From positions 20,869 through 84,868 of the forward strand of contig JAGOPV010000001.1 of the NCBI GenBank assembly GCA_017991775.1: DNA of 64,000 nucleotides, read 5' to 3'. The translations under genes and the position numbers were made by a program. Below the pieces are notes generated by a model, which worked only from the letters and a program-made list of their open reading frames with translations, did not search any database and had not been told where the DNA came from. This document shows positions 1-64,000 of this stretch, piece after piece (the first letter of the stretch is position 1; every line of letters begins with the position of its first letter). Source of the stretch: Candidatus Levyibacteriota bacterium. Lineage in GTDB: Bacteria > Patescibacteriota > Microgenomatia > Levybacterales > UBA12049.

Positions 1-1
1 T

Positions 2-1060
2 TTTGCTACTGATCTTTATACTGATGTAATCAATGCGATAGAGGCAAGAACTGGCAAATCTTATAATGATCCCCTAATTCAACTTTCAATGAGAATAATT
101 GCTGACCATCTCAAGGCTGCAACATTTCTTATGATTGATGGCGTAGAGCCTGCAAATAAAGAACAGGGATATGTCCTTAGACGACTTCTTCGACGTGCAG
201 CTGTAAAAATGCACAAGCTTCAAGGAGAGCTTCCACCAACCTCAGACTTTGAAATAATCATTGATGCAATTCTTGCAACTGAGCAAACTATTGATTCAAG
301 CATAGATATCCAGTCAAAAAGGAAGACTATCTTCCCACTTCTAAACGACGAGCTAACTAGGTTTGGAAAAAGTCTCGCAAAAGGACTTGCGATTATTGAA
401 AAAACAAGCGAGATCACAGGAAAGATTGCATTTGATCTTTTTCAGACATACGGATTCCCCTTTGAGATAACACAAGAACTTCTCAAGGAAAATGGTAAGT
501 CTGTCAATGCTGACGAATTCAATGCCGAATATAACACTCATAAACAGCTCTCAAAGACTGCTTCAGCTGGGATGTTTAAGGGCGGACTTGCAGATCATTC
601 AGAAAAGACTGTCATGGGACATACCGCGACACACCTCATGCATCAGGCTCTTCGAGATGTGCTTGGCGATCATGTTCACCAGACTGGATCAAATATCACG
701 CCAGAGAGAGTTCGTTTTGACTTCAACTTTGACGAAAGGCTTACTGATGAACAAATTTCAACCGTCGAAAGAATGGTCAACGAAAAGATCCAGGAGAATT
801 TGCCTGTTCATTTTGAGCTCATCCCAACAAGCGAGGCAAAAGAGATGGGAGCGATTGGACTCTTTATGGATACCTATGGCGAAAAATCCAAAATCTACTT
901 CATTGGTCCTAGGGTTGACTCATCTGACAAGCCTTATTCGATCGAATTCTGCGGCGGACCACACGTGGATTTTACAGGAGTGATCAAATCCTTTAAGATA
1001 ATAAAACAAGAGAATCTGGGCAAAAACCAGAAACGCTTGTACGTGAATATTGGTGAATAA
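2..1060 (+). CDS. alaS: Alanyl-tRNA synthetase, C-terminal part (gene continues upstream of window)
   Basis: The reading frame is open back to nt 2 with no stop codon. The translation (..SYNDPLIQLSMRIIADHLKA.. HTATHLMHQALRDVLG .. CGGPHV) matches the AlaRS tRNA-recognition and editing-domain motifs. The N-terminal catalytic core is not in the window. Confidence 0.8.
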   Translation, partial: FATDLYTDVINAIEARTGKSYNDPLIQLSMRIIADHLKAATFLMIDGVEPANKEQGYVLRRLLRRAAVKMHKLQGELPPTSDFEIIIDAILATEQTIDSSIDIQSKRKTIFPLLNDELTRFGKSLAKGLAIIEKTSEITGKIAFDLFQTYGFPFEITQELLKENGKSVNADEFNAEYNTHKQLSKTASAGMFKGGLADHSEKTVMGHTATHLMHQALRDVLGDHVHQTGSNITPERVRFDFNFDERLTDEQISTVERMVNEKIQENLPVHFELIPTSEAKEMGAIGLFMDTYGEKSKIYFIGPRVDSSDKPYSIEFCGGPHVDFTGVIKSFKIIKQENLGKNQKRLYVNIGE

Positions 1061-1104
1061 TATCAAATGTCCAATATCAAATTTCAAATGACAAAAATGA
1101 AACT

Positions 1105-1147
1105 TTGAAACTGGTATCTATTTGATATTTGAAATTGGTATTTATTT
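1105..1147. repeat. Two imperfect ~20-bp direct repeats (tttgaaactggtatctattt / tttgaaattggtatttattt), 10 nt upstream of the ATG at 1157
   Basis: Read directly from the sequence. Each copy carries a TTGAAA hexamer. It could be a paired regulator-binding site or promoter element for the downstream membrane-protein gene. Confidence 0.3.
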
Positions 1148-1156
1148 AAACCAAAT

Positions 1157-3511
1157 ATGAAACTGCCTATACCCTCACTTTTTGGGAAAAAAGGATCAAG
1201 TGACGCATACTATCTTGCGCTTTTGCTGCGAGATGAGAAGATCGTTGCCGTTGTCCTCCAGGAGATTGCTGGTCAACTCACCACAATCGGTACAAGCGAA
1301 ACCCACCTCACAACTCCATTGGAGCAAATTCCCTATGAAGAACTCCTTGATACGCTCGACAAAACGATCAGTCGCGCTGAGGACAAACTACCAAGTAATA
1401 TTGAGACAGAAAAGACGATCTTTGGTGTAAAAGACACCTGGGTCACTGATAAGAAAATTAATAAAGAGCAGTTAACTCTTCTCAAAAAACTCTGCGATGC
1501 GCTCACTCTAACACCCATTGGCTTTATGGTAGTAAGTGAAGCTATCGCACACCTTCTGAACAAAGAAGAAGGAGCACCACTCTCTGCTATCGTTGCTGAG
1601 ATCGGTCAGCATGCAGCCTCTCTTTCACTCTTTAGAGCGGGCAGAGTTATCGAGGCGCATTCGGCCAAGATTACAGACTCTGCAACTCTTGCAGTTGATA
1701 AGCTCCTGCATCACTTCACAGTCGATGTCCTTCCTTCTAGAATTATTCTCTTCAATGGACGAGACGATGAGCAAGTTTCGCAAGAATTCATCTCGCACCA
1801 ATGGAGTAAGAGCATTCCCTTCCTTCATGTGCCACAGATCTCTGTCTTACCGGTTGGATTTGATGCTCGCGCGATGATCCATGGAGCCGGTGAGCAAATG
1901 GGCTTTACCGTTATTCCAGATGCAATTGATACCGCGATTAAGACTGTGACTGGAAAAGTCACAAAAAAGGCCGATCCATCAGCTGACACTCAGGTAGAAG
2001 AGAAAGTAGATGAAGACTCCTCGCTTCACAGTGATCTTGATTCAAAATCTGAAAAGGAAGATACAGCTGAGGAGGACACAACCACAGACAAAGCTGATCT
2101 GATGCCTGTATCGGGTGATAATTTTGGCTTTGTCATGAATCAAGATATAGAAAGCGTTACTCCCGTAAAAGCACCAGTAGCTTCGACAATCACAAGCGAA
2201 ACTCCTCCGCAGCCACATCACGCCCCGATGATGCCAAATAATTCATCTATGGCTAGGGAGTCCAGAACTGCATCTGAGACTACATCGGCCGGATTTCTTG
2301 CAGGGATTATGACAACTATAAAAGGACTGCTACAAAAGGTATCGTTTCTTAACCCCACCAATCCAACCCAGGGGTTTCGCTTTGGTAAAGGGATGATGAT
2401 AGGAGTAGGCATACTTATCCTCCTCCTAGGTGGAGTTATTTGGTACATGCTCAATGTTAAAGCAACAGTCACGCTCAACATCCAGACAAAAGCAGTTGAT
2501 GAGTCAGAGGATGTCACCTTCAGCGCAGGCAGCTCAAATGATTTCTCACAATCGATACTCGGAGCAAAGCAGGTCGAGGCAGAGCTTGATGGCAGCGTCA
2601 CGACTGATGCAACTGGTAAAAAAGCGATAGGCGAGAAAGCAAAGGGAACTCTCACGCTTTACAATAAAAATGAAGCAAAAAGGACTATTCCATCTGGTAC
2701 GACAATACGATCCTCAACGAGCATTGAATTCGTCACGGACAAAGAAGTCTCAATCGCCTCAGCATCTGGTGATATATCCGGAACGAAAGCAGGCACAGGC
2801 CAAGTCAGTGTAATTGCAAAAGAACTAGGGACACAGGCCAATCTTCCATCAGGAACTGAGTTCACAGTCAGTGGATATTCAAATGTAGCAGGCAAGAATG
2901 ACAGCGCATTTTCTGGAGGTACAAAGAAAGATGTCACAGTTGTTGCTAAAAAGGATGCAGACAAACTTCTTCTCGAACTTCCAAAGTCACTTAGTGAAAA
3001 AGCGCGAACAGAGATGAAGTCACAGATCTCAGACGATGAGGATGTCCTTACAGAATTCACGACCGATGAGATTATAAAAAAGAAATTTGATAATGATGTT
3101 GATGATGAAGCAAAGAAGGTCACTCTGACAGGGACTGTCTCCTTTAGTACGCTGGCGTATTCTAAAAAAGACCTTCTAGAACTCGCTCAAACTATACTCA
3201 AGAACAAATCAACAAGTGATCTGACAATTTCCAAAGATGACGTAAAAGCGACCATTGAAGACATCGTCATCAATAAAGATGAGGCTTCAGCAACTCTTGT
3301 AATCAGTGGCGGACTTATTCCAGAAATAGATAAAAATGAACTAGCTGGTAAACTTTCGGGTAAATCATTTAAGGACGCACTTGAAGTGGTAAGCAGTACT
3401 CCGCAAATTACTGATGCAGAGATCGTACTTTCACCTAATATCCCACTCTTGCCAAAGATCTTACCAAGAATCACCAAGAATATTACGATCGTCGTCTCTG
3501 CTCATGACTAA
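1157..3511 (+). CDS. Hypothetical 784-aa membrane protein: cytoplasmic N-domain, acidic linker, single TM helix, large extracytoplasmic C-domain
   Basis: Long ORF with a TM segment (MMIGVGILILLLGGVIWYML) near residue 410 and a D/E/K-rich linker (residues 270-310). The C-terminal ~370 aa are S/T/K-rich, consistent with an exposed domain. No family confidently recognised and no LPXTG. The gene overlaps the sortase gene by 8 nt. Confidence 0.5.
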   Translation: MKLPIPSLFGKKGSSDAYYLALLLRDEKIVAVVLQEIAGQLTTIGTSETHLTTPLEQIPYEELLDTLDKTISRAEDKLPSNIETEKTIFGVKDTWVTDKKINKEQLTLLKKLCDALTLTPIGFMVVSEAIAHLLNKEEGAPLSAIVAEIGQHAASLSLFRAGRVIEAHSAKITDSATLAVDKLLHHFTVDVLPSRIILFNGRDDEQVSQEFISHQWSKSIPFLHVPQISVLPVGFDARAMIHGAGEQMGFTVIPDAIDTAIKTVTGKVTKKADPSADTQVEEKVDEDSSLHSDLDSKSEKEDTAEEDTTTDKADLMPVSGDNFGFVMNQDIESVTPVKAPVASTITSETPPQPHHAPMMPNNSSMARESRTASETTSAGFLAGIMTTIKGLLQKVSFLNPTNPTQGFRFGKGMMIGVGILILLLGGVIWYMLNVKATVTLNIQTKAVDESEDVTFSAGSSNDFSQSILGAKQVEAELDGSVTTDATGKKAIGEKAKGTLTLYNKNEAKRTIPSGTTIRSSTSIEFVTDKEVSIASASGDISGTKAGTGQVSVIAKELGTQANLPSGTEFTVSGYSNVAGKNDSAFSGGTKKDVTVVAKKDADKLLLELPKSLSEKARTEMKSQISDDEDVLTEFTTDEIIKKKFDNDVDDEAKKVTLTGTVSFSTLAYSKKDLLELAQTILKNKSTSDLTISKDDVKATIEDIVINKDEASATLVISGGLIPEIDKNELAGKLSGKSFKDALEVVSSTPQITDAEIVLSPNIPLLPKILPRITKNITIVVSAHD

Positions 3512-4226
3512 AATCTACAAAAAGTCTGACCGCTTAGCAAAGAAAAGAAAAATGAGGATAGCAAGTCTTCTCCTCTTTACTTTTGGTGCTGCAATGTTCA
3601 CGTACTTTGCATTTCCCTTGATTTCCTTTCAACTCTATCTTCAGCCTGTTTTTGCATCTGCCAATGTGGCCGCCCCAATTCCAATGCGCTCTATTATGAC
3701 GGATGCATCGCTTGGCGAACTCGTCAAAGTATCAGCCGACAATCTCACAGGCAAGAGTTATACTGATGCAAGGAACTGGTATCCATCCGTGGCACAAGGC
3801 ACGAGTAAGGCTTCAATTGCTACCTACAAAATCTCCGTGCCAAAACTTAAGATCCAAGACGCAGTTGTCTCAACTGTCGACAATGATCTTTCCCAGCATC
3901 TAGTTCAATACGGTGGAACTACTGTACCACCCGAAAAAGGAACTGCTGTAATCTATGGCCACTCAACTCTCCCCCAGCTCTATAAGGAGGGTGATTACAC
4001 GACAATCTTTGCCAATATCCACAACATGACAACAGGAGACGATATCATCGTTACTGTAAATAATAAAAAATATACTTACAAAATTTACTCAGTTACGATA
4101 ACTGACCCATCAGATACCTCATTTTTCCAACAGAATTTCGATGGCAACTATCTCATCCTCGTAAGCTGCACGCCACCTGGTACAACCTGGAAGAGACTTC
4201 TTCTTCATGCAAAATTACAACAATAA
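3504..4226 (+). CDS. Sortase (transpeptidase) family protein
   Basis: N-terminal signal anchor (MRIASLLLFTFGAAMFTYFAF) and a catalytic-region motif ..VIYGHST.. ..YLILVSCTPPGTTWKRLL (TLxTC-like Cys motif). Start taken at 3504 (MTKIYKK); an alternative ATG is at 3552. Confidence 0.7.
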   Translation: MTKIYKKSDRLAKKRKMRIASLLLFTFGAAMFTYFAFPLISFQLYLQPVFASANVAAPIPMRSIMTDASLGELVKVSADNLTGKSYTDARNWYPSVAQGTSKASIATYKISVPKLKIQDAVVSTVDNDLSQHLVQYGGTTVPPEKGTAVIYGHSTLPQLYKEGDYTTIFANIHNMTTGDDIIVTVNNKKYTYKIYSVTITDPSDTSFFQQNFDGNYLILVSCTPPGTTWKRLLLHAKLQQ

Positions 4227-4368
4227 TGGAACAAAATAAATTTACAAGCTATATGAAACTGATCTGGCCAACCGTCTATCGCATTATTAATGATGGGCTC
4301 TATTTTATTTTTAGTGTCATAAAATCAGGGATCAGAATCGCAATTAATCAATTCAAAGGAAATACACC

Positions 4369-5643
4369 ATGACTTCAGAATCACTTGCCCTATCTGCAAT
4401 TCAAAAAAAACTAGTTGGCAAAAGACTTACCTACCCTGAGATCTATGCAATCATGGATGAGATATCCCATGAACGACTTGGCGACGTCCTCACCACGTAT
4501 TTTGCTGCTTCAGGATACTCTAATGGATTCTCAGACGAAGAGATCTACTTTCTCACCAAGGCTATGGTCGAGACAGGAGATCGACTTCATTTTCCAGGCA
4601 TTGTCGCAGACAAACACTCTATCGGAGGCGTCCCAGGAACACGAACTACCTTAATTGTTGTACCTATCATTGCTGCGGCTGGATTTACTATACCCAAGAG
4701 TTCAAGCAAAGCGATCACAACTCCTGGTGGAACTGCTGATGATATGCAAGTTCTATCTCCAGTTGAATTCAACGAAAAACAAATTTATGAGATCGTCAAA
4801 AAGACCAATGGCTGCATTGTTTGGGGTGGTGGAGTTGATATAGCCCCAGCAGATGACATCATTATTCAGGTTGAAGCTCCACTTCTGTTTGAAAGTTATG
4901 ACAAAATTTTAGTCTCAATCATGGCAAAAAAGATTGCATTTGGCGCGACACATCTTGTCGTAGATCTCCCCTATGGCGAAATGGTGAAAGTCCACTCCAT
5001 CAAGGATGCAGAAATACTGAAGGCAAAATTTGAAAAGTTAGCCAAACGTTTTGATATCAAAATCCGAGTTCTGATCCACAAGACTGATGAGCCAGCAGGG
5101 AGAGGTGTGGGCCCACTCCTTGAAACAAAGGAGGCACTTATGGTACTTGAGCAAAAAGAGAATAGACCTTTTGATCTTGAAGAAAGAGCACTCAACCTTG
5201 CAGGAGCACTTCTAAACCTATGTCTTGAAGACTCTACCAAAACAGTCCAAGAAAAAGTGAAAAAGGAATTTGGCGGAGGTCATGAATGGGCACGCTCACT
5301 CCTGGTCAATGGAGCAGCGCATGCAAAAATGCTTGAGATCATCAAAGCCCAAGGTGGAGATGAGAAGGTTACAAGCACATCTTTAAAACCTGGCAAGCAT
5401 ACCTATTCTGTAAAAGCTGTGAAATCAGGAACTATTAAAAAGATTCAGAGCAAGAACGCGACTGCAATCGCTAAAATCTTAGGGGCTCCAAAGGAACTTA
5501 GGGCTGGAATTTATCTTGATAAAAAAATTGGTGAAAAAGTAGAGAAAGGCGAAGTGCTCTATACCCTCTTCACACCCAGTGAATATAACTTAAAAGAAGC
5601 AAAAGACTCACTTGGCCATTTCCCTCTAATGTTGTATAAATAA
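4369..5643 (+). CDS. Glycosyltransferase-family-3 nucleoside phosphorylase (AMP phosphorylase / thymidine phosphorylase family)
   Basis: Motif DKHSIGGVPGTRTTLIVVPIIAAAGFTIPKSSSKAITTPGGTADD is typical of the thymidine/AMP phosphorylase family. Length of 424 aa includes a C-terminal PYNP-like domain. Confidence 0.75.
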   Translation: MTSESLALSAIQKKLVGKRLTYPEIYAIMDEISHERLGDVLTTYFAASGYSNGFSDEEIYFLTKAMVETGDRLHFPGIVADKHSIGGVPGTRTTLIVVPIIAAAGFTIPKSSSKAITTPGGTADDMQVLSPVEFNEKQIYEIVKKTNGCIVWGGGVDIAPADDIIIQVEAPLLFESYDKILVSIMAKKIAFGATHLVVDLPYGEMVKVHSIKDAEILKAKFEKLAKRFDIKIRVLIHKTDEPAGRGVGPLLETKEALMVLEQKENRPFDLEERALNLAGALLNLCLEDSTKTVQEKVKKEFGGGHEWARSLLVNGAAHAKMLEIIKAQGGDEKVTSTSLKPGKHTYSVKAVKSGTIKKIQSKNATAIAKILGAPKELRAGIYLDKKIGEKVEKGEVLYTLFTPSEYNLKEAKDSLGHFPLMLYK

Positions 5644-5646
5644 CAC

Positions 5647-6591
5647 ATGCGAAAAGTAACTGTTTTATTTGTCGGAGCAATCCTTTTAGTACTTTTAGGC
5701 CTTAGCTGGTGGAGCAATAACTTAAAGCCTGTCAATCCTCGTGACAACTCGGAAAAGATGTTCGTAATCGCCCAAGGTAGTGGAACTCGACAGATCTCAA
5801 GGGATCTTAAGAAAGAAGGGCTCATCAAAGATGAGAATGTATTCTTTTTCTATTTGCGACAAGGTGGATTTGAGAAGAAAATTCAAGCGGGTGATTTTAG
5901 ACTCTCCCCTTCTATGTCTGCTGATAAAATAGCAAAGACATTAACAGAGGGTAGTATAGATGTCTGGGTAACAATACCCGAAGGCAAGCGAGCTGAGGAG
6001 ATCGCTGAAATACTTGAGGCAAAGGTAGCAAGCTATGAACCTTCATGGGAAGCAGAGCTTGTGAAGCATGAGGGAAGACTCTTCCCAGACACATATCTTG
6101 TTCCGCGAGACTCTACAATTGAGTCGATCATAACTCTCTTGACCAATACCTTTGAAGCACGCTATGAAACGGTCACAAATAAGACTTCTTACTCAAAAAA
6201 TGACGTTGTCACAATCGCCTCACTCATAGAACGCGAAGCAAGACATGATGAGGATCGCCCTATCATCTCTTCAGTTATTCATAATAGACTTGATATTGGC
6301 ATGGCTCTTCAGATAGACGCGAGCATCCAGTACGCAAAGGGGTATAAAGGCGCATGGTGGAAGCCAGTAACTCTTGCTGAGTACAAGTCAGTCAAATCAG
6401 ACTACAACACGTATCTTTTTGCAGGCCTACCACCAGGACCTATCGCTAACCCAGGCCTTGAAGCACTTCAGGCTGCAGGTAACCCAGCTTCAACAGACTA
6501 TATTTATTACATCACTGATCAAAATGGGATAAATAGATATGCAAAGACTCTAGATCAACACGAAGCAAATAAAGCTAAATACGGCCTCTAG
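5647..6591 (+). CDS. mltG: Endolytic murein transglycosylase MltG (YceG family)
   Basis: N-terminal TM anchor, then YceG-like motifs (LQIDASIQYAKG, GLPPGPIANPG). Confidence 0.8.
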   Translation: MRKVTVLFVGAILLVLLGLSWWSNNLKPVNPRDNSEKMFVIAQGSGTRQISRDLKKEGLIKDENVFFFYLRQGGFEKKIQAGDFRLSPSMSADKIAKTLTEGSIDVWVTIPEGKRAEEIAEILEAKVASYEPSWEAELVKHEGRLFPDTYLVPRDSTIESIITLLTNTFEARYETVTNKTSYSKNDVVTIASLIEREARHDEDRPIISSVIHNRLDIGMALQIDASIQYAKGYKGAWWKPVTLAEYKSVKSDYNTYLFAGLPPGPIANPGLEALQAAGNPASTDYIYYITDQNGINRYAKTLDQHEANKAKYGL

Positions 6592-6617
6592 ATTACTTCT
6601 GCTATAATCTTGCGGTT

Positions 6618-7319
6618 ATGGTGCCAATTGAATTTCTTGCGTACACTGTTCCCGATGAAATAGCTGCACCTTATATTCCAGATGTTGAAGAAGATGAGAA
6701 GCTTCGAACTTGCGTCGTTCTGGGAAGCTTCGGCAAATTCCATGACCAAATCCTTGAGACTATTGATGTTTTTACGGCAAGGGATATTAGAGTTCTTTCA
6801 CCACAAAGAGCACCTATGTCCAACACTGAAGGATTTCAGCTCTTAACTACTGACAAGGCAGTCCTTGATGACGCACATGACAGATACCCGTTGATTAAGT
6901 GGAATAGCAACTTAGATGCTGCACTGGTTGAAAAAATATATCGAGAGACTCTCAAAAGGGCTGGATTTGGATATATAGTCGCTCCATCAGGAGTGAGATC
7001 TAAAAACGGAGACCTATTCCCTAGTGGATATGGTGGAACAATGATGGCAAGTGAAATTGGAGTTGCTATGGGAAGTGGCGTACCGCTCTATTCATCAGAA
7101 CCGCTCAATCCCTATCTCGATGAAGAGGATGGATATCTTTCCCTACCACATTGGAGAGCAATCGCTGAGCAAATTAAACCCTACACACCAACCGAGATGG
7201 CAAACATGGTAGATAGTGGAGGACTTGATACGAAAGATTTTAGCTGGTGTGAAGGATATGAACCAATTTGGCCAATTATCAGAAATCTAGGAGGCTCTGC
7301 GGCGGATTCCCTTGAATAA
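6618..7319 (+). CDS. Hypothetical protein (233 aa)
   Basis: Intact ORF in normal gene spacing; no family recognised. Confidence 0.45.
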   Translation: MVPIEFLAYTVPDEIAAPYIPDVEEDEKLRTCVVLGSFGKFHDQILETIDVFTARDIRVLSPQRAPMSNTEGFQLLTTDKAVLDDAHDRYPLIKWNSNLDAALVEKIYRETLKRAGFGYIVAPSGVRSKNGDLFPSGYGGTMMASEIGVAMGSGVPLYSSEPLNPYLDEEDGYLSLPHWRAIAEQIKPYTPTEMANMVDSGGLDTKDFSWCEGYEPIWPIIRNLGGSAADSLE

Positions 7320-7676
7320 ACGCTTCTTTTTTGGCTCATCATCCATCTCTATCTTCTCAATCTTTGAAGCTGGGACTGGAGTCTCTACCGCAGTCTTTAC
7401 TGCTTCATGAGATACTTCTCGAATCGGATTTGGCCTCGGCTCCACAGATACAGTCTCGCGCGTGGGATCCTGCTCTAGCATCTCGTCTTCTACCATTTCT
7501 TCCTCTACCCGACCAATAACATCCTCTATCTTTGAGAAGCGCTCCACGCCCTCATCCATGATCACTTTTAAGATCTTTCTACCTTTTTTCGTGGTAATTA
7601 GAAGAGTACCGAGAGCACCAATAAGTACTCCGAAGAGAAAGAGGTTAAAACCATTTCCTGATTGTCTTTTTTCCAT
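7287..7676 (-). CDS. Small membrane protein (YtxH/DUF948-like?), acidic C-terminal half
   Basis: N-terminal hydrophobic helix (FNLFLFGVLIGALGTLLI) followed by an E-rich region. Confidence 0.4.
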   Translation of the reverse strand: MEKRQSGNGFNLFLFGVLIGALGTLLITTKKGRKILKVIMDEGVERFSKIEDVIGRVEEEMVEDEMLEQDPTRETVSVEPRPNPIREVSHEAVKTAVETPVPASKIEKIEMDDEPKKKRLFKGIRRRAS

Positions 7677-7690
7677 AAGGCAGTTAGCTG

Positions 7691-7984
7691 TTATCTCCGT
7701 CGATCAGAATCACGATCTGAATCTTTTGACATAAGTCCCTTGACCAATTTTGCAACACTTATCAGAGTGCTTGCCTTGACACCCATTGAGAGCGATGCAA
7801 GAGAAGAGAGAGGGCGAGATACGCTCTCGGTAATAGAGTGAGCATCTTCGATAATCTTGTTAGCCTTTAAAAGTGATTGCCTAGCTTCTTTAATAAAAAG
7901 ATAGACCTGTGCACCAATAATCACCAAAACAACCGTCACGATTACGATCACTGATAGAAGAATTATTTGAATAAAATCAATCAT
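7691..7984 (-). CDS. Small membrane protein (DUF948-like)
   Basis: N-terminal TM helix (IILLSVIVIVTVVLVIIGAQVYLF) plus a coiled-coil-like tail; co-directional with the ftsK/rodZ-like block. Confidence 0.4.
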   Translation of the reverse strand: MIDFIQIILLSVIVIVTVVLVIIGAQVYLFIKEARQSLLKANKIIEDAHSITESVSRPLSSLASLSMGVKASTLISVAKLVKGLMSKDSDRDSDRRR

Positions 7985-8012
7985 ACCTACCTATTTAGTG
8001 TAGCACATTTCG

Positions 8013-8651
8013 TCAAGGACCTGTTTTGACAGTGATTCTACGCACAACTTCAGACATTTTACCAAATTTATTCACTGCCTTAACAACGATCATAGAGCTA
8101 CCTGGAAAGACACTTACTTTCTTCGTAAACTTACCTCTATCATCAAGCGGAACTGGTATCGTATTCACCGTTAATATGACATTCGGATCTGACTGGCCTG
8201 TAACGGTCACATCGGTCGTCGTCTTTTCACCCTCAGTTGGAGATATCACGCTGAGTGGAGGATTAAAAAAGGCATATCTATATTGATAAAGAAGAAAACC
8301 ACCCAAAAGTAAGAGGAGTCCAAAAATAAGAAGGAGAGTTTGGCCTATCTTAAACCTCTTGATCTGCAAAGGCTTATCCTTAACAAATCCTTTTGGAAGA
8401 ACTCTGATCATTTGTTCCTCATCAAATTCTCGTCTAAAAAGTGCTAAGATCTCTCTTTGTGGAAGATCAAGATACTCTGCATAATTTCGCACAAAGCCCT
8501 GCGCATATGAAGGAGATGGAAGCTTTTGGTACTCTCCCCGCTCGATAGCCGAGAGGAAAGAAGACCTGATGCGAGTATCAGATGCGGCATTTTCTAAACT
8601 TAATCCTTTTTTCAAACGAGCTTCTTTCAAGCGCTGACCTACTCTAATCAT
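8013..8651 (-). CDS. RodZ-like cytoskeleton protein (XRE-type HTH + TM + extracytoplasmic domain)
   Basis: N-terminal HTH (LKEARLKKGLSLENAASDTRIRSSFLSAIERGEY), central TM helix (LLLIFGLLLLLGGFLLY), C-terminal beta-rich domain. Confidence 0.65.
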   Translation of the reverse strand: MIRVGQRLKEARLKKGLSLENAASDTRIRSSFLSAIERGEYQKLPSPSYAQGFVRNYAEYLDLPQREILALFRREFDEEQMIRVLPKGFVKDKPLQIKRFKIGQTLLLIFGLLLLLGGFLLYQYRYAFFNPPLSVISPTEGEKTTTDVTVTGQSDPNVILTVNTIPVPLDDRGKFTKKVSVFPGSSMIVVKAVNKFGKMSEVVRRITVKTGP

Positions 8652-8657
8652 ATGTAG

Positions 8658-10799
8658 TTACTCTTGTGGGGTTGAAGATCCATTGAGAAATGCATCAACA
8701 TCACGAACGAGAATATCTCTTGGCTTTGCACCATCCGCATGTCCAACGACCCCGGCTTCTACTAATTGATCAATGATGCGAGCTGCCTTGGCATACCCAA
8801 TAGACATTTTTCTCTGCAAGAATGAGGCAGATGCTTGATTGAACTGGCAAACTATTCTCACTGCATCCTCAAACTCTGGGTCACGTCCACCAGGTCCACC
8901 TCCACTAGATGATCCACCTTTCCCCCTGACATTCACTGGCTGATTAATCACCTCTTCTGTATACTCAACAGGATAATTGTTGTTCTTGAGGAACTCAACT
9001 AACTTCTTTACCTCTTTCTCAGATACATACGCACCCTGAAGTCGTGTTGGCTTTGCCATATCTGGAGGTGTATAAAGCATATCCCCTCGACCTAAGAGCT
9101 TTTCGGCACCAGGACTATCTAAGATAACTCGAGAATCAATCATGGATGACACGTTGAAGGCAATTCTAGTTGGAATATTTGCCTTAATAAGTCCAGTTAT
9201 AACGTTGACAGATGGTCTCTGTGTCGCAATAACAAGATGTATTCCGGTCGCTCGAGCCATCTGTGCAAGACGCGCGATCGCATCCTCAACTTCAACTGGC
9301 GCGAACATCATAAGATCTGCCAACTCGTCGATCACAACGACGATGTATGGAAGTGCCTGGAAGCCTGAGAGCTCATTATAGCCCTCAATATTGCGCACGC
9401 CTCTCTCAGCAAAGAGCTTATAGCGCCTATCCATCTCTCCCATCGCCCATTTCAGAGCAGAAAGGATCTTATCAGGCTCCACAATTACTGGAGTCAAAAG
9501 ATGGGGAATGCCATTAAAGGCTGAGAACTCAACGCGCTTTGGATCGACAAGAATTAATTTGACCTCCTGAGGCGAAGCTCTAAAGAGAAGTGAGCAAATA
9601 AATGAGTTAACAAGTACTGATTTTCCTGACCCAGTTGTACCAGCTACGAGAACATGCGGCATCTTACCAATGTCTGCAATTTGCGGACTTCCGGACACAT
9701 CAAGACCCATCGAGACTGCCAGCTTTGATTTACTCTTTTGCATCGCAGGTGAGGCGAGCATTGTGCGAAGTGTGACGACCTCAAGCGATCTATTTGGAAT
9801 CTCAATACCTACAAGATTGCGCCCTGGAATTGGAGCCTCAATACGAATCTGACCGGTTGGTGCCTCTGTTGCCAGAGCCAAGTCATTTGCAAGTGAGGTG
9901 ATCTTTGAGACTTTCGTTCCTAGAGCGATCTCGAGTGCGTACTGCGTGACTGCTGGACCAAGATTCACCTCAGCTACATGAGCCTCAACGCCAAAACTCT
10001 GCAGTGTCTTCTCAATTAAAGAAGCGGTCTTATTGATATCTCCACGCTCCGCCTTTGCACCTGGCGCTTCACTCAGGAGTGAAAGGGCAGGGTACTCCCA
10101 GATACCATTTCCACCTTCACCCAGAACATTGGTGATTAGTTTCGCTGCAATCAGATCATCTGGCTCGTCTTTTTTATTTGGGGCTTGCTGGTTCATCTTT
10201 AATGGCTGAACTGGCATGTCTTTCTGCTGCCCACCTTTGATAATGATCGGCTTTGATCGATCAAGTGATGACTCCCCTTTTGGATCTCTCTTAAAAAGAC
10301 TTGTAGGCACCATTCTATGAGAATTGTTCATGAGGCCTTGAACACCCTTAACGATCTCATCTGCAGATGTATCAAAGAAGACAACAACGCCGATGATTGC
10401 ACCAGCAATAAAAACGAGATCAGCACCAATTGTTGTTAAAATTTCCTCCAAAATATGGAACATTCCAAGTCCAACCGTGCCACTCTTTGTGAGGCCCAAA
10501 AGTGCAACGAAAAAAACGAGGTAACCAAAGGCGACATGTGCTCGAGAGAGATACATCTTCAAATGAAGTAAGAGCATAGCGAAAAAGAATGGAACGAGGG
10601 GAAAGAGAAATGATGCACCTGCAAATTTCTCTAAAAGAATATCATTTAACCGAGCTACAGTATCACCATTTCTTAGAAATGAGAGGAAGAATAATCCAGA
10701 AAGTGCGATCAAACCTAAGGAAAAGAGCGTGTAGATAGTATTCTTTTTGAGCTTGACCTTAAAACCTTTTCGTCTGCTAGAGCGTTTCTTTGACTTCAT
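8658..10799 (-). CDS. ftsK: DNA translocase FtsK/SpoIIIE
   Basis: N-terminal TM helices, motor domain with Walker A (VLVAGTTGSGKSV) and C-terminal gamma-domain-like winged helix. Start chosen at the internal MKSKKRSS (10799); the ORF-track start is 10838. Confidence 0.85.
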   Translation of the reverse strand: MKSKKRSSRRKGFKVKLKKNTIYTLFSLGLIALSGLFFLSFLRNGDTVARLNDILLEKFAGASFLFPLVPFFFAMLLLHLKMYLSRAHVAFGYLVFFVALLGLTKSGTVGLGMFHILEEILTTIGADLVFIAGAIIGVVVFFDTSADEIVKGVQGLMNNSHRMVPTSLFKRDPKGESSLDRSKPIIIKGGQQKDMPVQPLKMNQQAPNKKDEPDDLIAAKLITNVLGEGGNGIWEYPALSLLSEAPGAKAERGDINKTASLIEKTLQSFGVEAHVAEVNLGPAVTQYALEIALGTKVSKITSLANDLALATEAPTGQIRIEAPIPGRNLVGIEIPNRSLEVVTLRTMLASPAMQKSKSKLAVSMGLDVSGSPQIADIGKMPHVLVAGTTGSGKSVLVNSFICSLLFRASPQEVKLILVDPKRVEFSAFNGIPHLLTPVIVEPDKILSALKWAMGEMDRRYKLFAERGVRNIEGYNELSGFQALPYIVVVIDELADLMMFAPVEVEDAIARLAQMARATGIHLVIATQRPSVNVITGLIKANIPTRIAFNVSSMIDSRVILDSPGAEKLLGRGDMLYTPPDMAKPTRLQGAYVSEKEVKKLVEFLKNNNYPVEYTEEVINQPVNVRGKGGSSSGGGPGGRDPEFEDAVRIVCQFNQASASFLQRKMSIGYAKAARIIDQLVEAGVVGHADGAKPRDILVRDVDAFLNGSSTPQE

Positions 10800-10854
10800 G
10801 ATACTTATCCATAATAGCACATACCTAGCCTCACGCAACTACTATACGAAGTTT

Positions 10855-12567
10855 TTAGACCTCAATCACAACGGGGAGTACAAGTGGACGCTTTCGAAGT
10901 CTCTTAAAGATATATTTACTTGCTGTCTCTTCAATTTGCTTTCTTGTATGCACCCAGTTAGTGACTCTTCCCTTTTTAGTAGCAAGGATGTTCTTTAGCT
11001 CATGGGCAAGACCTGTCTCAATCAATTTAGCATCAGCTGGCAAAAGTCCTCGAACAATAAAGTCGGGCCTATCAACAAGCTGGCCATTTGCAGCCGAAAC
11101 TTCGATCATTAAGATCAAAATACCATCTTTTGCTAATTTCTCTCTATCTCGAAGGACAAACCCCTCGATCTCCCCTCCCGAAACCTGATCAACATAGACA
11201 TTTTTCATTGGAATCTTTCGCCCCTTCTTATACCCATCTTTCCAGAAAATGATCTCCTGACCATTTTCAATGATAAGGACATTCTTCTCTGGATAATCAA
11301 GCTTGAGCGCTAGCTCTTTATAGTAAACAAGGTGCTTATAATTACCACTAATTGGGATGACGAACTTGCCCTTTAGAAGCGACATCATCATGTAATGATC
11401 TTGGATAGATCCATGACCGGAGACGTGTAGAAGTGCACCTTGCTGCGAAGTAATTGCATGTGCTCCAGTCTTTGCAATTGAGTCGATAAGGCTATTAACA
11501 GCTTCTTCATTACCAGGAATTGGATCTGATGAGAAGACGACGACATCATCTTTTGTCAGATGGATTTCACGATGCTCACCCTCTGCGATTCGGGTAAGCG
11601 CTGAGTTCTCTTGCCCCTGACTTCCAGCTGCAATATAAACAAGCTTGTTGTCTGGATAATTTGAAGCTTGAGCAAGCTCTATAAGCGTCCCATCCTGAAC
11701 TTGAAGATAGCCAATTCGCTTCGCAACATCGGTCACTTTCACAAGCGATCGTCCCACAAGACAAACTTTACGACCATACTTCTCGGCTGCTGCAATAATT
11801 TGGTTGATTCTTGCAACGTTTGACGAATATGTCGTCAGGATGAATTTACCCTTACACTCAGAAAGTGCTCTCTCAAATGATTTTCCGATTCCTTGGTCTG
11901 AAGGCGTTTGACCTTGGCGATCAGATCCCAGTGAATCACTAAGGTGCACCATGACTCCCTCTTTAGCAAAATTCGCGATTGACTCAAAGTCCATTCGCTT
12001 TTTGTCATAAGGTGTTAGATCAATCTTAAAATCGCTGCCATGATAAAAATTACCGACAGGAGTCCTAATAAAAATATTTGCACTATCTGGAACCGAGTGG
12101 GTGACATGAATAAAGCTACAACTAAAGCTCCCGAGTGTTATTGGTTTATCCCCAAAAGATACTGAGCGCACATCCGCTGGCAATTCTAATTCACGCAATT
12201 TTTCATTTGCAAGGGCTGCTGTAAATGGAGTTGCGTACACCGGCATCTTTGGAAGCTGTGGCAAAATAAATGGAATAGCACCGATATGGTCTTCATGTCC
12301 ATGAGTAAGGAGGAGTCCAACTATCTTTTTCTTTGTTGTCAGAAGATAACTGATATCTGGAATAAGAAGGTCAACGCCAAGCATTGAACTGTCTGCAAAT
12401 CCAATACCACAATCAACTATGAGAATTTCATCTTTGTATTCATAAAGATATAAATTCTTTGTAACGTCTTCCAGTCCTCCAAGCGGAAGGAAAGAGACTG
12501 TATCTGCTGGCACTGATTGTGCATTTTTTTGATGATGTACTGGCTGTGGTGTAATTTGTTTTTCCAT
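10855..12567 (-). CDS. rnj: Ribonuclease J (metallo-beta-lactamase / beta-CASP RNase)
   Basis: LLLTHGHEDHIGAIPFI motif, beta-CASP region and C-terminal domain; 570 aa. Confidence 0.85.
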   Translation of the reverse strand: MEKQITPQPVHHQKNAQSVPADTVSFLPLGGLEDVTKNLYLYEYKDEILIVDCGIGFADSSMLGVDLLIPDISYLLTTKKKIVGLLLTHGHEDHIGAIPFILPQLPKMPVYATPFTAALANEKLRELELPADVRSVSFGDKPITLGSFSCSFIHVTHSVPDSANIFIRTPVGNFYHGSDFKIDLTPYDKKRMDFESIANFAKEGVMVHLSDSLGSDRQGQTPSDQGIGKSFERALSECKGKFILTTYSSNVARINQIIAAAEKYGRKVCLVGRSLVKVTDVAKRIGYLQVQDGTLIELAQASNYPDNKLVYIAAGSQGQENSALTRIAEGEHREIHLTKDDVVVFSSDPIPGNEEAVNSLIDSIAKTGAHAITSQQGALLHVSGHGSIQDHYMMMSLLKGKFVIPISGNYKHLVYYKELALKLDYPEKNVLIIENGQEIIFWKDGYKKGRKIPMKNVYVDQVSGGEIEGFVLRDREKLAKDGILILMIEVSAANGQLVDRPDFIVRGLLPADAKLIETGLAHELKNILATKKGRVTNWVHTRKQIEETASKYIFKRLRKRPLVLPVVIEV

Positions 12568-12574
12568 AGTTATT

Positions 12575-13708
12575 TTAAAGTGTTATAAAATCTTTTACAT
12601 TGTCAGGACCGATTCTCACATATTGAGCTTTCCCTTCGATGATTTGTCGAGCGACCTTGCGACACATTCCTTCAATTGTTCGTTCTAATGAGCGTATTCC
12701 AGAATCAAACCCTAATGGCCTGATCACAGATTGCCAGACAGTGTCATCAACGACTATCTGCTGCTCTGTTAATCCTGAATTCGAACGAATTCTCTTGAAG
12801 AGATAGTTCTTTGCGATGATGACCTTTTCATCATCTGAATATGATGGCATTTGAATTATCTCAAGTCTATCTAATACCGCTGTTGAAATATTGGTCGTAT
12901 TATTTGCAGTTGCGATAAAAAACACATTTGAAAGATCAAATGGAAAATCAATGTAATGATCCAAAAACGAATAATTCTGCTCTGGATCTAGAAGCTCTAC
13001 CAGAACTCCCATGATATCTCCGCGATAACTCTCAGTGACACGATCTAACTCATCCAAAAGTATTACTGGATTCTTAGATCCTGCATGAACTAGCTTTTTA
13101 ATGACCGCGCCTGGCTCAGAATCAGGAAGCGCTTTTGACTGACCCCTTAATGAGCGAGAGTCGGCCATGCCTCCAAACGGAATACGTTCAAATTTTTTAT
13201 TAAGAGCATCAGCGACAGACTTGGCAAGGGTCGTTTTACCTGTACCTGCTAAGCCAACCAGGCAAAGAATTGGTGCGCGCTGAACGACATCCTTCCTACC
13301 TGCTTTTAAATTTAGGATTATAGTTGCAAGATAATCCAAAATACGATTCTTAATCGAATCAAGTCCATAATGGTTTTGATCCATCAGCTCTTTTGCATGA
13401 AGAAGATCCAATGTGTCCTGAGTCTGAGTCTCCCAAGGGAGAGTAACTACCCAATTCACAAATGACGATGTATTCTCATACTCGAGAATATAATTTGCGC
13501 TCATGAATCCCGAGCTTGAACGTAAAAGTGCTAGTCTTGAAACTCTTTCAAGAATATTAAGTTTTAATTGATCTGGAAGCTTTGCCTGCTCGACTCTTTC
13601 TCCAAGTCTTCGAATTTGATCTGTTGATTCATGTGTGGCTGATTGAGAGCTCGCACTTTGAGGTTGAATTATTTGATCGCTAATGACACTGGCAGTCGGT
13701 TCGGGCAT
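12575..13708 (-). CDS. Lon-like AAA+ ATPase lacking the protease domain
   Basis: Strong Lon AAA+ similarity: YGLDSIKNRILDYLA, Walker A LVGLAGTGKTT, Walker B LLDELD, sensor ATANN, LDRLEII, SGIRSLER. The protein ends (..KDFITL) where the Lon peptidase domain would begin, and the Lon N-domain is also absent. Confidence 0.75.
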   Translation of the reverse strand: MPEPTASVISDQIIQPQSASSQSATHESTDQIRRLGERVEQAKLPDQLKLNILERVSRLALLRSSSGFMSANYILEYENTSSFVNWVVTLPWETQTQDTLDLLHAKELMDQNHYGLDSIKNRILDYLATIILNLKAGRKDVVQRAPILCLVGLAGTGKTTLAKSVADALNKKFERIPFGGMADSRSLRGQSKALPDSEPGAVIKKLVHAGSKNPVILLDELDRVTESYRGDIMGVLVELLDPEQNYSFLDHYIDFPFDLSNVFFIATANNTTNISTAVLDRLEIIQMPSYSDDEKVIIAKNYLFKRIRSNSGLTEQQIVVDDTVWQSVIRPLGFDSGIRSLERTIEGMCRKVARQIIEGKAQYVRIGPDNVKDFITL

Positions 13709-13723
13709 ATACTACTATCTTAC

Positions 13724-16120
13724 CTAATAATGTGTTCTTCTGCGAGGGCTTGATCCTGCTGGTCTTTTCTCAACTCTTTCTCTCTCAAATTGACGAGAAA
13801 GTGGATGCTTAGTCTCAGCTGCGTCAGCTGCTGGAGCCTCAACTCTATTAAAATCACGTCTAAATGGTGCTGGTGCTGGCCGAGATGCTGGAGCTCCATA
13901 TGCAGGTCGTGGAGATGCGCTTCTTCTCTCAAAAGGTGGTCTTGATGAACTTGACGATGGTCTTCTTTCATATCCACCACTTCTTGGCTCTCGAGGTGGC
14001 TGACCTGATCCAGAATCAGTACTTTCACCACTCTCACCAAACTTCATAGTAAGATTAATTCTTCCTTGATCATCAATCTCCTGAACTCGGACCTTTACCA
14101 CTTCTCCAAGCGATACAACATCCTCAGGTGAATTAACAAATCCTTCGCCCATCTTAGAAACATGTACCATGCCTTCTTTACCAGGCAAGATCTCAACAAA
14201 TGCACCGAAAGGCAAGATTCTCTTAACTGGACCATCAAATACCTCTCCAACCATTACTTCACGGGTCAATCCCTTTACCCATTCAATTGCTTTGTTGACT
14301 GCTTCGCTATCAGTTCCAGAGATAGTTACCGATCCATCATCTTCAACGTCAACTGTCGCTCCAGTTGTTGCGATGATATTCTTGATAGTCTTTCCACCAG
14401 GACCAATAAGTTCGCCAATCTTCTCGACTGGAATAGTTACAACTTCGATCTTTGGAGCATACTTTGAAAGTTCAGCACGTGGTGCTGCGATCGCATTATT
14501 CATTTTTTCAAGAATAATCATTCTTGCTGACTGAGCTCTATCCAAGATCTCTCCAACTTGCTTATCTGTAAGACCTGGAACTTTAACGTCCAATTGGATA
14601 GCTGTAATGCCTGTGTCTGTTCCTGCTACCTTAAAGTCCATATCTCCAGAGAAATCTTCAATTCCGATAATGTCTGTAATAAGAACATAGTCTTTCTCGT
14701 TTGACATCATTCCGACTGAAATTCCAGCTACTGGCTTAGTGATTGGCACACCAGCGTCCATGAGCGCGAGTGTTGATCCGCAAGTTGATGCCATAGAGCT
14801 TGATCCGTTCTGGGAAAGAACTTCTGAGACAACTCGGATCGTGTACGGGAATGCAGCCTTTGTTGGGATAACGGCCTCAAGTGCTCTCTCTGCCAATGCT
14901 CCATGACCTGTCTCTCTTCGAGAAACTGATCCAAATCTTCCAGCCTGTCCGAATGAATATGGTGGTCCTGAATAATGATGAATATATCTCTTTGATTCTT
15001 CGCCTTCTGCAGATTCAAGCAATTGTTCCATGCGAGGAGAGCCCAGAGTTACAATTGAAAGCGCCTGTGTAAGACCTCTATTAAAGACTGCTGACCCGTG
15101 AGTTCTTGGCAAAAGTCCAAGTTCCATAGAAATATCTCGTATTTGATCAATCTTTCTTCCATCAGCTCTCACTTTTTTCTCAATAAGATTTGATCTAATG
15201 ATCTTGAACATGACAGCTTCTAGTGCTTTTCCAAGAATCTTTTTATCAAGAGATGTTTCAGAATCTGCAGATTTTGCAGCCTCAACGATCTTAGCTAAGA
15301 GCTCAACTGTCTCAGATCCTCCGCCCTCTTTGTTCGCACTAGCTTCGATCAATGCCTCAACCTCAGCACTGTATGACTTCTCAACAAATGCAATTGCATC
15401 TGCAACTAATGGATCTTTTGCAACTTCAATTTTTGCTTGACCGATCTCTTTCGTGACCTTTTCGATAAAGGCAACCATTTTCTGCGTCTCTTTATGAGCC
15501 TCTACGATCGAATTATGGACAACATTCTCAGGAACCTCTAATGCTCCAGCTTCAATCATTACTGTCAGATCCTTACTCTGACTTGCAACGATATCGAGCT
15601 TTGACACTTTCATTTCACTACCTACTGGATTGAAAATGTATTCTCCTGCTTCATCAAGACCCATACGGATAGCTCCAATTGGACCTTTCCATGGAATTGG
15701 TGAGATAGCAAGCGCAAGGGAAACTGCATTAAGAGCTAAGATGTCTGGCTTGTGCTCTCCATCTGCTGAAAGAAGTGTTACAACTACCTGTACTTCATTT
15801 TTATATTCCTTGGGGAAAAGTGGTCTAATAGAGCGATCGATAAGTCTTCCGATAAGAACCGCTTCATCAGTTGGACGTCCTTCTCGCTTTACCCATCTAC
15901 TACCCTTGATGCGGCCACCAGCATAGAGCTTTTCTGCATATTCAACACTAAGTGGGAAATAATCAATATCATCACGAGCATTTCCTGCGACGACAGTAAC
16001 AAGCACGACAGTTTCACCTAAGCGTGCTAACACGCTTGATGTTGCTTGTGGAGCTAGGGTACCGATATCAAATTTGATTTCTTTTCCGGCGAATTCAATC
16101 ACCTGTGAGGTCTTTTGCAT
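13724..16120 (-). CDS. pnp: Polynucleotide phosphorylase (PNPase) with an extra ~110-aa R/S/P-rich C-terminal tail
   Basis: Two RNase PH domains, a KH domain and an S1 domain (VGEVFDGPVKRILPFGAFVEI), followed by a low-complexity tail (..RRPSSSSSRPPFERRSASPRPAYGAPASRPAPAPF..). Confidence 0.9.
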   Translation of the reverse strand: MQKTSQVIEFAGKEIKFDIGTLAPQATSSVLARLGETVVLVTVVAGNARDDIDYFPLSVEYAEKLYAGGRIKGSRWVKREGRPTDEAVLIGRLIDRSIRPLFPKEYKNEVQVVVTLLSADGEHKPDILALNAVSLALAISPIPWKGPIGAIRMGLDEAGEYIFNPVGSEMKVSKLDIVASQSKDLTVMIEAGALEVPENVVHNSIVEAHKETQKMVAFIEKVTKEIGQAKIEVAKDPLVADAIAFVEKSYSAEVEALIEASANKEGGGSETVELLAKIVEAAKSADSETSLDKKILGKALEAVMFKIIRSNLIEKKVRADGRKIDQIRDISMELGLLPRTHGSAVFNRGLTQALSIVTLGSPRMEQLLESAEGEESKRYIHHYSGPPYSFGQAGRFGSVSRRETGHGALAERALEAVIPTKAAFPYTIRVVSEVLSQNGSSSMASTCGSTLALMDAGVPITKPVAGISVGMMSNEKDYVLITDIIGIEDFSGDMDFKVAGTDTGITAIQLDVKVPGLTDKQVGEILDRAQSARMIILEKMNNAIAAPRAELSKYAPKIEVVTIPVEKIGELIGPGGKTIKNIIATTGATVDVEDDGSVTISGTDSEAVNKAIEWVKGLTREVMVGEVFDGPVKRILPFGAFVEILPGKEGMVHVSKMGEGFVNSPEDVVSLGEVVKVRVQEIDDQGRINLTMKFGESGESTDSGSGQPPREPRSGGYERRPSSSSSRPPFERRSASPRPAYGAPASRPAPAPFRRDFNRVEAPAADAAETKHPLSRQFERERVEKRPAGSSPRRRTHY

Positions 16121-16124
16121 TTAT

Positions 16125-16394
16125 TTAGTCTTTCAATCCTATCTTCTTCTTAATATCTGAGGAACGGGTCTTATCGACCTTAACCAAAAAATTGAGAAGT
16201 CTTCTTCTTTTAGCGATCATGGACAAGAGTCCACGTCTACTATGAGTATCATGCGCATGATCTTTAAGGTGATCAGCGAGCCTTGTGATGCGGTGAGTAA
16301 GGAGTGCGATCTGCACTTCTGGACTACCAGTATCACCATCCACTGTCTGGAATGATTTAATTATATCTTGTTTTTGTGTCGTTGAAAGCGGCAT
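16125..16394 (-). CDS. rpsO: 30S ribosomal protein S15
   Basis: 89 aa; matches the S15 family (..GSPEVQIALLTHRITRLADHLK..) in the classical rpsO-pnp arrangement. Confidence 0.9.
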   Translation of the reverse strand: MPLSTTQKQDIIKSFQTVDGDTGSPEVQIALLTHRITRLADHLKDHAHDTHSRRGLLSMIAKRRRLLNFLVKVDKTRSSDIKKKIGLKD

Positions 16395-16440
16395 AACGAT
16401 GTATATTATATCAATTCACGATCCAAACCGCAACAGACCT

Positions 16441-17571
16441 TTATGAAACAGAGGTAGAACCTTTGTACACCTTAGGTGTTAGCCAGTCAGATGGCGGCTT
16501 TGGCTGGTTATTATCAGATGCAAGATCAGGCACCAAGACAGGAGCGCTCTCTGAAGCAGGCTCCATAGATGGCTGACTATTCTGTGGTTGAGACTGTTGC
16601 TGTTGTTGACCACTATTTCTATTTACATGCTGTCTTAACGCTTCACGAACATTCTCTCTTCTATCTTCAGTGCGAGGCTGCTGATTTTGATTCTGATTTT
16701 GGCTTGAACGATGTGAATTATCCTGCCTTGGCTGATTTGATCCTGTTCTCACTGGTGAGGATTGGTTTGGTCTTTGTGATGGTCTAGGCAATTCATCTGC
16801 TCGATCAAGCCTAGGAGTAGCTTGCTGTGGTCGAACTGAAGTAGCCTTTCTTACTGCACCCCTCTTAATAAGGATTGATGCGATCTCAAAAGCAAGATAA
16901 CTAGTCTTTGGATCTTGGAAATTATTTGTTGCGTCAGTTAGGCCAATCATGAGGTTTTGTGACACATCAACATCTAGCTCCATTTCAAGATTAAGAAGAA
17001 GGTCAGCCACCTGCTCTGAGAGCGATGAAAACTTTGCAGAAACGAGAACAACATTCCCATACCCTTCATTAGTACTGACATTATCAATATTTAATAGTGT
17101 TACGGCATTGAGAATTTCCTCAGAAAACATTGAAGAAAGCTGAGAAATTGAGCCAACTCCAACTGAGATGATCATGTCTGGCTTATCTGCTCCTCGCTTA
17201 AATTGAACATCGCTCTCCTGGAATGTAAGACCCTTCTCGCCCGCCTTAACAACAATATTAAGAGCATCGCCTTCAATGGTATATGAAACCTTATCAATTT
17301 CTCCCTCTCTATACGGAAATGAAACAACGAGATCGCCATTTCCACCCTCGTCTGCACCTTTTACACGGTCAATACCAACGAGTGATGAGTGCTCAACAAG
17401 AGCTGCGGTTGGGGAAATAACGTATGTCTTTTTTCCCTGAGCATTCATGCTTAGAGAGATTGCAAGCGCACCGGCCATTTGATCAACTGAGGGATTTGCG
17501 GAGACCACTATAGCTACACGATTACTTCGTGCGATAAGATCGCGAATTTGTGATAATGCATTTGTATCCAT
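16441..17571 (-). CDS. DHH-family (NrnA-like) phosphoesterase homologue with degenerate catalytic motifs and a Q/N/P-rich tail
   Basis: Alignable to NrnA, but motif I is PSVDQMAG rather than PDxDxxGS, motif III is NIDNV rather than DHH, and there is no GGGH. The C-terminal ~110 aa are low-complexity (QNQNQNQQPR..). Confidence 0.55.
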   Translation of the reverse strand: MDTNALSQIRDLIARSNRVAIVVSANPSVDQMAGALAISLSMNAQGKKTYVISPTAALVEHSSLVGIDRVKGADEGGNGDLVVSFPYREGEIDKVSYTIEGDALNIVVKAGEKGLTFQESDVQFKRGADKPDMIISVGVGSISQLSSMFSEEILNAVTLLNIDNVSTNEGYGNVVLVSAKFSSLSEQVADLLLNLEMELDVDVSQNLMIGLTDATNNFQDPKTSYLAFEIASILIKRGAVRKATSVRPQQATPRLDRADELPRPSQRPNQSSPVRTGSNQPRQDNSHRSSQNQNQNQQPRTEDRRENVREALRQHVNRNSGQQQQQSQPQNSQPSMEPASESAPVLVPDLASDNNQPKPPSDWLTPKVYKGSTSVS

Positions 17572-17582
17572 AGTATCCTATA

Positions 17583-19022
17583 TTATTCATGGGATATTAT
17601 CACATCTCCAACCTGGAAGTCAAGTAATGGGGAGATAATTATGCCTGCTTCATTTCCTTTTTCTACCTTCGAAAGTGGGTTCTTTCCAACTCGTAGTGAG
17701 ATAATCTGGGTCTCGCCAATCACTGTATCTCCACGCATAATGCGAGCCCTGTCCCCTTTTGCTAGACGTCCATCTAGAATTCCCACACCAAGCGCAAATG
17801 TCTTCTCAAATGGAAATTTAGCCAAGACTTTAGCCTGACCATAGACCTGCTCCATCATGGAGAGCTCCTTACCTTCGATCGCATCGGCAATCTCACTTAA
17901 AAGCTCATAAATAATCGTATAGTTCTTCGTCAAAACCTTCTCTGTACGAGCAAGCGTTGCAACTTCTGGCCTGATCTTTGAATTAAACCCGATCACAAAG
18001 GCTCCAGTTGACTTTGCAAGCAAAATATCAGCCTCAGTCATTTCGCCTGTCTTCTGAGTGATAATCTTTGCTTTATCAGAAATTGCTGCAGTTATTGCCT
18101 CAAGTGAGCCTTGAGTATCAGCTAAAAGTATAAGAGCCAACTCTTCTTTATTAGCATTTGGCTGATATGCCTTCACAGCTCCAGTAGCTTGAACTTCTAT
18201 TTTTGCAGACTCAACATTGCTAATAATACTTCCAACTTCAGGAACTTGTAAAAATCCTAAGATCTCAACTGCATCACCAACTGTTGCTGAGGCTACCGTC
18301 CTGCCGGCATCATCGAGAAGATTGCGAACCTTGAACTTCCCACCAGTACTAAATAGCTCATCTCGAGGTGTGACTGTTCCACTTTTTACGATGACTGTCG
18401 CACGAGGGCCCATCTTTTGATCAAGTTTGGACTCAATCACAATAGCTGAAAGTGGCTGATCTGATGTAGCGCTTGGGCTCTCAGATGTATGGAGTTCTTG
18501 AACAAGAAGAATGAGATCTAAAAGCTCTTTGATATTCTCCTTTGTCTTTGAGGAGACTTCAATAACAGGTATATCTCCACCCATGCCCTCGACCATTAGT
18601 CCTTCACGGACAACTTGGCCTTTTACCTTCTCTGGATTCTTGGTCTGAAGATCCGACTTAGTAAGAACGACAATCAAAGGTACCCCAGACTCCTTGAGCA
18701 CATTAATACTTTCTCTCGTCTGTGGCATGACACCATCTGTTGATGATACTACGAGAAGTCCGATATCGGCAGCCTGTGCCCCTCGACCTCTCATTTTCGA
18801 GAAAGCTTCGTGCCCAGGAGTATCAATAAATGTGATCTTTCTTTTTTTACCATCATGAAGGACTTCGATTGATGATGCGCCAATTTTCTGGGTAATACCC
18901 CCGTGTTCACGATCAACAATAGAAGTTTCACGAATTGAGTCAAGAAGCGAGGTTTTGCCGTGGTCGACGTGACCTAAGACAGCTACGACAGGTGGATAAA
19001 GTGTTGTGTTTGTTTCAGCCAT
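17583..19022 (-). CDS. infB: Translation initiation factor IF-2 (short form, no N-terminal extension)
   Basis: The G domain starts at residue ~10 (VVAVLGHVDHGKTSLLD, DTPGHEAF, NKSD) and is followed by beta-barrel domains; 479 aa. Confidence 0.85.
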   Translation of the reverse strand: MAETNTTLYPPVVAVLGHVDHGKTSLLDSIRETSIVDREHGGITQKIGASSIEVLHDGKKRKITFIDTPGHEAFSKMRGRGAQAADIGLLVVSSTDGVMPQTRESINVLKESGVPLIVVLTKSDLQTKNPEKVKGQVVREGLMVEGMGGDIPVIEVSSKTKENIKELLDLILLVQELHTSESPSATSDQPLSAIVIESKLDQKMGPRATVIVKSGTVTPRDELFSTGGKFKVRNLLDDAGRTVASATVGDAVEILGFLQVPEVGSIISNVESAKIEVQATGAVKAYQPNANKEELALILLADTQGSLEAITAAISDKAKIITQKTGEMTEADILLAKSTGAFVIGFNSKIRPEVATLARTEKVLTKNYTIIYELLSEIADAIEGKELSMMEQVYGQAKVLAKFPFEKTFALGVGILDGRLAKGDRARIMRGDTVIGETQIISLRVGKNPLSKVEKGNEAGIIISPLLDFQVGDVIISHE

Positions 19023-19054
19023 AATGAATTAAATCTAACTAACATATGAGTCGA

Positions 19055-20221
19055 TTAAGCCTTGGTATCGTCGGACTCGTCATTTTCAGTAGCAACTTCA
19101 GGTGCAGTCTCAGCAGTCTCAGCAGTCTCAGATACAGCTTCTGGCTGTGATTCAACTTCCGCTACCTCTTCTACCTCAGGTGTAGGCTCAGCTACAGCTT
19201 CATCTACCTTCACTTCTTCAACTTCTGGCTTAGTCTCTACTTCTTCCACTTTAGCCTCCTCGGTTACTACTGGACCACTACCCTCTATTTCGATACGGTA
19301 TCCTGTCAGTTTTGATGCCAATCGCACATTCTGGCCATCTTTACCTATGGTAAGTGAGAGCTCTTCTTGAGGAACAAAAATCTTCGCCATCTTTTCTTCT
19401 TCATGAAGCTCTACGCGAACATTCTTTGCTGGAGAAAGTGATGCTGCAATAAAAGCTGTTGTGTCGTTTTGCCACTGAATAATGTCGATCTTTTCCATAC
19501 CATTGAATTCTTGAATGATAGCCTGAACACGGACACCTTTCTGTCCAACACAGCTTCCGACTGGATCAATTCCACTCTGGGTTGAGGCTACGGCGACCTT
19601 AGCTCGATTACCAGGCTCGCGAACAATCTCTTTGATCTCAACACTGCCTGACGCTACTTCTGGTACCTCTCGCTTGAAAAGACCCTCAAGGAGACCATTG
19701 TCACTTCGTGAAACGATTACTTCCTCGCCCTTAATACCTTCTTTTATTTCCTTAAGGAAGACAACAAGGCGCTGATTCTGGTAATACTTTTCATTTTGGA
19801 TTTGCTCTGAAATAGGCATAAGAGCCTCAGTCTTTCCTATATCAATAATGATGTTAGGACCTGCAAAACGAAGAACAGTTCCATTGATGATCTGACCCAT
19901 CTTGATCTTGTAGTCTGAAATAATAGCTTCTTTTTCTTTCTCGCGGATCTTCTGCAAGATCACTTGCTTTGCTGTCTGAGCCGCAATACGTCCAAATCCA
20001 GGAGGTGTAACATCTTTTCCGTTGTGGAGAATACTTGCCTCACCCGTATTAGGATTGAGGTCAGCTGCGAACTCTTCGACTTCAATGCCAGGATGATCTT
20101 TTCGATAGGCTGCAAGAATAGCATTCTTAACTGTGTCAAGAACAACACTGATATCAACGCCACGTTCTGTCGCGACTTGATTGAGGGCAAGAGCAAATTC
20201 ACTTCTTTGTACTGCTGGCAT
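19055..20221 (-). CDS. nusA: Transcription termination/antitermination factor NusA with acidic repeat tail
   Basis: NusA N-domain, S1 and KH motifs (MPAVQRSEFALALNQVATERG..). The C-terminal E/V/A/T repeats are encoded by a 9-bp x3 tandem (cagtctcag) near 19110-19140. Start taken at 20221; the ORF-track start is 20296. Confidence 0.85.
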   Translation of the reverse strand: MPAVQRSEFALALNQVATERGVDISVVLDTVKNAILAAYRKDHPGIEVEEFAADLNPNTGEASILHNGKDVTPPGFGRIAAQTAKQVILQKIREKEKEAIISDYKIKMGQIINGTVLRFAGPNIIIDIGKTEALMPISEQIQNEKYYQNQRLVVFLKEIKEGIKGEEVIVSRSDNGLLEGLFKREVPEVASGSVEIKEIVREPGNRAKVAVASTQSGIDPVGSCVGQKGVRVQAIIQEFNGMEKIDIIQWQNDTTAFIAASLSPAKNVRVELHEEEKMAKIFVPQEELSLTIGKDGQNVRLASKLTGYRIEIEGSGPVVTEEAKVEEVETKPEVEEVKVDEAVAEPTPEVEEVAEVESQPEAVSETAETAETAPEVATENDESDDTKA

Positions 20222-20300
20222 AGTATGTCTAGTATACCAGATAAGCCCAGCACGATCAACAGCGTGAGAACGAGGTGCCTGAAGATGAGGAGTCAAGCAT

Positions 20301-22706
20301 TTACATACTTTTTACTTGCAAATTATTTGAAGTGTCAACATACATTTCCAGAACCTGGCCACGACCTATCTCATTCTTAAGAAGTTTTTGAGCAAGTATA
20401 TCCTCAATAGTGTCTTGCACGTATCTCCTAATCGGACGAGCACCATACTCAGCATTATATGCCTCCGTCGCTACCTTCTTAGCAACACTCTCTGAGAATG
20501 TCACCGTAATATCTTTTTCTTTTAGAGAATTAGAGACTTCCGCAAGAATAAGTTGCGCAATCCTCTCCACATCTTCATGGGAAAGTGGTGAAAAGGTGAT
20601 GACACTGCCAAACCTATTGAGAAGTTCAGGCCTAAAAAGATGATTTTGCGCTAGGTAAGACATAAGCTGCTGGGGGAACTCAGCGGTATTCCCGCCGCCA
20701 GACTGGACAGCCTTATAAATAAAGTCAGACCCTGCATTTGAAGTCGCAATAATAATTGTATTAATAAACGAGACAGTCTTTCCTCGATTATCTGTGAGCC
20801 TACCGTCCTCCAAAACTTGAAGGAAGAGATTCAGAATGGCTGGATGTGCTTTCTCAAATTCATCAAGGAGGATTAAGGAATTTGGATTGTCGCTCACTTT
20901 CTCAGTAAGCTCTCCGCGCTGCTCACCCTCCCCGGGAAGTGATCCTAAAAGTCTTCTAACCCCATCCTCAGTCGTATATTCGCTCATATCAAGTCTTATC
21001 ATTGAGGCCTCGCCGCCAAAATAGACTTCCGCGAGTGTCTTTGCAACCTTTGTCTTACCAACTCCGGTAGGTCCGAGAAAGAGAAACGAGATAGGTTTTC
21101 TTTGCACTTCGACACCAGATCGAAGTCTTCTCATCCCTTCTGCAATTGCAGTCACTGCTACATTTTGCCCTATGACACTTTTGTGGAGGATCTCTTCAAG
21201 ACGCAAAAGTGTGTCTTTTTCAGAAGATGATGGGTCATGCATGGCGATCTTTGTCTTACTTTCTATCGAAGTGATTAAAATATCCTCAGTCAAGATAAGT
21301 TTTTTGGTATTACCATAGTAAAGCTTTGGCTGATGTGACGGCAGTGCACTGATTGCATCGCGCAAAAGATCGACACCGCTTCCTGGGAGCACTTCTTTAT
21401 TCGCAAAATACCGATCAGCATAAACAGTTGCTTGGTGGACTGCAAGATAGGTGATGATGATCCCGTTCTCCTTCTCAAGTTCGCCCGCTTTCTCCATTAA
21501 GATTTTCTCTGCAAAATCGATAGCAGGCTCTTCAATGATAATTTCATTGAACATCTGATTGAGGACTGTCGAAGCAAGGTATGTCTTATATGCGCCCTTA
21601 CTCATTGTCGTGATCACTGGGAGCTTGCCAGTCTTAAGATATGGCATAAGTGCCCCAGATAGATCGAGCGCAAAACTACCTGAGCCTAGAAGGTTCTCGA
21701 ATTCTGGGATGTAGAGAATAAGATTCTCTGCATGTGAAACTTCATCAATGATGCTTTGCAGCCGCTCTTCTAGCTCACCTTTCTCATTGGTCCCAGCCAA
21801 TAGTTCTCCAGCCATGAGCTCTATTACTGTCTTATTTTCAAGACCATGGGGAACTTGCTTTGCAAAACTATCCGAGACGAACTTTCGAACAAGATTCTCT
21901 TTCCCGGTTCCGACATCGCCAACAAGGACAATATTATTGTTCTCAGTCTTTGAAAGGCCTTCAAGCATCCTTTGATATTCAGCTTCTCTACCCATGCCAA
22001 ATGTATGGCCAGATCCAGTAAATACTCTTGTGTACTTTAAGGTCTCTGGCGTCCATCCAGTTAAAAGACTCTCACCGATACCGCCTCCTGGTACAGTAAT
22101 CTTTAATTTTCTTGGCGATTCTTCATCTTTATTCTCATTTCTTGCCCATGCAAGTATCTTGAACACATCCTCAGCGCGCAGCTTTTTAGATCTTAGGACA
22201 TGTACGACTGGCTCCTCCTCAAGCAGATATGCAGCAGCAACATCCATTGAAGTTATGACAGTTCCTCCAACTTTTTGAGCAACAACACCTGCGCTGGCAA
22301 GCAGAACATCTTTTGCCATCGTACTCTTTGGCAAATCTTTATCTGTTAATGGGATTCTTTCTAGCAGGAACTGAACATGCGGAAAAGCGAGTAACTTATG
22401 GACCATCTCATGCGCGTCACTACTAGACTGATACGCAAAGAGGACACTAATACTAGCTACATCTTTATCGGTAGTGCCAGGTGTGCCAAGCTTCCTAGTT
22501 GGATATCCAAGCGATATTCCATAACGATAAAAAATCTCAAACATGATAAAAAGATTGAGGAAGAAAAGTGGAAGTCGTGGATGAATCCCATCCAAAATCA
22601 TGAGCGCTGTAATGCCAGATAACCCTAGCAAAACAAGAATGCGCAGCAACTTTACAAAACTTGTTCTATAGATTCCATAAATAAAGGCTGTGTTAATTAA
22701 ATTCAT
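20301..22706 (-). CDS. Membrane-anchored Clp/Hsp100-type double AAA+ ATPase (ClpC-like) with a degenerate D1 module
   Basis: Two N-terminal TM helices, a Clp_N-like region, then D1 with atypical Walker A (GDVGTGKE) and Walker B (ILYIPEF). D2 is canonical (GPTGVGKT, LILLDEFEKAH, ATSNAGS, GARPIRR). No IGF/IGL ClpP-docking tripeptide seen. Confidence 0.7.
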   Translation of the reverse strand: MNLINTAFIYGIYRTSFVKLLRILVLLGLSGITALMILDGIHPRLPLFFLNLFIMFEIFYRYGISLGYPTRKLGTPGTTDKDVASISVLFAYQSSSDAHEMVHKLLAFPHVQFLLERIPLTDKDLPKSTMAKDVLLASAGVVAQKVGGTVITSMDVAAAYLLEEEPVVHVLRSKKLRAEDVFKILAWARNENKDEESPRKLKITVPGGGIGESLLTGWTPETLKYTRVFTGSGHTFGMGREAEYQRMLEGLSKTENNNIVLVGDVGTGKENLVRKFVSDSFAKQVPHGLENKTVIELMAGELLAGTNEKGELEERLQSIIDEVSHAENLILYIPEFENLLGSGSFALDLSGALMPYLKTGKLPVITTMSKGAYKTYLASTVLNQMFNEIIIEEPAIDFAEKILMEKAGELEKENGIIITYLAVHQATVYADRYFANKEVLPGSGVDLLRDAISALPSHQPKLYYGNTKKLILTEDILITSIESKTKIAMHDPSSSEKDTLLRLEEILHKSVIGQNVAVTAIAEGMRRLRSGVEVQRKPISFLFLGPTGVGKTKVAKTLAEVYFGGEASMIRLDMSEYTTEDGVRRLLGSLPGEGEQRGELTEKVSDNPNSLILLDEFEKAHPAILNLFLQVLEDGRLTDNRGKTVSFINTIIIATSNAGSDFIYKAVQSGGGNTAEFPQQLMSYLAQNHLFRPELLNRFGSVITFSPLSHEDVERIAQLILAEVSNSLKEKDITVTFSESVAKKVATEAYNAEYGARPIRRYVQDTIEDILAQKLLKNEIGRGQVLEMYVDTSNNLQVKSM

Positions 22707-23179
22707 GCAAATAATAAATAAATCGTGACAAATGGAAAGAGTAAAAAACCAATAAGAAGCACCAGTTCAAGTATGAGCAATGGAATAAAGAGGATAAGTG
22801 ATGCAAGAATGATCATAGACTTAATCGCCATTCCCATCCCCCGCGAGAACCCGACAAGTCCTTTACGATACTCATTTTTAAGCGGTTTAAAAAAAGTCTT
22901 GAGAAGTAAAAAGACTGAAAAAACCTCAAAGTATGCAGCATTCAACTGCATAAAATAACGAACTAAGCCTAGCGGTGCACGAATGAACCAAAAATATAAG
23001 AATCCTATGGGGAGCATGAGCAGGGCAGGCATACAAATTACTCTCTCAAGTATACGATCCCTACAATTAAAACTCAACAAATTTAAAATTATGTATAATA
23101 CGATTATGGCTATTCCCGAAAGAAATTTGCCCAATCCAGACGTAGTCCCCGGTCCACAAGCGCTTACAGCAGATATCAT
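22703..23179 (-). CDS. Polytopic small membrane protein, overlaps the downstream Clp-like gene by 4 nt
   Basis: About four hydrophobic helices; the ATGA overlap with the 20301-22706 gene suggests translational coupling. The start codon is uncertain. Confidence 0.45.
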   Translation of the reverse strand: MISAVSACGPGTTSGLGKFLSGIAIIVLYIILNLLSFNCRDRILERVICMPALLMLPIGFLYFWFIRAPLGLVRYFMQLNAAYFEVFSVFLLLKTFFKPLKNEYRKGLVGFSRGMGMAIKSMIILASLILFIPLLILELVLLIGFLLFPFVTIYLLFA

Positions 23180-24650
23180 GAAGAGTGAACTCTCTGAGCA
23201 AGATAAAACGATGCTTAAAGAGAAAAGGACCTTTTATGAATCACTAAGGGGTGATGAAGCCACAATTGATGCTGTGAATGGACTAATCGCAGAAGTAGAG
23301 CCGATAGATAAGTGGAGAGAAGTTGCCCGCAAGGCTCGCGTAGAGATAGAGACACTACCACCAGACATTCTTGAACGAGTATTTAACAAAGCAACGCCAT
23401 ATATCAAAAACCTCCCTGCTGGACATGGGAAGGGACATTTCCTTAGAGATACAATCAATGCCACTCTCCTACTCCAGGATCCCGCCATGAGCACATATCC
23501 ACCTGAGGAAGTCATGTCTGGCGTACTTGCAGCAATGTATCATGACATCGGCAATTCTGTCGTTAATAGATATGAGGAAATGAATCGATTTGCTGCACAT
23601 GGTGAAGTAGGAGCACATCTATTTGGAGATATAGCTAAGGATGTCATACCTCCAAATCTACTTAAAATGACTCAACTCTCAATTGCTGGACATACTCACT
23701 ATAGAGCAGATGCAATCATCTTGAGAGATAGCGAAAACGGTGAGCCCATACCTGTACCAGCCGGATCAATAGCTCTTGATAGAGATGGAAAGGAGATAAC
23801 TTCTCCTACTTACACCGGCGAAGTCCAAATTAAAAATACAGCAACTGGAAAGGTCAAGAGAAGGAACGCTGTTCGTCGAGTGCGCAAGATCCATGATGCT
23901 AAAATTGAAGATGGAGCCAAAACAGCTTTCTGGATATCTCGATGGACAGATAGGCTTGATACTCGCGGAGTATCACATGCCGTGAGACACATTATTACGA
24001 AGGCTAGTCCAACCAGCGACTTTGATGGTAAAGAATTTAATACGATCCACCCCGATGAGCAGACTGATTTCCAACGAGAATTTGAACCCCGAAGAAACCC
24101 AAATAGCAAAAATGTAATTGGACACTTCCTTCAATTGGCAGGCTCCGACACAGAGCGAGATGCCCAAGGAGGAAAAGGGTTTTATAACCAATACGATACT
24201 GATTATATGACTGAAAAACTTTTTGGACCCGAAGATCTAGTTATGAATGAACTAATACAAACCATCGAGAATGCGCCTGATACATTGTCTCGCAAGGATC
24301 AGACTGGAAAGGATTACATTCTGAAAGAAGGTATGGCGAAATTTGAAGCCCTAGCTCAACTCCTTGAACCTGCGCGTGATCTTGAAGGACAACTGGGGAA
24401 ATTAGGAGAAAAATTTGAAAAACTTGGTGAACAAAAATATGCCTGGGCACTTGGATTTAAGCAGCTTTTTGATAAGCTTTATCCTGAAACAGAGGCTAGG
24501 AAGACAACTAGTCTCAAAAATATTTCACCTCTTAATTTTGGAGGGAAGCCAACATCTGAAAGAGTAAATACCATTCTGGGAACTCATCTTTATGGAATAG
24601 CCCGAGCGGCTGAGGAACAATTCAAGCAAAAACCCCTAGCTACTTTATAA
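23091..24650 (+). CDS. HD-domain protein of the dGTPase/SAMHD1-like (dNTP triphosphohydrolase) type
   Basis: Motif series [10 protein letters not shown] .. YHDIGN(x17)HGEVGAHL .. [10 protein letters not shown] resembles H..HDxGH..HEQGS..DxxD of dNTP triphosphohydrolases; the second His of HDxGH is Asn here. Start taken at the internal ATG 23091; the track ORF starts at 22983 and would overlap the opposite-strand gene. Confidence 0.5.
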
Positions 24651-25535
24651 CCAGCCTTTTTTAGCTTTTGGCTTTGCTTCAAATTCTTCTAGAAGATCTT
24701 TCTGCCTCTTTGAGACATTCTTTGGGATAACTAATTTTATCTTCACGTAGTGATCGCCTTTACCTCCACCTCGAATTCGCTCGATTCCCTTGCCACGAAG
24801 CCTGATCAATGTCTCAGGCTGTGTCCCAGCTGGGATTTTGATAGTTACCTTACCTTCAACTGTCTCAACCTCTATTTCAGATCCTAAAACTGCCTGTGGA
24901 AATGAAATCTCTTCAGAGGTGACCACATCTGCACCCTCTCGTTGAAATCTTGGGTCTGAGGCGACATCAAAGACCACATCAAAACTATCAAAACGCATTC
25001 TTGTGCCAGTATCCACACCCGCAGGAACTTTAACAGTGGTATCTTTGCCTTCAACTGTTACTTTCTTTGTAACACCATTTACTGCCTCTTTAAATGTGAG
25101 TGCTATCGAATAAACAGCACGCCTTTGCTGTTGCCTTCCAAATGGCGAGCCTCCACCACCAAAGAATTGTTCAAAAATTTCAAATGGATCTGAGAAGCCA
25201 CCAAAATCAAAACCCTGTCCACCTTGTTGTCCATTAGTCGAGTAGGTATAGCTAAATGGACCGTACTGACCGCCTTGTCCCCCAAATCCTCCTTGTCCTG
25301 AGGTTGCCGAAGGATCAAAGGCTGCCGCACCATACTGATCATAAGTTTGACGCTTTTGCGCATCTGAGAGAACTTCATAGGCTTTCGTGATCTCTTTAAA
25401 TTTCTCTGTTCCCTCAGCCGTCTTATTACGGTCTGGGTGATACTGGAGTGCTAATTTTCGATACGCCTTTTTAATCTCATCTGCAGTTGAGGATTTAGAG
25501 ACACCTAATGTGGAATAAAAATCAGTAGAGGCCAT
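24645..25535 (-). CDS. dnaJ: DnaJ-family co-chaperone (J-domain, G/F region, C-terminal domains, no zinc finger; CbpA/type II-like)
   Basis: J-domain with HPD (YHPDRNK), G/F-rich stretch ([13 protein letters not shown]), and C-terminal beta domains. No CxxCxGxG repeats. Confidence 0.8.
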
Positions 25536-25541
25536 AATAGA

Positions 25542-25994
25542 TTATCGTTCTCTCGGCCTCCTGTGGGCAATCTTCTTTGGAGGTTGACGCTTAGCTGGAG
25601 CGAATAATACTCCACTACCCTCAAGTCTTTCCTGTGTTACTGAGGAGTTTAAACTAGGGTAAATTGGTCTTCCGGTGCCGTCATCTGCAAATCCTATCGG
25701 TGTTAGCCCATCTACAACCCCGTGACCTACACCATTTCCACTCTTACTATCCAGAGGTGACTGCGAGACTGATGGCGCCCCCTCACCGATCTCACTTTTT
25801 ATAACCGGTTGATTAATCACTGGGGATACAAACTTGGCAAGAGTAGGATTTACTTCACTTAATGGGGTATGCCGAGGTAAAATTCCCTGATCATCTAAGA
25901 GTTGAGCTTCATGGTCTGATACCCCAGCTTCAGATGCTTTTTCTTCAGGGATAAATACCCCATGAGGCTCTCTTTCTTCATTAGCTCTTATCAT
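25542..25994 (-). CDS. Hypothetical low-complexity protein between dnaK and dnaJ
   Basis: A 150-aa ORF fills the dnaK-dnaJ gap and overlaps the dnaK stop by 14 nt. It is P/G/S-rich and no domain was recognised. Confidence 0.3.
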
Positions 25995-27870
25995 CTACTA
26001 CTTCTCCTTCAACTGGCTCCTCTGATGATGGAGTCTCTGAAGAAGAGCTGTCAGCTGAATCCTGTGTCTCGGCAGGATTTGCTTTCGCCATTGCCTCACC
26101 GATTTTTTGAAGACTTTCTGAGAGCTCTGAAGTCTTTTGCTCGATATCTGACTTTGAACCAGACTCCAGAATATCTTTAAGGGCTTTTATCTTTTCCTCG
26201 ATCTCGGTCTTAAGACTATCCTCGATTTTACCCTCTGCGTCTTTTAGAGACTTCTCAGCAGTAAAGATAAGTGAATCAGCCATGTTCTTTGCCTCAATTG
26301 ACTCTTTCTTCTCTTCATCCTCTTTCGCATGAAGCTCAGCGTCTTTGGTCATCTTCTCTACTTCTTCTTTTGAAAGTCCAGTTGAGCCTGTGATCTTGAT
26401 ACTTTGCTCTTTTCCTGATGTCTTATCCTGAGCTTTTACATTCAAAATACCATTTGCATCGATATCAAAAGTCACCTCAACCTGAGGAACACCTCTAGGA
26501 GCTGGTGGGATACCATCGAGAACGAATCGACCAAGTGACTTGTTGTCAGCTGCCATAGGTCGTTCACCCTGAAGAACATTGATCTCAACCTGAGTCTGAT
26601 TATCCGCTGCAGTTGAATATACTTGTGATTTTGATGTTGGGATAGTGGTATTTCGAGCAATAAGTGCAGATGAAACACTTCCAAGCGTCTCAATACCAAG
26701 TGTTAATGGCGTAACGTCAAGCAAGAGCACATCTTTAACGTCGCCTGAAAGTACGCCGCCCTGAACTGCTGCTCCGATAGCTACTACTTCGTCTGGATTA
26801 ACAGACTTGTTAGGCTCTTTTCCAAAGAATTTAGAAACTGTCTCAACGATCTTTGGCATGCGCGTCATACCTCCAACCAAGACTACTTCATCAACATCTG
26901 AAGCTTTAATACCAGCGTCTTTGATAGCTTGCTCAACTGGCTTGAGTGTCTTTTGTACGAGCGAATCAACAAGCTGTTCAAGCTTTGCCCTTGTCAAAGT
27001 AAGTGTCAGGTGAAGTGGACCATTGGCACCCTGTGTGATAAATGGCTGATTGATTTGAGCTTCTTGACTACTTGAGAGTTCAATTTTTGCTTTCTCAGCT
27101 GACTCTTTAAGTCTTTGAAGTGCCTGTGGGTCTTGTCGAAGATCGACGTTGTTCTCTTTCTTAAATTCGTCAGCAAGATAATCGATCAAAACCTGATCAA
27201 AATCATCTCCACCAAGATGTGTATCACCATTAGTAGACTTAACCTCAGTTACGCCGTCTCCAAGTTCAAGAATTGAAATATCGAATGTACCTCCACCAAG
27301 ATCATAGACAGCAATAGTCTGAGCTTCTTTTTTATCAAGACCATACGCAAGCGCTGCAGCTGTAGGCTCATTGATAATACGCATCACTTCAAGTCCTGCG
27401 ATCTCTCCAGCCTGCTTTGTAGCCTGCCTCTGACTGTCGTCAAAATATGCAGGAACTGTAATAACAGCTTGTGTAACTTTTTCTCCGAGATAGTTTTCAG
27501 CATCTGCCTTGATCTTTTGCAGAATCATTGCGGAGATCTCTTGTGGGGTGTATGTCTTTCCATCAACCTCAACGATAGCCATATCATCTCTACCAGACTT
27601 TACAACGTATGGGAGTAGCTTCATGTCATTTTTGACTGTTGGGTCAGACAACTTTTTACCCATAAGTCTCTTTACTGATGAGATGGTCTCCTTAGGCTTT
27701 AATACCATCTGACGCTTTGCTACATCTCCAACGACGTGTGTCTTTGGATCCACAACTGATGGAATAACATTACGGCCTTCTGCTGAGTGGATCACCTTTG
27801 GCGATCCGCCTTCCATAACAGCCACACATGAGTTTGTTGTACCTAAATCAATACCAATTATTTTTGCCAT
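25981..27870 (-). CDS. dnaK: Chaperone DnaK (Hsp70)
   Basis: [18 protein letters not shown].., DLGGGTFD.. and a C-terminal lid with an EEVD-less acidic end. An AAGGAAA SD lies upstream of the start at 27870. Confidence 0.95.
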
Positions 27871-27874
27871 AATT

Positions 27875-28348
27875 TTATTTTCCTTTTCCCACAATTACTT
27901 GTGCGGGTCTAAGCAATATATCATGCAACAAGTAGCCTTTGCGCACCTCTTGTATGACAATTCCTTCTTTTCCTTCAGCTGTCGACACAACTTCCATTTG
28001 GTTAGGATCGAAATCCTCTCCAACAGTCTCAAGAGCTAGAACACCTTCGCTTTTTAAAATATCTTTGCACTGATTAATTCCCAGAACCAGACTCTGATTT
28101 GGCTCGTGATGATTTGCTAATTCCAATGTATCCAAAACAGGTAGAAATCTCAAGAGCAAATCCTTATTTGCACTCACAATTATATTACGCCTGTCATCTC
28201 GAACTCTCTTCTCAAGATTTTGATAGTCAGCAAGAGCTCTTTTGTATTTATGCTCCCAATCAGATACTTTCTCTTCTTCTCCATCAAGAACTCCCTCTTC
28301 TATTACTTCCTCTTCCAGATCTAAATTTTTTACGTCGTCGTCATTCAT
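27875..28348 (-). CDS. grpE: Nucleotide exchange factor GrpE
   Basis: GrpE coiled-coil and beta domain (..[18 protein letters not shown]..). Start placed at MNDDDV (28348), preceded by GGGGAG. The ORF can extend to in-frame ATGs at 28366, 28387 and 28408 that are created by the heptamer repeat. Confidence 0.8.
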
Positions 28349-28362
28349 ACTTATTTTACTCC

Positions 28363-28404
28363 CCATTTGCCATTTGCCATTTGCCATTTGCCATTTGCCA
28401 TTTG
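28363..28404. repeat. Perfect heptanucleotide microsatellite (CCATTTG)x6, = (CAAATGG)x6 on the coding strand of grpE
   Basis: Read directly: ccatttg repeated six times, followed by cca. It lies in the hrcA-grpE intergenic region / grpE 5' end and generates three alternative ATGs. Confidence 0.9.
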
Positions 28405-28417
28405 CCATTTGCCAAGC

Positions 28418-29152
28418 CTACCAACCCTTTGCAACTGATTCAATAAGATCTCCAAAGTATCGCACAGTTGGGATAACTTGTGTGTAGTTAAGCCTGACTG
28501 GACCAATAACTCCTATATCTCCAGATACATGCAGTGGAGTCTCAAAGTGCGTATAGACAAAACTATATGGACCTCGAAGTCTTGCACCAAGATCATCACC
28601 CATAACAACGTGAATCTCTTCATCGTCGCCTTGCATTCTCTTGCACATATCCAAGAACCATTCGTATTCATCCAATGCTGAAAGAAGAGTCTTTGTGATA
28701 TCGATATCATAGAACTCTGGCATCTCAAGAATATTTGCATACCCTGAAGCATAAATATTACCTTCAGAAGTCGCTATGAATGCAAGTGCACCGGTCTTAT
28801 CTGCGAGAGACTTTGTAGCCTCTTTCAAAAAGCGTTGCATTTGCTCACGATAATCCCAAACTTTCTCTTTAAGAGCTACTTCTTCAACAGTTGAGAGCTC
28901 TTTTTCTTTCATCAACTCACGAACATAAAATCTCATCCCTTTTGGAGATGGCGCTCTTCCAGCTGACGAGTGGGGCTTATGAAGATATCCTGACTCAGTG
29001 AGACGGACCATCTCATTCCTAATCGTCGCAGGAGAGGCGCTCAAATTATATTTTTTCTCGAGAGTCTCTGATCCTACTGGTTCTGCCGTGTTAATGTACT
29101 CCTCAATGATCGCTCTTAAGATTTCGATCTGTCGCTGCGTTAAATTGTGCAT
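28418..29152 (-). CDS. hrcA: Heat-inducible transcription repressor HrcA (short form)
   Basis: N-terminal winged HTH (LTQRQIEILRAIIEEYINTAEPVGSETL) plus HrcA C-domain; 244 aa; sits at the head of the grpE-dnaK operon. Confidence 0.8.
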   Translation of the reverse strand: MHNLTQRQIEILRAIIEEYINTAEPVGSETLEKKYNLSASPATIRNEMVRLTESGYLHKPHSSAGRAPSPKGMRFYVRELMKEKELSTVEEVALKEKVWDYREQMQRFLKEATKSLADKTGALAFIATSEGNIYASGYANILEMPEFYDIDITKTLLSALDEYEWFLDMCKRMQGDDEEIHVVMGDDLGARLRGPYSFVYTHFETPLHVSGDIGVIGPVRLNYTQVIPTVRYFGDLIESVAKGW

Positions 29153-29178
29153 GAACTTTTATCTCTTCCGGGCCTGAA

Positions 29179-29205
29179 TTAGCAGTATAGTAACATGACT
29201 GCTAT
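29179..29205. promoter_or_regulatory. CIRCE-like inverted repeat TTAGCAGTA-N9-GACTGCTAT upstream of hrcA
   Basis: 7/9 + 7/9 match to the CIRCE consensus TTAGCACTC-N9-GAGTGCTAA, located 27-53 nt upstream of the hrcA start on the minus strand. Confidence 0.5.
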
Positions 29206-29281
29206 TCCTTGTCAAGACATTATTTTACAGCAAAATAGCATCTTTCTTGCCTCGATTAGACAAATATCCTAGACTGTCTTT

Positions 29282-29620
29282 ATGCGAAGAAAAAAAAGAT
29301 TCCTACCATTCCTAGTCTTAAGCATCCTCTCACTTGTAACTCTTCTCATCCTTATTTTTACAACAAGTCCTAGTGCTGAGGTTTCACTTGGACCAATTAC
29401 CCTAAACTATTCTTTGATCATACTTCTCCCACTTCTTTCACTCACATTCTTTCTTCCCTCATATGTTTTAAAGAATAAGATTCATGGGATTCTGTTAAGC
29501 ATCTTCGTAGCTTTTTCCCTCCTTTTTAGACTACAGGGACTTACTCATCCCATCTTTTTCCTCCTGCTTCTCGCAATTCTATTGACTCTCGAACTTCTTT
29601 TCACAAAAAAACGTGCCTAG
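29282..29620 (+). CDS. Small polytopic membrane protein (112 aa)
   Basis: Three to four hydrophobic helices; no recognised family. Confidence 0.4.
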   Translation: MRRKKRFLPFLVLSILSLVTLLILIFTTSPSAEVSLGPITLNYSLIILLPLLSLTFFLPSYVLKNKIHGILLSIFVAFSLLFRLQGLTHPIFFLLLLAILLTLELLFTKKRA

Positions 29621-29678
29621 ACCTACCACTGTCAGCTAAGTTGCTCGAGGCTAATTACTCTGATACAATCTGCATATT

Positions 29679-31097
29679 ATGAATAAGTTCTATATCACAA
29701 GCGCCATTCCATACGTGAACGGCAAGCCCCATATTGGCCACGCACTTGAATACTTTCAGGCAGACACCGTCAAAAGATTTCATCAACTTCTTGGAGAAGA
29801 AACACTTCTTCTCTCTGGGGCAGATGAAAATGCGCTTAAAAATGTACAGGCAGCAGAAAAAGAAGGTACAGAGACTCAAGCATTTCTAGACAAAAATTCG
29901 AAGGTATTTAAAGATGCATTCAAAACACTCGGTGTTGAGCTCGATATCTTTCAAAGAGGATCAGACAAAGAAAAACACTGGCCAGGAGTCCAAAAACTCT
30001 GGCAGCTTTGCCTTGACAATGAAGATATCTATAAAAAAACTTATGAAGGACTTTACTGTGTTGGCTGTGAGAGTTTTAAAATAGAAAGTGAGCTAACCCC
30101 AGATGGACTATGCCCAGACCATCTTAAGAAACCAGATCTCGTAAAAGAAGAGAACTATTTCTTCAAACTATCTAAGTATCAGCAACAAATTATTGATCTC
30201 ATTGAATCTAACACTCTGAAAGTCGTCCCCGAGAATAAGCGACAAGAAACGCTCTCATTTATCAAATCTGGCCTTGAAGATTTTAGTGTCTCAAGATCTG
30301 TTACACGTGCTCGCGGCATAGGAGTCCCTGTCCCAAATGATGATACACAGGTCATGTATGTCTGGTTTGATGCGCTCACTATTTATATGACAGGAATTGG
30401 ATTTGGAACAGATGAAGAAATGTGGAAAAAGTGGTGGCCTGCAGATGTACACGTTATCGGAAAAGATATTAATAGATTCCACACAGTTTACTGGCCAGCT
30501 ATGCTACTTTCAGCTAGCTTACCACTTCCAAAGACCATTCTTATTCATGACTTCATTATTAGTGGTGGTCAAAAGATGAGTAAGACTCTTGGCAATGTCA
30601 TTAATCCGTTCGATATGATCGATCAATTCGGCCTTGAACCATTTAGATACTTTCTCCTATCCCAAATGCCGATCAACGATACCGGAGATTTCACAGTAGA
30701 GAGATTTAAAGAAGTATTCCAAGCAAATCTAGCTAATGGTCTTGGTAATCTTGTAGCTAGGCTCGCCAAGCTAGCAGAGAATAACGCGATTACACTTGAA
30801 GATCGACCTCTCTCAATCGATTCCGAGATAACCAGTGCGCTTGAAACATATAATTTCAGCCTTGCGCTTGAGTCTCAATGGAAAGCTATTACTATTCTAG
30901 ACAAAAAATTAAATGATTCAAAACCTTGGACACTTTCACCATCTGAGGCGACCCCGATACTCATTGAAATTGCATATGGAATCCGTATGATTGCCTACAA
31001 TCTTATGCCATTTATGCCTGAGACGGCAAAGAGGATCCTTGAGCAATTTAGTGGCGAGATCAAAGCCCAATCCCCACTATTCCCTCGCATATCTTAA
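29679..31097 (+). CDS. metG: Methionyl-tRNA synthetase (minimal form)
   Basis: HIGH motif (PHIGHALE), KMSKS motif (KMSKTLGNVI), and a Cys cluster in the CP domain (CVGCESF..CPDH). Confidence 0.9.
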   Translation: MNKFYITSAIPYVNGKPHIGHALEYFQADTVKRFHQLLGEETLLLSGADENALKNVQAAEKEGTETQAFLDKNSKVFKDAFKTLGVELDIFQRGSDKEKHWPGVQKLWQLCLDNEDIYKKTYEGLYCVGCESFKIESELTPDGLCPDHLKKPDLVKEENYFFKLSKYQQQIIDLIESNTLKVVPENKRQETLSFIKSGLEDFSVSRSVTRARGIGVPVPNDDTQVMYVWFDALTIYMTGIGFGTDEEMWKKWWPADVHVIGKDINRFHTVYWPAMLLSASLPLPKTILIHDFIISGGQKMSKTLGNVINPFDMIDQFGLEPFRYFLLSQMPINDTGDFTVERFKEVFQANLANGLGNLVARLAKLAENNAITLEDRPLSIDSEITSALETYNFSLALESQWKAITILDKKLNDSKPWTLSPSEATPILIEIAYGIRMIAYNLMPFMPETAKRILEQFSGEIKAQSPLFPRIS

Positions 31098-31201
31098 GAA
31101 AAAAGCACCGGAAGGATTGCTCAATAATAATTCTCATCCGCACTAGTGCAAATGACAACTCTATTGATCCTCACGGTGCTTGTTGTGCCAATTACGGCAA
31201 A

Positions 31202-31507
31202 TTATTTTCGCTTTTTCAGCTCGTCCTTGACCAGCTGGTCGGCGTCTGCAGTGTTCCCTTCTGCCAGAAGACCAGCTGCGCCACTGCGCTTTAGAAATGC
31301 GCAGAGTGCTGTGTCGTTCGTGAAACTCTGAGTTGTTCTTCGATAGACACCGCAGGCCTTAAATCGCCTGATGATCTCCTCACATGAGAGTTCTTTGCCC
31401 TCCAGATCGTCATCCCCCTGATCAGGCTCGAGACCTTCAAGACTCCTCAGTGCCACTCGCATTGAAGCAGGTGGCAATTGAAATCTGCTCCTTCTCTGAG
31501 CTACCAT
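31202..31507 (-). CDS. Hypothetical protein in a GC-rich (~50%) 0.4-kb island
   Basis: The ORF's composition is clearly higher in GC than its flanks; no family recognised. Start taken at MVAQRR (31507). Confidence 0.3.
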   Translation of the reverse strand: MVAQRRSRFQLPPASMRVALRSLEGLEPDQGDDDLEGKELSCEEIIRRFKACGVYRRTTQSFTNDTALCAFLKRSGAAGLLAEGNTADADQLVKDELKKRK

Positions 31508-31643
31508 TGCTGGCTCCTTTCGAAGCTTGAAAAAAAACAAGTCAACGTATGACTGACCAGATTATACTGAAACATATAATAAATTTCAAACTATAAGCCT
31601 CCCGCCCCTTTATACTAGATACAAAATACTCTATACTTGGTGA

Positions 31644-32450
31644 ATGATCGACGTTCATTGCCACCTCAACTTTCACTCATTTGAAGAAGACTATGATGCT
31701 GTTATCAAGTCCGCACTTGGAAAGGGCTTAACGCGAATTATCAATGTGGGTACAAAAATCGACTCGAGTCAGTGGGCGGTTGATCTTTCTAAAAAATATC
31801 CAGAGCTCTATGCGATTGTTGGTGTACATCCACATCACGCAGATAAAGTCGGTATGAGCGATGACTGGCTATCAGAGCTTGAAACAATTGCTAAAAATGA
31901 CAAAGTTGTAGGCATTGGCGAGATTGGTCTTGATTACTTCAGCTATAAATCAAATGGCGTGACTGATCCTCAATTGCAAAAAGAGATGTTTGATCTTCAG
32001 ATCGAACTTGCCCATAAACTAGGTCTTCCAATTCAAATCCATAATAGGCTCGCAGGCGAGGATGTTATCGCTATGCTTAAAGAGCGAAAGCATCTTCTTC
32101 AAGCTGCACCTGGCATGTTCCACTGCTTTGCTGGGACAAAAGAGGTCCTTAAAGATGCACTTGATCTGGGATTCTTCATCGGCTTTGATGGCAATAGCAC
32201 CTATCCAGGTCTCGCACCAAAAGAGACAGTCGAGCTTTCCGAGTTAATCAGCCTCACCCCACTTGAGCGAATTGTAACTGAAACTGATAGCCCCTACCTG
32301 ACACCAATCCCACATCGCGGAGAAAGAAATCTCCCAGAGTACGTAATGCTTGTCGGAGAGCACATTGCTAAAGTCAAAGATGTGCCATTTCAGCACGTAG
32401 TAGAACAAACAACGCAAAACGTCTATACTATCTTTAGTAAATTAGGCTAA
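31644..32450 (+). CDS. tatD: TatD-family metal-dependent hydrolase (DNase)
   Basis: MIDVHCHLNF.. and GIGEIGLDY, conserved His/Glu/Asp ligands; 268 aa. Confidence 0.85.
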   Translation: MIDVHCHLNFHSFEEDYDAVIKSALGKGLTRIINVGTKIDSSQWAVDLSKKYPELYAIVGVHPHHADKVGMSDDWLSELETIAKNDKVVGIGEIGLDYFSYKSNGVTDPQLQKEMFDLQIELAHKLGLPIQIHNRLAGEDVIAMLKERKHLLQAAPGMFHCFAGTKEVLKDALDLGFFIGFDGNSTYPGLAPKETVELSELISLTPLERIVTETDSPYLTPIPHRGERNLPEYVMLVGEHIAKVKDVPFQHVVEQTTQNVYTIFSKLG

Positions 32451-32452
32451 TT

Positions 32453-33946
32453 ATGACTTCATATTTTGACAGACTCTTTCGCCGTTACCCAATAAAGTCT
32501 ACTCGATCACTTGAGATACTTCCTGGATTTATTTCATGGACTGTCATTCTTTTCCCTATTTGGGGCTCACTCCTCATTCCAACACAGCTTGCATACTTCA
32601 TTCTCTTTTTTGATGTTTATTGGTTCTACAAGTCCTATTCACTTGTGGTCAACGCCTACAGATCTTCGCGTAAAATTAAACAGGCAGAAAGAGAGAACTG
32701 GCTCAAAAAGGCTGAGCACCTACCGAATTTTGATAAAGTGACCCATCTTCTGATCATCCCTAATTACAAAGAGAGTGTTGAAAAAATGCGAACGACTATC
32801 GAGCACCTAGCAGCACAAACCTTGTCCCCAAAAAAACTCCACGTCGTCCTTGCGATGGAAGACCGAGAGACTGAGGCTCGTGGCAAAGCGGGGGAAATTA
32901 TCAAGGAGTTTAAGGGTGTCTTTGGAAGTATTTTTGCCACATATCATGTCGACGCGCCTGGTGAGATCAAGGGCAAATCCTCAAATGAAGCATTTGCAGG
33001 AATTGAGGCTCATGACACACTCTATGTAAAAGGCAAATATGATATCGACTATGCGACAGTCTCATCTGTTGACGTTGACTCAATTTTCGATAAGCAATTC
33101 TTTGCTTATCTCACATATAAATTCTTGAGTGATGATATGCGTTATAACAAGTTCTGGCAATCAGCTACAGTCTTTTATAACAATGTCTGGCAAGTCCCAG
33201 CACCGATCCGTATTCTCTCATTCTTCGGTAGTCTTTGGAGAACTTCAATGCTCGTTCAGGGAGACAGACTGATCACACAATCAACCTATACTCTCTCACT
33301 CAAACTTTTACGTGATATTGGATTCTGGGATGTGGATGTTATTCCTGAAGACTACCGAGTCTTTTTCAAAGCATTCTTTGCAAAGAAAGGGCAGATCTGG
33401 ACAGAGCCAATTTTCCTCAAGACATCAATGGATGCTGCATTTTCCAAAGGATATATCAATAGTTTGAAAAACAAATACCACCAGGAGCGACGCTGGTCAT
33501 GGGGAGTATCTGACGATCCGCTCTTTATTAAGTGGTGGTTCACTATCCCAGGCGTACCATTTATCCGTAAAACTTCGATGATCTATCATGTAGTTCTGGA
33601 CCATCTCCTTTGGCCAGTCAATTGGTTTATCATCACTGTCGCAGCCAACATCGTACCGTTCATCAATCCAACATTCTATCGAACTTCCCTTGGCTATTCC
33701 CTTCCCCATATTGCAGGCTTCATCCTTACCTCAACTATTCTTGCTATCGTTGCACTTATGTTCATTGACTATAAGAATAGACCCGAGAATACTCCTTTGC
33801 CTTTGCGAAGAAAGATCTTCTTCCCTTTTGAATTTATCTTAATGCCAATAGTTGGCTTTTTCCTTTCTGCACTGCCTGCCCTTATCTCCCACACCCAACT
33901 TATGTTTGGGAAAAGAATGGAGTATAAAGTCACAGATAAAGCATGA
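32453..33946 (+). CDS. Membrane-embedded glycosyltransferase family 2 (GT-A) protein
   Basis: N-terminal TM helices, a GT2 catalytic region (HLLIIPNYKES .. VDVDS ..) and further C-terminal TM helices; 497 aa. Confidence 0.65.
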   Translation: MTSYFDRLFRRYPIKSTRSLEILPGFISWTVILFPIWGSLLIPTQLAYFILFFDVYWFYKSYSLVVNAYRSSRKIKQAERENWLKKAEHLPNFDKVTHLLIIPNYKESVEKMRTTIEHLAAQTLSPKKLHVVLAMEDRETEARGKAGEIIKEFKGVFGSIFATYHVDAPGEIKGKSSNEAFAGIEAHDTLYVKGKYDIDYATVSSVDVDSIFDKQFFAYLTYKFLSDDMRYNKFWQSATVFYNNVWQVPAPIRILSFFGSLWRTSMLVQGDRLITQSTYTLSLKLLRDIGFWDVDVIPEDYRVFFKAFFAKKGQIWTEPIFLKTSMDAAFSKGYINSLKNKYHQERRWSWGVSDDPLFIKWWFTIPGVPFIRKTSMIYHVVLDHLLWPVNWFIITVAANIVPFINPTFYRTSLGYSLPHIAGFILTSTILAIVALMFIDYKNRPENTPLPLRRKIFFPFEFILMPIVGFFLSALPALISHTQLMFGKRMEYKVTDKA

Positions 33947-35436
33947 TCAAAAGAACTCACGCACTCCTCTATACTTTAGAGAGGTCAAAAATGTTTTGGA
34001 CCATCTTTCTTTCTTCTTTGGTCTTTTTTATCCTCAGACTTCCCTCACTCTTTGAACCAAATTGGTATGGAGATGAAGGAATATATGAAGTAATTGGGAA
34101 AGCAATATCTGAGGGAAAAATTCTTTATCTCCATATTTGGGACAACAAGCCGCCCCTCCTCTATGCAACATATGCAATTTTTCATGGTGACCAATTTTGG
34201 GCGAGATTGCTCTCGCTTCTTTTTGGACTTGGCGCGATTATCACACTCTTCTTTCTTGCAAAGAAATTATTCAAGGAGCTCGTACCCACAGTAATTGCAA
34301 CAGGGATATTTACCATTCTCTTAGGCTTACCTTTTCTTGAAGGCAACATTGCTAATGCTGAAAATTTCATGCTTTTCCCAGTTATCCTCGCAGGATTTAT
34401 CTGCTTTACTCATGTTGAAAAAACAGCAAAGAAGAAGCCACTTTTCCTTGCTGGGATCCTCCTTGGCATTGCTTTTCTTTATAAGATAGTAGCAATCTTT
34501 GACCTAGCAGCACTGGTAACGTTTCTCTGCCTTTATTATCTTCCTGAAAAAAATATTTTAGATTTTAGAAAATATCTTTCCCAAATGGCAACCAAGGTTG
34601 GATTGCTTGTCGGGGGATTTCTCATACCATTTGCCATCTCTTGTCTTTATTTTCTCAGCAATGGTGGGCTGCAAGCATATTTTCAAGCTATCTTTTTTAG
34701 CACTGTTGGATATGTTGGCTACAATAATGTACTTATCATCCCACAAGGCCTTCTCATCGCAAAGCTCATCCTTCTCGTCTTTGCAGTTCTCATACTTTTG
34801 AAACTAAAGAAAAAACTCCATCCATCACTTCTTTTTATTTTTACCTGGGCGGCGTTCTCACTTTTCAATAGCTTCTTTTCACAAAGACCATATACACACT
34901 ACCTGCTCGTACTTATACCAACATTCTCACTTATTGCTGGCTCTGCTTTCTACCGTAATGGACTACGAAAAATCTCACTTATTATTGCGTGTATTATCGC
35001 GGTGATTGGACTCTATTTCTTCAATCATTGGAGCATAACGAAAACTGTTGGCTTCTACACAAATTTTTCTCAATTCGTTGCAGGTCAAAAAACCTTACGC
35101 GAGTATCAAAACTTCTTTGATAGAAGAGCACCTAAAGACTATGAAATAAGCAGATATATTAACGCTCATAAAAAATCTGGTGAAAATATTTATATATGGG
35201 GAAATTCTGCACAGCTATATGTCATGACCGACACGCTTCCACCTGGCAGATTTACTGTTGCATATCACGTAGGCGGTGACACAAATCATCTTGAGGAGAC
35301 AAGGAAAGCGATCGCACAAGCCAACCCTCAATTTATCGTTGTCCAACAGGGAATGACAATGTATCCATTCTCGCTGTATAATTACCAGCATGCTATCACG
35401 ATTTCTGAAAACATCATCTATGAACGAGTTCGTTAA
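33943..35436 (+). CDS. GT-C fold glycosyltransferase (ArnT / PMT / GT39-83-like polyprenyl-phosphate-sugar-dependent transferase)
   Basis: Multi-TM protein with an N-terminal DE motif in the first loop (WYGDEGIYEV), typical of GT-C enzymes; 497 aa. Overlaps the GT2 stop by 4 nt. Confidence 0.65.
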   Translation: MIKRTHALLYTLERSKMFWTIFLSSLVFFILRLPSLFEPNWYGDEGIYEVIGKAISEGKILYLHIWDNKPPLLYATYAIFHGDQFWARLLSLLFGLGAIITLFFLAKKLFKELVPTVIATGIFTILLGLPFLEGNIANAENFMLFPVILAGFICFTHVEKTAKKKPLFLAGILLGIAFLYKIVAIFDLAALVTFLCLYYLPEKNILDFRKYLSQMATKVGLLVGGFLIPFAISCLYFLSNGGLQAYFQAIFFSTVGYVGYNNVLIIPQGLLIAKLILLVFAVLILLKLKKKLHPSLLFIFTWAAFSLFNSFFSQRPYTHYLLVLIPTFSLIAGSAFYRNGLRKISLIIACIIAVIGLYFFNHWSITKTVGFYTNFSQFVAGQKTLREYQNFFDRRAPKDYEISRYINAHKKSGENIYIWGNSAQLYVMTDTLPPGRFTVAYHVGGDTNHLEETRKAIAQANPQFIVVQQGMTMYPFSLYNYQHAITISENIIYERVR

Positions 35437-35773
35437 GCACATCTCCTCAGATAGAATTCTTTCATATGGAGTGATCCTTTCACTGGTGATCCTCTTTGTC
35501 ACTCTCATGTATATCGCTTTTTTCTACCCATCACTTCCACCTGTCTTGCCAATCTTCAACCAATTACCCTGGGGCATCGCAAGACTTGGCGGAAAAATAC
35601 TTATTTTTCTACCAACACTTCTTGTCCTAATGATAATTATCATTAATGTTATTTTTGCCAGATTTATATATGAACGAATGCCACTAACAACGAGGATGCT
35701 CTACATCACAACGACATTGCTTTCTTTTTTTACTCTTTATTTCTCAATCAGAATTATTCAACTGATTATCTAA
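35420..35773 (+). CDS. Small membrane protein in the glycosylation cluster
   Basis: Three TM helices; the start is uncertain (35390 or 35420). Confidence 0.35.
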   Translation: MNEFVKHISSDRILSYGVILSLVILFVTLMYIAFFYPSLPPVLPIFNQLPWGIARLGGKILIFLPTLLVLMIIIINVIFARFIYERMPLTTRMLYITTTLLSFFTLYFSIRIIQLII

Positions 35774-35774
35774 T

Positions 35775-36848
35775 ATGGATATTTATACAATCTTACTGAT
35801 CATCACAACTAGCCTAGGGATTACAGCGGCACTTACCTATATCTTTATCCCACTTATTAAAAAATGGGGACTTGTCGATGACCCAGCGCTCCACAAGCAT
35901 CCTGCAATGATCCACACAAAGATCATTCCAAGAGCGGGTGGGCTTCCGATCTTTATTGGGATATTTATCTCATGTCTTATCTTCCTTCCGATTACTCAAA
36001 TCACAATTGGTATTCTTTTGGCATCCTTTCTTGCACTCGTGATGGGACTTATCGATGATAGATATAACGCTCGATCAAAGGATGTATCACCTTACCTTCG
36101 ATTTGGTTTTAATATTCTTTGCGCTAGTATTGTTGTGTTTAGTGGTATCAGCATTCCATTTATTACACACCCATTGGGGGGCATTCTCCATCTAGATATG
36201 CTTATTCCCTTTCTCCCAATTTCATTCGGACAAGTCATCGCTCTCATTTGGATTGTATGGGTCATGAACATGCTTAATTGGAGTAAAGGCATTGATGGAC
36301 AAATGCCAGGGATTGTTGCAATATCTGCATTTGTAATTGGAATACTTAGCCTCAGAACTCCTCTTATGGATGGAGCTGGGCTCATCGATGCAAGACTTTC
36401 TTTTGTGCTTACCGGTGCTGCACTTGGATTCTTGGTATTTAACTTTCACCCCGCCAAAATCTTCCCTGGCTACGGCGCCACCTGCATGTATCTTCTCTTA
36501 GCAGTTGTCTCTATCCTCTCGAGTGCCAAACTCGCAACAGCAATCCTTGTCATGGGTGTTCCAACTATGGATGCACTCTTTACTATTTTTAGACGTGTCC
36601 TTAGTAAAAGGTCTCCATTTCGTCATGATGACAAACATCTCCATCACATCCTCCTAAAATTTGGATTTGGACAAAGAAAAATTGCATTGTTTTATTGGAT
36701 AATCTCTGCTATATTTGGCACAATTGCACTAAGCCTTAGGAGCGAGAGCAAGCCGTTTGCTCTCATCTCGCTTGGAGTTATTGCTGGTGGCGGATTACTT
36801 TTCTTGCATTTTATAGTACGATATAGACATGAAAAAGACAGCGCGTAA
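35775..36848 (+). CDS. Polyprenyl-phosphate N-acetylhexosamine-1-phosphate transferase (GT4, WecA/MraY family)
   Basis: About 10 TM helices, GLIDDRYN (DDxxD), NMLNWSKGIDGQMPG (NxxNxxDGxDG) and HLHHILLKFGF near the C-terminus. Confidence 0.7.
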   Translation: MDIYTILLIITTSLGITAALTYIFIPLIKKWGLVDDPALHKHPAMIHTKIIPRAGGLPIFIGIFISCLIFLPITQITIGILLASFLALVMGLIDDRYNARSKDVSPYLRFGFNILCASIVVFSGISIPFITHPLGGILHLDMLIPFLPISFGQVIALIWIVWVMNMLNWSKGIDGQMPGIVAISAFVIGILSLRTPLMDGAGLIDARLSFVLTGAALGFLVFNFHPAKIFPGYGATCMYLLLAVVSILSSAKLATAILVMGVPTMDALFTIFRRVLSKRSPFRHDDKHLHHILLKFGFGQRKIALFYWIISAIFGTIALSLRSESKPFALISLGVIAGGGLLFLHFIVRYRHEKDSA

Positions 36849-37776
36849 TTATCTACGCCTCTTAAGACCACGACAGTGGGTCAAGAACTTTGCCGTCTTT
36901 GCTGCTCTTACCTTCAGCGGAGAACTCTTCTCGCCCCTACTTTTCCAAAATGTCCTCATAGGTTTTATTGTATTTTGCTGCATCTCCTCATCAATCTATG
37001 TGGTCAATGACATGTTTGATGTAAGCAAAGACAGACTCCACCCTTTTAAGAAAAATAGACCTCTCGCAAATAAAGACATATCACTTCGAACAGGAGCGAT
37101 TATCGCACTCATTCTTTGTCTTGGTGGTTTGATTGCAAGCTATATTGTCTCACCAGGCTTTTTAATCATCACACTTGTATACCTACTCCTCCAGATCTCA
37201 TATTCTATGGTACTCAAGCATATAGCAGTAATTGATATTCTCGCGCTTGCCGGTGGATATATTTTACGTGTCTATGCAGGAGAACTTCTTAGCGGATATC
37301 ATATTTCAGTCTGGCTTCTTCTGACCACCATCTCTCTCTCACTCTTTCTGGCTATTGGTAAAAGACGACGCGAACTGACGCTCATATCCTCTGAGACAGG
37401 GAGAAATATAGCTGAGATTAGAAGATCTCTCTCGCACTACTCTGAGAGGCTTCTTGATGTCTATGCATCGATCTTTGCTACATCCACCTTTATCTCATAT
37501 GCCCTTTTCACATTCCTTGAGAACGCGCGCCAACTTACTGTTACCAACGATATATTCTTCCCAGAATTCCTCCCCTCATATATGCAAAGAAAATGGCTCA
37601 TGCTGACTATAGCTCCTGTAGTTTATGGACTTATGAGGTATCTTCAGGATATCTATGAAAAGCATGAGGGAGAGAGTCCAGAGAGGGTACTATTCCAAGA
37701 CAAACCACTTTTTGCGACAGTCCTCATTTGGGCCATCATGACAATAGTTATTATCTACGTCATTCAGGCAGGATGA
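36829..37776 (+). CDS. UbiA-family prenyl-phosphate phosphoribosyltransferase (decaprenyl-phosphate phosphoribosyltransferase / DPPR-synthase-like)
   Basis: LLRPRQWVKNFAVFAA, YVVNDMFDVSKDRLHPFKKNRPLANKDIS, LKHIAVIDI and GKRRREL match, from memory, the Rv3806c-type DPPR synthase signatures (RPRQWVKN, NDxxDxxxDxxHPxKxxRP). Confidence 0.7.
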   Translation: MKKTARNYLRLLRPRQWVKNFAVFAALTFSGELFSPLLFQNVLIGFIVFCCISSSIYVVNDMFDVSKDRLHPFKKNRPLANKDISLRTGAIIALILCLGGLIASYIVSPGFLIITLVYLLLQISYSMVLKHIAVIDILALAGGYILRVYAGELLSGYHISVWLLLTTISLSLFLAIGKRRRELTLISSETGRNIAEIRRSLSHYSERLLDVYASIFATSTFISYALFTFLENARQLTVTNDIFFPEFLPSYMQRKWLMLTIAPVVYGLMRYLQDIYEKHEGESPERVLFQDKPLFATVLIWAIMTIVIIYVIQAG

Positions 37777-37826
37777 CATCAGTCATTGGTCTAGAGCCTA
37801 ATGACTAATAGCTAAAGCCCGACCCC

Positions 37827-38675
37827 CTACTGTTTAGTAGCATACTGACTGCTTACCCATCCAGTAACTCCACTTGGAAGCGTTATCTGATACCAGTCAT
37901 CAATTTCTGAAAGAATATCAAAGGTTTGTCCTGGAGACACCCTCCCCACCTCACCTGCATTAACATTATTCGAAGCTCTTACACGCAAAAATCCAGTTGG
38001 GGTCTGGGAGATCACAATTTTTGAGACAATTGGTGTAGGCGATGCGGAGGGTGAAGCAACCTGTGTCGGAGATGGAGTTAATGAAAGCCCATCTTCATCA
38101 ACTGATAAATAAACCGATGCGAGAAGTTTGTATCCACCCGGGGTCCTAATTCTCACCTTTTTATCTAGGTACCCGCTTTTGCGAATTAACAACTCATGAT
38201 CTGAGTCTGTTAACTTATCGATAACAACGGGGGTAAACCCTGATGAAAGATTGTCAACGAGCACCTCTGCTCTTGTAGGAGTAGATACAACGAGTAAAGA
38301 TGCCTTCTCGCCTGACTTTAGCTGAGATAGCGTAATGATACTTCCCTCGGATGTTGCGCCAGGTCCAAATTTGCGATCCACAACAGTAAGTACAGATTTC
38401 GATATTGTGATCTTTTCCTGAAACTCATTTAACGATCCTGTCGTTGGCACAAGGCGGATTGTATACTCACCAGTCTTTAACATGTCTGAGACATTACATT
38501 TACATAATGGAGTCTGCCCAATAAGTTTGTCATTAATGTACACCTTGCTTGAAGGAGAAGCAGTAACTTGCAGAGCGCCTTTCTCGTTATTTCGCAATAG
38601 AAATGTATTTACAAGAAAAATAATTATAACAATGCAAATAAGTGAGGGGACAACAATAACAATGACTTTTTTCAT
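37827..38675 (-). CDS. PEGA-domain surface protein with C-terminal bacterial SH3 domain
   Basis: Signal anchor, two PEGA-like repeats (..LQVTASPSSKVYINDKLIGQTP.. / ..LLVVSTPTRAEVLVDNLSSGFTP..), a P/S/T linker, and an SH3b-like C-terminus (GFLRVRASNNVNAGEVGRVSPGQTFDILSEIDDWYQITL..GWV). Confidence 0.6.
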   Translation of the reverse strand: MKKVIVIVVPSLICIVIIIFLVNTFLLRNNEKGALQVTASPSSKVYINDKLIGQTPLCKCNVSDMLKTGEYTIRLVPTTGSLNEFQEKITISKSVLTVVDRKFGPGATSEGSIITLSQLKSGEKASLLVVSTPTRAEVLVDNLSSGFTPVVIDKLTDSDHELLIRKSGYLDKKVRIRTPGGYKLLASVYLSVDEDGLSLTPSPTQVASPSASPTPIVSKIVISQTPTGFLRVRASNNVNAGEVGRVSPGQTFDILSEIDDWYQITLPSGVTGWVSSQYATKQ

Positions 38676-38726
38676 GCGCTAACTGAAAAATAACTATAGC
38701 ATAGAAGCTGATTTCTATCTAGAAGA

Positions 38727-40187
38727 CTAGGCAGTGTCTTCTTCAGTGGTCTTAAGAGTCGGAAAGAGCACAATTTCTTTTATCATCCAAGTATTGGTAA
38801 AGAACATTACCAGCCTATCGATACCAATTCCAATACCTCCCGTTGGAGCCATCCCATACTCCATTGCAGCTAAAAAGTCTTCATCGATCTTTTGCCCTTC
38901 GTCCATGTCTTTTCTGACCGCCTTGGTATCTGCCATAAATCTTTCTCTTTGCACTTGTGGATTTGTTAACTCAGACCAACCATCACAAATCTCTTTACCT
39001 CCAATATATCCTTCAAATCTCTCCACCCATCCTGGTTTTGATCGATGTTCTTTTGAAAGCGGACTTATCTCTACTGGATAGTCAATTATCCATGTCGGCT
39101 CAATAAGTAGCTCTGGAATAGTATGATCAAAGATTGCAAATATTAATTGACCTTTACTCTCTCCACCTAGTAGCTGCATACCAGGACATTTCGCCTTCGC
39201 ATAAGCAAGTAATGACTCCTCTGTCTCATTCTCCACATCGAGACCAAGTTTTTCTTTCATGATCACCGTCATCTCAATACGAGGCCATGCCTTTCCAATG
39301 TCAATAGTTTTCTCGTCTACCTGCATCGTCGTGTCACCATAGATTTTCTTTGAAAGATGTTTGAAAAGCCCCTCTGCAACATCCATTACCCGGTGATAAT
39401 CAGCATACGCCTCATACCACTCGATCATTGTGAACTCTGGAGAATGTGTTTGATCAATCCCCTCATTTCTAAAATCCTTTGCAATCTCATAGACTCTCTC
39501 ATACCCACCAATAATCAATCTCTTTAGATAAAGTTCAACGGCTATTCTAAGATAAACATCCTTATTGAGAGCATTAAGATGCGTGGTGAATGGTTTTGCA
39601 TTTGCACCACCATACTGTGCCTGAAGCGTTGGTGTCTCTACCTCCCAGAAATTAAGTCCATCAAGATACTCACGAACACCGCTCACTATTTTAGAGCGAA
39701 TATTGAACCTTTCACGTACTTCTGGATTGATCAGAAGATCAAGATAACGCTGACGATACCGTGTCTCAATATCCTTCAATCCAAACCATGAGCTTGGAAG
39801 CTGTCTAATAGATTTTGATAATAGAGTATAAGCAGTTGGAGCAATAGAGATTTCACCTGCAACTGTTTTCATGACCTCACCTTCAACGCCAATAATGTCG
39901 CCGATGTCTAGCAGGGATAGATTTTTAAAAGCTTCAACTCCCAAGAGATCTTTTCTGAAGAAAAGCTGGATCTTGCCACTCTCATCAACGAGATCAGCAA
40001 ACGCGATATTGCCGTGCTCACGAAATGAGAAGAGCTTGCCAGCTGACTTAACTACACTTCCTTCACTCGCCAAGGCCTGTGCCACCATATGAGTCTTATC
40101 ATACGAGTGCGCATAAGGATTCCAGCCAAGCGCTTTTATCTTTTCTAATTTTTCTTTTCTAATTTTAATTAATTCTGTATCGTCCAT
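38727..40187 (-). CDS. lysS: Lysyl-tRNA synthetase (class II)
   Basis: N-terminal OB anticodon-binding domain plus class II motifs 1-3 (..FRNEGIDQTHSPEFTMIEWY.., ..GGIGIGIDRLVM..). Confidence 0.9.
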   Translation of the reverse strand: MDDTELIKIRKEKLEKIKALGWNPYAHSYDKTHMVAQALASEGSVVKSAGKLFSFREHGNIAFADLVDESGKIQLFFRKDLLGVEAFKNLSLLDIGDIIGVEGEVMKTVAGEISIAPTAYTLLSKSIRQLPSSWFGLKDIETRYRQRYLDLLINPEVRERFNIRSKIVSGVREYLDGLNFWEVETPTLQAQYGGANAKPFTTHLNALNKDVYLRIAVELYLKRLIIGGYERVYEIAKDFRNEGIDQTHSPEFTMIEWYEAYADYHRVMDVAEGLFKHLSKKIYGDTTMQVDEKTIDIGKAWPRIEMTVIMKEKLGLDVENETEESLLAYAKAKCPGMQLLGGESKGQLIFAIFDHTIPELLIEPTWIIDYPVEISPLSKEHRSKPGWVERFEGYIGGKEICDGWSELTNPQVQRERFMADTKAVRKDMDEGQKIDEDFLAAMEYGMAPTGGIGIGIDRLVMFFTNTWMIKEIVLFPTLKTTEEDTA

Positions 40188-40233
40188 AGGTATATTTTAC
40201 TGTATCAATACCAAAAAACATAGTATCGATCAT

Positions 40234-41196
40234 CTACACTATTTTTTTTGCAAATCCTGACATAAAACTTATAGCCATCTTGCCCAAATCCTCAACATTA
40301 TATCCGCCCTCCTGGATGATGAGGGATGGCACATTAAGCCCTGCAATTTGATTGGCCATTTTTTTATAAAAAGGTATCGTAAGCTTAAATCCGCCTATTG
40401 GATCCTTCTCATAGGTATCAAATCCTAGGGAGATCACCAGAAAATCAGGCTGAAATTTCTTAACATTGTTAATTGCTTTCTCAAGCGTACCCATGTATGT
40501 CTCATCATTCACGCCAAGTGATAAAGGATAATTTTTAGTATACCCTAAGCCTAATCCTCTACCTCTCTCATTTGAAAATCCACTAATATAGGGAAATTTC
40601 ACTTTAGGATCTGCATGAATTGAGACGTATAGAATATCATCTCTATCATAGAACATTGCCTGAGTGCCATTCCCATGGTGAAAATCTACATCCAATATTG
40701 CGACTTTTCCCGTTTTGGAAAGATAGTTCGCGGCAATTGCAGCATTATTGAAATAACAGTATCCACCCATTGCATTGCACTCGGCATGATGCCCCGGTGG
40801 ACGACATAGTGCGTAGACTTGCGTATCTACGCCTCGAGCGATCATCTGAGCCCCTGTCAGCGCAACATCAACTGATGTGCGCGCTGCTTGATATGTGCCT
40901 TTTACAACTGGCGCATATGTATCTCTCATAAAATATGATGGATACAATATCTGATCTTTTTTAAGCAAGCTTGATCTGTCAGAGAGAAATTCAATGTATG
41001 CATCATGATGAAGACTGCGAATATTATTTATCGAAAATCTCTTCGGCATGATAAATTCATACCCACCGTCCTGTGTGATTGCGTCAACAATAGACTGCAG
41101 TCGCTCAGGCTTTTCAGCATATGACTCTCTTACCCCATCATATATCTCATATGAAGGGTTATGACTTAAATGTTTCTTTGTATAAATTACTTTCAT
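40234..41196 (-). CDS. Histone deacetylase-superfamily amidohydrolase (AcuC / acetylpolyamine amidohydrolase-like)
   Basis: Conserved RPPGHHA and DVDFHHGNGTQ motifs; 320 aa. Confidence 0.75.
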   Translation of the reverse strand: MKVIYTKKHLSHNPSYEIYDGVRESYAEKPERLQSIVDAITQDGGYEFIMPKRFSINNIRSLHHDAYIEFLSDRSSLLKKDQILYPSYFMRDTYAPVVKGTYQAARTSVDVALTGAQMIARGVDTQVYALCRPPGHHAECNAMGGYCYFNNAAIAANYLSKTGKVAILDVDFHHGNGTQAMFYDRDDILYVSIHADPKVKFPYISGFSNERGRGLGLGYTKNYPLSLGVNDETYMGTLEKAINNVKKFQPDFLVISLGFDTYEKDPIGGFKLTIPFYKKMANQIAGLNVPSLIIQEGGYNVEDLGKMAISFMSGFAKKIV

Positions 41197-41243
41197 GTTC
41201 GTACCTTTCTGCTCGCAAGCCGGCCGGACTTACAAGCAATAGA

Positions 41244-42314
41244 TTATTTTGCCCCCTCCTGAGAGCGTACTGCATTTACCATAAGAGCTGTCAGAGCTCT
41301 CGGATAAAGTGCATCAGATTCTGCCTTGCGAACTACATTTAAAGTAAAATCGCGCAGCAGCCCATCTGACATTTCTCCGTCATTTACCACGACGTTCTGT
41401 TCTAGAACCTGCTGAAATGTTCTCCCTGAGTATTCTCTTTCTGGAATACTAAACCCTGCTTTATATGCTGGGATATCAGATCGAGATCCAAAATTGCACT
41501 CTGCAACAATCGTTGGAAAATCGGAAAGATCTGTAAACACCTGTCCATTAAGAAATGCAATCGTCGCTGCATTAAGTCCCCGTCTTCTCATTGATGGATG
41601 AACTGCCCACTCAGTATTTTCAACTAAGCTGATTGGGCTCCCGTCACTTTCCCTGAACTGAAGACGCTCAGCTGTTGCCGCACTGACGAGCTTCCCTGTT
41701 GCCCTGTCAGAAATGCCGCTAAACCAAGTCTGACGATCATTGGGATCAACTCCGTCCTGAGCATGTAGTGTGTTCTGCAACGCAACAATTCCCTCCCTTG
41801 TCCAACCAAACGTATTCCCCCACAGCTCGTGGAGATCGCTAATCTGGGCATCTCGAATATTTGTTTGCAGATCAAAATTTGGGAAAACTGGCGCATAAAG
41901 CTCGACCACTCCCTCAGCTCTAGCTCTTGAACTTGTCAGATCTGTCTCACGTATTATATTCTCAACTGAGTGAAGTGGCACTCTATCCTCTCGATTCTTC
42001 GCGAGTCCGATCAGCCAAAGATCATCTGTCCTTGTTCCTTCAAGCTGAAATGCTATCTCAATATCGTCCAAAATAGTATCATCTGTTTGAGCAGCCTCTC
42101 TTAAGACTTCTCCGTTAATCAAGCTGCGAAATACCGCTCTACTCCTATCCTCATGATCTGAAACCTCTTTCAGCATCTCAAAGCCTTCTACGAGTTCGTG
42201 CAATTCTGATACTGGACCATATTGATATGTCCAGTATGCCCTCTCATCGCTTCTCTGCACGTCTACTCCTAGCGCTCCGACGCTTGATATCATACCTGTT
42301 TCATTTTCTATCAT
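41244..42314 (-). CDS. Hypothetical protein with possible C-terminal GNAT-like acetyltransferase motif, in a GC-rich (~50%) segment
   Basis: HPSMRRRGLNAATIAFL resembles GNAT motif A (R-x-x-G-x-A). The N-terminal ~200 aa were not recognised. GC is higher than in the neighbours. Confidence 0.35.
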   Translation of the reverse strand: MIENETGMISSVGALGVDVQRSDERAYWTYQYGPVSELHELVEGFEMLKEVSDHEDRSRAVFRSLINGEVLREAAQTDDTILDDIEIAFQLEGTRTDDLWLIGLAKNREDRVPLHSVENIIRETDLTSSRARAEGVVELYAPVFPNFDLQTNIRDAQISDLHELWGNTFGWTREGIVALQNTLHAQDGVDPNDRQTWFSGISDRATGKLVSAATAERLQFRESDGSPISLVENTEWAVHPSMRRRGLNAATIAFLNGQVFTDLSDFPTIVAECNFGSRSDIPAYKAGFSIPEREYSGRTFQQVLEQNVVVNDGEMSDGLLRDFTLNVVRKAESDALYPRALTALMVNAVRSQEGAK

Positions 42315-42339
42315 AATTTATATACACCTCCTTTCCCAC

Positions 42340-42362
42340 AAAAAAACCCCTCTTTCAAGGGG
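42340..42362 (-). terminator. Rho-independent terminator downstream of murB (minus strand)
   Basis: On the minus strand a CCCCTTGAAAGAGGGG hairpin is followed by TTTTTTT (plus strand reads aaaaaaaCCCCTCTTTCAAGGGG). Confidence 0.55.
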
Positions 42363-42485
42363 TCTATTTCACACGAAAAAGAGCCCCTCTTACGAGAAGT
42401 TCTTTTTTGACTTAGATGAAATTATTTGTGTTCGCATAGGTTTACTAAAAGTGATTATCATAAATATCTCTGATTTTGTCAAGAA

Positions 42486-43442
42486 CTACTCAATAACAAC
42501 TTCAGGTTCGGGCACAAATCCGAACGTTTTTTCAAATGAATTTGAGATCTCATGTATTAATTCTTTGACATCCTCTGCTCTAGCATGATCAACATTACTA
42601 ATATAGTTTGCATGCTTTTCAGATACCTGTGCTCCGCCGATTCTCTTACCTGCAAAGCCAAGTCTATTAATAACATATCCTACTGCGATCTTTCCATGCC
42701 ACTTTGTCTCAGACTGCTCCCTAATATCTGGCCAAACAGCAATGATTTTTTGAACATGGGCAGTATCAACGATATTCTTAAAGACAGACCCGCACGATGG
42801 ATATTCCAACGGGTGATTCTTTTTTCTATATAAAATATTTGCATCATAAACCTCTTGTGCTTTTACAATCTCATCTGGTGTAGCCTTTTTCAGCTGAAAT
42901 GTTACTGACACAATCACCGAATCTGGGTGATGTTTAAAAAAACTGTCTCTATACCCAAACTCACATTCCTCATGTGAATATTCTTTCACCTGCATTTCGG
43001 GGTCTGACATATTTACCGCCTTAACCAAGAGAACGGTATCTTTAATTTCTGAACCAAAGCACCCTGCATTACCCCGTACTGCACCTCCCACGCTACTAGG
43101 TAGACCACCCGCCCACTCAAGTCCTATGAGCTCATTGTCAAAAGAAAATTTAATCAAACTATTAAATGCCTCACCTGCAAAGGAAGTAATGCTATCTTCA
43201 TAGACCTCAAAGCTTGATCCGTCTCCATTGAGCCAGAGGGTGATACCTGTAAAAGGCTGATCTGGAATAAGAAGGTTGGCACCCAGGCTAAGTACCCTAA
43301 CTGGGAACTCACTATGCTCATGCACAAATCGAAATGCGTCCTTAATATCTGCGGCATTATTTACCTCAAGAAGAAATCTTGTTGTTCCTCCGATTTTGTA
43401 GAACGCTATTGTCGATAAATCAACATTTTCTAAAACTTTCAT
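42486..43442 (-). CDS. murB: UDP-N-acetylenolpyruvoylglucosamine reductase MurB
   Basis: FAD-binding N-domain (..KIGGTTRFLLEV.. LGANLLIPD) and C-terminal MurB domain; 318 aa. Confidence 0.85.
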   Translation of the reverse strand: MKVLENVDLSTIAFYKIGGTTRFLLEVNNAADIKDAFRFVHEHSEFPVRVLSLGANLLIPDQPFTGITLWLNGDGSSFEVYEDSITSFAGEAFNSLIKFSFDNELIGLEWAGGLPSSVGGAVRGNAGCFGSEIKDTVLLVKAVNMSDPEMQVKEYSHEECEFGYRDSFFKHHPDSVIVSVTFQLKKATPDEIVKAQEVYDANILYRKKNHPLEYPSCGSVFKNIVDTAHVQKIIAVWPDIREQSETKWHGKIAVGYVINRLGFAGKRIGGAQVSEKHANYISNVDHARAEDVKELIHEISNSFEKTFGFVPEPEVVIE

Positions 43443-43481
43443 GATTAATCAGAGTATAAACGAAAAAGAGGATCTTTAATA

Positions 43482-43949
43482 CTATTTAACGGAGACGACG
43501 GTATAGATAATTTTTCCTGCTGGAGCCTGAACTTCAACTGATTCTCCAACTTTTTTACCCATCAGCGCCTTGCCAAGAGGTGACTCATGCGAGATCTTCT
43601 TCTCTGCTGGATCTGCCTCCCACTCACCAACAACTCTATATATCTCATGAGTGTCGTCAATTTTAAGCGTTACTTCAGATCCAAGATCAACAGCTGATGA
43701 ACTCGTCTTTGTATCTTCAATTAAAGTTACCTGTTTTAACATCTCCTCAAGCTCATCGATTCTTCCATCGATGAATGCAAGCTCTTCTCGAGCAGCAACA
43801 TACTCAGCGTTCTCAGAGAGATCGCCTTGATTGCGAGCATCAGTTACGCGAGTAACGACCTCTGGTCTCTTAACCTTAGAAAGCTCATCATGCTCTTTCT
43901 GAAGATCTACGAGACCGTTTTTTGTGAGATAAATTTTCTTTGAATCCAT
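43482..43949 (-). CDS. greA: Transcription elongation factor GreA
   Basis: N-terminal coiled-coil with acidic tip (DLSENAEY) and a C-terminal FKBP-like domain; 155 aa. Confidence 0.9.
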   Translation of the reverse strand: MDSKKIYLTKNGLVDLQKEHDELSKVKRPEVVTRVTDARNQGDLSENAEYVAAREELAFIDGRIDELEEMLKQVTLIEDTKTSSSAVDLGSEVTLKIDDTHEIYRVVGEWEADPAEKKISHESPLGKALMGKKVGESVEVQAPAGKIIYTVVSVK

Positions 43950-43957
43950 AGTATTTA

Positions 43958-43986
43958 ATAAAAATTCTCTCCTGCAAAGGAGAGAG
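43958..43986 (-). terminator. Probable intrinsic terminator after the nucleotidyltransferase gene (minus strand)
   Basis: On the minus strand a CTCTCTCC-tttgca-GGAGAGA hairpin is followed by AATTTTTATT. Confidence 0.4.
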
Positions 43987-44054
43987 CTTTGAATTGATTT
44001 TCAGTGAAAGTATATGGAAAATACAGACCCTTGTCAATAACTTATAGAATATAC

Positions 44055-44906
44055 TTATAGGAGTCCACCTGCTTTTTTATAACGCTGCATGATACTATTA
44101 TTCCTCTTCTTTGGATAGAAAAATAGGGTGTGCAGGCTTGTCTGACTATCACCAGCATGAAGGTTCATAAAGTACTTTGAGGCATATTTGATAATAATTT
44201 CTAAAGGATCAAAAATTCTTTCGAATAGACTTTGCCTAGTCTCTTTCATCGTCTGAAAACGTTTTCCAGCTTGGCAGATATAGCTATATACCCATGTGTT
44301 TGCATTCAAGAAATCAGAGTAGCAAGAGTCCCTACTAAACAATGGGATCATTTGAGCGATCTCTCTTGCCGTGTAGATGTTTTGCCTTTCTCCAAAACTG
44401 CCCATCCCGTCTCTATCACAAAACATGTTTAGACAAATTCTATTTCTTACCTCGCTTGAGTTCCTCTTCCTTCGAACACCGACTGCTGAGAGAAAACAAA
44501 GAGCAAGGGCTCTTGTAAGAAAAAGCGAACCCGTCTTAGTAACAATAAGAAAATCTATATCATCATCCCCGGGATTCCCCGCAGCAACGCTCCCTGTCAG
44601 ACCGATAAGGTAAATGCTGGGAATATGGGCGAGGATGCGGGCCGCCCTCCTTGCAAGTATGAGCTTTTCTTCATAGAGGCTTTTCCTTTCTTTGCGCATC
44701 GGGATTAATTTATCTTGTCCAATGAGAGCGATATATCCATCTTTCTGAACAATCTCATGTGATAGTTTATTGAGAAGTGAATCAAGCGCATCTTTTGAAA
44801 TTACCTTATCTGTATGCAAAAAGTAATAAAGCTCATCTCTAGTAAGTGGTGTTGAGAAAATTGAGCTGTAGGCAAGAGTGTCAATAACTGCCTGTCTATT
44901 GCCCAT
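44055..44906 (-). CDS. Pol-beta-superfamily nucleotidyltransferase domain protein
   Basis: GS..D.D signature (GLTGSVAAGNPGDDDIDFLIV). The track ORF starts at 44999; 44906 (MGNRQ) is an alternative start. Either start overlaps the upstream gene. Confidence 0.5.
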   Translation of the reverse strand: MGNRQAVIDTLAYSSIFSTPLTRDELYYFLHTDKVISKDALDSLLNKLSHEIVQKDGYIALIGQDKLIPMRKERKSLYEEKLILARRAARILAHIPSIYLIGLTGSVAAGNPGDDDIDFLIVTKTGSLFLTRALALCFLSAVGVRRKRNSSEVRNRICLNMFCDRDGMGSFGERQNIYTAREIAQMIPLFSRDSCYSDFLNANTWVYSYICQAGKRFQTMKETRQSLFERIFDPLEIIIKYASKYFMNLHAGDSQTSLHTLFFYPKKRNNSIMQRYKKAGGLL

Positions 44907-46383
44907 ACTGTGTGAGGACTTGAAGAACACCTTGAGTGAGAGTCTCAATGGATGACTCTGAAGAAACATTCCCTCTAACTGCATTTCCAAGATATCCATT
45001 CATTTGAGCATTAATACCATCATCTGAAGTGTCGCTTGAGAAATATGATGAAGTCGCATATGAAGCCTGGGCAACAAATGGGGCAACCAATGGATTGGAT
45101 GCTAACGAACTTGCAAGATCACTTCGAGGATATGGTTCGCCAAAGAGTCGGGTCTTAGCAACTTCTGAATAGAATTTTTGCAAAGTCTCTTTTTTTGCAA
45201 GATATTGCATAAAAAGCATTGCCTCTCTTTGATGAAGACTCTTTGCCGAAACTCCCTCTGCCCAGTAACTCGCGATTGCCAGCTTTCTTTCTGGAAGATT
45301 TGGTACTGGATGTGTCGTAAAATCTAGATCAGGGCTCATTGCCTTAATCGCAAATACATCCCAGGAATATCCAAAATACATAGCGAGATTTCCCTTAGCA
45401 AAAGCAGTTAGTGAAGGGTCCATACTAGTATCCCAAGAATTTCCCTCATCTCGAGCAAACGATGTATAGAATTCGAGTGCTTGTGCAGAAGCTGCTTGAG
45501 TCTTAGCAAAATTAGAAAAATCAGCACCATTTTGTGCCATCAAGAGTGCGATGATGTCTGGTGCATGAGCGATATTGTCATACGTCCCTAATGCTGCTCC
45601 TGATGTTTTTATGACACCTGATTGATCTTTTACTGTAAGATTCTTGGCAATTTGTACAAACTCATCCCATGTCTGCGGAACTGAGTAGCCTGAAGCTTTG
45701 AACATTTCAGTATTAACATAAAGCGAAAGCGTATCTACTCCAAGTGGAAGACCATATAAAGCACCATTACGCACCATATCTTGTTGGACTACTGAGAAAT
45801 AATTCTTCTTAAAATCATCAGGGGGCACCACGCTATCTGAAAGTGGCGACAGATAGTCTTTCATCATCCCCGTCCACGAGTTATGGAACCGATAAATATC
45901 AGGACCATTTCCGTTGGAAATTTGCGTTACCAAGCTTTTCCTATAGTTATCAATATCCTTCTTCACATATGTCACAGAGATTGTAGGATTTGCCTTGTGA
46001 AAATCATTGATGAGAACATTCATCACTTGCGGATCTTCAAATAGACCCCAGTAGGTTAAAGTCACATTCCCAGCAGGCTTCTCCTTACTGCCTCTTGAGA
46101 AGACAAATACTGCTAATAGAGCCATAATAATAATCGCAACAACTCCTATTAGGATATATTTCAATTTTCCAGCTAAAAATGAATCAGGAGGTGGCGGTGG
46201 GAGCGGTGTAACAGATGAAACTGGTGGTTGCTCAACCTGCGGAGATGCTGGAGCTGCCTGTACCACTGGTTCCTGTGGCGCTTCTACTGCTTTTTCAGGG
46301 CCATATACACCCGTAACTACTTCCTGAACTGGTGCAGGTGCCTGGGGGGCTGTTTCTTTACTGAATAATACTTTTTCGTCCAT
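44896..46383 (-). CDS. Membrane-anchored extracellular solute-binding protein (ABC transporter SBP family 1-like)
   Basis: A P/A/Q-rich N-terminus and TM helix are followed by a sugar-type SBP fold (..TLTYWGLFEDPQ.. NGNGPDIYRFHNSW ..). Confidence 0.55.
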   Translation of the reverse strand: MDEKVLFSKETAPQAPAPVQEVVTGVYGPEKAVEAPQEPVVQAAPASPQVEQPPVSSVTPLPPPPPDSFLAGKLKYILIGVVAIIIMALLAVFVFSRGSKEKPAGNVTLTYWGLFEDPQVMNVLINDFHKANPTISVTYVKKDIDNYRKSLVTQISNGNGPDIYRFHNSWTGMMKDYLSPLSDSVVPPDDFKKNYFSVVQQDMVRNGALYGLPLGVDTLSLYVNTEMFKASGYSVPQTWDEFVQIAKNLTVKDQSGVIKTSGAALGTYDNIAHAPDIIALLMAQNGADFSNFAKTQAASAQALEFYTSFARDEGNSWDTSMDPSLTAFAKGNLAMYFGYSWDVFAIKAMSPDLDFTTHPVPNLPERKLAIASYWAEGVSAKSLHQREAMLFMQYLAKKETLQKFYSEVAKTRLFGEPYPRSDLASSLASNPLVAPFVAQASYATSSYFSSDTSDDGINAQMNGYLGNAVRGNVSSESSIETLTQGVLQVLTQYGQ

Positions 46384-46432
46384 AGACTCACTAATTATAG
46401 TATAATATCACCTATAAGCCTCGCAAACGCAT

Positions 46433-47869
46433 ATGAAAAATTCCGCAGTCTCAAAAATTTTTTCTAGTCTCAAAAAAGCACGCCCTGTCATACATACCTG
46501 TCTTTGGTTCCTACTTGGTGCATGCATCGGACTCTTCTTTTTTGCTAGCTTTGTTTATATCTATTTTAAGCATACTTATGATAACAAGGTTTATCCTGGT
46601 GTAAGTGTCAGCTCAATCGAGCTCGGTGGAAAAACTCAGGACGAGGTTGCGGCATACTTCTCTAAACTAAATGAGCCTCTCCAGAAGAAGCGAATTGTCT
46701 TTACCGCAAATGAAAAATCTGCAACTGTCTCTGCAAAAGAGCTCGAAATTGGTTACGATGAAAAACTGCTAGCAAAACAGGCATTCAGCATTGGTAGGAG
46801 TGGCAATTTCTTTACCGATAGCTATCTTAGCCTTACATCCTACCTTAAGGGAATAGAACTATCCCCCGCCTATCACTTCTCAAGTAAAACACTCGACCCA
46901 ATCATTAGAGATTTTGAGGAGGCAATCAATATTGCGCCAGTCGATGCTCGCTTTGAGTTTAAAGATGGAAGAGTCACTGAGTTCACGACTGCAAAGAACG
47001 GAAGAAGGATTAACCCAGACGACATTGTCTCCTATATCAATGAAAAAGCGGTGCCAACATTAATACAAACCGACACTTTAACGCTAACAGTTCCCATCAA
47101 AGTTGAGGTCCTCAAACCGGATGTCACCGAGAATGAGGCAAATAAAATGGGGATAACTGAAAGAATTAGCGTTGGAACATCTCTATTCTTTGGCTCTATT
47201 GAGAATAGAATTTACAATCTAACTCTTGCATCATCTCGACTCAACGGCGTTCTAGTCAAACCTGGTGAAGAATTTTCCTTTAACAAGACTATTGGCGATA
47301 TATCTTCCCTAACTGGATATAAGCAGGCTTATGTCATTCAAAATGGTAAAACTATACTTGGAGATGGTGGGGGTGTTTGCCAAGTCTCAACAACTCTATT
47401 CAGAGCACTTCTCAACGCTGGTCTCCCCATTATTGAGAGAAATCAACACGCATACAGAGTTCATTATTATGAGGATGACCTTGGACCTGGAATTGATGCT
47501 GCTATCTATACTCCCACTATTGACCTTAAGTTTAGGAATGATACAGGCAACTATATTCTGATCCAAACATCTGTTGATCGAGCGAATATGAAGTTAACAT
47601 ATGAACTCTATGGAACAAGTGATGGAAGAGTTGCCAATATCTCCAAACCAGTTATAGTCTCACAATCGCCAGCACCAGAGCCAGTCTACCAAGATGATCC
47701 AACACTGCCAGTGGGACAAGTTAAGCAGATTGATTTTGCTGCAAGCGGCGCAGTTGTCTATTTCACTTACAAAGTAACAAGGGACGGAGAGGTGCTTTCA
47801 GATAAAAAATTCAATTCGAATTATAGACCCTGGCAGGCTATCTTCCTACGAGGTACGAAACCTGTCTAG
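46433..47869 (+). CDS. VanW-family protein
   Basis: N-terminal TM anchor and a C-terminal VanW domain (GDGGGVCQVSTTLFRALLNAGLPIIER..YYEDDLGPG). Confidence 0.75.
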   Translation: MKNSAVSKIFSSLKKARPVIHTCLWFLLGACIGLFFFASFVYIYFKHTYDNKVYPGVSVSSIELGGKTQDEVAAYFSKLNEPLQKKRIVFTANEKSATVSAKELEIGYDEKLLAKQAFSIGRSGNFFTDSYLSLTSYLKGIELSPAYHFSSKTLDPIIRDFEEAINIAPVDARFEFKDGRVTEFTTAKNGRRINPDDIVSYINEKAVPTLIQTDTLTLTVPIKVEVLKPDVTENEANKMGITERISVGTSLFFGSIENRIYNLTLASSRLNGVLVKPGEEFSFNKTIGDISSLTGYKQAYVIQNGKTILGDGGGVCQVSTTLFRALLNAGLPIIERNQHAYRVHYYEDDLGPGIDAAIYTPTIDLKFRNDTGNYILIQTSVDRANMKLTYELYGTSDGRVANISKPVIVSQSPAPEPVYQDDPTLPVGQVKQIDFAASGAVVYFTYKVTRDGEVLSDKKFNSNYRPWQAIFLRGTKPV

Positions 47870-47872
47870 AAA

Positions 47873-48343
47873 ATGGAACACATTTATTCATTAGACAATA
47901 TCAAAGAACTTCAATCCTCAATTCTAAACCTCTCGAGTGTCGTGCTTGCCGGAGGATGCTTTGACATACTTCATCCTGGTCATATAGCTTTTCTTAAAGC
48001 GGCACTCGCACAAGGAGATACGCTCATCATACTTCTTGAATCTGATGAGCAGATTAAAAAATCTAAGGGAGAAGGTAGACCCATTAATTCACAGGCAGTT
48101 CGAGCAGAAAATCTTATCTCGAAGACATCGGCAACTGATATTATTTTACTTGAAGGCTCACCTAGCGACAGGGAGTATGACAAAATTGTAACTTTATTAA
48201 AACCTGCTATAATCGCAACTACAGAAAATGACCCTTATAAATACCATAAGGAAAGACAGGCTGGGCTGATAGGTGCATCTGTCAAAGAAGTAATCAAAAG
48301 GTTGGAGGACTACTCAACAACAAAAATTTTAGAAGAATTATGA
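47873..48343 (+). CDS. Cytidylyltransferase-like nucleotidyltransferase (HxGH family; TagD/RfaE-domain-II/RibL-like)
   Basis: LAGGCFDILHPGHIAFL (GxFDxxHxGH motif); 156 aa. Confidence 0.6.
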   Translation: MEHIYSLDNIKELQSSILNLSSVVLAGGCFDILHPGHIAFLKAALAQGDTLIILLESDEQIKKSKGEGRPINSQAVRAENLISKTSATDIILLEGSPSDREYDKIVTLLKPAIIATTENDPYKYHKERQAGLIGASVKEVIKRLEDYSTTKILEEL

Positions 48344-48798
48344 CAAAGTTTATAATCGGATTTATCATACTCATCGCTGTAATCGCACTAGGATTTACGC
48401 TAATTCAAAAAGGCGGAATTCTAGGAAAGAAAACAACTGTGACCTTTGGCAAAGAAAAACTTACGCTGGATGTCGCTGACACTGAGAAGAAAAGACAACT
48501 AGGACTTTCATCAAGGAGATCCCTTGGAAAAAATGACGGCATGCTCTTTGTATTCCCGACCTCAGACTATCCAACATTTTGGATGAAAGGCATGTCATTT
48601 CCAATAGATATTATTTTCCTAAACGAAAAGAAGGTGGTTACAATTTATAAAAATGTTCCTGCACCAAAAACAACATCCGAAACACCAACGACAACCTATA
48701 CCCCATCCTCACCTTCAGACAGAGTGATTGAGCTTAAAGCAGGGAGAGTAGATGAATTAGGAATCAAGACTGGAGACTCCATCTCGATCCCTCTATGA
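48340..48798 (+). CDS. DUF192 (COG1430) family secreted protein
   Basis: Signal anchor plus ..GLSSRRSLGKNDGMLFVFPTSDYPTFWMKGMSFPIDIIFLNEKKVV.., characteristic of DUF192. It overlaps both neighbours by 4 nt. Confidence 0.6.
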   Translation: MTKFIIGFIILIAVIALGFTLIQKGGILGKKTTVTFGKEKLTLDVADTEKKRQLGLSSRRSLGKNDGMLFVFPTSDYPTFWMKGMSFPIDIIFLNEKKVVTIYKNVPAPKTTSETPTTTYTPSSPSDRVIELKAGRVDELGIKTGDSISIPL

Positions 48799-49847
48799 AC
48801 ATCCTTGCTATTGAATCCTCCTGTGATGAAACTGGTGCTGCAGTACTCACCCAACACGGAGATCAAATCACAATTCTCTCAAACATTATTTCGACCTCAC
48901 TTGAGCTCCATGCCAAAACAGGGGGCATTATCCCAGAAGTTGCAGCCCGTGAGCAAGTGAAATTTATCATCCCAGTTATCCAAGAAGCACTAGGGAAGGC
49001 ATTCTCCTATACCCTCAGTAGCACACCACCACCAATCGATGCAATTGCAGTCACTTATGGCCCAGGACTAATTGGGTCACTTCTTGTGGGAGTAGAGACT
49101 GCGAAAACTCTATCATTACTTTGGAATATCCCTATCATTCCCGTTAATCACATGTATGGCCATATTTATGCCAATTTTATACATGGAAAAGGAATTGAAT
49201 TGCCTGCTATCGCACTTGTTGTATCCGGAGGACACACGGACCTTATCTTCCTCAAGTCACATACTGAAATTGAGCATATTGGCCAAACACGAGACGATGC
49301 AGCTGGCGAAGCATTTGACAAGATTGGAAGATTGCTTGGCCTTCCATATCCCGCAGGTCCAACAATCTCAAAGTTAGCAATCAATGGTGACCATACATCA
49401 TTTAATTTGCCTAGGCCTATGATTGGCTCTCATGATTTTGACTTCAGCTTTAGCGGTCTCAAGACCTCAGTGCTAAATGTCCTAAAAACTCAAAAGCTGG
49501 ACTTTGCTAACGAAGATTTTGCAATAAATAATCAGCAGGTCCTAAGTGATCTCTGCGCTAGCGTACAGTATGCCATCGTCAATGTCTTAACAAGAAAGAC
49601 ACTCAAAGCAGTTGAGAAATATCGACCAAAGACTCTCCTCGTTGGTGGAGGTGTTGCAGCCAATACTGCGCTAAAAGAATCTCTTACCTCAGCAATAAAA
49701 AATGACTGGCCTGAGATAGTCATCCACATTCCAGATCGATCACTCTGCACAGATAACGCAGCGATGATTGCAGCCCACGCTTTCTTCCTAACCCCACAAA
49801 AGGATATAAACACAATTACAGCCGCGCCTGGACTAAGCTACATCTAG
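48795..49847 (+). CDS. tsaD: tRNA N6-adenosine threonylcarbamoyltransferase TsaD (Kae1/YgjD)
   Basis: MNILAIESSCDETGAAVL.., metal-binding HMYGH.., and C-terminal LVGGGVAAN. Confidence 0.9.
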   Translation: MNILAIESSCDETGAAVLTQHGDQITILSNIISTSLELHAKTGGIIPEVAAREQVKFIIPVIQEALGKAFSYTLSSTPPPIDAIAVTYGPGLIGSLLVGVETAKTLSLLWNIPIIPVNHMYGHIYANFIHGKGIELPAIALVVSGGHTDLIFLKSHTEIEHIGQTRDDAAGEAFDKIGRLLGLPYPAGPTISKLAINGDHTSFNLPRPMIGSHDFDFSFSGLKTSVLNVLKTQKLDFANEDFAINNQQVLSDLCASVQYAIVNVLTRKTLKAVEKYRPKTLLVGGGVAANTALKESLTSAIKNDWPEIVIHIPDRSLCTDNAAMIAAHAFFLTPQKDINTITAAPGLSYI

Positions 49848-49874
49848 CCCAAAAAGGTATGCTACAATACCTAG

Positions 49875-50900
49875 ATGAATGAAATCCTGCCATTGTTCAT
49901 TGGTTTTTTTATAAGCATAATAGTTATTCTCCTCTTTGTTAATTACAAACTAAACTCACTTAAAAAACCAAAAGAAGACCAGGCAACTCTTGAGTGGCTT
50001 AAATCAATGCAAGTAAGCATTGAGACAACTAACAAAACGCTAAATTCTGCACTTAGCTCTAATACCAATCAGATGGTCCGAACACTTCAGGAAAATTCCA
50101 AGCAGCTCAATGATCGACTCGATAAAGCTGCCAATGTAATAGCAGGTGTTGGAAAAGAAGTTGGACAAATGAGTGAGATTGGACGCAGTATGAAAGAGCT
50201 GCAAGATTTTCTGAAAAGCCCAAAACTTCGCGGCAATATCGGCGAAGAAATCCTCAAAGATCTGATCGGACAACTTTTCCCAAAAAATAGCTTTCATCTT
50301 CAGTACCAGTTCAAATCTGGTGTAAAAGTTGACGCAGCAATTCAAACGGGAGCCGGAATACTTCCAATCGACTCAAAGTTCCCAATGGAATCATTTCAGA
50401 GAATGGTCAAAAATGATGCTACGGTCCCAGTCGAGTCACTCAAGAAAGAATTCATACGAGACGTGAAAGAACATATCGACACAATCTCTAAAAAATATAT
50501 CCTGCCCGATGAAGGCACAATGGACTTTGCCCTCATGTATGTTCCAAGCGAGTCAGTATTTTATGAAATTTGTAATCTTCCAGAGATCCTCAATTTTGCC
50601 AAGAAGTCGAGAGTCTACGTGGTCTCGCCAAGCACTCTCTATATTCATCTTCAGACAATCCTCCTCTCATTTGAAGGAAAAAAGATTGAGTCACGATCTA
50701 AGGAAGTCTTCCGACTACTTCGCACAATACAACTAGAGTATGGAAAAGTTGAAGAAAGTATGGGCGTCCTTGGCAAACATCTTAATAATGCAACATCACA
50801 ATTCTCAAATGTTTCGACCGGATTTACTCAGATAGGTAATAAGCTTCAAACCACCAATCTTCTTGAGAAGGAAGTCGTCGAAGAACTCCAGTCCAAATAG
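49875..50900 (+). CDS. rmuC: DNA recombination protein RmuC
   Basis: N-terminal TM/coiled-coil region and an RmuC nuclease-like C-domain (..DFALMYVPSESVFYEI..). Confidence 0.75.
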   Translation: MNEILPLFIGFFISIIVILLFVNYKLNSLKKPKEDQATLEWLKSMQVSIETTNKTLNSALSSNTNQMVRTLQENSKQLNDRLDKAANVIAGVGKEVGQMSEIGRSMKELQDFLKSPKLRGNIGEEILKDLIGQLFPKNSFHLQYQFKSGVKVDAAIQTGAGILPIDSKFPMESFQRMVKNDATVPVESLKKEFIRDVKEHIDTISKKYILPDEGTMDFALMYVPSESVFYEICNLPEILNFAKKSRVYVVSPSTLYIHLQTILLSFEGKKIESRSKEVFRLLRTIQLEYGKVEESMGVLGKHLNNATSQFSNVSTGFTQIGNKLQTTNLLEKEVVEELQSK

Positions 50901-50938
50901 AACAATCACCTACTTTTTGTTATGCTACAATTGGTCAC

Positions 50939-53842
50939 ATGGCAACTCTCAACGATCAACAGCTAGAAGCTGTCTCACATGGAACTGGACCACTATTGAT
51001 TATTGCAGGTGCAGGAACTGGCAAGACAACAGTTGTCACAAAGCGGATCGAACATCTGATCTTAGAAAAAAACGTTTCTCCTTCCAACATCCTCTCGCTC
51101 ACATTCACGGAAAAAGCAGCTGCGGAAATGCAGACAAGAATTGATGAGATCATGCCTTATGGATATGCAGATATGTGGATTGAAACATTTCATGCATTTT
51201 GCGATAGACTTCTTCGCGAAAATGCCATCCATATAGGACTTAGCCCGACCTACCAACTCATGACTGAAGCCCAATCGCTTCTTTTTCTTAAGAAAAATTT
51301 ATTCTCTTTAAATCTGACCTATTTTGCTCCTTTAGGAAATCCTACAAAATTTCTCCAAGGACTCGTCCAGCATTTTAGTCGACTTAAAGATGATGATATA
51401 TCCCAAGAGGACTATGCCAAATTCTCACAAGATTTCTCAAGCGATACATCCAAACTTCCTGATGAAATCGAGAAAATAGGAGAACTATCTCAGGCATATG
51501 CTCTCTACGAAAAACTAAAAGCAGAGAATGATGTGATGGACTTCTCAGACCTTATTTCCAACTCTCTAAAGTTATTAAGAGAAAGACCTCACATCCTTAA
51601 GAAGTATCAAGAAAAATTTAAGTTCATCCTCGTTGATGAATTTCAGGATACTAACTATGCACAAAATGAACTTGCAATTCTGTTAAGTGGTGAGGAGAAA
51701 AATATCACGGTTGTTGGAGATGATGATCAAAGCATCTACAGATGGCGGGGTGCAGCTCTCTCTAACATGCTCCAATTTAGATCACACTTCCCCGATGCGA
51801 AGGTGGTATCTCTAACAAAAAATTATCGTTCAAGTCAGACAATCCTAAATGGAGCATATAAATTGATCCAGAATAATAATCCATATCGACTTGAAGTAAA
51901 AGAGGGCATAGATAAAAAGCTTAGATCAATGGTAAAAATGGAAGAAAATAAGATCGAGCTCATTGTCGCTCGATCAGGCGATGAAGAAGCTGAGCAGATA
52001 GTTAAAAAAATTATTGAACTAAAAAAGACTAATGGATTTGCAAATAGAGATTTTGCAATTCTTGTTCGAGCAAACGATCACGCTACTCCTTTTCAAAGAA
52101 CTCTCGATAGGGCTCAGATTGAGTATCAATTTCTTGGTCCAACAAAGCTATATGAACAAGCTGAGATAAAAGACCTTATCGCCTTTCTTCACGCACTCAT
52201 AAATTTTGACGACAACTCATCCCTCTATAGAGTCTGTACGATGCCAATTTTCGATCTCGACGCTAGAGATATCACGATGCTCCTCACATACACCAGGTCT
52301 GAGAATCTCACACTTTTTCAAGCACTTGAAAGACATGAGACGCTGCCTCTCACGAAAGATGGGCATGTAAAAACCAAAAAAGTACTCCACCTTCTTAAAA
52401 CTCATATGCAAAAGTTGCCTAAAGAAGATGTTGGCCAGATACTTTACTCTTTTTTTGAGACCTCGGGACTTTTAGCATATTATCTTGATCCAAAGACTCT
52501 CCAAACTGAAGCACAAGCAGAAAATGTTGCTTCATTTTTCAACAGACTTACATCATTTTCTAATTCACAAAAGGATGCTTCTGTTTTTGCAGCTGTTGAA
52601 TGGCTAAATATGGCAATTGAGATGGGAGAAAGTCCATCAGCATCAAACATTGATACAAATAGTATTGATGCAGTGAATATCCTCACAGTGCATTCAAGTA
52701 AAGGTCTCGAATTCCCAGTTGTTTTTGTTGTAAGCCTAGTAACGCAGCGATTTCCTGGTAGGGATCGTAAGGAGCAGATTCCAGTTCCCCAGGAACTCAT
52801 CCGAGAAAATCTTCCAGATGGAGATGAAAATCTGCAGGAGGAAAGACGACTCTTTTACGTCGCGATGACTCGGGCAAAATCGCATCTTTACCTAACTGCA
52901 GCACTACTTTATCCAGGTGGAAAAAGGGAAAGAAAACTTTCACCATTTATTACAGAAGCCTTAGGAGATGAGGAAGTTGTCAGGATACTTGAGCAAAACA
53001 AGCATGTAAAAGATTCTTCTCAACTTTCACTTCTAGAAATTGCCAATGATGTGGCAGCAAATACATCACCAAAGACAGATAGTAAAGCAACCAGGATCAC
53101 AAAGCCTATCACCTACATTTCCTATTCGCAACTTCAGACCTTTGATGTCTGCCCTCTGCACTTCAAACTTCGCTATATCCTCAATGTGCCATCAGCCCCT
53201 TCTCCCGCATTAAGCTATGGAATAAGCGTACACAGTGCTCTCAGAGACTTCTTTTTTGCAATGACAACTACACAAGGCACTAGCGCATCTGCGATTGAGG
53301 AAATGCTCAAGAAGAACTGGCTAAATAAGGGTTACTCTAGCAAATCGCATGAGGAAAAAGCTTATGACCAAGCATTGAAGATGCTAAGAACTTATGCAGC
53401 TGATGCGCTTGTCCAAAAGCCCAATACGATTGGAATTGAGGTACCTTTTCAATTTTGGCTTAATAAAGTAAAGGTGGGTGGACGAATTGATAGAATTGAC
53501 CAACTCCCGAATGGTGAGATTGAAGTGATCGATTATAAAACTGGACCAAATGCACCTGATGAAAAAAAGTTAAAAGATGATTTCCAGCTCACATTCTATG
53601 CACTCGCAGCAAATGAGGTAAAGTCTGAAGTATTAAACAGAGATCCCCAAAATGTTACCCTATCACTTACCTACCTTGAACTAGGCAAGACATTCTCAAC
53701 TAGACGAACGATGGAAGATCTTATTACGGCAAAAGAAAAAATTCTAACGAAAATTGAAGAGATCTCTCAAAGTGATTTTGAGTGCAGCCGAGGGATTCTC
53801 TGCAAAAACTGTGAGTATTCAATGATCTGCAATTCGAGTTAG
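50939..53842 (+). CDS. UvrD/PcrA-type SF1 helicase fused to a C-terminal PD-(D/E)xK (Cas4/AddB-like, Fe-S) nuclease domain
   Basis: Walker A AGAGTGKTT, helicase motifs (DEFQDTN, VVGDDDQSIYRWRGA, LTKNYRS, HSSKGLEFPVV). The C-terminus has ..IDRIDQL..EVIDYKTG.. and Cys residues (CPLHF .. CKNCEYSMIC). Confidence 0.8.
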   Translation: MATLNDQQLEAVSHGTGPLLIIAGAGTGKTTVVTKRIEHLILEKNVSPSNILSLTFTEKAAAEMQTRIDEIMPYGYADMWIETFHAFCDRLLRENAIHIGLSPTYQLMTEAQSLLFLKKNLFSLNLTYFAPLGNPTKFLQGLVQHFSRLKDDDISQEDYAKFSQDFSSDTSKLPDEIEKIGELSQAYALYEKLKAENDVMDFSDLISNSLKLLRERPHILKKYQEKFKFILVDEFQDTNYAQNELAILLSGEEKNITVVGDDDQSIYRWRGAALSNMLQFRSHFPDAKVVSLTKNYRSSQTILNGAYKLIQNNNPYRLEVKEGIDKKLRSMVKMEENKIELIVARSGDEEAEQIVKKIIELKKTNGFANRDFAILVRANDHATPFQRTLDRAQIEYQFLGPTKLYEQAEIKDLIAFLHALINFDDNSSLYRVCTMPIFDLDARDITMLLTYTRSENLTLFQALERHETLPLTKDGHVKTKKVLHLLKTHMQKLPKEDVGQILYSFFETSGLLAYYLDPKTLQTEAQAENVASFFNRLTSFSNSQKDASVFAAVEWLNMAIEMGESPSASNIDTNSIDAVNILTVHSSKGLEFPVVFVVSLVTQRFPGRDRKEQIPVPQELIRENLPDGDENLQEERRLFYVAMTRAKSHLYLTAALLYPGGKRERKLSPFITEALGDEEVVRILEQNKHVKDSSQLSLLEIANDVAANTSPKTDSKATRITKPITYISYSQLQTFDVCPLHFKLRYILNVPSAPSPALSYGISVHSALRDFFFAMTTTQGTSASAIEEMLKKNWLNKGYSSKSHEEKAYDQALKMLRTYAADALVQKPNTIGIEVPFQFWLNKVKVGGRIDRIDQLPNGEIEVIDYKTGPNAPDEKKLKDDFQLTFYALAANEVKSEVLNRDPQNVTLSLTYLELGKTFSTRRTMEDLITAKEKILTKIEEISQSDFECSRGILCKNCEYSMICNSS

Positions 53843-53847
53843 ATAGT

Positions 53848-53876
53848 TTGACTTATAGTATTTATTTGCCTATAAT
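53848..53876 (+). promoter_or_regulatory. Sigma-70-type promoter for rnpB (TTGACT-17-TATAAT)
   Basis: TTGACT at 53848-53853 and TATAAT at 53871-53876 with 17-nt spacing, about 10 nt upstream of the predicted rnpB 5' end. Confidence 0.55.
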
Positions 53877-53885
53877 CAGTTGGTT

Positions 53886-54280
53886 AGGAAGGTGGATCGC
53901 TACTCCGATGTAACATCGGAGAGGAAAGTCCAGACAGGTGTATATTGGGGACGGAGTGTAAGCTCCGACTAGAAACCCCGATTTAATCGGGGTGAATAGC
54001 TAGTGCTTGGCTCATTTACCTACACATATGAGCTTGGACAGGTATTGAATTGACAATATCTGAGAATAACAGAGACGAGTAGGTGTGAAACGGATAATCC
54101 TCCCCACTGCAACCTCCGAACGTTGCGCATTCTCTATATACGAGAGCAACAATGAGAGGGCATCGCGCCTAAATGGCGGATATATGATGATATTAATATC
54201 ATTAATAAGATAGATTGCGATCAACTCGCCATACTCGAAAGAGTAGAACGGGCAAACAGAATCTGGCTTACTACCTTCCT
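53886..54280 (+). ncRNA. rnpB: RNase P RNA (bacterial type A)
   Basis: Universally conserved P4 strands GAGGAAAGUCCAGAC (53929-) and ACAGAAUCUGGCUUAC (54257-). The P1 pairing aggaaggu / accuuccu defines the ends. It lies between the helicase gene and hup. Confidence 0.85.
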
Positions 54281-54287
54281 AATAAAA

Positions 54288-54560
54288 TTATCTAATTACC
54301 TTCTTAAATGTTTTCCCAGGAGTAAAACCAGGAGCTTTTCGAGCAGCAAGGGTAATTCTCTCCCCAGTCTTTGGATTACGACCTACTCTTTCAGCTCTTG
54401 TTCTCACGCTAAAAGTCCCAAATCCAGTTAGAACCACCTTTTCCCCTCTTTTGAGAGAATCTCGAATGGTGTTCAGTGTTGTTTGAACAGAATCGCGCGC
54501 AGCCTTGTGTGTAAGATTTGATTTCTTAGCAACAACTTCAATTAAATCTTTTTTTGTCAT
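54288..54560 (-). CDS. hup: DNA-binding protein HU
   Basis: 90 aa; RNPKTGERITLAARKAPGFTPGKTFK arm motif; strong GGAGGGAGGTGAT SD upstream. Confidence 0.9.
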   Translation of the reverse strand: MTKKDLIEVVAKKSNLTHKAARDSVQTTLNTIRDSLKRGEKVVLTGFGTFSVRTRAERVGRNPKTGERITLAARKAPGFTPGKTFKKVIR

Positions 54561-54751
54561 GCACGATCACCTCCCTCCATTATATTTCTAATGTTAAAAT
54601 CAGAATTGGGAATATCTCGAGCTATTGTAAGAGCAGAGATGGAGCTAAAGTGAAGATTGATTGAGCAGTAGGTAAAAATCAAGATTAGATTTACAGTACA
54701 AGGAAAACGAAGGCTTGTCAAGAGATTATTCTGCTATATCAAGCTAAATGA

Positions 54752-56023
54752 CTATGAGGTGTGTTCTGGATAGACAGAGCGAAACTCTCGAATAGCTGTA
54801 ACTTTTACCTCGCCTGGAACTGCCAATGCACGACTCACTTCCTCCTGAATCTTCTTAGAAAGAATCACAGTCTGAGCGTCATCAAGCTTACCAGGATTAA
54901 TAATAACTCTTAGTTCTCTACCAGCCTCAAACGCATATGCATCCTCAACGCCCTCATAGCGCTTTGCTATCTCCTCCATCTCCTTAAGTCTTTTACCATA
55001 GTTCTCAACGTCCTCATAACGTGCGCCTGGTCTTGCGCCGGAGATAGAATCAGCAATATGAACAATGATTGACTCTACAGATGAAAATGGCTTGTCTTCA
55101 TGATGCTCTGCCACGCAGTTAACAACTGTTTCTGGAAGATTGAATTTATTGAGATACTCAACTCCTAATTTAACATGGCTCCCATCACCCTCAATAACTT
55201 TCCCAATATCATGGAAGAGACAACCCAGTCGAACAACATCAACATTTGCACCCATTTCTTGAGCAATATGGATACCAATCTTAGTCTCCTCAAGCGTATG
55301 GACAACAAGGTTCTGGCCAAATGAGGTTCGGAACTTAAACCGACCGAGCGTTGAGTATATTTCTGTTGGAAGATTAAAAACACCAACTTCAGCTGCAAGC
55401 TTTTGGCCCTCTTCAAACATTACCTTTTCGACCTCTTTCTTGGTCTGCTCAACAACTTCCTCGATCCTAAATGGTTGAATTCGAGTGTCAACTAGTAATT
55501 TCTCCAGAGAAAGTCTTGCAACCTCGCGCCTGACTTGATCAAAAGATGAAAGTCTAATAATACCTTCCTCGTCAAGATCGACGTCAACTCCAGTAGCCTG
55601 CTCAAATGCGCGAATATTTCTACCTTCTTTCCCGATAATTCGTCCTTTAATCTCCTCATCTGCAACCTTAATAACAGAAACTGTATATTCTGCAATATAA
55701 TCGAGAGCCCCATGACGCATTGCATCTACGACAATTTCTCGTGATCTATGAGACGCAGTAGCCTTTGCCTCTTCTTCCTTTTCCTTGATGATCTTAGCCA
55801 TCATCTGAGTAGCGTCTTTTTCTGTCTCCTCAAGAAGAGACTTTTTAGCTTCTTCGCGAGTTAACCCAGAGCTTTGCTCAAGCTTCTTCTTATACTCTTC
55901 TCTCTTTTGCTCAAGAACTTCAGCTTCTTTTTCAAGCTGCTCTTGCTTTGCTTCAATTTTTTCTTGTCTCTCTAGAAGTTTTTTCTCAAGAGAAAGAATA
56001 TCGTTTTGATTTAAGTCTGCCAT
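54752..56023 (-). CDS. rny: Ribonuclease Y (coiled-coil + KH + HD; lacks N-terminal TM helix)
   Basis: KH domain (IGKEGRNIRAFEQATGVDVDL) and HD domain (LFHDIGKV..). Start taken at MADLNQ (56023); the track start is 56053. Confidence 0.85.
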   Translation of the reverse strand: MADLNQNDILSLEKKLLERQEKIEAKQEQLEKEAEVLEQKREEYKKKLEQSSGLTREEAKKSLLEETEKDATQMMAKIIKEKEEEAKATASHRSREIVVDAMRHGALDYIAEYTVSVIKVADEEIKGRIIGKEGRNIRAFEQATGVDVDLDEEGIIRLSSFDQVRREVARLSLEKLLVDTRIQPFRIEEVVEQTKKEVEKVMFEEGQKLAAEVGVFNLPTEIYSTLGRFKFRTSFGQNLVVHTLEETKIGIHIAQEMGANVDVVRLGCLFHDIGKVIEGDGSHVKLGVEYLNKFNLPETVVNCVAEHHEDKPFSSVESIIVHIADSISGARPGARYEDVENYGKRLKEMEEIAKRYEGVEDAYAFEAGRELRVIINPGKLDDAQTVILSKKIQEEVSRALAVPGEVKVTAIREFRSVYPEHTS

Positions 56024-56125
56024 ATATTTTAAGTTAACGAAGAAAAACCACAACGGTCTGTGTGGTTAGATAGTTCGAAGATGTGTGGATGAAATAATTC
56101 TCATGGTTCACATCGTAACTGTTCG

Positions 56126-56674
56126 TTACTCCCCATCATTATACTTTTTTTCAATATGTTCGTCAATTGCCTTTCGAATAATGTCCCATCCGAATCCTTT
56201 CCCTATCAAATACCTCCCCAGCTTCTCATACTGCTCTTTGGGGGGCAGTCCCTCAACTCTTTTTAACCGCTTGAGTACCAACCCTTTTGCCTTAGTAAGG
56301 TCATCCATTGGCTCATCCGTTACCTCATGAAAGATCTCTTGAATAATGTCATCTTTGATTCCTTTCTGACGAAGTTCCATTGTGATCAACCGATCACTTT
56401 TTCCCTTAAAACGAGTTCTTTGCTCACGCCACCATCGTGCAAATGTAAGATCATTGAGAAACTTCTGCTCTATGAGTTTAGAAATGATTTCATCAATGAG
56501 AAATGGGTCTATCTTCTTTTTAGTGAGGTAATCTTTTAATTCTTTTGAGGATCTAGGCCTTCTTGCCAGATGACCAACTGCGAGGTTGTAGTATTTTCCA
56601 AAATGCTCAGTCACTTTACGAGTCTGATGGGGCACTCTCGGCTTCATCTTCCGACTCTTCCATACCGACAGCAA
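56126..56674 (-). CDS. recX: Regulatory protein RecX
   Basis: Three-helix-repeat RecX family, immediately downstream of and overlapping recA. Confidence 0.75.
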
Positions 56675-57722
56675 CAGGCATATCTCCAGCCTTACTCTTT
56701 GCCATGATCTCTACAACGATCTTCTTTGATTCTTCCTGATTCTCCTTAAGCCAATCAATAGCAGCTACTTTTCCTTGACCGATAAGTAGATCGTTATAGC
56801 GGAAGAATGCACCTGCTTTTGTGATGACTCCCATCTCAACTCCTACATCCAAAATACCACCCTCTCTTGAAATACCTGTACCAAATACATCAAACTCAGC
56901 CAGACGGAATGGTGTAGAGACCTTGTTCTTCACGATCTTGACTCGATGCCTTGAGCCGATAGCTTTATCACCATCTTTAATGGTTTCAATTTTTCTGATA
57001 TCCATGCGAACAGAGGCATAGAACTTTAGCGCTAGACCACCAGTGGTCGTCTCAGGATTTCCAAACATCACGCCGATCTTTTGTCGCAACTGATTGGTGA
57101 AAATGACAACGGTCTTTGATTTGGAAATAACTCCTGTAAGCTTACGCAAAGCTTGAGACATAAGGCGAGCTTGAAGACCCATAACTGAGTCACCCATTTC
57201 TCCCTCAATCTCAGCTCGAGGAACAAGTGCTGCAACTGAGTCGATAACAAGAACATCAATGCCCCCACTTCGCACTAAACTTTCAGCAATTTCAAGAGCT
57301 TGCTCTCCTGTATCTGGCTGAGATATCAATAGCTCATCCAGTTTTACTCCAATGCGCTCTGCCCAAATTGGATCAAGGGCATGCTCTGCATCGATAAATG
57401 CTACTACGCCACCATGCTTTTGTGCTTGAGCAATTGTTGAGAGACAGACTGTGGTCTTACCTGATGCTTCAGGTCCATAGATCTCAATAATTCTTCCACG
57501 AGGAAGACCGCCAACGCCAAGTGCAAGATCAAGTGGGAGACAACCAGTTGAGACAACAGAGATATCTAACTTACCTGCAGCATCACCAAATCGCATGATA
57601 GATCCCTTGCCATACTGCTTTTCGATTTGATCCATCGCCATCTTGATAGACTCCATTTTTTGTGCGTTATCAGTCTGCTGCTCAATTACTGCGGTGGATT
57701 TTGCGTTAGAGGATTTTGCCAT
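56616..57722 (-). CDS. recA: Recombinase RecA
   Basis: Walker [10 protein letters not shown], ..[14 protein letters not shown].. and an acidic C-terminal tail; 368 aa. Confidence 0.95.
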
Positions 57723-57790
57723 AAAGTACCATTAACTATAGAAAGGATTCGAGTAAATTACAAGTAGTCCTATTGATACAAAAGGTATCA

Positions 57791-57861
57791 CGAATTTTGT
57801 CGGGGATCGGAGAGTTGAACTCCGGTCTCACGGCCCCCAGCCGCGAATTCTACCGTTAAAC
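57791..57861 (-). tRNA. tRNA-Pro (anticodon GGG)
   Basis: A manual fold of the minus strand gives a 7-bp acceptor stem with C1-G72 and A73 (the bacterial tRNA-Pro identity elements). The D-loop carries GG, the anticodon stem is cgcgg/ccgug, the anticodon loop is cuGGGgg with U33, and there is a perfect T-arm cggag-UUCAACU-cuccg. CCA is not encoded. Confidence 0.6.
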
Positions 57862-57919
57862 TAATCCCCGCTTGATTTAAAGATTCTAGCAAACTAAGTC
57901 CCTTTTTCCAATGCGACTG

Positions 57920-57947
57920 TTGCAATACGGAGATATTCATCTATAAT
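57920..57947 (+). promoter_or_regulatory. Candidate promoter TTGCAA-16-TATAAT upstream of the acyltransferase gene
   Basis: Hexamers at 57920-57925 and 57942-57947. This would give a very short leader. Confidence 0.3.
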
Positions 57948-57959
57948 CCATTCAGCTAT

Positions 57960-58796
57960 ATGGCAAAAGAGACAGGGGGAGTTGATCACTCCCAAGATCC
58001 AACATTCATGGGAAAAAGAATTGAGGACCCAGCACTAGATAATGCAGGCTGGAAAGCTTTAGCTCTTACAACTGAAGCAGCAGCAAAACTTCGATTAACA
58101 AAGGTCGAAGGAGCACTCCCAGAGGAGGGGCCTGGACTAGTTTTCAGTAATCATGTGAATTTCCTTGATATCTTCATTCTTCCATGGGTAGCAACCAGGA
58201 CTGCTGATCGATCACTACGAATTGTCTCCAAAGATGTTCTTATTCACCCAGAAATTGAGGAGGATAGACGAGTATTAATTAGAACTGGAAAAATCACAGA
58301 AGATGAGGTGCTGGCAAATGACGGACAAATTCATCCATATGATGATCAAGATTCAGATGCTAGTGACGGTCCAAAAACTCCATCTCTTATTAAGCGAACA
58401 GCTGGAAACTTATTAAACTATGCAGGGAATCCAATCCTCATTCACAGAGGTGAACTGGGTTCTGAATTTGTCCAAGAAGTGAGAGAGACTCTTGATTCAG
58501 GTCAGCTAGTCGGAATGTTTGCCCAGGAGACCCGCACTCCACAAAACGATATCTCAAATGTAATGCCTGGTCCGGCAATATTACTCAAGAGATACTTCCC
58601 AGACACAGATGCCTATGTAACAACAGTTGCTCATCAAGGTCAGCCACTACGTAGACCACAAGTTAGAATAAGCGAACCGTTTACATATAAACAGCTCAGT
58701 CCAAAAGGAGATATGACTATTAAGGGATTACAGGGATACATAAAAGACACAATGTATAAGCAACTTGTCAAAGATGTGCCTGACTTGAAAAGATAA
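57960..58796 (+). CDS. Lysophospholipid acyltransferase (PlsC-like, HxxxxD family)
   Basis: FSNHVNFLDIFIL (NHxxxxD), with later FAQETRT and PGP motifs; 278 aa. Confidence 0.6.
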   Translation: MAKETGGVDHSQDPTFMGKRIEDPALDNAGWKALALTTEAAAKLRLTKVEGALPEEGPGLVFSNHVNFLDIFILPWVATRTADRSLRIVSKDVLIHPEIEEDRRVLIRTGKITEDEVLANDGQIHPYDDQDSDASDGPKTPSLIKRTAGNLLNYAGNPILIHRGELGSEFVQEVRETLDSGQLVGMFAQETRTPQNDISNVMPGPAILLKRYFPDTDAYVTTVAHQGQPLRRPQVRISEPFTYKQLSPKGDMTIKGLQGYIKDTMYKQLVKDVPDLKR

Positions 58797-58800
58797 CAAA

Positions 58801-59646
58801 TTATCTTGGGGTCCAACGGGAATAAATACCAGTTGAAAGTGGACGGGCGTATTTTGATTCTTCAAGAACTAACTCCCCTGTCTCAAATGAACCTCCCCTA
58901 AGATGATCTCTCATGACATTCTCAAGCATATATGCAGAAGAAGAGATGGCATAAGCATTTGCGATCACAAAAAGTGGGTCACTTGATAAAAGTTTTGAGC
59001 ACTCTCGTATAAGATCTGGAAAACTCTTGTCAAAATTCCAGATCTTGCCAGTTGGTCCATGACCATATACTGGAGGATCCATCAGAATGCCATCGTACTT
59101 TTTACCCCTGCGCACTTCACGTTCAACATATTCAAGAGCATCATCGATAATCCAACGCACAGGCTTTTCATTTAGTTTTGAGATGTCTTGATTTTCCCTA
59201 GCCCAAGATACAGCAGGTCTCGAAGCATCTACATGTGTGACCATGGCTCCAGCACTAGCAGCAATGAGAGTTGCGACACCGGTGTATCCAAATAGATTGA
59301 GGATGTTGGCATCTTTTCTCTCACTCAACGATTCATGAATAAAATCCCAATGAAGATGTTGCTCAGGGAATACGCCTGCATGCTTAAATGATGTCAGCCG
59401 AGCAAAGAAGGAAATATCTTTATATTTTAATTCCCACTTCTCAGGGAATGCTGATGTCTTTCTCCACCCTTTCTCTTCATAGACAGCATCTGCCTTACCC
59501 CATTGATCGTGTGAAAGTTTACGATCCCAGATCGCCTGAGGATCTGGCTTAGATAAAATATATTTCCCAAATCTCTCAAGCCTCTGACCATTGCCACTAT
59601 CAAGAAGTTCGTATTCACTCCAGCCTTTTGTCTTTAAAATTTGCAT
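58801..59646 (-). CDS. Class I SAM-dependent methyltransferase (RlmI/RlmK-type rRNA m5C/m2G methyltransferase-like)
   Basis: LNLFGYTGVATLIAASAGA (motif I), ILMDPPVYGHGPTG (motif IV, DPP). Confidence 0.65.
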   Translation of the reverse strand: MQILKTKGWSEYELLDSGNGQRLERFGKYILSKPDPQAIWDRKLSHDQWGKADAVYEEKGWRKTSAFPEKWELKYKDISFFARLTSFKHAGVFPEQHLHWDFIHESLSERKDANILNLFGYTGVATLIAASAGAMVTHVDASRPAVSWARENQDISKLNEKPVRWIIDDALEYVEREVRRGKKYDGILMDPPVYGHGPTGKIWNFDKSFPDLIRECSKLLSSDPLFVIANAYAISSSAYMLENVMRDHLRGGSFETGELVLEESKYARPLSTGIYSRWTPR

Positions 59647-59648
59647 AG

Positions 59649-60155
59649 ATGTATGATATCATAGGAAGCATGAAAAGAATTGGAATTTCCCTTGGCGCAC
59701 TTCTGGCTATCTACGTCCTCGCTGTTGTGATTATCAATTCCACTGGTAAAAAAACAGTCACAACCACTCCGGATCAGACGACATCTCAGACTACAAAAGT
59801 CACAAAAAAAGATCTAATCGTTGGCACAGGTACTGAAGCAAAAACTGGAGACACCGTCTCCGTTAACTATAAGGGCACGCTTACAAATGGAAAACAGTTC
59901 GATAGCTCATATGATAGAAAAGAGCCATTCACTTTCACTCTTGGAAAAGGCGAGGTCATAAAAGGCTGGGATGATGGGGTGGTTGGAATGAAAATTGGTG
60001 GAAAACGAAAGCTCACTATCCCACCAGAATTAGGATATGGCACTAATGCCCAAGGAGATATCCCTGCTAACTCGACACTCGTATTTGAAGTAGAGCTTCT
60101 CACTGTTAAATCATCAGGCGATAGTGCGCCAATTGATCCAGCAATAAATCTCTAA
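59649..60155 (+). CDS. FKBP-type peptidyl-prolyl cis-trans isomerase, membrane-anchored
   Basis: Signal anchor, T-rich linker, FKBP domain (VNYKGTLTNGKQFDSS.. GWDDGVVGMKIGGKRKLTIPPELGYG ..LVFEVELL). Confidence 0.85.
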   Translation: MYDIIGSMKRIGISLGALLAIYVLAVVIINSTGKKTVTTTPDQTTSQTTKVTKKDLIVGTGTEAKTGDTVSVNYKGTLTNGKQFDSSYDRKEPFTFTLGKGEVIKGWDDGVVGMKIGGKRKLTIPPELGYGTNAQGDIPANSTLVFEVELLTVKSSGDSAPIDPAINL

Positions 60156-60164
60156 ACCTACAAC

Positions 60165-60842
60165 ATGGAAATCATCTGCCTCTTCCTTCTTCAAGTATTC
60201 ATACTTTTCGTTCTCTCAAGATTCCTACAGAAATACCTTTCACAATTTATATTCAGCATAACTAAGAGTGAGAGAATAACAGTTTACGCAATGGCTGGAT
60301 TCTTCTTTATTGGCACAGTTATACATGAGTTCTCACACCTCATAATGGCTAATCTTCTCTTTGTTCATACGGGTAAAATGGAACTACTTCCAAAACTTGA
60401 AGGCAATTCTATAAGGCTTGGGAGTGTCGAGATCGTAAAACCAGACCCATTTCGCAGACTCTTAATTGGTGTTGCACCATTTTTGATGGGAACAACAATT
60501 ATTGTTTTAACTCTTTTTTCGGCCGATTTCTTCGATGCAACTCACACACTGTGGATTGGGATACTCGCACTTCTTATTGTCTTTCAAATTGGCAACACTA
60601 TGTTCTCTAGTAAAAAGGATATGGAGGGAGCGTCGTTCTTTCTCGTTCTGATCATTATCATTGCTATCACACTCTATCTTCTAGGATTTAGAACTTCACT
60701 CGAACAAATTAACGGCATTATCCCATCCGAACTGCTAAGACTTGGAGACCTTGGCAGTAAGTATCTACTCATTCCAATCGCAATTGACGTAGCTGCAATA
60801 GCTCTACTCTTTTTTGGTATCAAACTCATAGGTAGGAAATAG
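60165..60842 (+). CDS. Polytopic membrane protein with HExxH motif (putative zincin-type membrane metallopeptidase, DUF3267-like)
   Basis: Five to six TM helices and HEFSHLIMAN in the second helix. Confidence 0.4.
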   Translation: MEIICLFLLQVFILFVLSRFLQKYLSQFIFSITKSERITVYAMAGFFFIGTVIHEFSHLIMANLLFVHTGKMELLPKLEGNSIRLGSVEIVKPDPFRRLLIGVAPFLMGTTIIVLTLFSADFFDATHTLWIGILALLIVFQIGNTMFSSKKDMEGASFFLVLIIIIAITLYLLGFRTSLEQINGIIPSELLRLGDLGSKYLLIPIAIDVAAIALLFFGIKLIGRK

Positions 60843-60872
60843 TTTGCCAAAAAAAGACGCATCTACTACAAT

Positions 60873-62012
60873 GTGCAGACTCCTATGCATATAAATGTAC
60901 CTGAAAAAAAGCAACAGCGTTTTCTTGTTGCATCGCTTATTTCAAAAGACTCGTCAGTGGATGAGGCTTTTTTTGATATTAAAGAAACTCGAGATTTGAT
61001 TGATACCTACGGGGGTACAGTCGTGGACTATGCGATACAAAGAAGAGAGGTGCATGCAAGGGGTTCATATCTAGGAAGAGGAAAGGTCGAGGAGATAACT
61101 CAAAGCATTAAGGAGAATGATATCGATGTTGTAATTCTCAATGGCATTGTGAAACCAGGCCAGATCTTTGAAGTAAAAACTGACTTAAGTGTTGAGAACC
61201 CAAACATCATCGTCTGGGATAGAGTTGACCTGATTTTACAAATATTCTCCAAACACGCGAGTACAACTGAGGCAAAACTTCAGATTGAACTTGCTGCAAT
61301 GAGGCATATGGGTCCAAGGATCTATGACATGGGATATGTTCTATCACGACAAGGTGGAACTGTCGGAACAAGGGGGATTGGCGAAACAAATACAGAGCTA
61401 ATGAAAAGACACTGGCGTGATCAAATAAAAAAGACACAGGACAAAATCAACAAACTTGAATCAGAAAAGAAATTCCAACTTGAAAGACGTCAGCGAAATG
61501 GTGCTGTGAATATTTCAATAATCGGATATACCAATGCTGGCAAATCCTCTCTTTTCAATTTGCTCACTAATAAGAATAGACTGGTTGAAGATGCGCTCTT
61601 TGCAACTCTTGATAGCAATATTGGGAAAATGTATTTACCTGATGCAAAAATGGAAGTCCTCCTCTCTGACACCATTGGATTTATCAAAGACCTTCCGCCA
61701 TCACTTATTGATGCATTCCAGTCGACTCTGCTTGAATCGGTTTATTCTGACTTTCTCATCCATGTAATTGATGCATCCGATCCTCAAATTGATGTAAAGA
61801 TAGAAGCTGTGACGCGCGTACTAGAAGAGTTAAAGATAGTAAATAAATACCAAATCTATGTCTTTAACAAATCTGACATGCTTACGCCAGAGGAAAAGCT
61901 AGAATTGCAAGAACGCTTTGCAGATAAAGATCCACTATTCATTTCTGTAAAAAATAAGGTGGGAATTGAGGAGATATCTAAAAGACTTTCATTCTCGCTT
62001 CAGCAAAAATAA
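60873..62012 (+). CDS. hflX: GTPase HflX
   Basis: HflX N-domain, then the G domain with G1 GYTNAGKSSLFN, G3 DTIGF and NKSD; 379 aa. Confidence 0.85.
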   Translation: MQTPMHINVPEKKQQRFLVASLISKDSSVDEAFFDIKETRDLIDTYGGTVVDYAIQRREVHARGSYLGRGKVEEITQSIKENDIDVVILNGIVKPGQIFEVKTDLSVENPNIIVWDRVDLILQIFSKHASTTEAKLQIELAAMRHMGPRIYDMGYVLSRQGGTVGTRGIGETNTELMKRHWRDQIKKTQDKINKLESEKKFQLERRQRNGAVNISIIGYTNAGKSSLFNLLTNKNRLVEDALFATLDSNIGKMYLPDAKMEVLLSDTIGFIKDLPPSLIDAFQSTLLESVYSDFLIHVIDASDPQIDVKIEAVTRVLEELKIVNKYQIYVFNKSDMLTPEEKLELQERFADKDPLFISVKNKVGIEEISKRLSFSLQQK

Positions 62013-62594
62013 TTATTCTTCATCAGGATCTGGAGGAAGGAACTCTTCACCATTTGATTCAGACTTTGGATACTCAGAGGGCTTAAGCCAGTACACATAT
62101 GTACATCCAGTTGCAACCTTCTTTTCTCGGTCCCATCCAGAAGTAGAACACTTCTTCATTTTTTTACCACTGTTGGTCGTAAAGAGTACTAACTTTTCCC
62201 CACAAGATGGACAGTCCTCATCCAACTTTTCAGTAGCTCCATTTATCCATTCAACATAGTCGCAGCCTAGAGCTTTCTTTGTCTCCTTATCCCATGTGGA
62301 AGTAGAACACTTCTTCATTTTTTTACCAAAGCGGGTTGTCTGAAGGATAAGCGGTGAACCGCACTTTGGACATTTTTCATCAAGCGCTTCTGGCTCGACC
62401 TCAAGCCACTGAACATAGTCGCAACCAGTGTTTGACTTTGTTGCTGGATCCCAGGTGGATGTAGAACATCTTCGAAGCTTACGACCAGTTGCTGTTGTAA
62501 CAATTTCACTAAGAGGAGAACCACATTTTGGACAGACATCTGATTTAAGTGTATTTTCTTCTGGCATTTCCCGATTATACCTGAAGTGACTCAT
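62013..62594 (-). CDS. Triple zinc-ribbon repeat protein (topoisomerase-type C4 zinc-finger-like repeats)
   Basis: Three ~50-aa repeats of CP(K/S)CG(S/E)xL..T..GKKMKKCSTS.WD...K...GC.YV.W, i.e. four Cys per repeat, followed by an acidic tail. The stop abuts the hflX stop (convergent). Confidence 0.55.
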   Translation of the reverse strand: MSHFRYNREMPEENTLKSDVCPKCGSPLSEIVTTATGRKLRRCSTSTWDPATKSNTGCDYVQWLEVEPEALDEKCPKCGSPLILQTTRFGKKMKKCSTSTWDKETKKALGCDYVEWINGATEKLDEDCPSCGEKLVLFTTNSGKKMKKCSTSGWDREKKVATGCTYVYWLKPSEYPKSESNGEEFLPPDPDEE

Positions 62595-62612
62595 AGCGTG
62601 TCAATAAGAGGA

Positions 62613-62756
62613 ATTAAGAGAGGTCGTCAAACATACGGACTACGCTCAAAATTTCATTAAGAGAGGTCGTCCCACAAGGGGACTACGCTCAAAATTTCAT
62701 TAAGAGAGGTCGTCCCACAAGGGGACTACGCTCAAAATTTCATTAAGAGAGGTCGT
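62613..62756. repeat. 43-bp tandem repeat, 3.35 copies (attaagagaggtcgtc-N8-ggactacgctcaaaatttc)
   Basis: Copies at 62613, 62656, 62699 and a partial copy at 62742. Copies 2 and 3 are identical, with a GTCCC-acaag-GGGAC hairpin. Copy 1 differs only in the 8-nt core. The partial copy encodes the last codons and the stop of the ABC-transporter gene. Confidence 0.85.
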
Positions 62757-64000
62757 ATTTCTCGAGAAGCTTCTTATTACCGTCAATCTGATATTGGAGC
62801 AATTCCTGATACGGACCCTTCTCCTGAGCCAACTCTCCTGGACTTCCATGGGAGACAATTTTGCCTTGATCTAGAACTATGATAGAGTCTACGTTCTGAA
62901 TTGTTGAGAACCTGTGCGCGATAATGATAACAAGTCGATTCTTCATAAGATTCTCGAGTGCATCTTGCACATCCTTCTCAGATTTAGCATCAAGTGATGA
63001 CGTAGCTTCATCAAGAATAAGAATAGGAGCATCTTTCAAAATTGCCCTAGCTATCTGGATTCTTTGCTTCTGACCTCCCGAGAGTCTTACCCCCCTTTCT
63101 CCGACCTCGCTCTCAATCCCTTTTGGTAACTTCATAACAAAATCATATGCATTTGCCAACTTCAACGCTTCAACTACTTCTTTCTCGCTAGCGCCCTGTT
63201 TGCCATATGACACATTGTCTTTGATTGTTGAGGAAAAGAGCTCATTGTCCTGAAAAACAAGAGAGATATTCTGTCGCAGACTTGCATAATCTAGCTCTTT
63301 ATATGAAATATTGTTGATCAAAATATCTCCGCTTGTTGGATTATAAAATTTCAGAATAAGATTAATAATTGTAGACTTACCTGCTCCACTGTGACCAACT
63401 AGTGCTACTGCCTTGCCTTTCTTAATTTCGAAACTTACATCTTTAAGAATAGTATCTGACTCATCATATTTAAATGACACATTTTTAAAAGTTATTGACG
63501 GATTTAGAATTTTCCTTTGTTTTGGAATTTTTCTAAAGTCCTCCGTTGACTCAAGTCTAAGCACCTCAAAGAACTCCTTAGATCCCGCCTCAGCTCTTTG
63601 GATCTGAGTGAGTAGATATGACATCGCAAAAAGTGGAATCCTTGCTTGATTTACTAACTGCAAAATTAGTACCATTTCTCCTATTGTGAGTGTTCTTTGA
63701 TAGGTATTGTAGAAAACAAGTATATTGATTGCAAAGAGAATAATGTTCAGAGACAGACCTCTCATAAAATCAAATATATGAAATGTCTTACTTTGTCTTG
63801 CATAGATAACATTACTTGCGTCAAGATTTTTAGAAACATTTTCAAACTCTGATTTCTCTCGATTAAAGCTTTTTACTAAAGTAATATTACTAATAACCTC
63901 CTGCATTCTTCCTCGATTTCTATCTTCAATCTGATTCTTCAAAACCTCTTCTTTCCCCCAGCGCACAGTTGAGTAATAACTAAGTCCTAGGTAAATTGGG
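62743..64000 (-). CDS. ABC exporter, fused permease/ATPase (type I, MsbA-like); 3' part, 5' end beyond window
   Basis: Walker A GHSGAGKST, signature LSGGQKQR, Walker B ILILDEATS, and H-loop IIIAHR. Upstream TM helices continue past nt 64000. Confidence 0.85.
   Translation of the reverse strand, partial: PIYLGLSYYSTVRWGKEEVLKNQIEDRNRGRMQEVISNITLVKSFNREKSEFENVSKNLDASNVIYARQSKTFHIFDFMRGLSLNIILFAINILVFYNTYQRTLTIGEMVLILQLVNQARIPLFAMSYLLTQIQRAEAGSKEFFEVLRLESTEDFRKIPKQRKILNPSITFKNVSFKYDESDTILKDVSFEIKKGKAVALVGHSGAGKSTIINLILKFYNPTSGDILINNISYKELDYASLRQNISLVFQDNELFSSTIKDNVSYGKQGASEKEVVEALKLANAYDFVMKLPKGIESEVGERGVRLSGGQKQRIQIARAILKDAPILILDEATSSLDAKSEKDVQDALENLMKNRLVIIIAHRFSTIQNVDSIIVLDQGKIVSHGSPGELAQEKGPYQELLQYQIDGNKKLLEKYDLS

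Follow-up and report, generated by a model that had tools for sequence, protein, structure and literature searches.

A Lon-type ATPase gene without a protease, located between two genes of RNA decay, raises two questions: whether it is the remnant of a longer gene and, if not, what its product might do. In the window, the whole 64-kb stretch of DNA that was analysed, this gene (lon', 12575..13708) encodes a 377-aa LonA-derived AAA+ ATPase, which has neither the N-terminal substrate-binding domain nor the S16 peptidase. All features for which a coordinate range is given here lie on the minus strand. The gene is preceded by rpsO, encoding ribosomal protein S15 (16125..16394; Pfam Ribosomal_S15, 4e-28), and by pnp, encoding the 798-aa polynucleotide phosphorylase (13724..16120; NF008805, 847 bits; Pfam RNase_PH twice, KH and S1). 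It is followed by rnj, encoding the 570-aa RNase J (10855..12567; TIGR00649, 496.8 bits at a cut-off of 400; Pfam RNase_J_b_CASP and RNase_J_C). The pnp stop and the lon' ATG are separated by 15 nt. The lon' reading frame ends cleanly, as noted before, and its stop lies 7 nt from the rnj ATG according to the ORF coordinates.

Domain content and fold of Lon'

Pfam assigned an AAA domain (aa 148-286) and a Lon_lid domain (310-361) to Lon' and no further domain; Lon_C (PF05362) and LON_substr_bdg gave no match. The lon model TIGR00763 aligns only over its positions 250-570 of 795 and reaches 331.7 bits at a cut-off of 608.05, and NF008053 likewise stays below its curated equivalog cut-off (258.8 bits, cut-off 891). 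The N-domain (1-245) and the P-domain (586-784) of E. coli Lon were used as phmmer queries against the ORFs (60 aa or longer) of the window and of 88 related loci, and neither found a match. No S16 domain is encoded within about 10 kb of lon' in 80 species or anywhere in the 64-kb window.

The best phmmer match in the PDB is LonA of B. subtilis (3m6a, 1e-76). An AF2 model of Lon' has a pLDDT of 82.6, with values below 50 over aa 1-23, and the top Foldseek matches are the AAA+ domains of LONP1 and LonA (6n2i: TMq 0.81, TMt 0.89). The N-terminal tail (aa 1-27, 13628..13708) is variable, rich in P, Q, S and T and predicted to be disordered; in the aligned homologues its length lies anywhere between about 20 and about 100 aa, and no column is conserved there. 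Next comes a helical bundle, aa 28 to about 112 (13373..13627), which leads into the AAA+ core and corresponds to residues 246 to about 325 of E. coli Lon; the model places helices at 22-41, 46-66, 71-89 and 102-112. The original prediction that the Lon N-domain and the peptidase domain are both missing holds, but the last helical part of the N-terminal region is kept. The C-terminal end of Lon' coincides with the linker between AAA and protease domains of LonA.

The ATPase site was described as intact, and Pfam, motif comparison and fold match agree on this. Walker A reads GLAGTGKTT (aa 152-160, 13229..13255) where full-length LonA has GPPGVGKTS. Walker B is LLDELD (D219 and E220, 13043..13060), sensor 1 is present as N269/N270, the Arg finger R281 lies in the segment LDRLE (12860..12874) and the sensor-2 residue R339 in GIRSLER (12680..12700). 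In a motif comparison of 27 full-length LonA with 18 protease-less short forms, all five elements, including the Arg-finger segment, are kept in 18/18 of the latter. The JGI label "ATP-dependent Lon protease" overstates the capability of Lon' proteins, and this misnaming distorts protease inventories in metabolic reconstructions of CPR bacteria.

Family breadth and pore-loop 1

The best 120 homologues of Lon' are 363-451 aa long and consist of AAA and Lon_lid only. A search with a member of a second branch (P0165) listed another 120 proteins, none with Lon_C, and the named members among them are Dojkabacteria or Patescibacteria; over both searches, 240/240 listed homologues carry AAA/Lon_lid only. 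Relatives are encoded in 416 GTDB species genomes, and the ORF measures 320-508 aa in 80/80 species loci that were kept. The protease-less forms are monophyletic inside LonA (100/100 neighbour-joining bootstraps, 284 columns), and the clade occurs in Levybacteria and Dojkabacteria. Judged from these sequences, the loss of the N-terminal and S16 domains is real and clade-wide. Over 79 species, the median identity to the window orthologue is 64% for Lon', 62% for pnp, 59% for infB and 55% for rnj; by this measure Lon' is under as much constraint as PNPase. Literature searches on Lon and on CPR/Patescibacteria yielded no account of a protease-less Lon' family, and two CPR genome papers make no mention of Lon.

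The nearest named full-length Lon representatives belong to the Firmicutes. A search for Rosetta-stone fusions gave giant proteins as top-scoring representatives, with 2-4 tandem Lon AAA modules and in some cases S16. Their Walker A is the canonical GPPGVGKTS and not of the Lon' type, so they are uninformative on partners of Lon'. A role as anti-phage defence ATPase was also rejected, as PADLOC returned weak generic AAA matches only (best DolB, 2.4e-9, 35 bits).

Lon' departs from the Lon type in pore-loop 1, a feature which the original prediction had missed. All 27 full-length LonA have a loop of the type RGHRRTY[IV]G.MPG; the gripping residue is Y in all but one, which has F. The 18 short forms instead share a loop of the type RG.S[KR]...D[AS]EPG (18/18; canonical LonA loop 0/18). 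The window protein reads RGQSKALPDSEPG (aa 188-200, 13109..13147) against RGHRRTYIGSMPG of Lon, with L194 at the position of the LonA Tyr, which is a substrate-contacting residue (PMC8503904). The rewritten loop has the general form RGQS[KR]A[F/L]PD[AS]EPG, and D196 and E198 are invariant in both Levybacteria-type alignments (A1, A2). At the Tyr position, Levybacteria have F or L and other branches of the clade R, H, S, E, N or Q; the distant members lack an aromatic residue there. The tally for 183 Levybacteria-type proteins is F 147, Y 15, L 12, M 4 and T 1, so that 89% keep an aromatic residue (F/Y), whereas the window protein has Leu. The proteins of this clade, which is present in hundreds of CPR species, retain only the Lon motor, with its substrate-gripping loop rewritten. 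The earlier description as an unfoldase rather than a protease is borne out in that the protease-less module is genuine; the word "unfoldase", however, needs a caveat, because the TY[IV]G translocation loop has changed throughout, with Leu in place of Tyr in the window protein.

The extreme C-terminus is a further variable part. Among the 183 Levybacteria-type proteins, the last residue is aromatic in 74% (W 113, Y 22), mostly as LPx[W/Y]. The clade of the window protein is without the LPxW ending and terminates in FITL, FIAL or YLNT.

Proposed function and gene neighbourhood

We give a probability of about one half to the reading that Lon', a member of a LonA-derived CPR clade, forms rings and remodels proteins in an ATP-dependent manner without proteolysis. 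An ancestral LonA would have lost its N-terminal substrate-recognition domain and its S16 peptidase long ago, and Lon' would have been kept as a stand-alone protein. Since the Arg finger acts across subunits, its conservation suggests assembly into a ring, and the conserved residues point to ATP hydrolysis. Lon' may then remodel proteins without proteolysis, chaperone-like, in protein quality control. Client segments might be held by the modified, partly acidic pore loop (A-F/L-P-D-A/S-E-P-G) and not by processive threading of the Lon type. Against this reading it counts that ring and ATPase activity are read from conserved residues. The protease ring of LonA helps to hold the hexamer together, so a stand-alone AAA+ ring of Lon' is not guaranteed. 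Threading may also survive in most Levybacteria-type proteins, because 89% keep the aromatic residue, and "non-processive" may therefore be wrong. If active, Lon' is evidence that selection can maintain the Lon motor for a function other than proteolysis, and it would offer a natural minimal system for studying this function. Lon mutants with a dead protease have given hints of such a chaperone-like role.

In favour of this reading, proteostasis genes occur near lon' in several places. The minus-strand gene run of the window that includes lon' is headed by hrcA-grpE-dnaK-dnaJ and a clpC-like gene. Distant members of the clade have groESL, M16/M23 peptidases, UDG and FtsA/PilM-like genes as neighbours: lon' can be divergent from groES-groEL, a Dojkabacterium lon' has groESL 4.7 kb away, elsewhere lon' has two M16 peptidase genes on one side and an M23 peptidase gene on the other, and UDG appears in two contexts. 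With five distant contexts, the evidence from proteostasis neighbours is anecdotal, and statistically it is no better than that from the RNA-decay neighbours. Co-regulation of lon' with heat-shock genes via CIRCE was rejected: the divergent groES/lon' locus (L099) has no CIRCE element, and the sole match in the window, at 49450, has three mismatches and is far from lon'.

A dedicated role of Lon' as remodeller of the RNA-decay machinery, acting on PNPase, for example through its Arg-rich tail or the HPLSxQFxRER motif, or on the co-transcribed RNase J or on both, is conceivable but unlikely. It draws on the gaps of 15 and 7 nt and on gene order, since pnp, lon' and rnj are consecutive and co-directional in 73/88 related loci. 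The same order is part of a longer syntenic block of Levybacteria, clpC-nusA-infB-nrnA-like-rpsO-pnp-lon'-rnj-ftsK-rodZ-like. The conservation of gene order in related genomes, which had been proposed as a check, was thus found, within Levybacteria. In 80 GTDB species loci, tight adjacency was seen in 71% on the pnp side and in 87% for lon'-rnj, which does not exceed the conservation of the unrelated pairs rnj-ftsK (71%) and ftsK-HTH25 (100%) of the same block. The block tolerates unrelated insertions, which reach 3.2 kb between pnp and lon' and 8.7 kb between lon' and rnj; the 79 inserted ORFs cluster into idiosyncratic families without a recurrent gene. The pnp-lon'-rnj order is restricted to Levybacteria, and the linkage to RNases is absent in seven distant contexts: in the other branches rnj is never adjacent, and pnp occurs in one context only, about 4.5 kb off. 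Moreover, an rpsO-pnp pair that follows nusA-infB is widespread in bacteria, so most of the cluster predates Lon'. In the window lon' is probably co-transcribed with pnp and rnj; a promoter and terminator scan of 7800-23200 gave counts at chance level and says nothing on operon structure. The position of lon' between pnp and rnj looks like an inherited gene order of Levybacteria and does not identify a client, so that the role in RNA degradation which had been suggested from it does not follow, and the RNA-decay link of Lon' is weak.

The second argument for this role comes from PNPase itself. Its core ends at about aa 691, and the R/S/P-rich tail noticed before was confirmed as aa 692-798 (13727..14047; 18% R, 15% S, 15% P). 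The tail is basic (22 K+R vs 13 D+E), ends with RRRTHY (13727..13744) and contains the conserved short motif HPLSRQFERER (13775..13807; family form HPLSxQFxRER). In 72 related loci PNPase likewise has a tail, of 50-117 aa. The pattern HPL[STA]x[QAM][FL]xR[EQ] occurs 79 times in the related loci, in PNPase ORFs only, and once in the window. The acidic D196/E198 acquired in the pore loop could suit such Arg-rich segments. However, the one distant context with pnp (L094) has a tailless PNPase of 697 aa and still a Lon' with the DAEPG loop. An extended version would make Lon' a new Lon-derived class of non-proteolytic AAA+ proteins, whose acidic PD[AS]EPG loop is specialised to grip disordered Arg-rich tails, in Levybacteria among others that of PNPase with its HPLSxQFxRER motif; pnp-lon'-rnj would then be a degradosome-like module under ATP control that only these ultra-small bacteria have. 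We regard this as a long shot. The conserved tail motif remains a separate lead on the organisation of RNA-decay enzymes in these bacteria, in which no RNase E-type scaffold was noticed.

Lon' might also be the ATPase half of a split Lon, passing substrates to an S16 or other peptidase encoded elsewhere in the genome, as ClpX does for ClpP and HslU for HslV. The intact ATPase site, the F/Y at the pore-loop position of most Levybacteria proteins and the LPx[W/Y] ending, which could serve as docking tail, would fit such a partnership. We hold it to be improbable, as no S16 domain was found in the neighbourhoods of the 80 species or in the window, the Tyr has been lost, with polar or charged residues taking its place in most branches outside Levybacteria, a change not expected of a threading motor, and the window clade has no LPxW ending. 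PMC9569914 describes every Lon as a single chain carrying ATPase and protease, and offers no precedent for a split form.

A non-threading regulatory or nucleic-acid-associated ATPase, working as ATP-dependent switch, clamp or DNA/RNA-binding factor, would extend the nucleic-acid binding known for Lon instead of acting on proteins, and the rewriting of the translocation loop throughout the clade is in its favour. RuvB, a DNA motor, is a member of the same AAA+ clade, and pnp, rnj and ftsK in the window and UDG in the two distant contexts are compatible neighbours. This is nevertheless very unlikely. The DNA-binding basic patch of E. coli Lon reportedly consists of R306, K308, K310 and K311, and the corresponding stretch in the window protein is E-T-Q-T-Q-D-T-L; the new pore-loop residues are acidic and ill-suited to nucleic acid, and Pfam detected no nucleic-acid-binding domain. 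An artefact or pseudogene, a lon truncated or frameshifted by genome reduction or misassembly, has nothing but the short length in its favour and can be dismissed, since the identical protein is found on two independent assemblies, a 98%-identical locus exists in GTDB, the next gene is only 7 nt away, close and distant relatives are equally short at the locus, and hundreds of same-length orthologues conserve the catalytic residues at the median identity given above.

Comparison with known systems

Lon' is closest to LonA (E. coli Lon, B. subtilis LonA, human LONP1), specifically to its AAA+ module with the helical bundle before it (6n2i, 3m6a). The identity is 33-36% in the structural alignments, and Lon' shares with this module the fold, the Lon-specific lid, Walker A and B, sensor 1, the Arg finger and sensor 2. 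LonA has a PUA-like N-domain and an S16 Ser-Lys peptidase in addition. The two also differ in pore-loop 1 (TY[IV]G in LonA, A[F/L]PD in Lon'), in the Walker A variant given above and in the sensor-2 region (YTREAGVR vs RPLGFDSGIR).

HslU-HslV and ClpX-ClpP belong to the same AAA+ clade and have a stand-alone AAA+ ring subunit of a size similar to Lon'. HslU has a C-terminal activating tail, to which the aromatic C-terminal tail of most Levybacteria proteins may be comparable. Unlike in these systems, no peptidase gene lies near lon' in the 80 species, no IGF-type loop was identified in Lon', and the pore-loop aromatic residue is not conserved across the clade.

The degradosomes organised by RNase E, RNase Y or RNase J use disordered scaffolds with short docking motifs, and the disordered, Arg-rich PNPase tail of Levybacteria, with its one conserved short motif, is formally similar to a degradosome microdomain; there, however, the tail sits on PNPase itself. 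Known degradosomes recruit DEAD-box helicases and are not known to recruit an AAA+ protein of the Lon type.

LonC of Meiothermus taiwanensis is a Lon-like protease for which a chaperone function is reported (PMC3391209, PMC13069640). Like Lon', it is a Lon-family member without one half of the ancestral activity, but the losses mirror each other: in LonC the protease persists beside a dead ATPase, whereas Lon' has no protease but retains the ATPase residues.

Domain architecture and origin of Lon'

The lon' gene (12575-13708, minus strand) encodes a protein of 377 aa, in which Pfam detected an AAA domain (aa 148-286) and a Lon_lid domain (aa 310-361), and nothing else. The NCBIfam model for endopeptidase La (TIGR00763) is covered at positions 250-570 of 795 and gives a score of 331.7 bits, where the cut-off is 608. 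The nearest solved structures are those of LonA from B. subtilis (3m6a; 1e-76) and of the E. coli AAA+ fragment (6n2i; 3e-73). An AlphaFold2 model, built from 78 family sequences, reached a mean pLDDT of 82.6, with aa 1-23 disordered, and was placed by Foldseek on the AAA+ modules of LONP1 and LonA (6n2i: TMq 0.81, TMt 0.89). Lon' is composed of a short disordered tail, a helical bundle (aa 28 to ~112), which is the one preceding the AAA+ core in LonA, an alpha/beta domain and the lid, and it stops where LonA has its AAA-protease linker. At the extreme C-terminus (window 12578-12589), 135 of 183 sequences of the Levybacteria type, the branch that includes the window protein, have a final aromatic residue (W in 113, Y in 22), in most cases within an LPx[W/Y] ending; the window clade has FITL, FIAL or YLNT instead. 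The aromatic ending could serve for docking, or just cap the surface once covered by the protease domain.

The best 120 homologues from a search of 5.8 billion proteins are 363-451 aa long and all contain AAA and Lon_lid only. The peptides IPFGGM[AG]D and [VI]GLAGTGKT, both specific to the family, were used to scan GTDB species genomes, and Lon' relatives were found in 416 of them, with ORFs of 320-508 aa in the 80 loci kept. One of these, L009, is a locus 98% identical to that of the window. A truncated gene was rejected as an explanation because the same protein occurs, identical, on two independent assemblies. The original prediction of a genuine protease-less Lon is thus confirmed by the short form of the relatives and by the rejection of a truncation. 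Over 79 species, the median identity of Lon' to the window orthologue (64%) compares with 62% for PNPase, 55% for RNase J and 59% for IF2, so that Lon' is under constraint at the level of housekeeping proteins. Many of the GTDB contigs with the typical Levybacteria gene order (among L009-L088) are titled "uncultured Gammaproteobacteria bacterium", Methylomirabilota, Limnocylindrales, Lysobacterales or Sulfotelmatobacter, and these records look mislabelled or mis-binned.

Queries with the N- and P-domains of E. coli Lon gave no match in the window or in the 88 related loci. A split protease, with Lon' as the ATPase half and a peptidase gene beyond the window and these loci, is a less probable alternative.

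An exhaustive search of 1.84 billion representative proteins revealed additional protease-less forms with 41-57% identity (P0122, P0130, P0138, P0142, P0144, P0146, P0148, P0155, P0156, P0165 and P0215), assigned to Levybacteria and Dojkabacteria by their source names. A Pfam scan of 8 of these 11 and of P0125 (669 aa) detected AAA and Lon_lid only. In a neighbour-joining tree of 284 AAA+ columns, 18 protease-less sequences form one clade within 27 full-length LonA (100 of 100 bootstraps), which indicates that the domain loss happened once and is old. Two divergent Lon' paralogues apparently occur together on some Dojkabacteria contigs (P0305 and P0392, 1,036,382 bp; P0144 and P0299, 480,107 bp, with P0144 at 10001-11524 of L098), as judged from the matching longest-contig sizes of each pair. 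These pairs raise the possibility of mixed rings. The representative library also contains giant Lon-family proteins of ~900-3900 aa (P0121, P0123, P0124, P0126-P0129 and others) in which two to four Lon-type AAA+ modules stand in tandem. Several of them have the S16 peptidase motif DGPSAG, and some have pore loops with Trp (RGHNRTW...QPG). That they score higher than the true orthologues is due only to the summing of scores over the modules.

Gene neighbourhood and the PNPase tail

The lon' gene belongs to a long co-directional gene run on the minus strand, from 29152 down to 8013. It comprises the heat-shock operon hrcA-grpE-dnaK-(150-aa unknown)-dnaJ (29152 down to 24645), the gene of a ClpC-like double-AAA protein (20301-22706), nusA (19055-20296), a short infB (17583-19022), the gene of an unannotated 376-aa protein (16441-17571), rpsO (16125-16394), pnp (13724-16120), lon', rnj (10855-12567), ftsK (8658-10838) and an HTH_25 (RodZ-like) gene (8013-8651). 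ORF calls and Pfam/NCBIfam matches agreed with the positions and identities first assigned to rnj, lon', pnp and rpsO. The order of rpsO-pnp after nusA-infB is common in bacteria. A gap of 15 nt separates the pnp stop from the lon' ATG, and one of 7 nt the lon' stop from the rnj ATG. Since the gaps are only 7-16 nt, co-transcription of lon' with its neighbours is likely. Promoter and terminator scans around the locus gave chance-level counts and are uninformative on operon structure. The heat-shock operon and the ClpC-like gene precede the nusA...ftsK block and share its strand, so that Lon' is about as near to proteostasis genes as to RNA genes.

The IF2 of the window (17583-19022, minus strand) has 479 aa only, with GTPase, IF-2 and C-terminal domains. 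The long N-terminal region that bacterial IF2 typically has is missing altogether, and its relatives are of similar length (479-490 aa). The 376-aa protein has no Pfam match, and every Levybacteria locus keeps it between infB and rpsO. Its residues 130-240 weakly resemble DHH/DHHA1 phosphodiesterases of the NrnA type (PDB phmmer E ~2e-3), its N-terminal region has no obvious DHH motif, and its C-terminal ~130 aa are rich in Q/N/P/S. Possibly the protein is a nano-RNase homologue that has degenerated. A protein of 784 aa (1157-3511, plus strand), in which a Baseplate_J-like domain is weakly matched, adjoins a sortase (3414-4226, plus strand), and the related loci L003 and L006 have this pair conserved at their edge. 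The sole CIRCE-like inverted repeat of the window (TTAGCGGTCTCAAGACCTCAGTGCTAA; 49450-49476, plus strand; 3 mismatches) is far from the hrcA/dnaK operon and lon', and at least one match this good was found in 3 of 100 shuffles. GC skew is below zero in all 32 bins of 2 kb and accumulates to -2.94 over 64 kb.

The order pnp-lon'-rnj, whose conservation was to be checked, is near-universal, with both neighbours present in 73 of the 88 related loci. However, the synteny spans the entire block from clpC to the RodZ-like gene and is lost outside Levybacteria. Tight adjacency (same strand, gap ≤300 nt) in the 80 GTDB species loci was 71% for pnp-lon' and 87% for lon'-rnj, compared to 71% for rnj-ftsK, 100% for ftsK-HTH25 and 98% for rpsO-pnp. 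Insertions of unrelated genes occur beside lon', of up to 3.2 kb on the pnp side and 8.7 kb on the rnj side. Among the more distant forms, P0142/P0298 lie divergently to groES-groEL, a PilM/FtsA-like gene and groESL are found downstream of P0146 (Dojkabacteria), and UDG follows P0148 and P0155. P0156 has rpsO-pnp 4.5 kb upstream, with four unrelated genes between, and a PilM/FtsA-like gene downstream. P0165 has unrelated neighbours, and P0144 is located between two M16 peptidases and an M23 peptidase. As the neighbours change outside Levybacteria, the RNA-decay neighbourhood appears to be a lineage-specific inherited order. A role in RNA decay, which the original prediction had raised as possible from the position of the gene, is largely unsupported, since the adjacency is no special case within the block.

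The R/S/P-rich PNPase tail of ~110 aa described before is borne out. It consists of residues 692-798 (nt 13727-14047). Arg makes up 18% of it, and Ser and Pro 15% each; basic residues number 22 and acidic ones 13. The tails of 72 related loci have 50-117 aa with ~20% Arg and are poorly conserved, except for the motif HPL[STA]xQ[FL]xRE[RK] (79 occurrences in related loci, in PNPase only) and a basic C-terminus (RRRTHY or KKRFSR). Docking sites usually show up in this way, as a short conserved motif within disordered sequence that otherwise varies, and a putative function of the tail as scaffold is therefore reasonable. In L094, the one distant lineage in which a single contig carries both pnp and lon', the PNPase (697 aa) is tail-less and Lon' is present, so Lon' does not depend on the tail. 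It is doubtful that Lon' is a dedicated remodeller of PNPase and RNase J, since it is kept in L094 with this tail-less PNPase and its neighbourhood is inherited.

ATPase site and pore-loop 1

Lon' retains Walker A and B, sensor 1, the Arg finger (R281) and sensor 2 (R339) in intact form, and the ATPase and Arg-finger residues are kept clade-wide. Clade-specific changes were found in Walker A (GLAGTGKTT vs GPPGVGKTS in LonA) and in RPLGFDSGIR (YTREAGVR in LonA). Pore-loop 1, which was absent from the first account, is redesigned. All 27 full-length LonA compared have the form RGHRRTY[IV]G.MPG, whose Tyr touches the translocating substrate in cryo-EM structures and is needed for degradation (PMC8503904). 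Every protease-less sequence compared has a loop of the type RG.S[KR]..D[AS]EPG instead. Among 183 non-redundant Levybacteria-type sequences, the Tyr position is taken by F in 147, Y in 15, L in 12, M in 4 and T in 1; the window Lon' has Leu, as do the relatives nearest to it, P0001 and P0002. In the other branches the position holds R, H, S, E, N or Q, except in P0144, which retains F. The next residue is Pro in Lon' and Ile/Val in LonA, and the acidic residues D196 and E198 are invariant across Levybacteria-type alignments. By these residues, the motor of Lon' is one with a preserved catalytic site and a redesigned substrate-contacting element, which fits a changed client engagement better than unchanged Lon-type threading.

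The acidic residues new in the pore loop argue against a nucleic-acid role, as does the patch R306/K308/K310/K311, which we take to be the basic DNA-binding patch of E. coli Lon and which reads ETQTQDTL in Lon'. A non-threading regulatory ATPase is an improbable alternative. Lon-type threading may occur in most Levybacteria Lon', in which an aromatic residue survives at the loop position.

Proposed function and relation to known Lon proteins

The best-supported reading, to which we give a probability of about one half, is that Lon' would be a non-proteolytic remodeller derived from LonA. It would form a ring, hydrolyse ATP and act in protein quality control, presumably on protein rather than nucleic-acid clients. 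No curated family takes in the Lon' proteins, which score under the Lon equivalog cut-offs and which the source records list as "AAA family ATPase" or under the misleading name "ATP-dependent Lon protease". Our literature search on Lon and CPR returned no description of a protease-less Lon' family. For specialists in AAA+ proteases the clade is of moderate interest, and it is of use in annotating CPR genomes. Its nearest counterpart in concept is LonC, in which the opposite loss took place: the protease is retained, whereas the ATPase is dead.

Follow-up and report, generated by a model that had tools for sequence, protein, structure and literature searches.

What is made of a gene that lies in the nusA-infB operon, resembles a nanoRNase gene and yet encodes a protein in which most of the catalytic residues of that enzyme are replaced? 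This question is raised by the window analyzed here, a stretch of 64,000 nucleotides from a Candidatus Levyibacteriota bacterium (contig JAGOPV010000001.1, positions 20,869 to 84,868). An initial annotation of the locus, made from the sequence alone, aligned the protein encoded between infB and rpsO-pnp to the nanoRNase NrnA, and took it for a pseudo-phosphoesterase with a binding role occupying the site normally held by rbfA and truB. We examined the gene, its homologs and its neighborhood, and weighed whether the protein is an adaptor, still an enzyme, or a relic.

Gene and operon

The gene of interest spans positions 16441 to 17571 on the minus strand of the window, and encodes a protein of 376 aa composed of a degenerate DHH domain, a disordered linker and a C-terminal peptide. 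The identical sequence is listed at NCBI as KBC15_00160 of a Candidatus Levybacteria MAG. The gene belongs to a compact row of minus-strand genes at 10.8-22.7 kb of the window, in which the core order is nusA, infB, the target gene, rpsO and pnp. Pfam scans identified infB (17583..19022, minus strand), coding for a short form of IF2 (479 aa) in which the entire N-terminal region is missing, as well as rpsO (16125..16394, minus strand) for the ribosomal protein S15, a lineage-specific downstream neighbor. The conserved block nusA-infB-X, where X stands for the target gene, begins with nusA (19055..20296, minus strand), recognized from the Pfam scan and from the loci of relatives. Annotated loci of relatives also provided the names of pnp for PNPase (13724..16120), rnj for RNase J (10855-12567) and the gene for a ClpB-like ATPase (20301-22706), all on the minus strand. 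A Lon-like AAA+ protein that has no protease domain is encoded at 12575-13708 on the same strand, and the ORF at 8658-10838 is a putative FtsK gene from its position beside rnj, where FtsK is found in the loci of relatives. The PNPase, a candidate partner of the target protein, bears a C-terminal tail of about 100 aa rich in R, P and S. RNase J, RNase Y and PNPase are all encoded in the window, and no RNase E was seen within it.

The ATG of the target gene begins 11 nt past the stop codon of infB, and rpsO begins 46 nt past the stop codon of the target gene. Promoter and terminator scans of the operon gave results no better than those for shuffled sequence, and Rfam and tRNA scans gave no match near the target gene. 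The target gene belongs to the nusA-infB operon and is expressed from it; the start codon is a few nucleotides away from the stop codon of infB or overlaps it.

NrnA-type DHH domain and its degenerate catalytic motifs

When the single target protein was scanned, the Pfam DHH model remained below threshold, and the NCBIfam equivalog model for NrnA (NF053633) gave 14.8 bits against a cut-off of 350. Profiles were needed for detecting the homology because neither Pfam nor NCBIfam gave a usable match with the single protein. The phmmer search of the single sequence against the PDB reached TM1595, Rv2837c and NrnA at E ~5e-4, the profile constructed from 94 family sequences gave an NrnA-type match at E=4e-11, and that from 138 sequences of two subfamilies matched TM1595 at E=1.5e-20 and MSMEG_2630 at 2e-18. 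The AF2 output consisted of pLDDT and secondary structure. Residues 1-245 mostly showed pLDDT above 90, and the Foldseek search with the model matched Rv2837c at E=9.5e-15. The structural and profile matches all ended at about residue 245, in agreement with an NrnA-type DHH-like domain at aa 1-245 (16837..17571, minus strand), and the best of them included Rv2837c and MSMEG_2630 of the NrnA' clade alongside TM1595. These results solidly establish that the target is a true member of the DHH superfamily, of the NrnA type, by both fold and sequence homology.

The canonical motifs were placed unambiguously in the HMMER alignments, from which the positions of their remnants were read. Motif I (canonical PDGD/PDxD) is represented by N26-P-S28-V-D30 (17482..17496), where the first Asp is replaced by S28 and D30 is kept, and motif II by S136-V-G138 (17158..17166), where Gly takes the place of the canonical Asp. 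Motif III, canonically DHH, reads N161-I-D163-N164-V165 (17077..17091), and motif IV, canonically GxxTDTGxF, reads G210-LTD-A214-T-NNFQ (16915..16944), the catalytic Asp being replaced by Ala; all four are on the minus strand. Five of the seven metal-binding or catalytic residues are replaced in the target. The census of 487 relatives showed S, T or N at position 28 in nearly all sequences, along with invariant D30 and D163. Position 138 is an invariant Gly in the Levy-type and Asp in the Roizman/Woese-type sequences, and position 164 is N in the Levy-type, R in the Roizman-type and variable elsewhere (N, R, I, Y, T, K). Position 214 is A, S, G, N, Q or T, and Asp was never among the commonest residues there in the sequences surveyed. 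The number of ligands kept did not exceed four of the seven in any of the 487 relatives and was mostly two (D30 and D163); the Roizman/Woese-type keeps four (D30, D138, D163 and H165), with D-R-H as its motif III. The first Asp of motif I, the first His of motif III and the Asp of motif IV were missing in essentially all members. A double mutant of TM1595, D80N D154N, in which the Asp residues of motifs II and IV are changed, is called inactive in the PDB entry titles, and the counterparts of D80 and D154 in the target are Gly (138) and Ala (214).

The DHHA1 domain is the substrate-binding part of NrnA, RecJ, GdpP and the family II pyrophosphatases. Pfam detected no DHHA1 domain in the target, and the precomputed Pfam assignments for the relatives list only PF01368. 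The GGGH motif is missing in the target and was found in just one of the 487 relatives. The change goes beyond the loss of GGGH alone, as the whole DHHA1 domain is gone from the target. Judged from its motifs and domain composition, the target cannot be a canonical NrnA.

Beta insert, linker and C-terminal peptide

A beta insert of about 47 aa, acquired by the family and better conserved than any other part of the protein, is located at aa ~80-130 of the target (GDLVVSFPYREGEIDKVSYT...LNIVVKAG..GLTF; 17182..17334, minus strand). High conservation was also seen for residues lining the former cleft, namely N161, N168, T215, N217, F218 and Q219. In place of DHHA1, the AF2 model and the composition delineated a disordered linker rich in Q, R, P, S and N at aa 246-358 (16498..16836, minus strand). 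Its 113 residues comprise 19% Q, 12% each of R, P and S, and 11% N, with pLDDT of ~47-69, and disorder was predicted for the whole of residues 246-376. Among family members, the linker is between 12 and 297 aa long, with a median of 84. At the end of the chain is the peptide P359-PSDWLTPKVYKGS372 (16456..16497, minus strand), a putative short docking motif. This peptide, PPSDWLTPKVYKGS, is nearly invariant and was found in 473 of the 487 relatives at 5-9 residues from the C-terminus, with the 14-residue consensus PP[SA]DW[LF]xPK[IV][FY]KGS. Docking of the peptide back onto the domain was seen in neither of two AF2 monomer models (pLDDT 56-61), which were those of the 376-aa target and of the short-tailed relative P0011 (302 aa, deeper alignment). 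A search for the motif in the other proteins of the window and of 90 loci from relatives gave only chance or out-of-frame matches. The recurrence of the insert and the C-terminal peptide across the aligned sequences marks them as hallmarks of the family.

These results bear on several statements of the initial annotation. The alignment to NrnA is supported by phmmer, the family profiles and Foldseek, and the substituted signature that it described (PSVD, D163-N164-V165, no GGGH) was reproduced in the HMMER alignments. The low-complexity tail, estimated at ~110 aa, corresponds to the 113-aa linker. It had further proposed that the metal ligands be inspected against Pfam DHH/DHHA1 and that the structure be predicted; the former left DHH below threshold, DHHA1 undetected and five of the seven ligands replaced, and the latter gave a DHH-domain fold in the AF2 model, with the Foldseek match to Rv2837c.

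Family size and distribution

When 1.84 billion cluster representatives were searched exhaustively with a profile, 708 clusters (50% identity) were collected at E<=1e-30. Among the best 150 of the 708 clusters, every full-length one had the insert signature and nearly all had the terminal peptide. The taxonomy of the members was taken from the organism names supplied by the sequence sources, which are Levy-, Roizman-, Woese- and Chisholmbacteria, 'Microgenomates' and one 'Howlettbacteria' bin, and the family in effect spans the class Microgenomatia. Although the subfamilies share about 30% identity overall, hardly any variation is seen in the insert and the C-terminal peptide, and 487 relatives from several candidate phyla of Microgenomatia have an intact reading frame. 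The features of the target are not due to chance, because they recur in 487 homologs. To judge from this conservation, the degenerate state is fixed under purifying selection across a large family and does not represent decay. The initial annotation had missed the insert, the C-terminal peptide and the size of the family.

The literature searches found no paper on this family, and the databases name the relatives 'hypothetical', 'NrnA' or 'DHH family phosphoesterase'. The novelty here is one of architecture: the proteins form a pseudo-enzyme offshoot of the known DHH/NrnA family, distinctive in layout but not a new category of system. The labels 'NrnA' and 'nanoRNase/pAp phosphatase' on the relatives are probably wrong, and metabolic reconstructions of Microgenomatia should therefore not count these proteins as nanoRNases.

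Conserved neighborhood and the missing rbfA

The order nusA-infB-X was found in all of the 90 loci fetched, which consisted of those of 80 GTDB species representatives and those of divergent members. The distance from the infB stop to the start of X in these 90 loci was mostly 1-12 nt and reached 91 nt, and infB and X overlap by 4 nt (ATGA) in three Roizman/Woese-type loci. Loci of 6 kb and 21 kb from relatives showed the gene order of the window. On the 3' side the neighbors differ: Levy-type and P0160-type loci have rpsO-pnp-(Lon-like AAA)-rnj after the target gene, and Roizman/Woese-type loci have RmuC, with truB about 5 kb downstream in two of the latter. The infB-X junction is the sole feature of the neighborhood that is kept family-wide.

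In most bacteria, rbfA is located immediately downstream of infB. The Pfam scans of 57 window ORFs gave no match to RBFA, TruB_N or DHH that would indicate rbfA, truB or a second DHH gene; six ORFs, including pnp, rnj, the ClpB-like gene, 8658-10838 and 25981-27894 (637 aa), lay outside these scans. As for a hidden rbfA, the alternative-frame ORFs inside the target gene contained no Pfam family. The target protein itself gave no match to the KH-type domain of RBFA (PF02033), and its fold is that of DHH. In more than 30,000 bacterial genomes surveyed, about 505 of them from the candidate phyla radiation (CPR), to which Levybacteria belong, der, era and rbfA were reported as lost from Microgenomatia, Dojkabacteria and WWE3, and rimM and rimP as almost entirely missing from CPR (PMC12641178). 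The genes of the NrnA' clade (MSMEG_2630, Rv2837c) have infB, rbfA and nusA as neighbors, and are co-transcribed with infB and rbfA (PMC4081065, Srivastav et al.).

The position of the target gene is inherited from an NrnA' ancestor, and rbfA itself is the missing piece. The adjacency to infB may be historical rather than functional because of this inheritance. In the simplest history, the ancestral order would have been nusA-infB-rbfA-nrnA'-...-rpsO-pnp; rbfA would later have been lost, truB relocated or lost from the operon, and nrnA' converted into the present protein. The location between infB and rpsO-pnp and the lack of rbfA in the window, both stated in the initial annotation, agree with the gene order and with the Pfam scans of the 57 ORFs including alternative frames. 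Its designation of the site as the rbfA/truB slot held in part, in that rbfA is indeed missing, but the site is also that of the infB-linked NrnA' clade (PMC4081065). Its reading of the protein as a pseudo-phosphoesterase with a binding role is a reasonable one, the degeneration being fixed across a large family.

Candidate functions of the protein

We consider the protein to be a non-catalytic descendant of the infB-linked NrnA' nanoRNase and most likely a binding or adaptor protein, a reading to which we give slightly better than an even chance. In this reading, a folded core would be joined through a flexible tether to a docking peptide. The core, with the insert and the Asn/Thr/Gln-lined remnant of the active-site cleft, would hold one conserved partner; these two elements, the most conserved parts of the core, are proposed as the binding surface. 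Dimers of the kind formed by NrnA are presumed. Through the flexible linker, the terminal peptide would be able to reach and bind an additional site, or another copy of that partner. What speaks against an adaptor is the invariance of D30 and D163 and the four ligands kept in the Roizman/Woese-type, by which one-metal binding or an unusual activity may be possible.

As the partner of such an adaptor, we tentatively favor IF2 or the 30S subunit, an assignment made by gene order only and somewhat more likely to be wrong than right. These two are favored because infB is the only invariant neighbor, the spacing of the genes is in the range of coupling, the class reportedly lacks RbfA, Era, RimM and RimP, and its IF2 is without the N-terminal region. 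The reported loss of RbfA in the lineage fits the idea of a ribosome or RNA partner without proving it.

The dead DHH core and the disordered tail could instead serve as a degradosome-like hub that scaffolds PNPase, RNase J or RNase Y, in which the Trp-containing C-terminal peptide would dock on PNPase or RNase J. We regard this as possible, although rather unlikely. In loci of the Levy-type and P0160-type, rpsO-pnp-(Lon-like AAA)-rnj comes directly after the gene, the window has the set of RNase J, RNase Y and PNPase with no RNase E seen, and its PNPase bears an R/P/S-rich tail of its own. NrnA enzymes work at the end of RNA decay, RecJ4 of H. volcanii scaffolds aRNase J (PMC10470531), and the C-terminal GWW peptide of Caulobacter RNase E binds PNPase (PMC3376730). 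However, the Roizman/Woese-type loci have RmuC instead of the adjacent rpsO-pnp-rnj and still keep the infB junction, and the terminal peptide has one Trp in common with GWW and no sequence relationship to it. The neighborhood on the rpsO-pnp side may moreover be an inheritance, as it forms part of the ancient nusA-infB...rpsO-pnp operon. Neither neighborhood is strong evidence for a partner, because both are inherited from this ancient operon.

For the adaptor with IF2 or the 30S subunit as its partner, a more specific role can be conceived, in which the dead NrnA' derivative took over a function in late 30S maturation or the licensing of initiation as a non-homologous replacement of RbfA. 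We think this improbable. The protein would then be made in step with IF2, the core would bind the immature 30S subunit or the 3' region of 16S rRNA, and the tethered C-terminal peptide would engage IF2 or a ribosomal protein.

Still less probable, in our estimation, is that the protein remains an enzyme, namely a remodeled DHH phosphoesterase that would act on a small substrate, perhaps with a one-metal site, and use the tail for localization. The invariant D30 and D163, the D138 and H165 also kept in the Roizman/Woese-type, the high conservation of residues in the former cleft, and the names 'NrnA' and 'DHH family phosphoesterase' given to relatives by some databases are in line with such an activity. 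On the other hand, the first Asp of motif I, the first His of motif III and the Asp of motif IV are gone in essentially all members, and both Asp residues changed in the TM1595 double mutant with the inactive title are replaced in the target. The free variation at position 164 between the subfamilies is unexpected for a catalytic residue, and the substrate-binding DHHA1 domain is absent.

Lastly, the lost catalytic residues and the low-complexity C-terminal half resemble those of a dying gene, with the tail as drifted DHHA1 sequence, but this reading of the gene as a functionless, decaying relic of nrnA, to which we assign a negligible probability, is effectively refuted by the conservation data, as 487 relatives of several Microgenomatia candidate phyla have an intact frame, the insert and the C-terminal peptide hardly vary at ~30% identity between subfamilies, and all 90 loci, from genomes that are very small, keep the position with tight coupling to infB.

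The ribosomes of CPR are made with about half of the usual biogenesis factors, and the way in which these organisms cope in the absence of RbfA, Era, RimM and RimP has yet to be explained (PMC12641178). The target protein offers a concrete, class-wide candidate for a missing factor of translation or RNA metabolism.

Comparison with known systems

The adaptor proposed here can be set beside several known proteins. SSB consists of a folded core, a disordered and variable Q/P-rich linker, and a conserved free C-terminal tip. The target likewise has a core, a variable linker and an invariant free peptide; the two have no relationship in sequence or fold, and the tip of the target is aromatic and basic (DWLTPKVYKGS) whereas that of SSB is acidic. 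RbfA, a type II KH domain of ~100-130 aa, has no homology to the target. Caulobacter RNase E resembles the target in that its disordered region terminates, at the very C-terminus, in a short peptide with Trp (PMC3376730), and differs in the sequence of the peptide and in the protein that carries it; its GWW docks PNPase, while the docking of the target peptide is putative.

The NrnA' clade (Rv2837c/CnpB of M. tuberculosis and MSMEG_2630 of M. smegmatis) and TM1595 of T. maritima have the DHH fold and sequence in common with the target, and the NrnA' clade also has the nusA-infB(-rbfA) position (PMC4081065). Compared with NrnA' and TM1595, the target has five of the seven ligands replaced, is without DHHA1 and GGGH, and has the insert, the linker and the C-terminal peptide added. 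Compared with the NrnA' clade, it has no rbfA between infB and the gene.

RecJ4 of Haloferax volcanii is also a member of the DHH superfamily with lost active-site residues and a long disordered region, and holds RNA-processing enzymes together as the scaffold of the RecJ3/4-aRNase J complex (PMC10470531). It is not a close relative: RecJ4 is archaeal, belongs to the RecJ type, carries S1/OB domains and has its disordered region inside the chain, whereas the target is of the NrnA type and has a C-terminal disordered region with a conserved end peptide. Cdc45 and the archaeal RecJ-Cdc45 (GAN) are also among the closest known systems, forming with RecJ4 a functional class rather than a homology family. 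The proteins of this class of non-catalytic DHH scaffolds (RecJ4, Cdc45 type) have the DHH fold without the active-site residues, and the same is found in the target. If the adaptor reading is true, the Microgenomatia protein would be a bacterial case of a DHH nuclease turned scaffold, comparable with the eukaryotic Cdc45 and the archaeal RecJ4.

Genes surrounding the nusA-infB block

RNA-processing genes encoded in the window included those for RNase Y (54752-56053, minus strand) and RNase J (10855-12567, minus strand), and a gene for HflX was located at 60873-62012 on the plus strand. Neither RNase E, RbfA and TruB nor a second DHH protein was seen within the 64-kb window. In two relatives carrying the Roizman/Woese-type subfamily of the degenerate DHH-like gene, L086 and L089, truB was found approximately 5 kb downstream of the pair formed by infB and this gene, outside the operon (8643-9446 and 13414-14223 of the respective loci). 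The DHH-like gene was followed in both by RmuC, not by rpsO.

The gene between pnp and RNase J (12575-13708, minus strand), kept in most Levybacteria loci, encodes a 377-aa Lon-like AAA+ protein with AAA and Lon_lid domains and without a protease domain. Immediately upstream of nusA lies the gene for an 801-aa ClpB-like ATPase (20301-22706, minus strand), a position kept in many relatives. The N-terminus of this ATPase was judged by eye to be hydrophobic and probably membrane-spanning.

Many of the GTDB records with this Levybacteria-type locus (L006, L008, L012 and others) were titled 'uncultured Gammaproteobacteria bacterium' or bore different, unrelated names; such titles appear to be placeholders or mislabelled organisms from third-party MAG submissions.

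Elsewhere in the window, a 784-aa ORF (1157-3511, plus strand) weakly matched the phage Baseplate_J family (E=1.3e-7), which was unexpected for a small CPR genome. Three large ORFs of 555 aa (22983-24650, plus strand), 356 aa (41244-42314, minus strand) and 497 aa (32453-33946, plus strand) matched no Pfam family when cut-offs of E<=1e-5 or 1e-4 were applied.

Terminal regions of PNPase, NusA and IF2

PNPase carries an R/P/S-rich C-terminal extension of approximately 100 aa beyond the S1 domain (13724-14030, minus strand), which is apparently disordered. In NusA, the AR1/AR2 domains are replaced by a strongly acidic, E/V/A/T-rich C-terminal tail of approximately 70 aa (19055-19270, minus strand). 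The 479-aa IF2 encoded by infB (17583-19022, minus strand) lacks the entire N-terminal region typical of most bacterial IF2 proteins, as its GTPase domain begins at residue 13, and IF2 in the relatives' loci is likewise short (479-492 aa).

Follow-up and report, generated by a model that had tools for sequence, protein, structure and literature searches.

A length-variable heptanucleotide array between hrcA and grpE in a Levybacteria heat-shock operon

The heat-shock operon and its hrcA-grpE spacer

The window, by which we mean the whole 64-kb stretch of DNA analyzed here, carries on its minus strand the gene order hrcA-grpE-dnaK-orf-dnaJ, which is also found in the related contigs L001-L003. 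The hrcA gene (28418..29152, minus strand) encodes a protein of 244 aa that matched Pfam PF01628 (6.7e-18) and ends at the TAG at 28420-28418; the protein is short, and its wHTH domain scored 19.3 bits, under the Pfam cut-off of 21. Downstream lies grpE (27875..28348, minus strand; Pfam PF01025, 1.7e-31), which encodes 157 aa when read from the ATG at 28348, followed by dnaK (25981..27870, minus strand; Pfam HSP70 PF00012, 3e-256), which starts 4 nt past the grpE stop codon (TAA-AATT-ATG). This tight grpE-dnaK junction is of the same kind as the hrcA-grpE junction of the sister strains described below. An ORF of 150 aa without a Pfam match (25542..25994, minus strand) separates dnaK from dnaJ (24645..25535, minus strand; Pfam PF00226/PF01556). 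This ORF overlaps the end of dnaK by about 13 nt, and in close relatives (L001-L003, L013) the position between dnaK and dnaJ is likewise occupied by an ORF, with a length of 149 to 190 aa.

The operon promoter and operator were located at 29179..29215 (minus strand) from a promoter scan, an inverted repeat and the sequence itself. The promoter is of the sigma-70 type (29215-29187) and consists of TTGACA (29215-29210), a 17-nt spacer and a TG-extended TACTAT (29192-29187), matching at 10 of 12 positions plus the TG. CIRCE is an inverted repeat at the promoter with the consensus TTAGCACTC-N9-GAGTGCTAA. At 29205-29179, overlapping the -10 hexamer, we found a CIRCE-like 9-N9-9 inverted repeat, aTAGCAgTC-N9-tAcTGCTAA, in which 14 of the 18 positions follow the consensus and a compensatory swap turns C-G into G-C; closer CIRCE copies occupy the same site in relatives. 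The locus combines the gene order and the promoter-associated CIRCE repeat that define an HrcA/CIRCE heat-shock operon, and the Pfam assignments and the CIRCE-like repeat over the promoter bear out the HrcA/CIRCE operon described by the initial annotation. A separate search with the CIRCE consensus, allowing up to 3 mismatches, returned only a plus-strand match inside tsaD (49450-49476; TTAGCGGTC-N9-CAGTGCTAA, 3 mismatches), which is probably due to chance; 3 of 100 shuffles yielded such a match.

Between hrcA and grpE we found a heptanucleotide array, (GCAAATG)x7 plus partial units, at 28363..28414 on the minus strand. TRF reported it at 28363-28414 with a period of 7, 7.4 copies, 100% matches and a score of 104. 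An exact unit search on the minus strand placed the first full unit at 28412-28406 and the last at 28370-28364. These data confirm the presence of a tandem heptamer between the hrcA stop codon and the grpE start, but the number of full units is seven in whichever register is chosen, not the six perfect units counted originally. A double-unit pattern was found 6 times against 0.61 expected, a count that was reached in 0 of 100 shuffles, and in the 64 kb this was the only perfect short-unit array of more than 3.2 copies reported by TRF. The array therefore has the perfect unit of 5 to 11 nt and the length beyond chance that characterize long SSRs.

The array is embedded in a 69-nt intercistronic spacer (28349..28417, minus strand) composed of GCTTG, the array and GGGGAGTAAAATAAGT, and the interval flagged at the outset corresponds exactly to this spacer, from the hrcA TAG to the ATG at 28348. 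The fixed 3' flank of the array (28349..28364, minus strand) contains an SD-like GGGGAG (28364-28359), a -10-like TAAAAT (28358-28353) and two TAA triplets (28358-28356 and 28353-28351), and the distance from the end of the array to the ATG at 28348 is 15 nt. The flank occurs once in the window and is kept in the contigs L010-L013, save for one A/G change in L010. Within the 64 kb, a search for the same heptamer elsewhere, as had been suggested, gave no second GCAAATG locus, and the unit is reused nowhere else in the window. We considered whether the array had been copied or transposed from another site in the window, and this was ruled out because the flank and the unit are both unique there. 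The unit itself contains one ATG and no stop codon in any frame.

A second heptamer array, degenerate and composed of about 5 AATATCA-like units, lies at 1059-1095 of the window on the plus strand. Its start coincides with the stop codon of an AlaRS-fragment ORF (89-1060), and the co-directional 96-nt spacer that contains it leads to an ORF of 784 aa, for which Baseplate_J is a weak match; a direct repeat (TTTGAAAyTGGTATyTATTT, about 21 nt) comes after the array. An exact protein look-up with the AlaRS-fragment ORF returned no matches.

Allelic variation and the start of GrpE

We compared the locus among closely related contigs. The array was present in the window and in three other NCBI metagenome assemblies (L010, L011 and L012), and two additional runs gave Logan contigs (L005, L006 and L013) that end or begin inside it; its presence in independent assemblies rules out an assembly artifact. 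The Logan contigs break after 27 to 30 array bases (about 4 units), as expected of assemblies made with k=31, for which the array is a break point. The complete alleles contained 7 copies in the window, L010 and L011, and 12 copies in L012, where the spacer reaches 104 nt. By exact protein look-up, the HrcA protein was identical on 12 contigs. Seven contigs with the identical HrcA protein (L001-L004 and L007-L009) were free of the array and instead had a junction of 4 nt, TAA-AAAT-ATG. These sisters differ from the window at 23 to 36 of 735 nt in hrcA, all of the differences being synonymous, and at 27 to 34 of 474 nt in grpE, so that HrcA is 100% conserved in protein across strains that are 3 to 5% apart in nucleotides. 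Exact look-ups for further alleles with the 157-aa GrpE, with DnaK read from the ATG at 27870 and with DnaK read from the TTG at 27894 returned no matches.

In the nearest outgroups (L134-L137, with HrcA 78 to 82% identical), the spacers were 6 to 12 nt long and contained no repeats. As the sisters are array-free and the outgroup spacers are short and repeat-less, the array is a derived, lineage-specific feature. The change from 7 to 12 copies has occurred while the adjoining hrcA sequence differs by at most 2 of 229 nt, and therefore the length of the array evolves faster than the sequence around it. Such length polymorphism between close genomes, seen on four complete alleles, together with the absence of the array from the sisters, constitutes the marks of a slippage-prone SSR and supports the slipped-strand variation proposed by the initial annotation. 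With only four complete alleles (7, 7, 7 and 12), the sample amounts to effectively two length states, and the three 7-copy alleles, whose hrcA sequences are nearly identical, may be identical by descent; the mutation rate is therefore poorly constrained. L010 looks recombinant, because its grpE differs from that of the window at 12 of 139 nt.

These observations agree with an account that we consider probable, in which the array is a young and nearly neutral heptanucleotide SSR of the transcribed hrcA-grpE spacer. Replication slippage would be the generating process, and expansion in one Levybacteria sub-lineage would have turned the ancestral 4-nt coupled junction TAA-AAAT-ATG into the present 69-nt spacer. 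The ancestral junction sequence TGGTAAA is one base away from the unit when the latter is read as TGGCAAA, which we regard as a resemblance only.

The position of the GrpE start determines what such an expansion could do. The sister GrpE proteins are 157 aa long and start with MNNDDV, 4 nt past the hrcA stop codon, at the ATG homologous to 28348, and the conserved GrpE N terminus, MN(N/D)DDV, begins at this same ATG. The choice of 28348 as the likely true start was therefore sound, and the array lies outside the conserved GrpE protein. The ancestral start has been retained, now with the SD-like GGGGAG 10 nt upstream of it.

The initial annotation had correctly listed array ATGs in frame with grpE, at 28408, 28387 and 28366, the open frame extending over 27875..28408; it had also stated that the gain or loss of any unit causes a frameshift, and this does not hold for grpE. 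Because the array precedes the conserved start and is followed by an invariant 3' flank, the frame of its last ATG (28366) matches that of grpE whatever the number of copies. The other two array frames end at the TAA triplets at 28358-28356 and 28353-28351, which are 7 and 2 nt before the ATG at 28348. At 7 copies, the frame of the hrcA stop codon is also that of grpE. At the upstream end, the first ATG of the array lies 9 nt past the hrcA stop codon and shares the grpE frame only if the copy number n is 1 mod 3, which is the case for n = 7 and is not for n = 12; this is all that copy number decides. From this frame arithmetic, no copy number can frameshift grpE off.

Gene callers have nonetheless used the array as coding sequence. 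The NCBI annotation of GrpE in the Candidatus Levybacteria MAG (CPR/Patescibacteria; P0001) has 177 aa from the ATG at 28408, with the array translated as MANGKWQMANGKWQMGSKIS, and for the 12-copy allele (P0121) GrpE was called at 191 aa from a TTG. Taken at face value, these calls would mean that GrpE is made from an upstream start with a variable (MANGKWQ)n N-terminal tail, a reading that the open frame from 28408 into grpE permits and that a weak AGG 8 nt before this ATG might serve. However, the sisters cannot encode such an extension, with the hrcA stop codon 4 nt before their start, and it is absent from the GrpE relatives P0002-P0004 and P0122. In the 12-copy allele the first array ATG does not share the grpE frame, which left the caller with the TTG. 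Stop-free heptamer arrays, moreover, always give such ORFs: a protein search with the (MANGKWQ)n-GrpE N terminus found no new GrpE alleles, its only matches being spurious hypothetical proteins read from GCAAATG-like arrays of unrelated organisms. We consider a coding role quite unlikely, and the 177-aa and 191-aa annotations are most likely over-extended starts that contain a translated repeat which close relatives cannot encode.

We also considered the array and its flank as a source of transcription signals. The promoter scan found a promoter-like ATGGCA-16-TAAAAT at 28380-28353 with 9 of 12 matches, in which the ATGGCA -35, the 16-nt spacer and the TAAAAT -10 keep their spacing independently of copy number. 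If active, this element would provide HrcA/CIRCE-independent, near-leaderless grpE-dnaK-dnaJ transcripts, and the sisters have no qualifying -10 hexamer at this spot. The genome as sampled by the window might accommodate such an architecture. A TATAAT-like hexamer ending 5 to 12 nt before the ATG was found for 20 of 53 long ORFs, compared with 1 or 2 at control offsets, which is the pattern of leaderless-type genes; SD sequences are rare in the window, GGAG or GAGG preceding the first ATG by 3 to 14 nt for 4 of the 53. These counts suggest that leaderless or very short-leader mRNAs may be widespread, with tight junctions of 1 to 4 nt for internal operon genes. Against an internal promoter, the -35 is weak, the gap between the hexamer and the ATG is 4 nt, under the 6- to 12-nt mode, and promoter-like matches in the region occur at the rate of shuffled sequence (4 found versus 4.1). 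We therefore regard an internal promoter here as very improbable.

Classical contingency loci are hypermutable SSRs located in the coding sequence or in the -35/-10 gap of surface or restriction-modification genes. The array shares with them its place beside a gene start, but the conserved start, downstream of it, leaves it outside the coding frame, and it separates no functional promoter hexamers, the operon promoter (29215-29187) being upstream of hrcA. It allows no ON/OFF frameshift, and the genes concerned form a core chaperone operon. Of the proposal that this is a contingency-locus-style repeat, what remains is a length-polymorphic SSR; a reading as a contingency switch is not supported.

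Heptamer arrays at the junctions of related operons

We examined the same junction in 80 metagenomic loci of relatives (L134-L213), whose HrcA proteins are 52 to 82% identical to that of the window. Of the 47 distinct hrcA-grpE junctions, 27 were tight, with genes that overlap or stand less than 25 nt apart, and the other 20 had spacers of 25 nt or more; with duplicates removed, 14 of the 20 distinct long spacers were heptamer-periodic at individual significance. In the long hrcA-grpE spacers among 64 relatives' junctions, with duplicates included, the pooled identity was 0.546 at lag 7 and 0.493 at lag 14, compared with a lag-7 identity of 0.279 in a control set of 69 intergenic regions. Average intergenic DNA showed no lag-7 excess. 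Among tandem arrays in 211 kb, 31 had a period of 7, compared with 5, 9, 0 and 0 for periods of 5, 6, 8 and 9.

The periodicity is not special to the hrcA-grpE junction. This possibility was ruled out by arrays that also precede hrcA and dnaK, and by the array in another spacer of the window; in the relatives, arrays reach up to the hrcA, grpE and dnaK start codons. Examples are found in the spacer after hrcA of L149, at 559-599, 1327-1392 and 1888-1928 of L194, at 2231-2276 and 2743-2826 of L203, and at 2219-2272 of L205. Some of the relatives' arrays form inverted pairs, which could fold into hairpins. The units are unrelated to each other (AAAGTTG, TGACAAT, AAAAATC, ATATAAA, AGTATTA, GGAAAAT, TAAATTG/CAAATAG and others), and many of the junction units contain stop codons and no ATG. 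On a tree of HrcA, array-bearing and tight junctions were interleaved, and the arrays have therefore been gained and lost repeatedly.

The initial annotation had called the repeat unexpected on a core chaperone operon. This view is weakened by the finding that heptamer spacers are common in relatives at this junction and at hrcA and dnaK. As the units are unrelated and their phylogenetic distribution is scattered, a general mutational or architectural habit of Levybacteria/Microgenomates fits better than a dedicated contingency locus. On these grounds the perfect GCAAATG array is a young case of a general genome habit, not a special device of the operon. Taken alone, it is an ordinary, if unusually clean, bacterial microsatellite; the wider pattern is that most long hrcA-grpE spacers, and many hrcA and dnaK leaders, in Levybacteria and their relatives are built of 7-nt repeats.

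The hrcA-grpE spacers of L139, L188 and L144 contained GC-richer palindromic inserts without heptamers (CTGTCATCCTGAGGCACAG...CTGTGCTCAGTATGACAG; ...GCTCAGGC...GCTGAGCGAAGTCGAAGC), which resemble small repetitive hairpin elements.

Possible effects on translation and known heptamer repeats

Ribosomes leaving hrcA would encounter an AUG every 7 nt across the array, and each of these AUGs would either read into grpE or terminate 2 to 7 nt before the grpE AUG. In such an AUG relay, suggested by the frame logic above, coupling between hrcA and grpE would be handed across the insert. The genome is apparently SD-poor, and so the mode of grpE initiation after loss of the tight junction matters. In our best reading, the array belongs to the known class of long SSRs and is at most a tuner of hrcA-grpE translational coupling; it would be near neutral, and its effect on the operon is probably small.

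A stronger version of this idea is that the length and phase (n mod 3) of the array set the efficiency of re-initiation from hrcA into grpE and dnaK, with slippage yielding a heritable, graded ratio of chaperone to repressor, as in a rheostat-type contingency locus like hmw or Moraxella uspA2. Copy number is indeed polymorphic (7 versus 12), the first array AUG is in frame only at n = 1 mod 3 with the other frames ending 7 and 2 nt before grpE, and in a genome that uses little SD and has many tight junctions and leaderless starts, changes in the spacer could matter. Precedents for graded control by SSRs in a 5'-UTR are described in PMC12721329 and, for the AGAT repeats of uspA2, cited in PMC4679880. 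However, the units at the same junction in relatives are unrelated, and many have stop codons and no ATG, which argues against the AUG relay as a conserved arrangement. The alleles represent only two lengths, and it is not obvious why a core chaperone operon that HrcA controls by feedback would need stochastic tuning. A tunable coupler is, in our view, a minor though real possibility.

The neutral element of the favored account also meets objections. Arrays of 30 to 80 nt persist at the same junctions in many lineages, in streamlined genomes with short junctions, and selection could be responsible; a unit with an ATG and without stop codons, next to a flank whose stops end both wrong frames immediately ahead of grpE, looks suspiciously convenient. 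A broader alternative would accordingly treat heptamer arrays as a selected class of leader and intercistronic sequences in SD-poor, leaderless-prone CPR genomes, with the copy number and phase of (GCAAATG)n tuning GrpE and DnaK against HrcA. The arrays would then arise repeatedly before the starts of hrcA, grpE and dnaK, and could offer ribosomes an unstructured track for standby or re-initiation, or provide a platform for S1- or Csp-like proteins. We hold this alternative to be unlikely.

A slippage-born SSR is also what comparison with known repeats suggests. As reported in PMC4679880 and PMC4692102, Mrazek, Guo and Shah (2007) found heptanucleotides to be the most abundant class of long SSR in most prokaryotic genomes, and polymerase slippage with a footprint bias was proposed as the cause of the heptamer excess. 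The array shares with these long SSRs (LSSR; 5 to 11 nt) a 7-nt unit, perfection, an intergenic position, a length beyond chance and length variability, and in related loci period 7 likewise far exceeds periods 5, 6, 8 and 9. It differs in that the arrays here form intercistronic spacers inside a core heat-shock operon. Our literature search found no paper linking heptamer repeats with CPR/Patescibacteria, to which the present data extend the unexplained bacterial excess of heptamer repeats.

In Haemophilus influenzae, the (ATCTTTC)n repeats in the 5'-UTR of hmw1/hmw2 are a phase-variable heptanucleotide SSR (PMC12721329). Like the array, they are heptamer SSRs that are transcribed ahead of a start codon and whose copy number differs from strain to strain. 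The hmw repeats, however, number 11 to 63 copies, control a surface adhesin and, by pairing with a G-rich segment, fold into a long hairpin targeted by RNase III (PMC12721329), whereas the array has 7 to 12 copies ahead of housekeeping chaperones and no pairing partner or structure was found for it. Folding of the spacer RNA gave no excess structure relative to shuffles (z = +0.54 for 171 nt and -0.71 for 72 nt), the MFE being no better than that of the shuffles, and an Rfam search of the spacer matched no family; the hairpin mechanism of hmw thus does not apply here.

Direct TAACTGA heptamers just upstream of start codons have been described in marine Beggiatoaceae, some Cyanobacteria and some Bacteroidetes, and binding of S1, Csp or CsrA to them was proposed (MacGregor 2015, PMC4679880). 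Both TAACTGA and the arrays considered here lie a few nucleotides upstream of starts, essential genes included, in SD-rare genomes. By analogy, the GCAAATG array might be a multivalent mRNA binding platform for S1, a cold-shock protein or a CsrA-like protein, both the idea and the candidate proteins coming from the Beggiatoaceae repeats (PMC4679880); the array is unstructured and ends 15 nt upstream of the start codon, and its period of 7 nt is similar to Csp footprints. However, a single TAACTGA unit is used at 169 loci, usually in 2 to 6 copies, whereas GCAAATG occupies one locus in 64 kb and is not reused there, and the homologous junctions of relatives use different, unrelated units, which argues against a sequence-specific reader. 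We give a binding platform very little credence. The cyanobacterial STRR and the GGGNATC repeats of Xanthomonas and Nostoc are intergenic heptamers, at times within operons (pecE-pecF), with extensive length variation (PMC4692102). They resemble the present arrays in their intergenic position and in the occurrence of some inverted pairs, as in several relatives here, but they are G-rich, G-quadruplex-prone and genome-wide, while GCAAATG is A-rich, not G4-forming and at a single locus. The natural series of 0, 7 and 12 copies in this lineage is well suited to testing the effect of array length on translational coupling.

Two further observations concern other repeats. Between two minus-strand ORFs, at 62613-62756 of the window (plus strand), lies a 43-bp tandem repeat with 3.3 copies at 95% identity (ATTAAGAGAGGTCGTCCCACAAGGGGACTACGCTCAAAATTTC); it has no spacers and is therefore not CRISPR-like, and each unit contains a small GTCCC/GGGAC hairpin. 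Among GTDB species representatives (L014-L133), exact (GCAAATG)x3 or longer arrays occurred in at least 120 contig stretches from many phyla. In the matches listed, GCAAATG often stood within long mixed arrays (with GCAGATG, GCGAATG, GCAAGTG, GCTAATG and others), and some MAGs carried it at many loci: the Anaerolineae H67_697 on at least 9 contigs, and CG2_30_64_16 and the Thermoflexia CSMAG_2276 on at least 5 each. In 11 of 127 cases among these matches, the reverse strand, (CATTTGC)n, was directly upstream of AGGAGG and a start codon.

Follow-up and report, generated by a model that had tools for sequence, protein, structure and literature searches.

A conserved operon of Microgenomates bacteria joins a predicted lipid-phosphoribose synthase to membrane enzymes of glycan synthesis

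We propose, at roughly even confidence, that a conserved operon of Microgenomates (CPR/Patescibacteria) serves the polyprenol-dependent synthesis of a surface glycan or glycoconjugate containing a pentofuranose, most simply ribofuranose. The sequence studied, called the window here, is a 64-kb stretch from a MAG of Levybacteria (candidate phyla radiation, Patescibacteria), with a genome of the ultrasmall type. The enzyme families, the folds, the PRPP-site residues of the protein named E below and the synteny are established. From these we infer that the genes serve a single pathway, and likewise the identity of the sugar, the acceptor and the roles of proteins C and F. The operon probably makes a ribose-decorated surface glycan not previously described in Levybacteria or CPR; our literature search found no paper tying CPR/Patescibacteria to lipid-phosphoribose or pentofuranose chemistry, in agreement with the original prediction that such a polymer is undescribed in this lineage.

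Inspection of open reading frames at 32453-37776 confirmed five plus-strand genes (A to E) with overlapping or abutting ends. The conserved core is wider than the gene set first singled out, as it also takes in the small three-transmembrane (3-TM) protein C and a convergent gene, F, encoding a PEGA-SH3 protein. The features are:

31644..32450, plus strand: TatD-family hydrolase, upstream neighbour (TatD_DNase, 252 bits)
32453..33946, plus strand: A, membrane GT2 of cellulose/hyaluronan-synthase type, putative processive polymerase-exporter (497 aa; motifs and predicted fold)
33943..35436, plus strand: B, GT-C fold glycosyltransferase, PMT_2/ArnT-like, putative outer-face user of polyprenyl-phosphate-sugar (497 aa; Pfam PMT_2 and model)
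35420..35773 (ORF may begin at 35390), plus strand: C, small conserved 3-TM membrane protein (homologue comparison)
35775..36848, plus strand: D, predicted polyprenyl-phosphate HexNAc-1-phosphate transferase of the WecA/TagO/MraY superfamily (357 aa; Glycos_transf_4)
36829..37776, plus strand: E, predicted polyprenyl-phosphate 5-phosphoribosyltransferase (DPPR/PPPR synthase, UbiA superfamily; 315 aa; NF008978, Rv3806c residues)
37827..38675, minus strand: F, membrane-anchored protein with two PEGA domains, a Ser-Thr-Pro-rich linker and SH3_3 (Pfam PEGA and SH3_3)

The junctions include an ATGA overlap between A and B, a 1-nt gap between C and D, and a 20-nt overlap between D and E, and we conclude that the A-E junctions are translationally coupled. 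Only 2 nt separate the TatD gene from A; the hydrolase is presumably co-transcribed with the operon but probably lies outside the pathway. MetRS-TatD adjacency is a general synteny in bacteria, and TatD pairs with MetRS here and is missing from two loci in which AlaRS precedes C-D-E-F (L041 and L047). Housekeeping genes flank the operon (tRNA synthetases, TatD, MurB, GreA).

E passes the NCBIfam model NF008978, 'decaprenyl-phosphate phosphoribosyltransferase', with 217.2 bits against a cut-off of 207, scores 219.4 bits with NF008977, slightly under its cut-off of 234, and also matches Pfam UbiA. A profile comparison across UbiA subfamilies placed these DPPR models best, at 217-219 bits, against at most 62 bits for the heme O synthase, DGGGPS, UbiA and chlorophyll synthase models, so that E is not a prenyltransferase of menaquinone, ubiquinone or archaeal-lipid synthesis. 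In the PDB, E matched by sequence only two entries, both for M. tuberculosis Rv3806c (best 8j8j, E 1.7e-35). The RPRQWVKN and NDxxDxxxDxxHP motifs are both present, and 13 of 14 checked active-site positions are identical to Rv3806c (R22, K28, Y70, N73, D74, D77, D81, K87, R90, Q135, Y138, K143 and Y157, in Rv3806c numbering), the sole substitution being K208, which is R199 in E. Among the residues that bind PRPP, Mg or the 5-phosphate (R22, K28, Y70, N73, D77, K87, R90, Q135, Y138, K143, Y157, K208), 11 of 12 are thus identical, and those checked in E are invariant among eight CPR homologues. E is 315 aa long, without an additional domain, and shares 39% identity with the UbiA protein of a Pseudomonas DprE1/DprE2/GtrA/GT-C locus. 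Its score, its nearest structure and its conserved residues all mark E as a true phosphoribosyltransferase-type enzyme, and its assignment as a DPPR-synthase-type UbiA protein was correct. Public records already auto-annotate proteins of this type as 'decaprenyl-phosphate phosphoribosyltransferase'.

The prediction of an ArnT/PMT-like GT-C also held for B, which matches Pfam PMT_2 (29.4 bits, cut-off 26.1) and yields a high-confidence model (pLDDT 90) with a GT-C fold. Loop 1 carries an invariant acidic motif, and the multi-TM core is similar in fold to solved GT-Cs. B carries GT39 and PMT_2 names, resembles Pmt4/ALG3 no less than others, and in fold comparison did not favour Aft/Emb over mannosyltransferases. 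When B was aligned by hhalign with the GT-C adjoining a Pseudomonas PPPRS, the probability was 0.4%. Nothing in B itself therefore points to a pentose donor: by its modelled fold, B is a generic PMT/ArnT/ALG-like GT-C, without special likeness to the Emb/Aft arabinosyltransferases.

Two other family labels stood in outline and needed refining. The window copy of A has no Pfam or NCBIfam match, and its relatives match PF13632/PF13641 and carry GT2 names. Its DxD, ED and QxxRW motifs (D207xD209, E299-D300 and Q344ERRW348) are invariant in 42 sequences. An AF2 model of A was of moderate confidence (pLDDT 71), with the QxxRW region and helix poorly modelled (pLDDT <50), and its top Foldseek PDB matches were PcManGT, BcsA and Chlorella hyaluronan synthase (E 8e-8 to 1e-6, TM at most 0.56). 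The family is small and discrete, with 574 clusters at E<=1e-30. By motifs and predicted fold, A is a cellulose/hyaluronan-synthase-like (BcsA/HAS-like) membrane GT2, putatively processive, rather than a membrane GT2 of generic kind. D matches Pfam Glycos_transf_4 with 83 bits, which makes it a member of the WecA/MraY superfamily; the label 'GT4' is to be read in that Pfam sense, not as CAZy GT4. Among NCBIfam models WecA TIGR02380 fits D best, but the 92.5 bits fall far under the equivalog cut-off of 326, and the PDB sequence matches of D are to MraY only (1e-11). From these scores, D is nearest to WecA but not a WecA equivalog.

The ORF of C spans 35390-35773, and its homologues are about 117 aa long, which makes the ATG at 35420 the probable true start. 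In nearly all CPR loci C follows the GT-C (or A) and precedes D; it is typically 117 aa long and has a conserved loop motif, LPPxxPxFNQLPWGxxRL. Pfam gave only sub-threshold DUF1648 matches for C, and no relation to GtrA was found. F has an N-terminal anchor in addition to its PEGA and SH3_3 domains, and its linker, near residues 190-220 and rich in S/T/P, recurs in most homologues. F could be a wall-binding protein or an acceptor for glycosylation.

We compared 47 Patescibacteria/CPR loci within +/-10 kb of E, counting GT-C genes over 46 of them. The C-D-E core (small-TM, WecA-like, UbiA) is near-constant: in 45 of the 47, D lies directly 5' of E in the same orientation, and F is convergent and <900 nt from E in 44. 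In 38 of the 46, A and a PMT_2 GT-C stand directly upstream. B varies more than any other member, being absent locally from the other 8 and displaced in L028; in a Gottesmanbacteria locus a diverged GT-C occupies its position. Pairing of E and B in gene order is thus not obligatory, and because of these absences the donor link from E to B, proposed from gene context, is stated as an inference. The gene order recurs across different Patescibacteria lineages, in some 45 loci, at UbiA identities down to ~40%, and it persists while the flanks vary (MetRS/TatD gives way to AlaRS; LysRS to Ham1 and others); UbiA homologues outside CPR lack a context of the C-D-E-F type. We conclude that this recurrence goes beyond chance.

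A rather unlikely alternative is that two systems stand side by side, with A and B, perhaps helped by a GtrB-like enzyme encoded elsewhere, performing ordinary PMT/ArnT-like hexose glycosylation through polyprenyl-P-hexose, and C-D-E-F acting independently with a GT-C partner elsewhere. Two loci keep C-D-E-F without A or a GT-C (L041, L047) and three keep A-C-D-E-F without a GT-C (L043, L045, L046), as this arrangement would allow; the GT39/PMT_2 character of B and its resemblance to Pmt4/ALG3 fit as well, and CPR genomes are rich in glycosyltransferases, with 29 in one Microgenomates genome (PMC7143001). However, 38 of 46 loci, drawn from several class-level lineages, keep A, the GT-C, C, D and E as an unbroken run of genes whose ends overlap, and A bears a synthase signature, not the GtrB/DPMS architecture required for making a lipid-hexose donor. 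Moreover, the genes inserted at L053 and L065 also belong to glycan synthesis (a second GT-C, Bac_transf, an epimerase), a hint that the whole is a single glycan locus.

Pfam scans of all ORFs >=110 aa and tblastn with the DprE1/DprE2 homologues of the Pseudomonas locus found neither epimerase in the 64-kb window, as first noted, nor was either found within +/-10 kb of E in the 47 CPR loci. Ribose, not arabinose, is therefore the simplest sugar. Pfam scans also found no 5-phosphatase (HAD or PAP2) and no MATE, GtrA or SMR flippase in the locus or window, tblastn with Pseudomonas GtrA gave no match, and no phosphatase or known flippase lies near any CPR locus examined. A phosphatase gene, like those of epimerases or other partners, could lie in another part of the genome. 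Since neither phosphatase nor epimerase is present, direct use of the 5-phosphoribosyl lipid is conceivable, and this enters a bolder reading that we consider a long shot: that Microgenomates-class CPR share a lineage-wide, hitherto unrecognised secondary wall glycopolymer or glycoprotein system built on a new module of C, the WecA-like enzyme, E and the PEGA-SH3 protein, in which C replaces a known flippase or adaptor and lipid-5-phosphoribose may go directly into a ribose-phosphate (teichoic-acid-like) polymer. On this reading the tight coupling of D and E might mean that both act on one shared lipid intermediate.

Slightly less probable again is a DPA-type pathway to arabinofuranose, like that of Corynebacteriales or of pilin glycosylation in Pseudomonas, with DprE1/DprE2-like epimerases elsewhere in the genome. 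In type, E is an orthologue of Rv3806c, and Araf systems with DprE1/E2 beside the UbiA gene occur in several phyla (PMC11127046), but the described systems cluster the epimerases with the synthase (PMC11127046). In four non-CPR loci (L062, L070, L077, L082) a pair of DprE1 (FAD) and DprE2 (SDR) adjoins the UbiA gene; loci with such flanking homologues belong to Pseudomonas, Rokubacteria and Dormibacterota, and neither the CPR loci nor the window show them. Least probable of all is that independent housekeeping membrane enzymes are adjacent only through genome compaction and inherited order, as the unrelated housekeeping flanks and the long-range order conserved within Levybacteria might suggest, because each of the five works on polyprenyl phosphate or on membrane glycans, the core persists where rearrangement has exchanged the genes on both sides, and D and E are translationally coupled in 45 of 47 loci.

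The ribofuranose pathway that we favour has close relatives. Widespread 'three-component' pentofuranose systems combine a PRPP-dependent polyprenyl-phosphoribose synthase, a flippase and a GT-C to add alpha-Ribf, Xylf or Araf outside the membrane (Kelly 2024, PMC11127046); in Citrobacter youngae O1/O2 these are ORF15 (PPPRS-PRP), ORF14 (a MATE flippase) and ORF12 (a GT136 GT-C) (PMC11127046). The original prediction had framed a lipid-linked pentose donor and GT-C system around Corynebacteriales. The enzyme type of E and the GT-C family uphold its core, whereas B shows no pentose-specific likeness and the framing was too narrow, PPPRS and GT-C systems being already known as widespread (PMC11127046). 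In the window the PPPRS gene is likewise clustered with a GT-C, E and B forming one operon, and the shared traits are a UbiA-type, PRPP-using phosphoribosyltransferase beside a GT-C, a lipid-linked pentose that would be used outside the membrane, and the absence of an epimerase, which implies ribofuranose. In contrast to those systems, E lacks a fused HAD phosphatase, the locus lacks a MATE, GtrA or SMR flippase gene, and the GT-C is PMT_2-like, with no detectable similarity to the one beside the Pseudomonas PPPRS. The locus further contains the translationally coupled WecA-like D, the synthase-type GT2 A, the novel 3-TM protein C and the PEGA-SH3 protein F, and its setting is a monoderm-type CPR bacterium instead of an O-antigen locus. 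We conclude that the operon is a new combination of an already known kind of PPPRS and GT-C chemistry.

The added genes recall synthase-dependent O-antigen synthesis, in which synthases of the WbbF type both lengthen and export O antigen linked to Und-P (PMC2841628). A WecA-type enzyme making a polyprenyl-PP-HexNAc primer and one GT2 that polymerises and exports would be common to both, A being likened to WbbF by motifs and fold only. The mycobacterial decaprenyl-phospho-arabinose/arabinogalactan pathway (Rv3806c, Rv3807c, DprE1/E2, WecA, GlfT2, Aft/Emb) shares a WecA-type primer, a DPPR synthase whose PRPP/Mg site is conserved in E, a polymerising GT2 and GT-Cs, although this WecA/DPA/GT-C logic is the looser analogy. 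O-Arabinosylation of Pseudomonas aeruginosa type IV pilin, by the GT-C TfpW with Rv3806c/DprE1/DprE2 homologues (PMC11127046), has a PPPRS and a GT-C in common with our locus, which differs in having neither epimerases nor a pilin gene; the Ser/Thr/Pro linker of F is a plausible analogous target. We read the pathway, with moderate confidence, as a variant of the three-component systems joined to a WecA-primed, synthase-type glycan route.

In such a pathway E, whose catalysis is predicted from sequence, would transfer 5-phosphoribose from PRPP to polyprenyl phosphate at the cytoplasmic face. A phosphatase from outside the locus would strip the 5-phosphate, and a flippase, for which the 3-TM protein C is one candidate partner, would turn the lipid-ribose outward. 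A GT-C, in most genomes B, would then move the pentose onto an acceptor outside the membrane. That acceptor would most likely be a glycan that D primes (as polyprenyl-PP-HexNAc) and A lengthens and exports, with F as a wall-binding partner or, through its linker, a protein acceptor.

Median identity among the loci is 60-65% for A, D and E, as against 39-47% for B, C and F: the cytoplasmic catalysts change more slowly than the parts that face outward. Against the single-pathway reading, much of the synteny within Levybacteria (DnaK through MetRS-TatD) is simply conserved genome order, and unrelated genes are also tightly packed in tiny CPR genomes.

Five plus-strand genes, A to E, occupy positions 32453-37776 of the window and face a convergent sixth gene, F:

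32453-33946, + strand: A, membrane GT2 glycosyltransferase, 497 aa
33943-35436, + strand: B, GT-C transferase, 497 aa
35390 or 35420 to 35773, + strand: C, small protein with three TM segments, 127 or 117 aa
35775-36848, + strand: D, WecA-like protein, 357 aa
36829-37776, + strand: E, UbiA-type phosphoribosyltransferase, 315 aa
37827-38675, - strand: F, PEGA-SH3 protein, convergent, about 50 nt after E

Genes A and B overlap through the sequence ATGA, C and D are spaced by 1 nt, D extends 20 nt into E, and the TatD gene upstream stops 2 nt short of A. Judged by these spacings, the junctions form a pattern typical of translational coupling. Both flanks are housekeeping genes, with DnaK-GrpE-HrcA, MetRS, and TatD upstream and LysRS, MurB, and GreA downstream. 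A scan of the window for promoters and terminators barely exceeded shuffled sequence (24 promoters versus 18 ± 4.4; 8 terminators versus 5.1); it placed a promoter-like site 5' of TatD at 31553-31637 and an 11/12 match within B at 35353-35382. A riboswitch 5' of the operon, such as one sensing PRPP, was rejected, as a single tRNA was all that Rfam returned for the window at its gathering threshold. Between MetRS and TatD lies a 112-aa ORF without a family match (31202-31540, - strand), and a close relative (locus L001) has a called gene of 101 aa in the equivalent place.

The original prediction proposed a lipid-linked pentose donor, of ribose or arabinose type, together with a GT-C glycosylation route, and took E for a DPPR-synthase-like UbiA enzyme. 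A member of the UbiA superfamily, E scored 217.2 bits against NF008978 (decaprenyl-phosphate phosphoribosyltransferase), for which the curated NCBIfam cut-off is 207, and at most 62 bits against other UbiA-type models (heme O synthase and archaeal lipid, ubiquinone, and chlorophyll prenyltransferases). Its only sequence matches in the PDB were two entries for Rv3806c, the M. tuberculosis DPPR synthase (best 8j8j, E 1.7e-35). The Rv3806c residues that bind Mg and the ribose, 5-phosphate, and pyrophosphate of PRPP are listed in the structure paper (PMC10994848). At the 14 positions we mapped, E is identical at R22, K28, Y70, N73, D74, D77, D81, K87, R90, Q135, Y138, K143, and Y157, with K208 replaced by R as the sole change, and these active-site positions are invariant across eight CPR homologs of E. 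Given the NF008978 score, the Rv3806c-only matches, and the retained PRPP-site residues, we conclude that E is of the DPPR-synthase type, as predicted, rather than a member of the quinone or archaeal-lipid subfamilies. This basic identification is not new, because the enzyme families are known and public records already auto-annotate UbiA proteins of this type as DPPR transferases.

The earlier label 'GT4' for D holds in the sense of Pfam Glycos_transf_4, the WecA/TagO/MraY superfamily, but not in the sense of CAZy GT4; D is nearest WecA, yet far under the equivalog cut-off. B clears the Pfam threshold for PMT_2 and has an invariant YGDEG motif right after TM1. Its confident AlphaFold model (pLDDT 90, pTM 0.90) matches GT-C enzymes broadly, with STT3/AglB and ArnT found by Foldseek at TM 0.53, and nothing in the modeled fold points to pentofuranosyl transferases in particular. 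A itself has no Pfam or NCBIfam match, but its relatives match Glyco_trans_2_3 and are named GT2. In an alignment of 42 homologs of A, D207xD209, E299-D300, and Q344ERRW348 are invariant, the motif set that classically marks processive membrane GT2 synthases. The model of A, of moderate confidence (pLDDT 71), matches PcManGT, the bacterial cellulose synthase BcsA, and the Chlorella virus hyaluronan synthase (E ~1e-7, TM up to 0.56). When sequence profiles of A and B were searched against the PDB, nothing rose above noise (E ~0.3). A belongs to a small, discrete family: among 1.84 billion representatives, 574 clusters at 50% identity match it at E<=1e-30, and at least one relative comes from Chloroflexota.

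C has three TM segments and a conserved loop motif, LPPxxPxFNQLPWGxxRL. Pfam gave only DUF1648, below threshold and in 4 of 23 members (best E 0.0015), and a GtrA-type flippase was rejected as an identity for C since hhalign showed no similarity. F is anchored in the membrane and combines a pair of PEGA domains with a linker rich in Ser, Thr, and Pro and an SH3_3 domain. We also considered TatD as the missing phosphoribose phosphatase and rejected this as unsupported: TatD is not in loci of the AlaRS-C-D-E-F type and travels with MetRS. MetRS-TatD is a general bacterial gene pair.

How might these genes work together? In mycobacteria, the route to arabinogalactan brings together WecA, Rv3806c, the epimerases DprE1/E2, and Aft/Emb GT-Cs. 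'Three-component' systems, as defined by Kelly et al. 2024 (PMC11127046), consist of a UbiA-type polyprenyl-phosphoribose synthase that uses PRPP, with the prototype fused to a HAD phosphatase, and of a flippase and a GT-C that put alpha-linked pentofuranose side chains on outside the membrane. The pentofuranose in these systems is ribofuranose with no epimerase, xylofuranose with a GalE-like SDR, and arabinofuranose with DprE1/E2 (PMC11127046). In the synthase-dependent O-antigen route, a lipid-linked primer is extended by one synthase that both polymerizes and exports (PMC2841628). The CPR operon appears to merge these schemes. It differs from the known routes in having no phosphatase fused or adjacent and no recognizable flippase, in a GT-C of PMT_2 type, a coupled WecA-like gene, and a synthase-type GT2, and in two lineage-specific partners, C and F.

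In the most likely pathway, E would make polyprenyl-P-ribose-5-P from PRPP. A phosphatase and a flippase, neither recognized in the window, would then convert and expose the lipid, with C as a candidate flipping partner, and B or another GT-C would move the pentose, most simply ribofuranose, onto an acceptor outside the membrane. A glycan that D primes and A polymerizes and exports is the probable acceptor; alternatively, it may be the Ser/Thr/Pro-rich linker of F. We regard this pathway as a whole, a pentose-bearing surface glycan made through E, a GT-C, D, and A, as about evenly balanced between right and wrong. The data establish the families, the folds, the retained active-site residues, and the synteny, from which a single pathway, its sugar, its acceptor, and what C and F do are inferred.

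To follow the genes across genomes, a UbiA-alignment scan of one genome per GTDB species yielded 80 loci, in which the window proteins were then searched by tblastn/blastp. A, B, and E have their closest relatives in MAGs named Candidatus Levybacteria/Levyibacteriota or 'Patescibacteria group', and CAZHKZ010000004.1 is a 99%-identical contig. By this similarity, the window belongs to a Levybacteria genome (Microgenomates, CPR). Every Levybacteria locus has the order MetRS-TatD-A-GT-C-C-D-E with convergent F (GT-C here being the B-type transferase), and variants of this order occur in Gottesmanbacteria, Daviesbacteria, Woesebacteria, and other Patescibacteria, with UbiA identity down to ~40%. 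D lies immediately 5' of E in 45 of 47 CPR loci, F is convergent 3' of E in 44 of 47, and 38 of 46 loci carry a GT-C locally. In one variant (L028) the GT-C is displaced to upstream of TatD; three others (L043, L045, L046) read A-C-D-E-F with no GT-C locally, and two (L041, L047) read AlaRS-C-D-E-F with neither A nor GT-C. From the retention of D-E and F and from these variants, C-D-E-F is the robust core, usually with A and the GT-C before it. That two independent systems adjoin each other here is unlikely, though more probable than the other alternatives.

Genes inserted into the loci are glycan genes. Between A and B, a Woesebacteria locus (L053, 2611-7076) carries a second PMT_2 GT-C, a Bac_transf phosphoglycosyl transferase, an EamA transporter, and a 386-aa gene without an assigned family, and a Patescibacteria locus (L065, 5034-6927) has a GalE-like SDR epimerase at the same insertion position, which could supply UDP-sugars or epimerize the lipid-pentose, as Citrobacter ORF13. 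Near UbiA homologs of Chloroflexi, Rokubacteria, Dormibacterota, and Pseudomonas (35-41% identity), A-D and F are not found. Within Levybacteria, conservation measured as median identity is higher in the cytoplasmic catalysts (A 65%, D 60%, E 63%) than in the parts that face outward (B 44%, C 39%, F 47%).

Among all ORFs of at least 110 aa in the window, Pfam found neither a phosphatase (PAP2 or HAD), nor an SDR epimerase, nor a flippase (MATE, GtrA, or SMR). The phosphoribosyl lipid might instead go directly into a ribose-phosphate polymer, and C would then be a flippase or adaptor of a new kind, but we consider this improbable. Slightly less probable again is an arabinose pathway with its epimerases encoded elsewhere in the genome. 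A Pseudomonas locus (L077; Pseudomonas sp. L-22-4S-12, 5232-16639) has GT-C, DprE2-like SDR, DprE1-like FAD enzyme, GtrA, and UbiA in textbook order, adjoining GDP-mannose-derived sugar genes and Wzm/Wzt O-antigen ABC-transporter genes, and is likely, by its gene content, an O-antigen arabinofuranosylation system. Its DprE1 and DprE2, used as queries, matched beside UbiA in two Rokubacteria loci and one Dormibacterota locus, and had no match in the window or within ±10 kb at any of the CPR loci. Genome compaction alone, set against the core kept across CPR loci, is very improbable.

Much of bacterial diversity falls within CPR/Patescibacteria, which live attached to host cells. Very little has been described of their surface chemistry, and envelope glycans go unmentioned in a 2024 perspective on the group. 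A conserved operon with a genuine PRPP-dependent lipid-pentose synthase predicts pentofuranose-bearing surface glycans in CPR, giving a concrete handle on how these cells build their envelope and, perhaps, contact hosts. The recently defined pentofuranose glycosylation systems would thereby gain a further phylum and another architecture, one with a GT2 of synthase type, a coupled WecA-like enzyme, a 3-TM protein, and no recognizable flippase or phosphatase. Searching literature on CPR/Patescibacteria with decaprenyl, phosphoribosyltransferase, ribofuranose, or arabinofuranose, we found nothing relevant, and neither the CPR-wide conserved module, nor its unusual composition, nor the implied glycans were found described.

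Elsewhere in the window, an HDAC-like deacetylase gene (Hist_deacetyl, 257 bits) and a 356-aa ORF without a family match occupy 40234-42314 (- strand), between LysRS and MurB. Because LysRS directly adjoins MurB in L001, the 99%-identical relative, the two near-identical genomes differ here by a two-gene indel. At 1157-4226 (+ strand), the coding region of a 784-aa protein that contains a Baseplate_J-like stretch runs into the start of a sortase gene; for a structure at the surface or anchored to the cell wall, the combination is odd. Many MAG records, including L006, L007, L009, and L012, are titled 'uncultured Gammaproteobacteria bacterium' or 'Pseudomonadales', yet are clearly Levybacteria/Patescibacteria by protein similarity and thus mislabeled. 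Finally, an AMP/thymidine-phosphorylase-like gene (Glycos_transf_3 family) at 4369-5643 (+ strand), typical of the CPR nucleoside-salvage route, bears on the source of ribose phosphates and PRPP in this organism.
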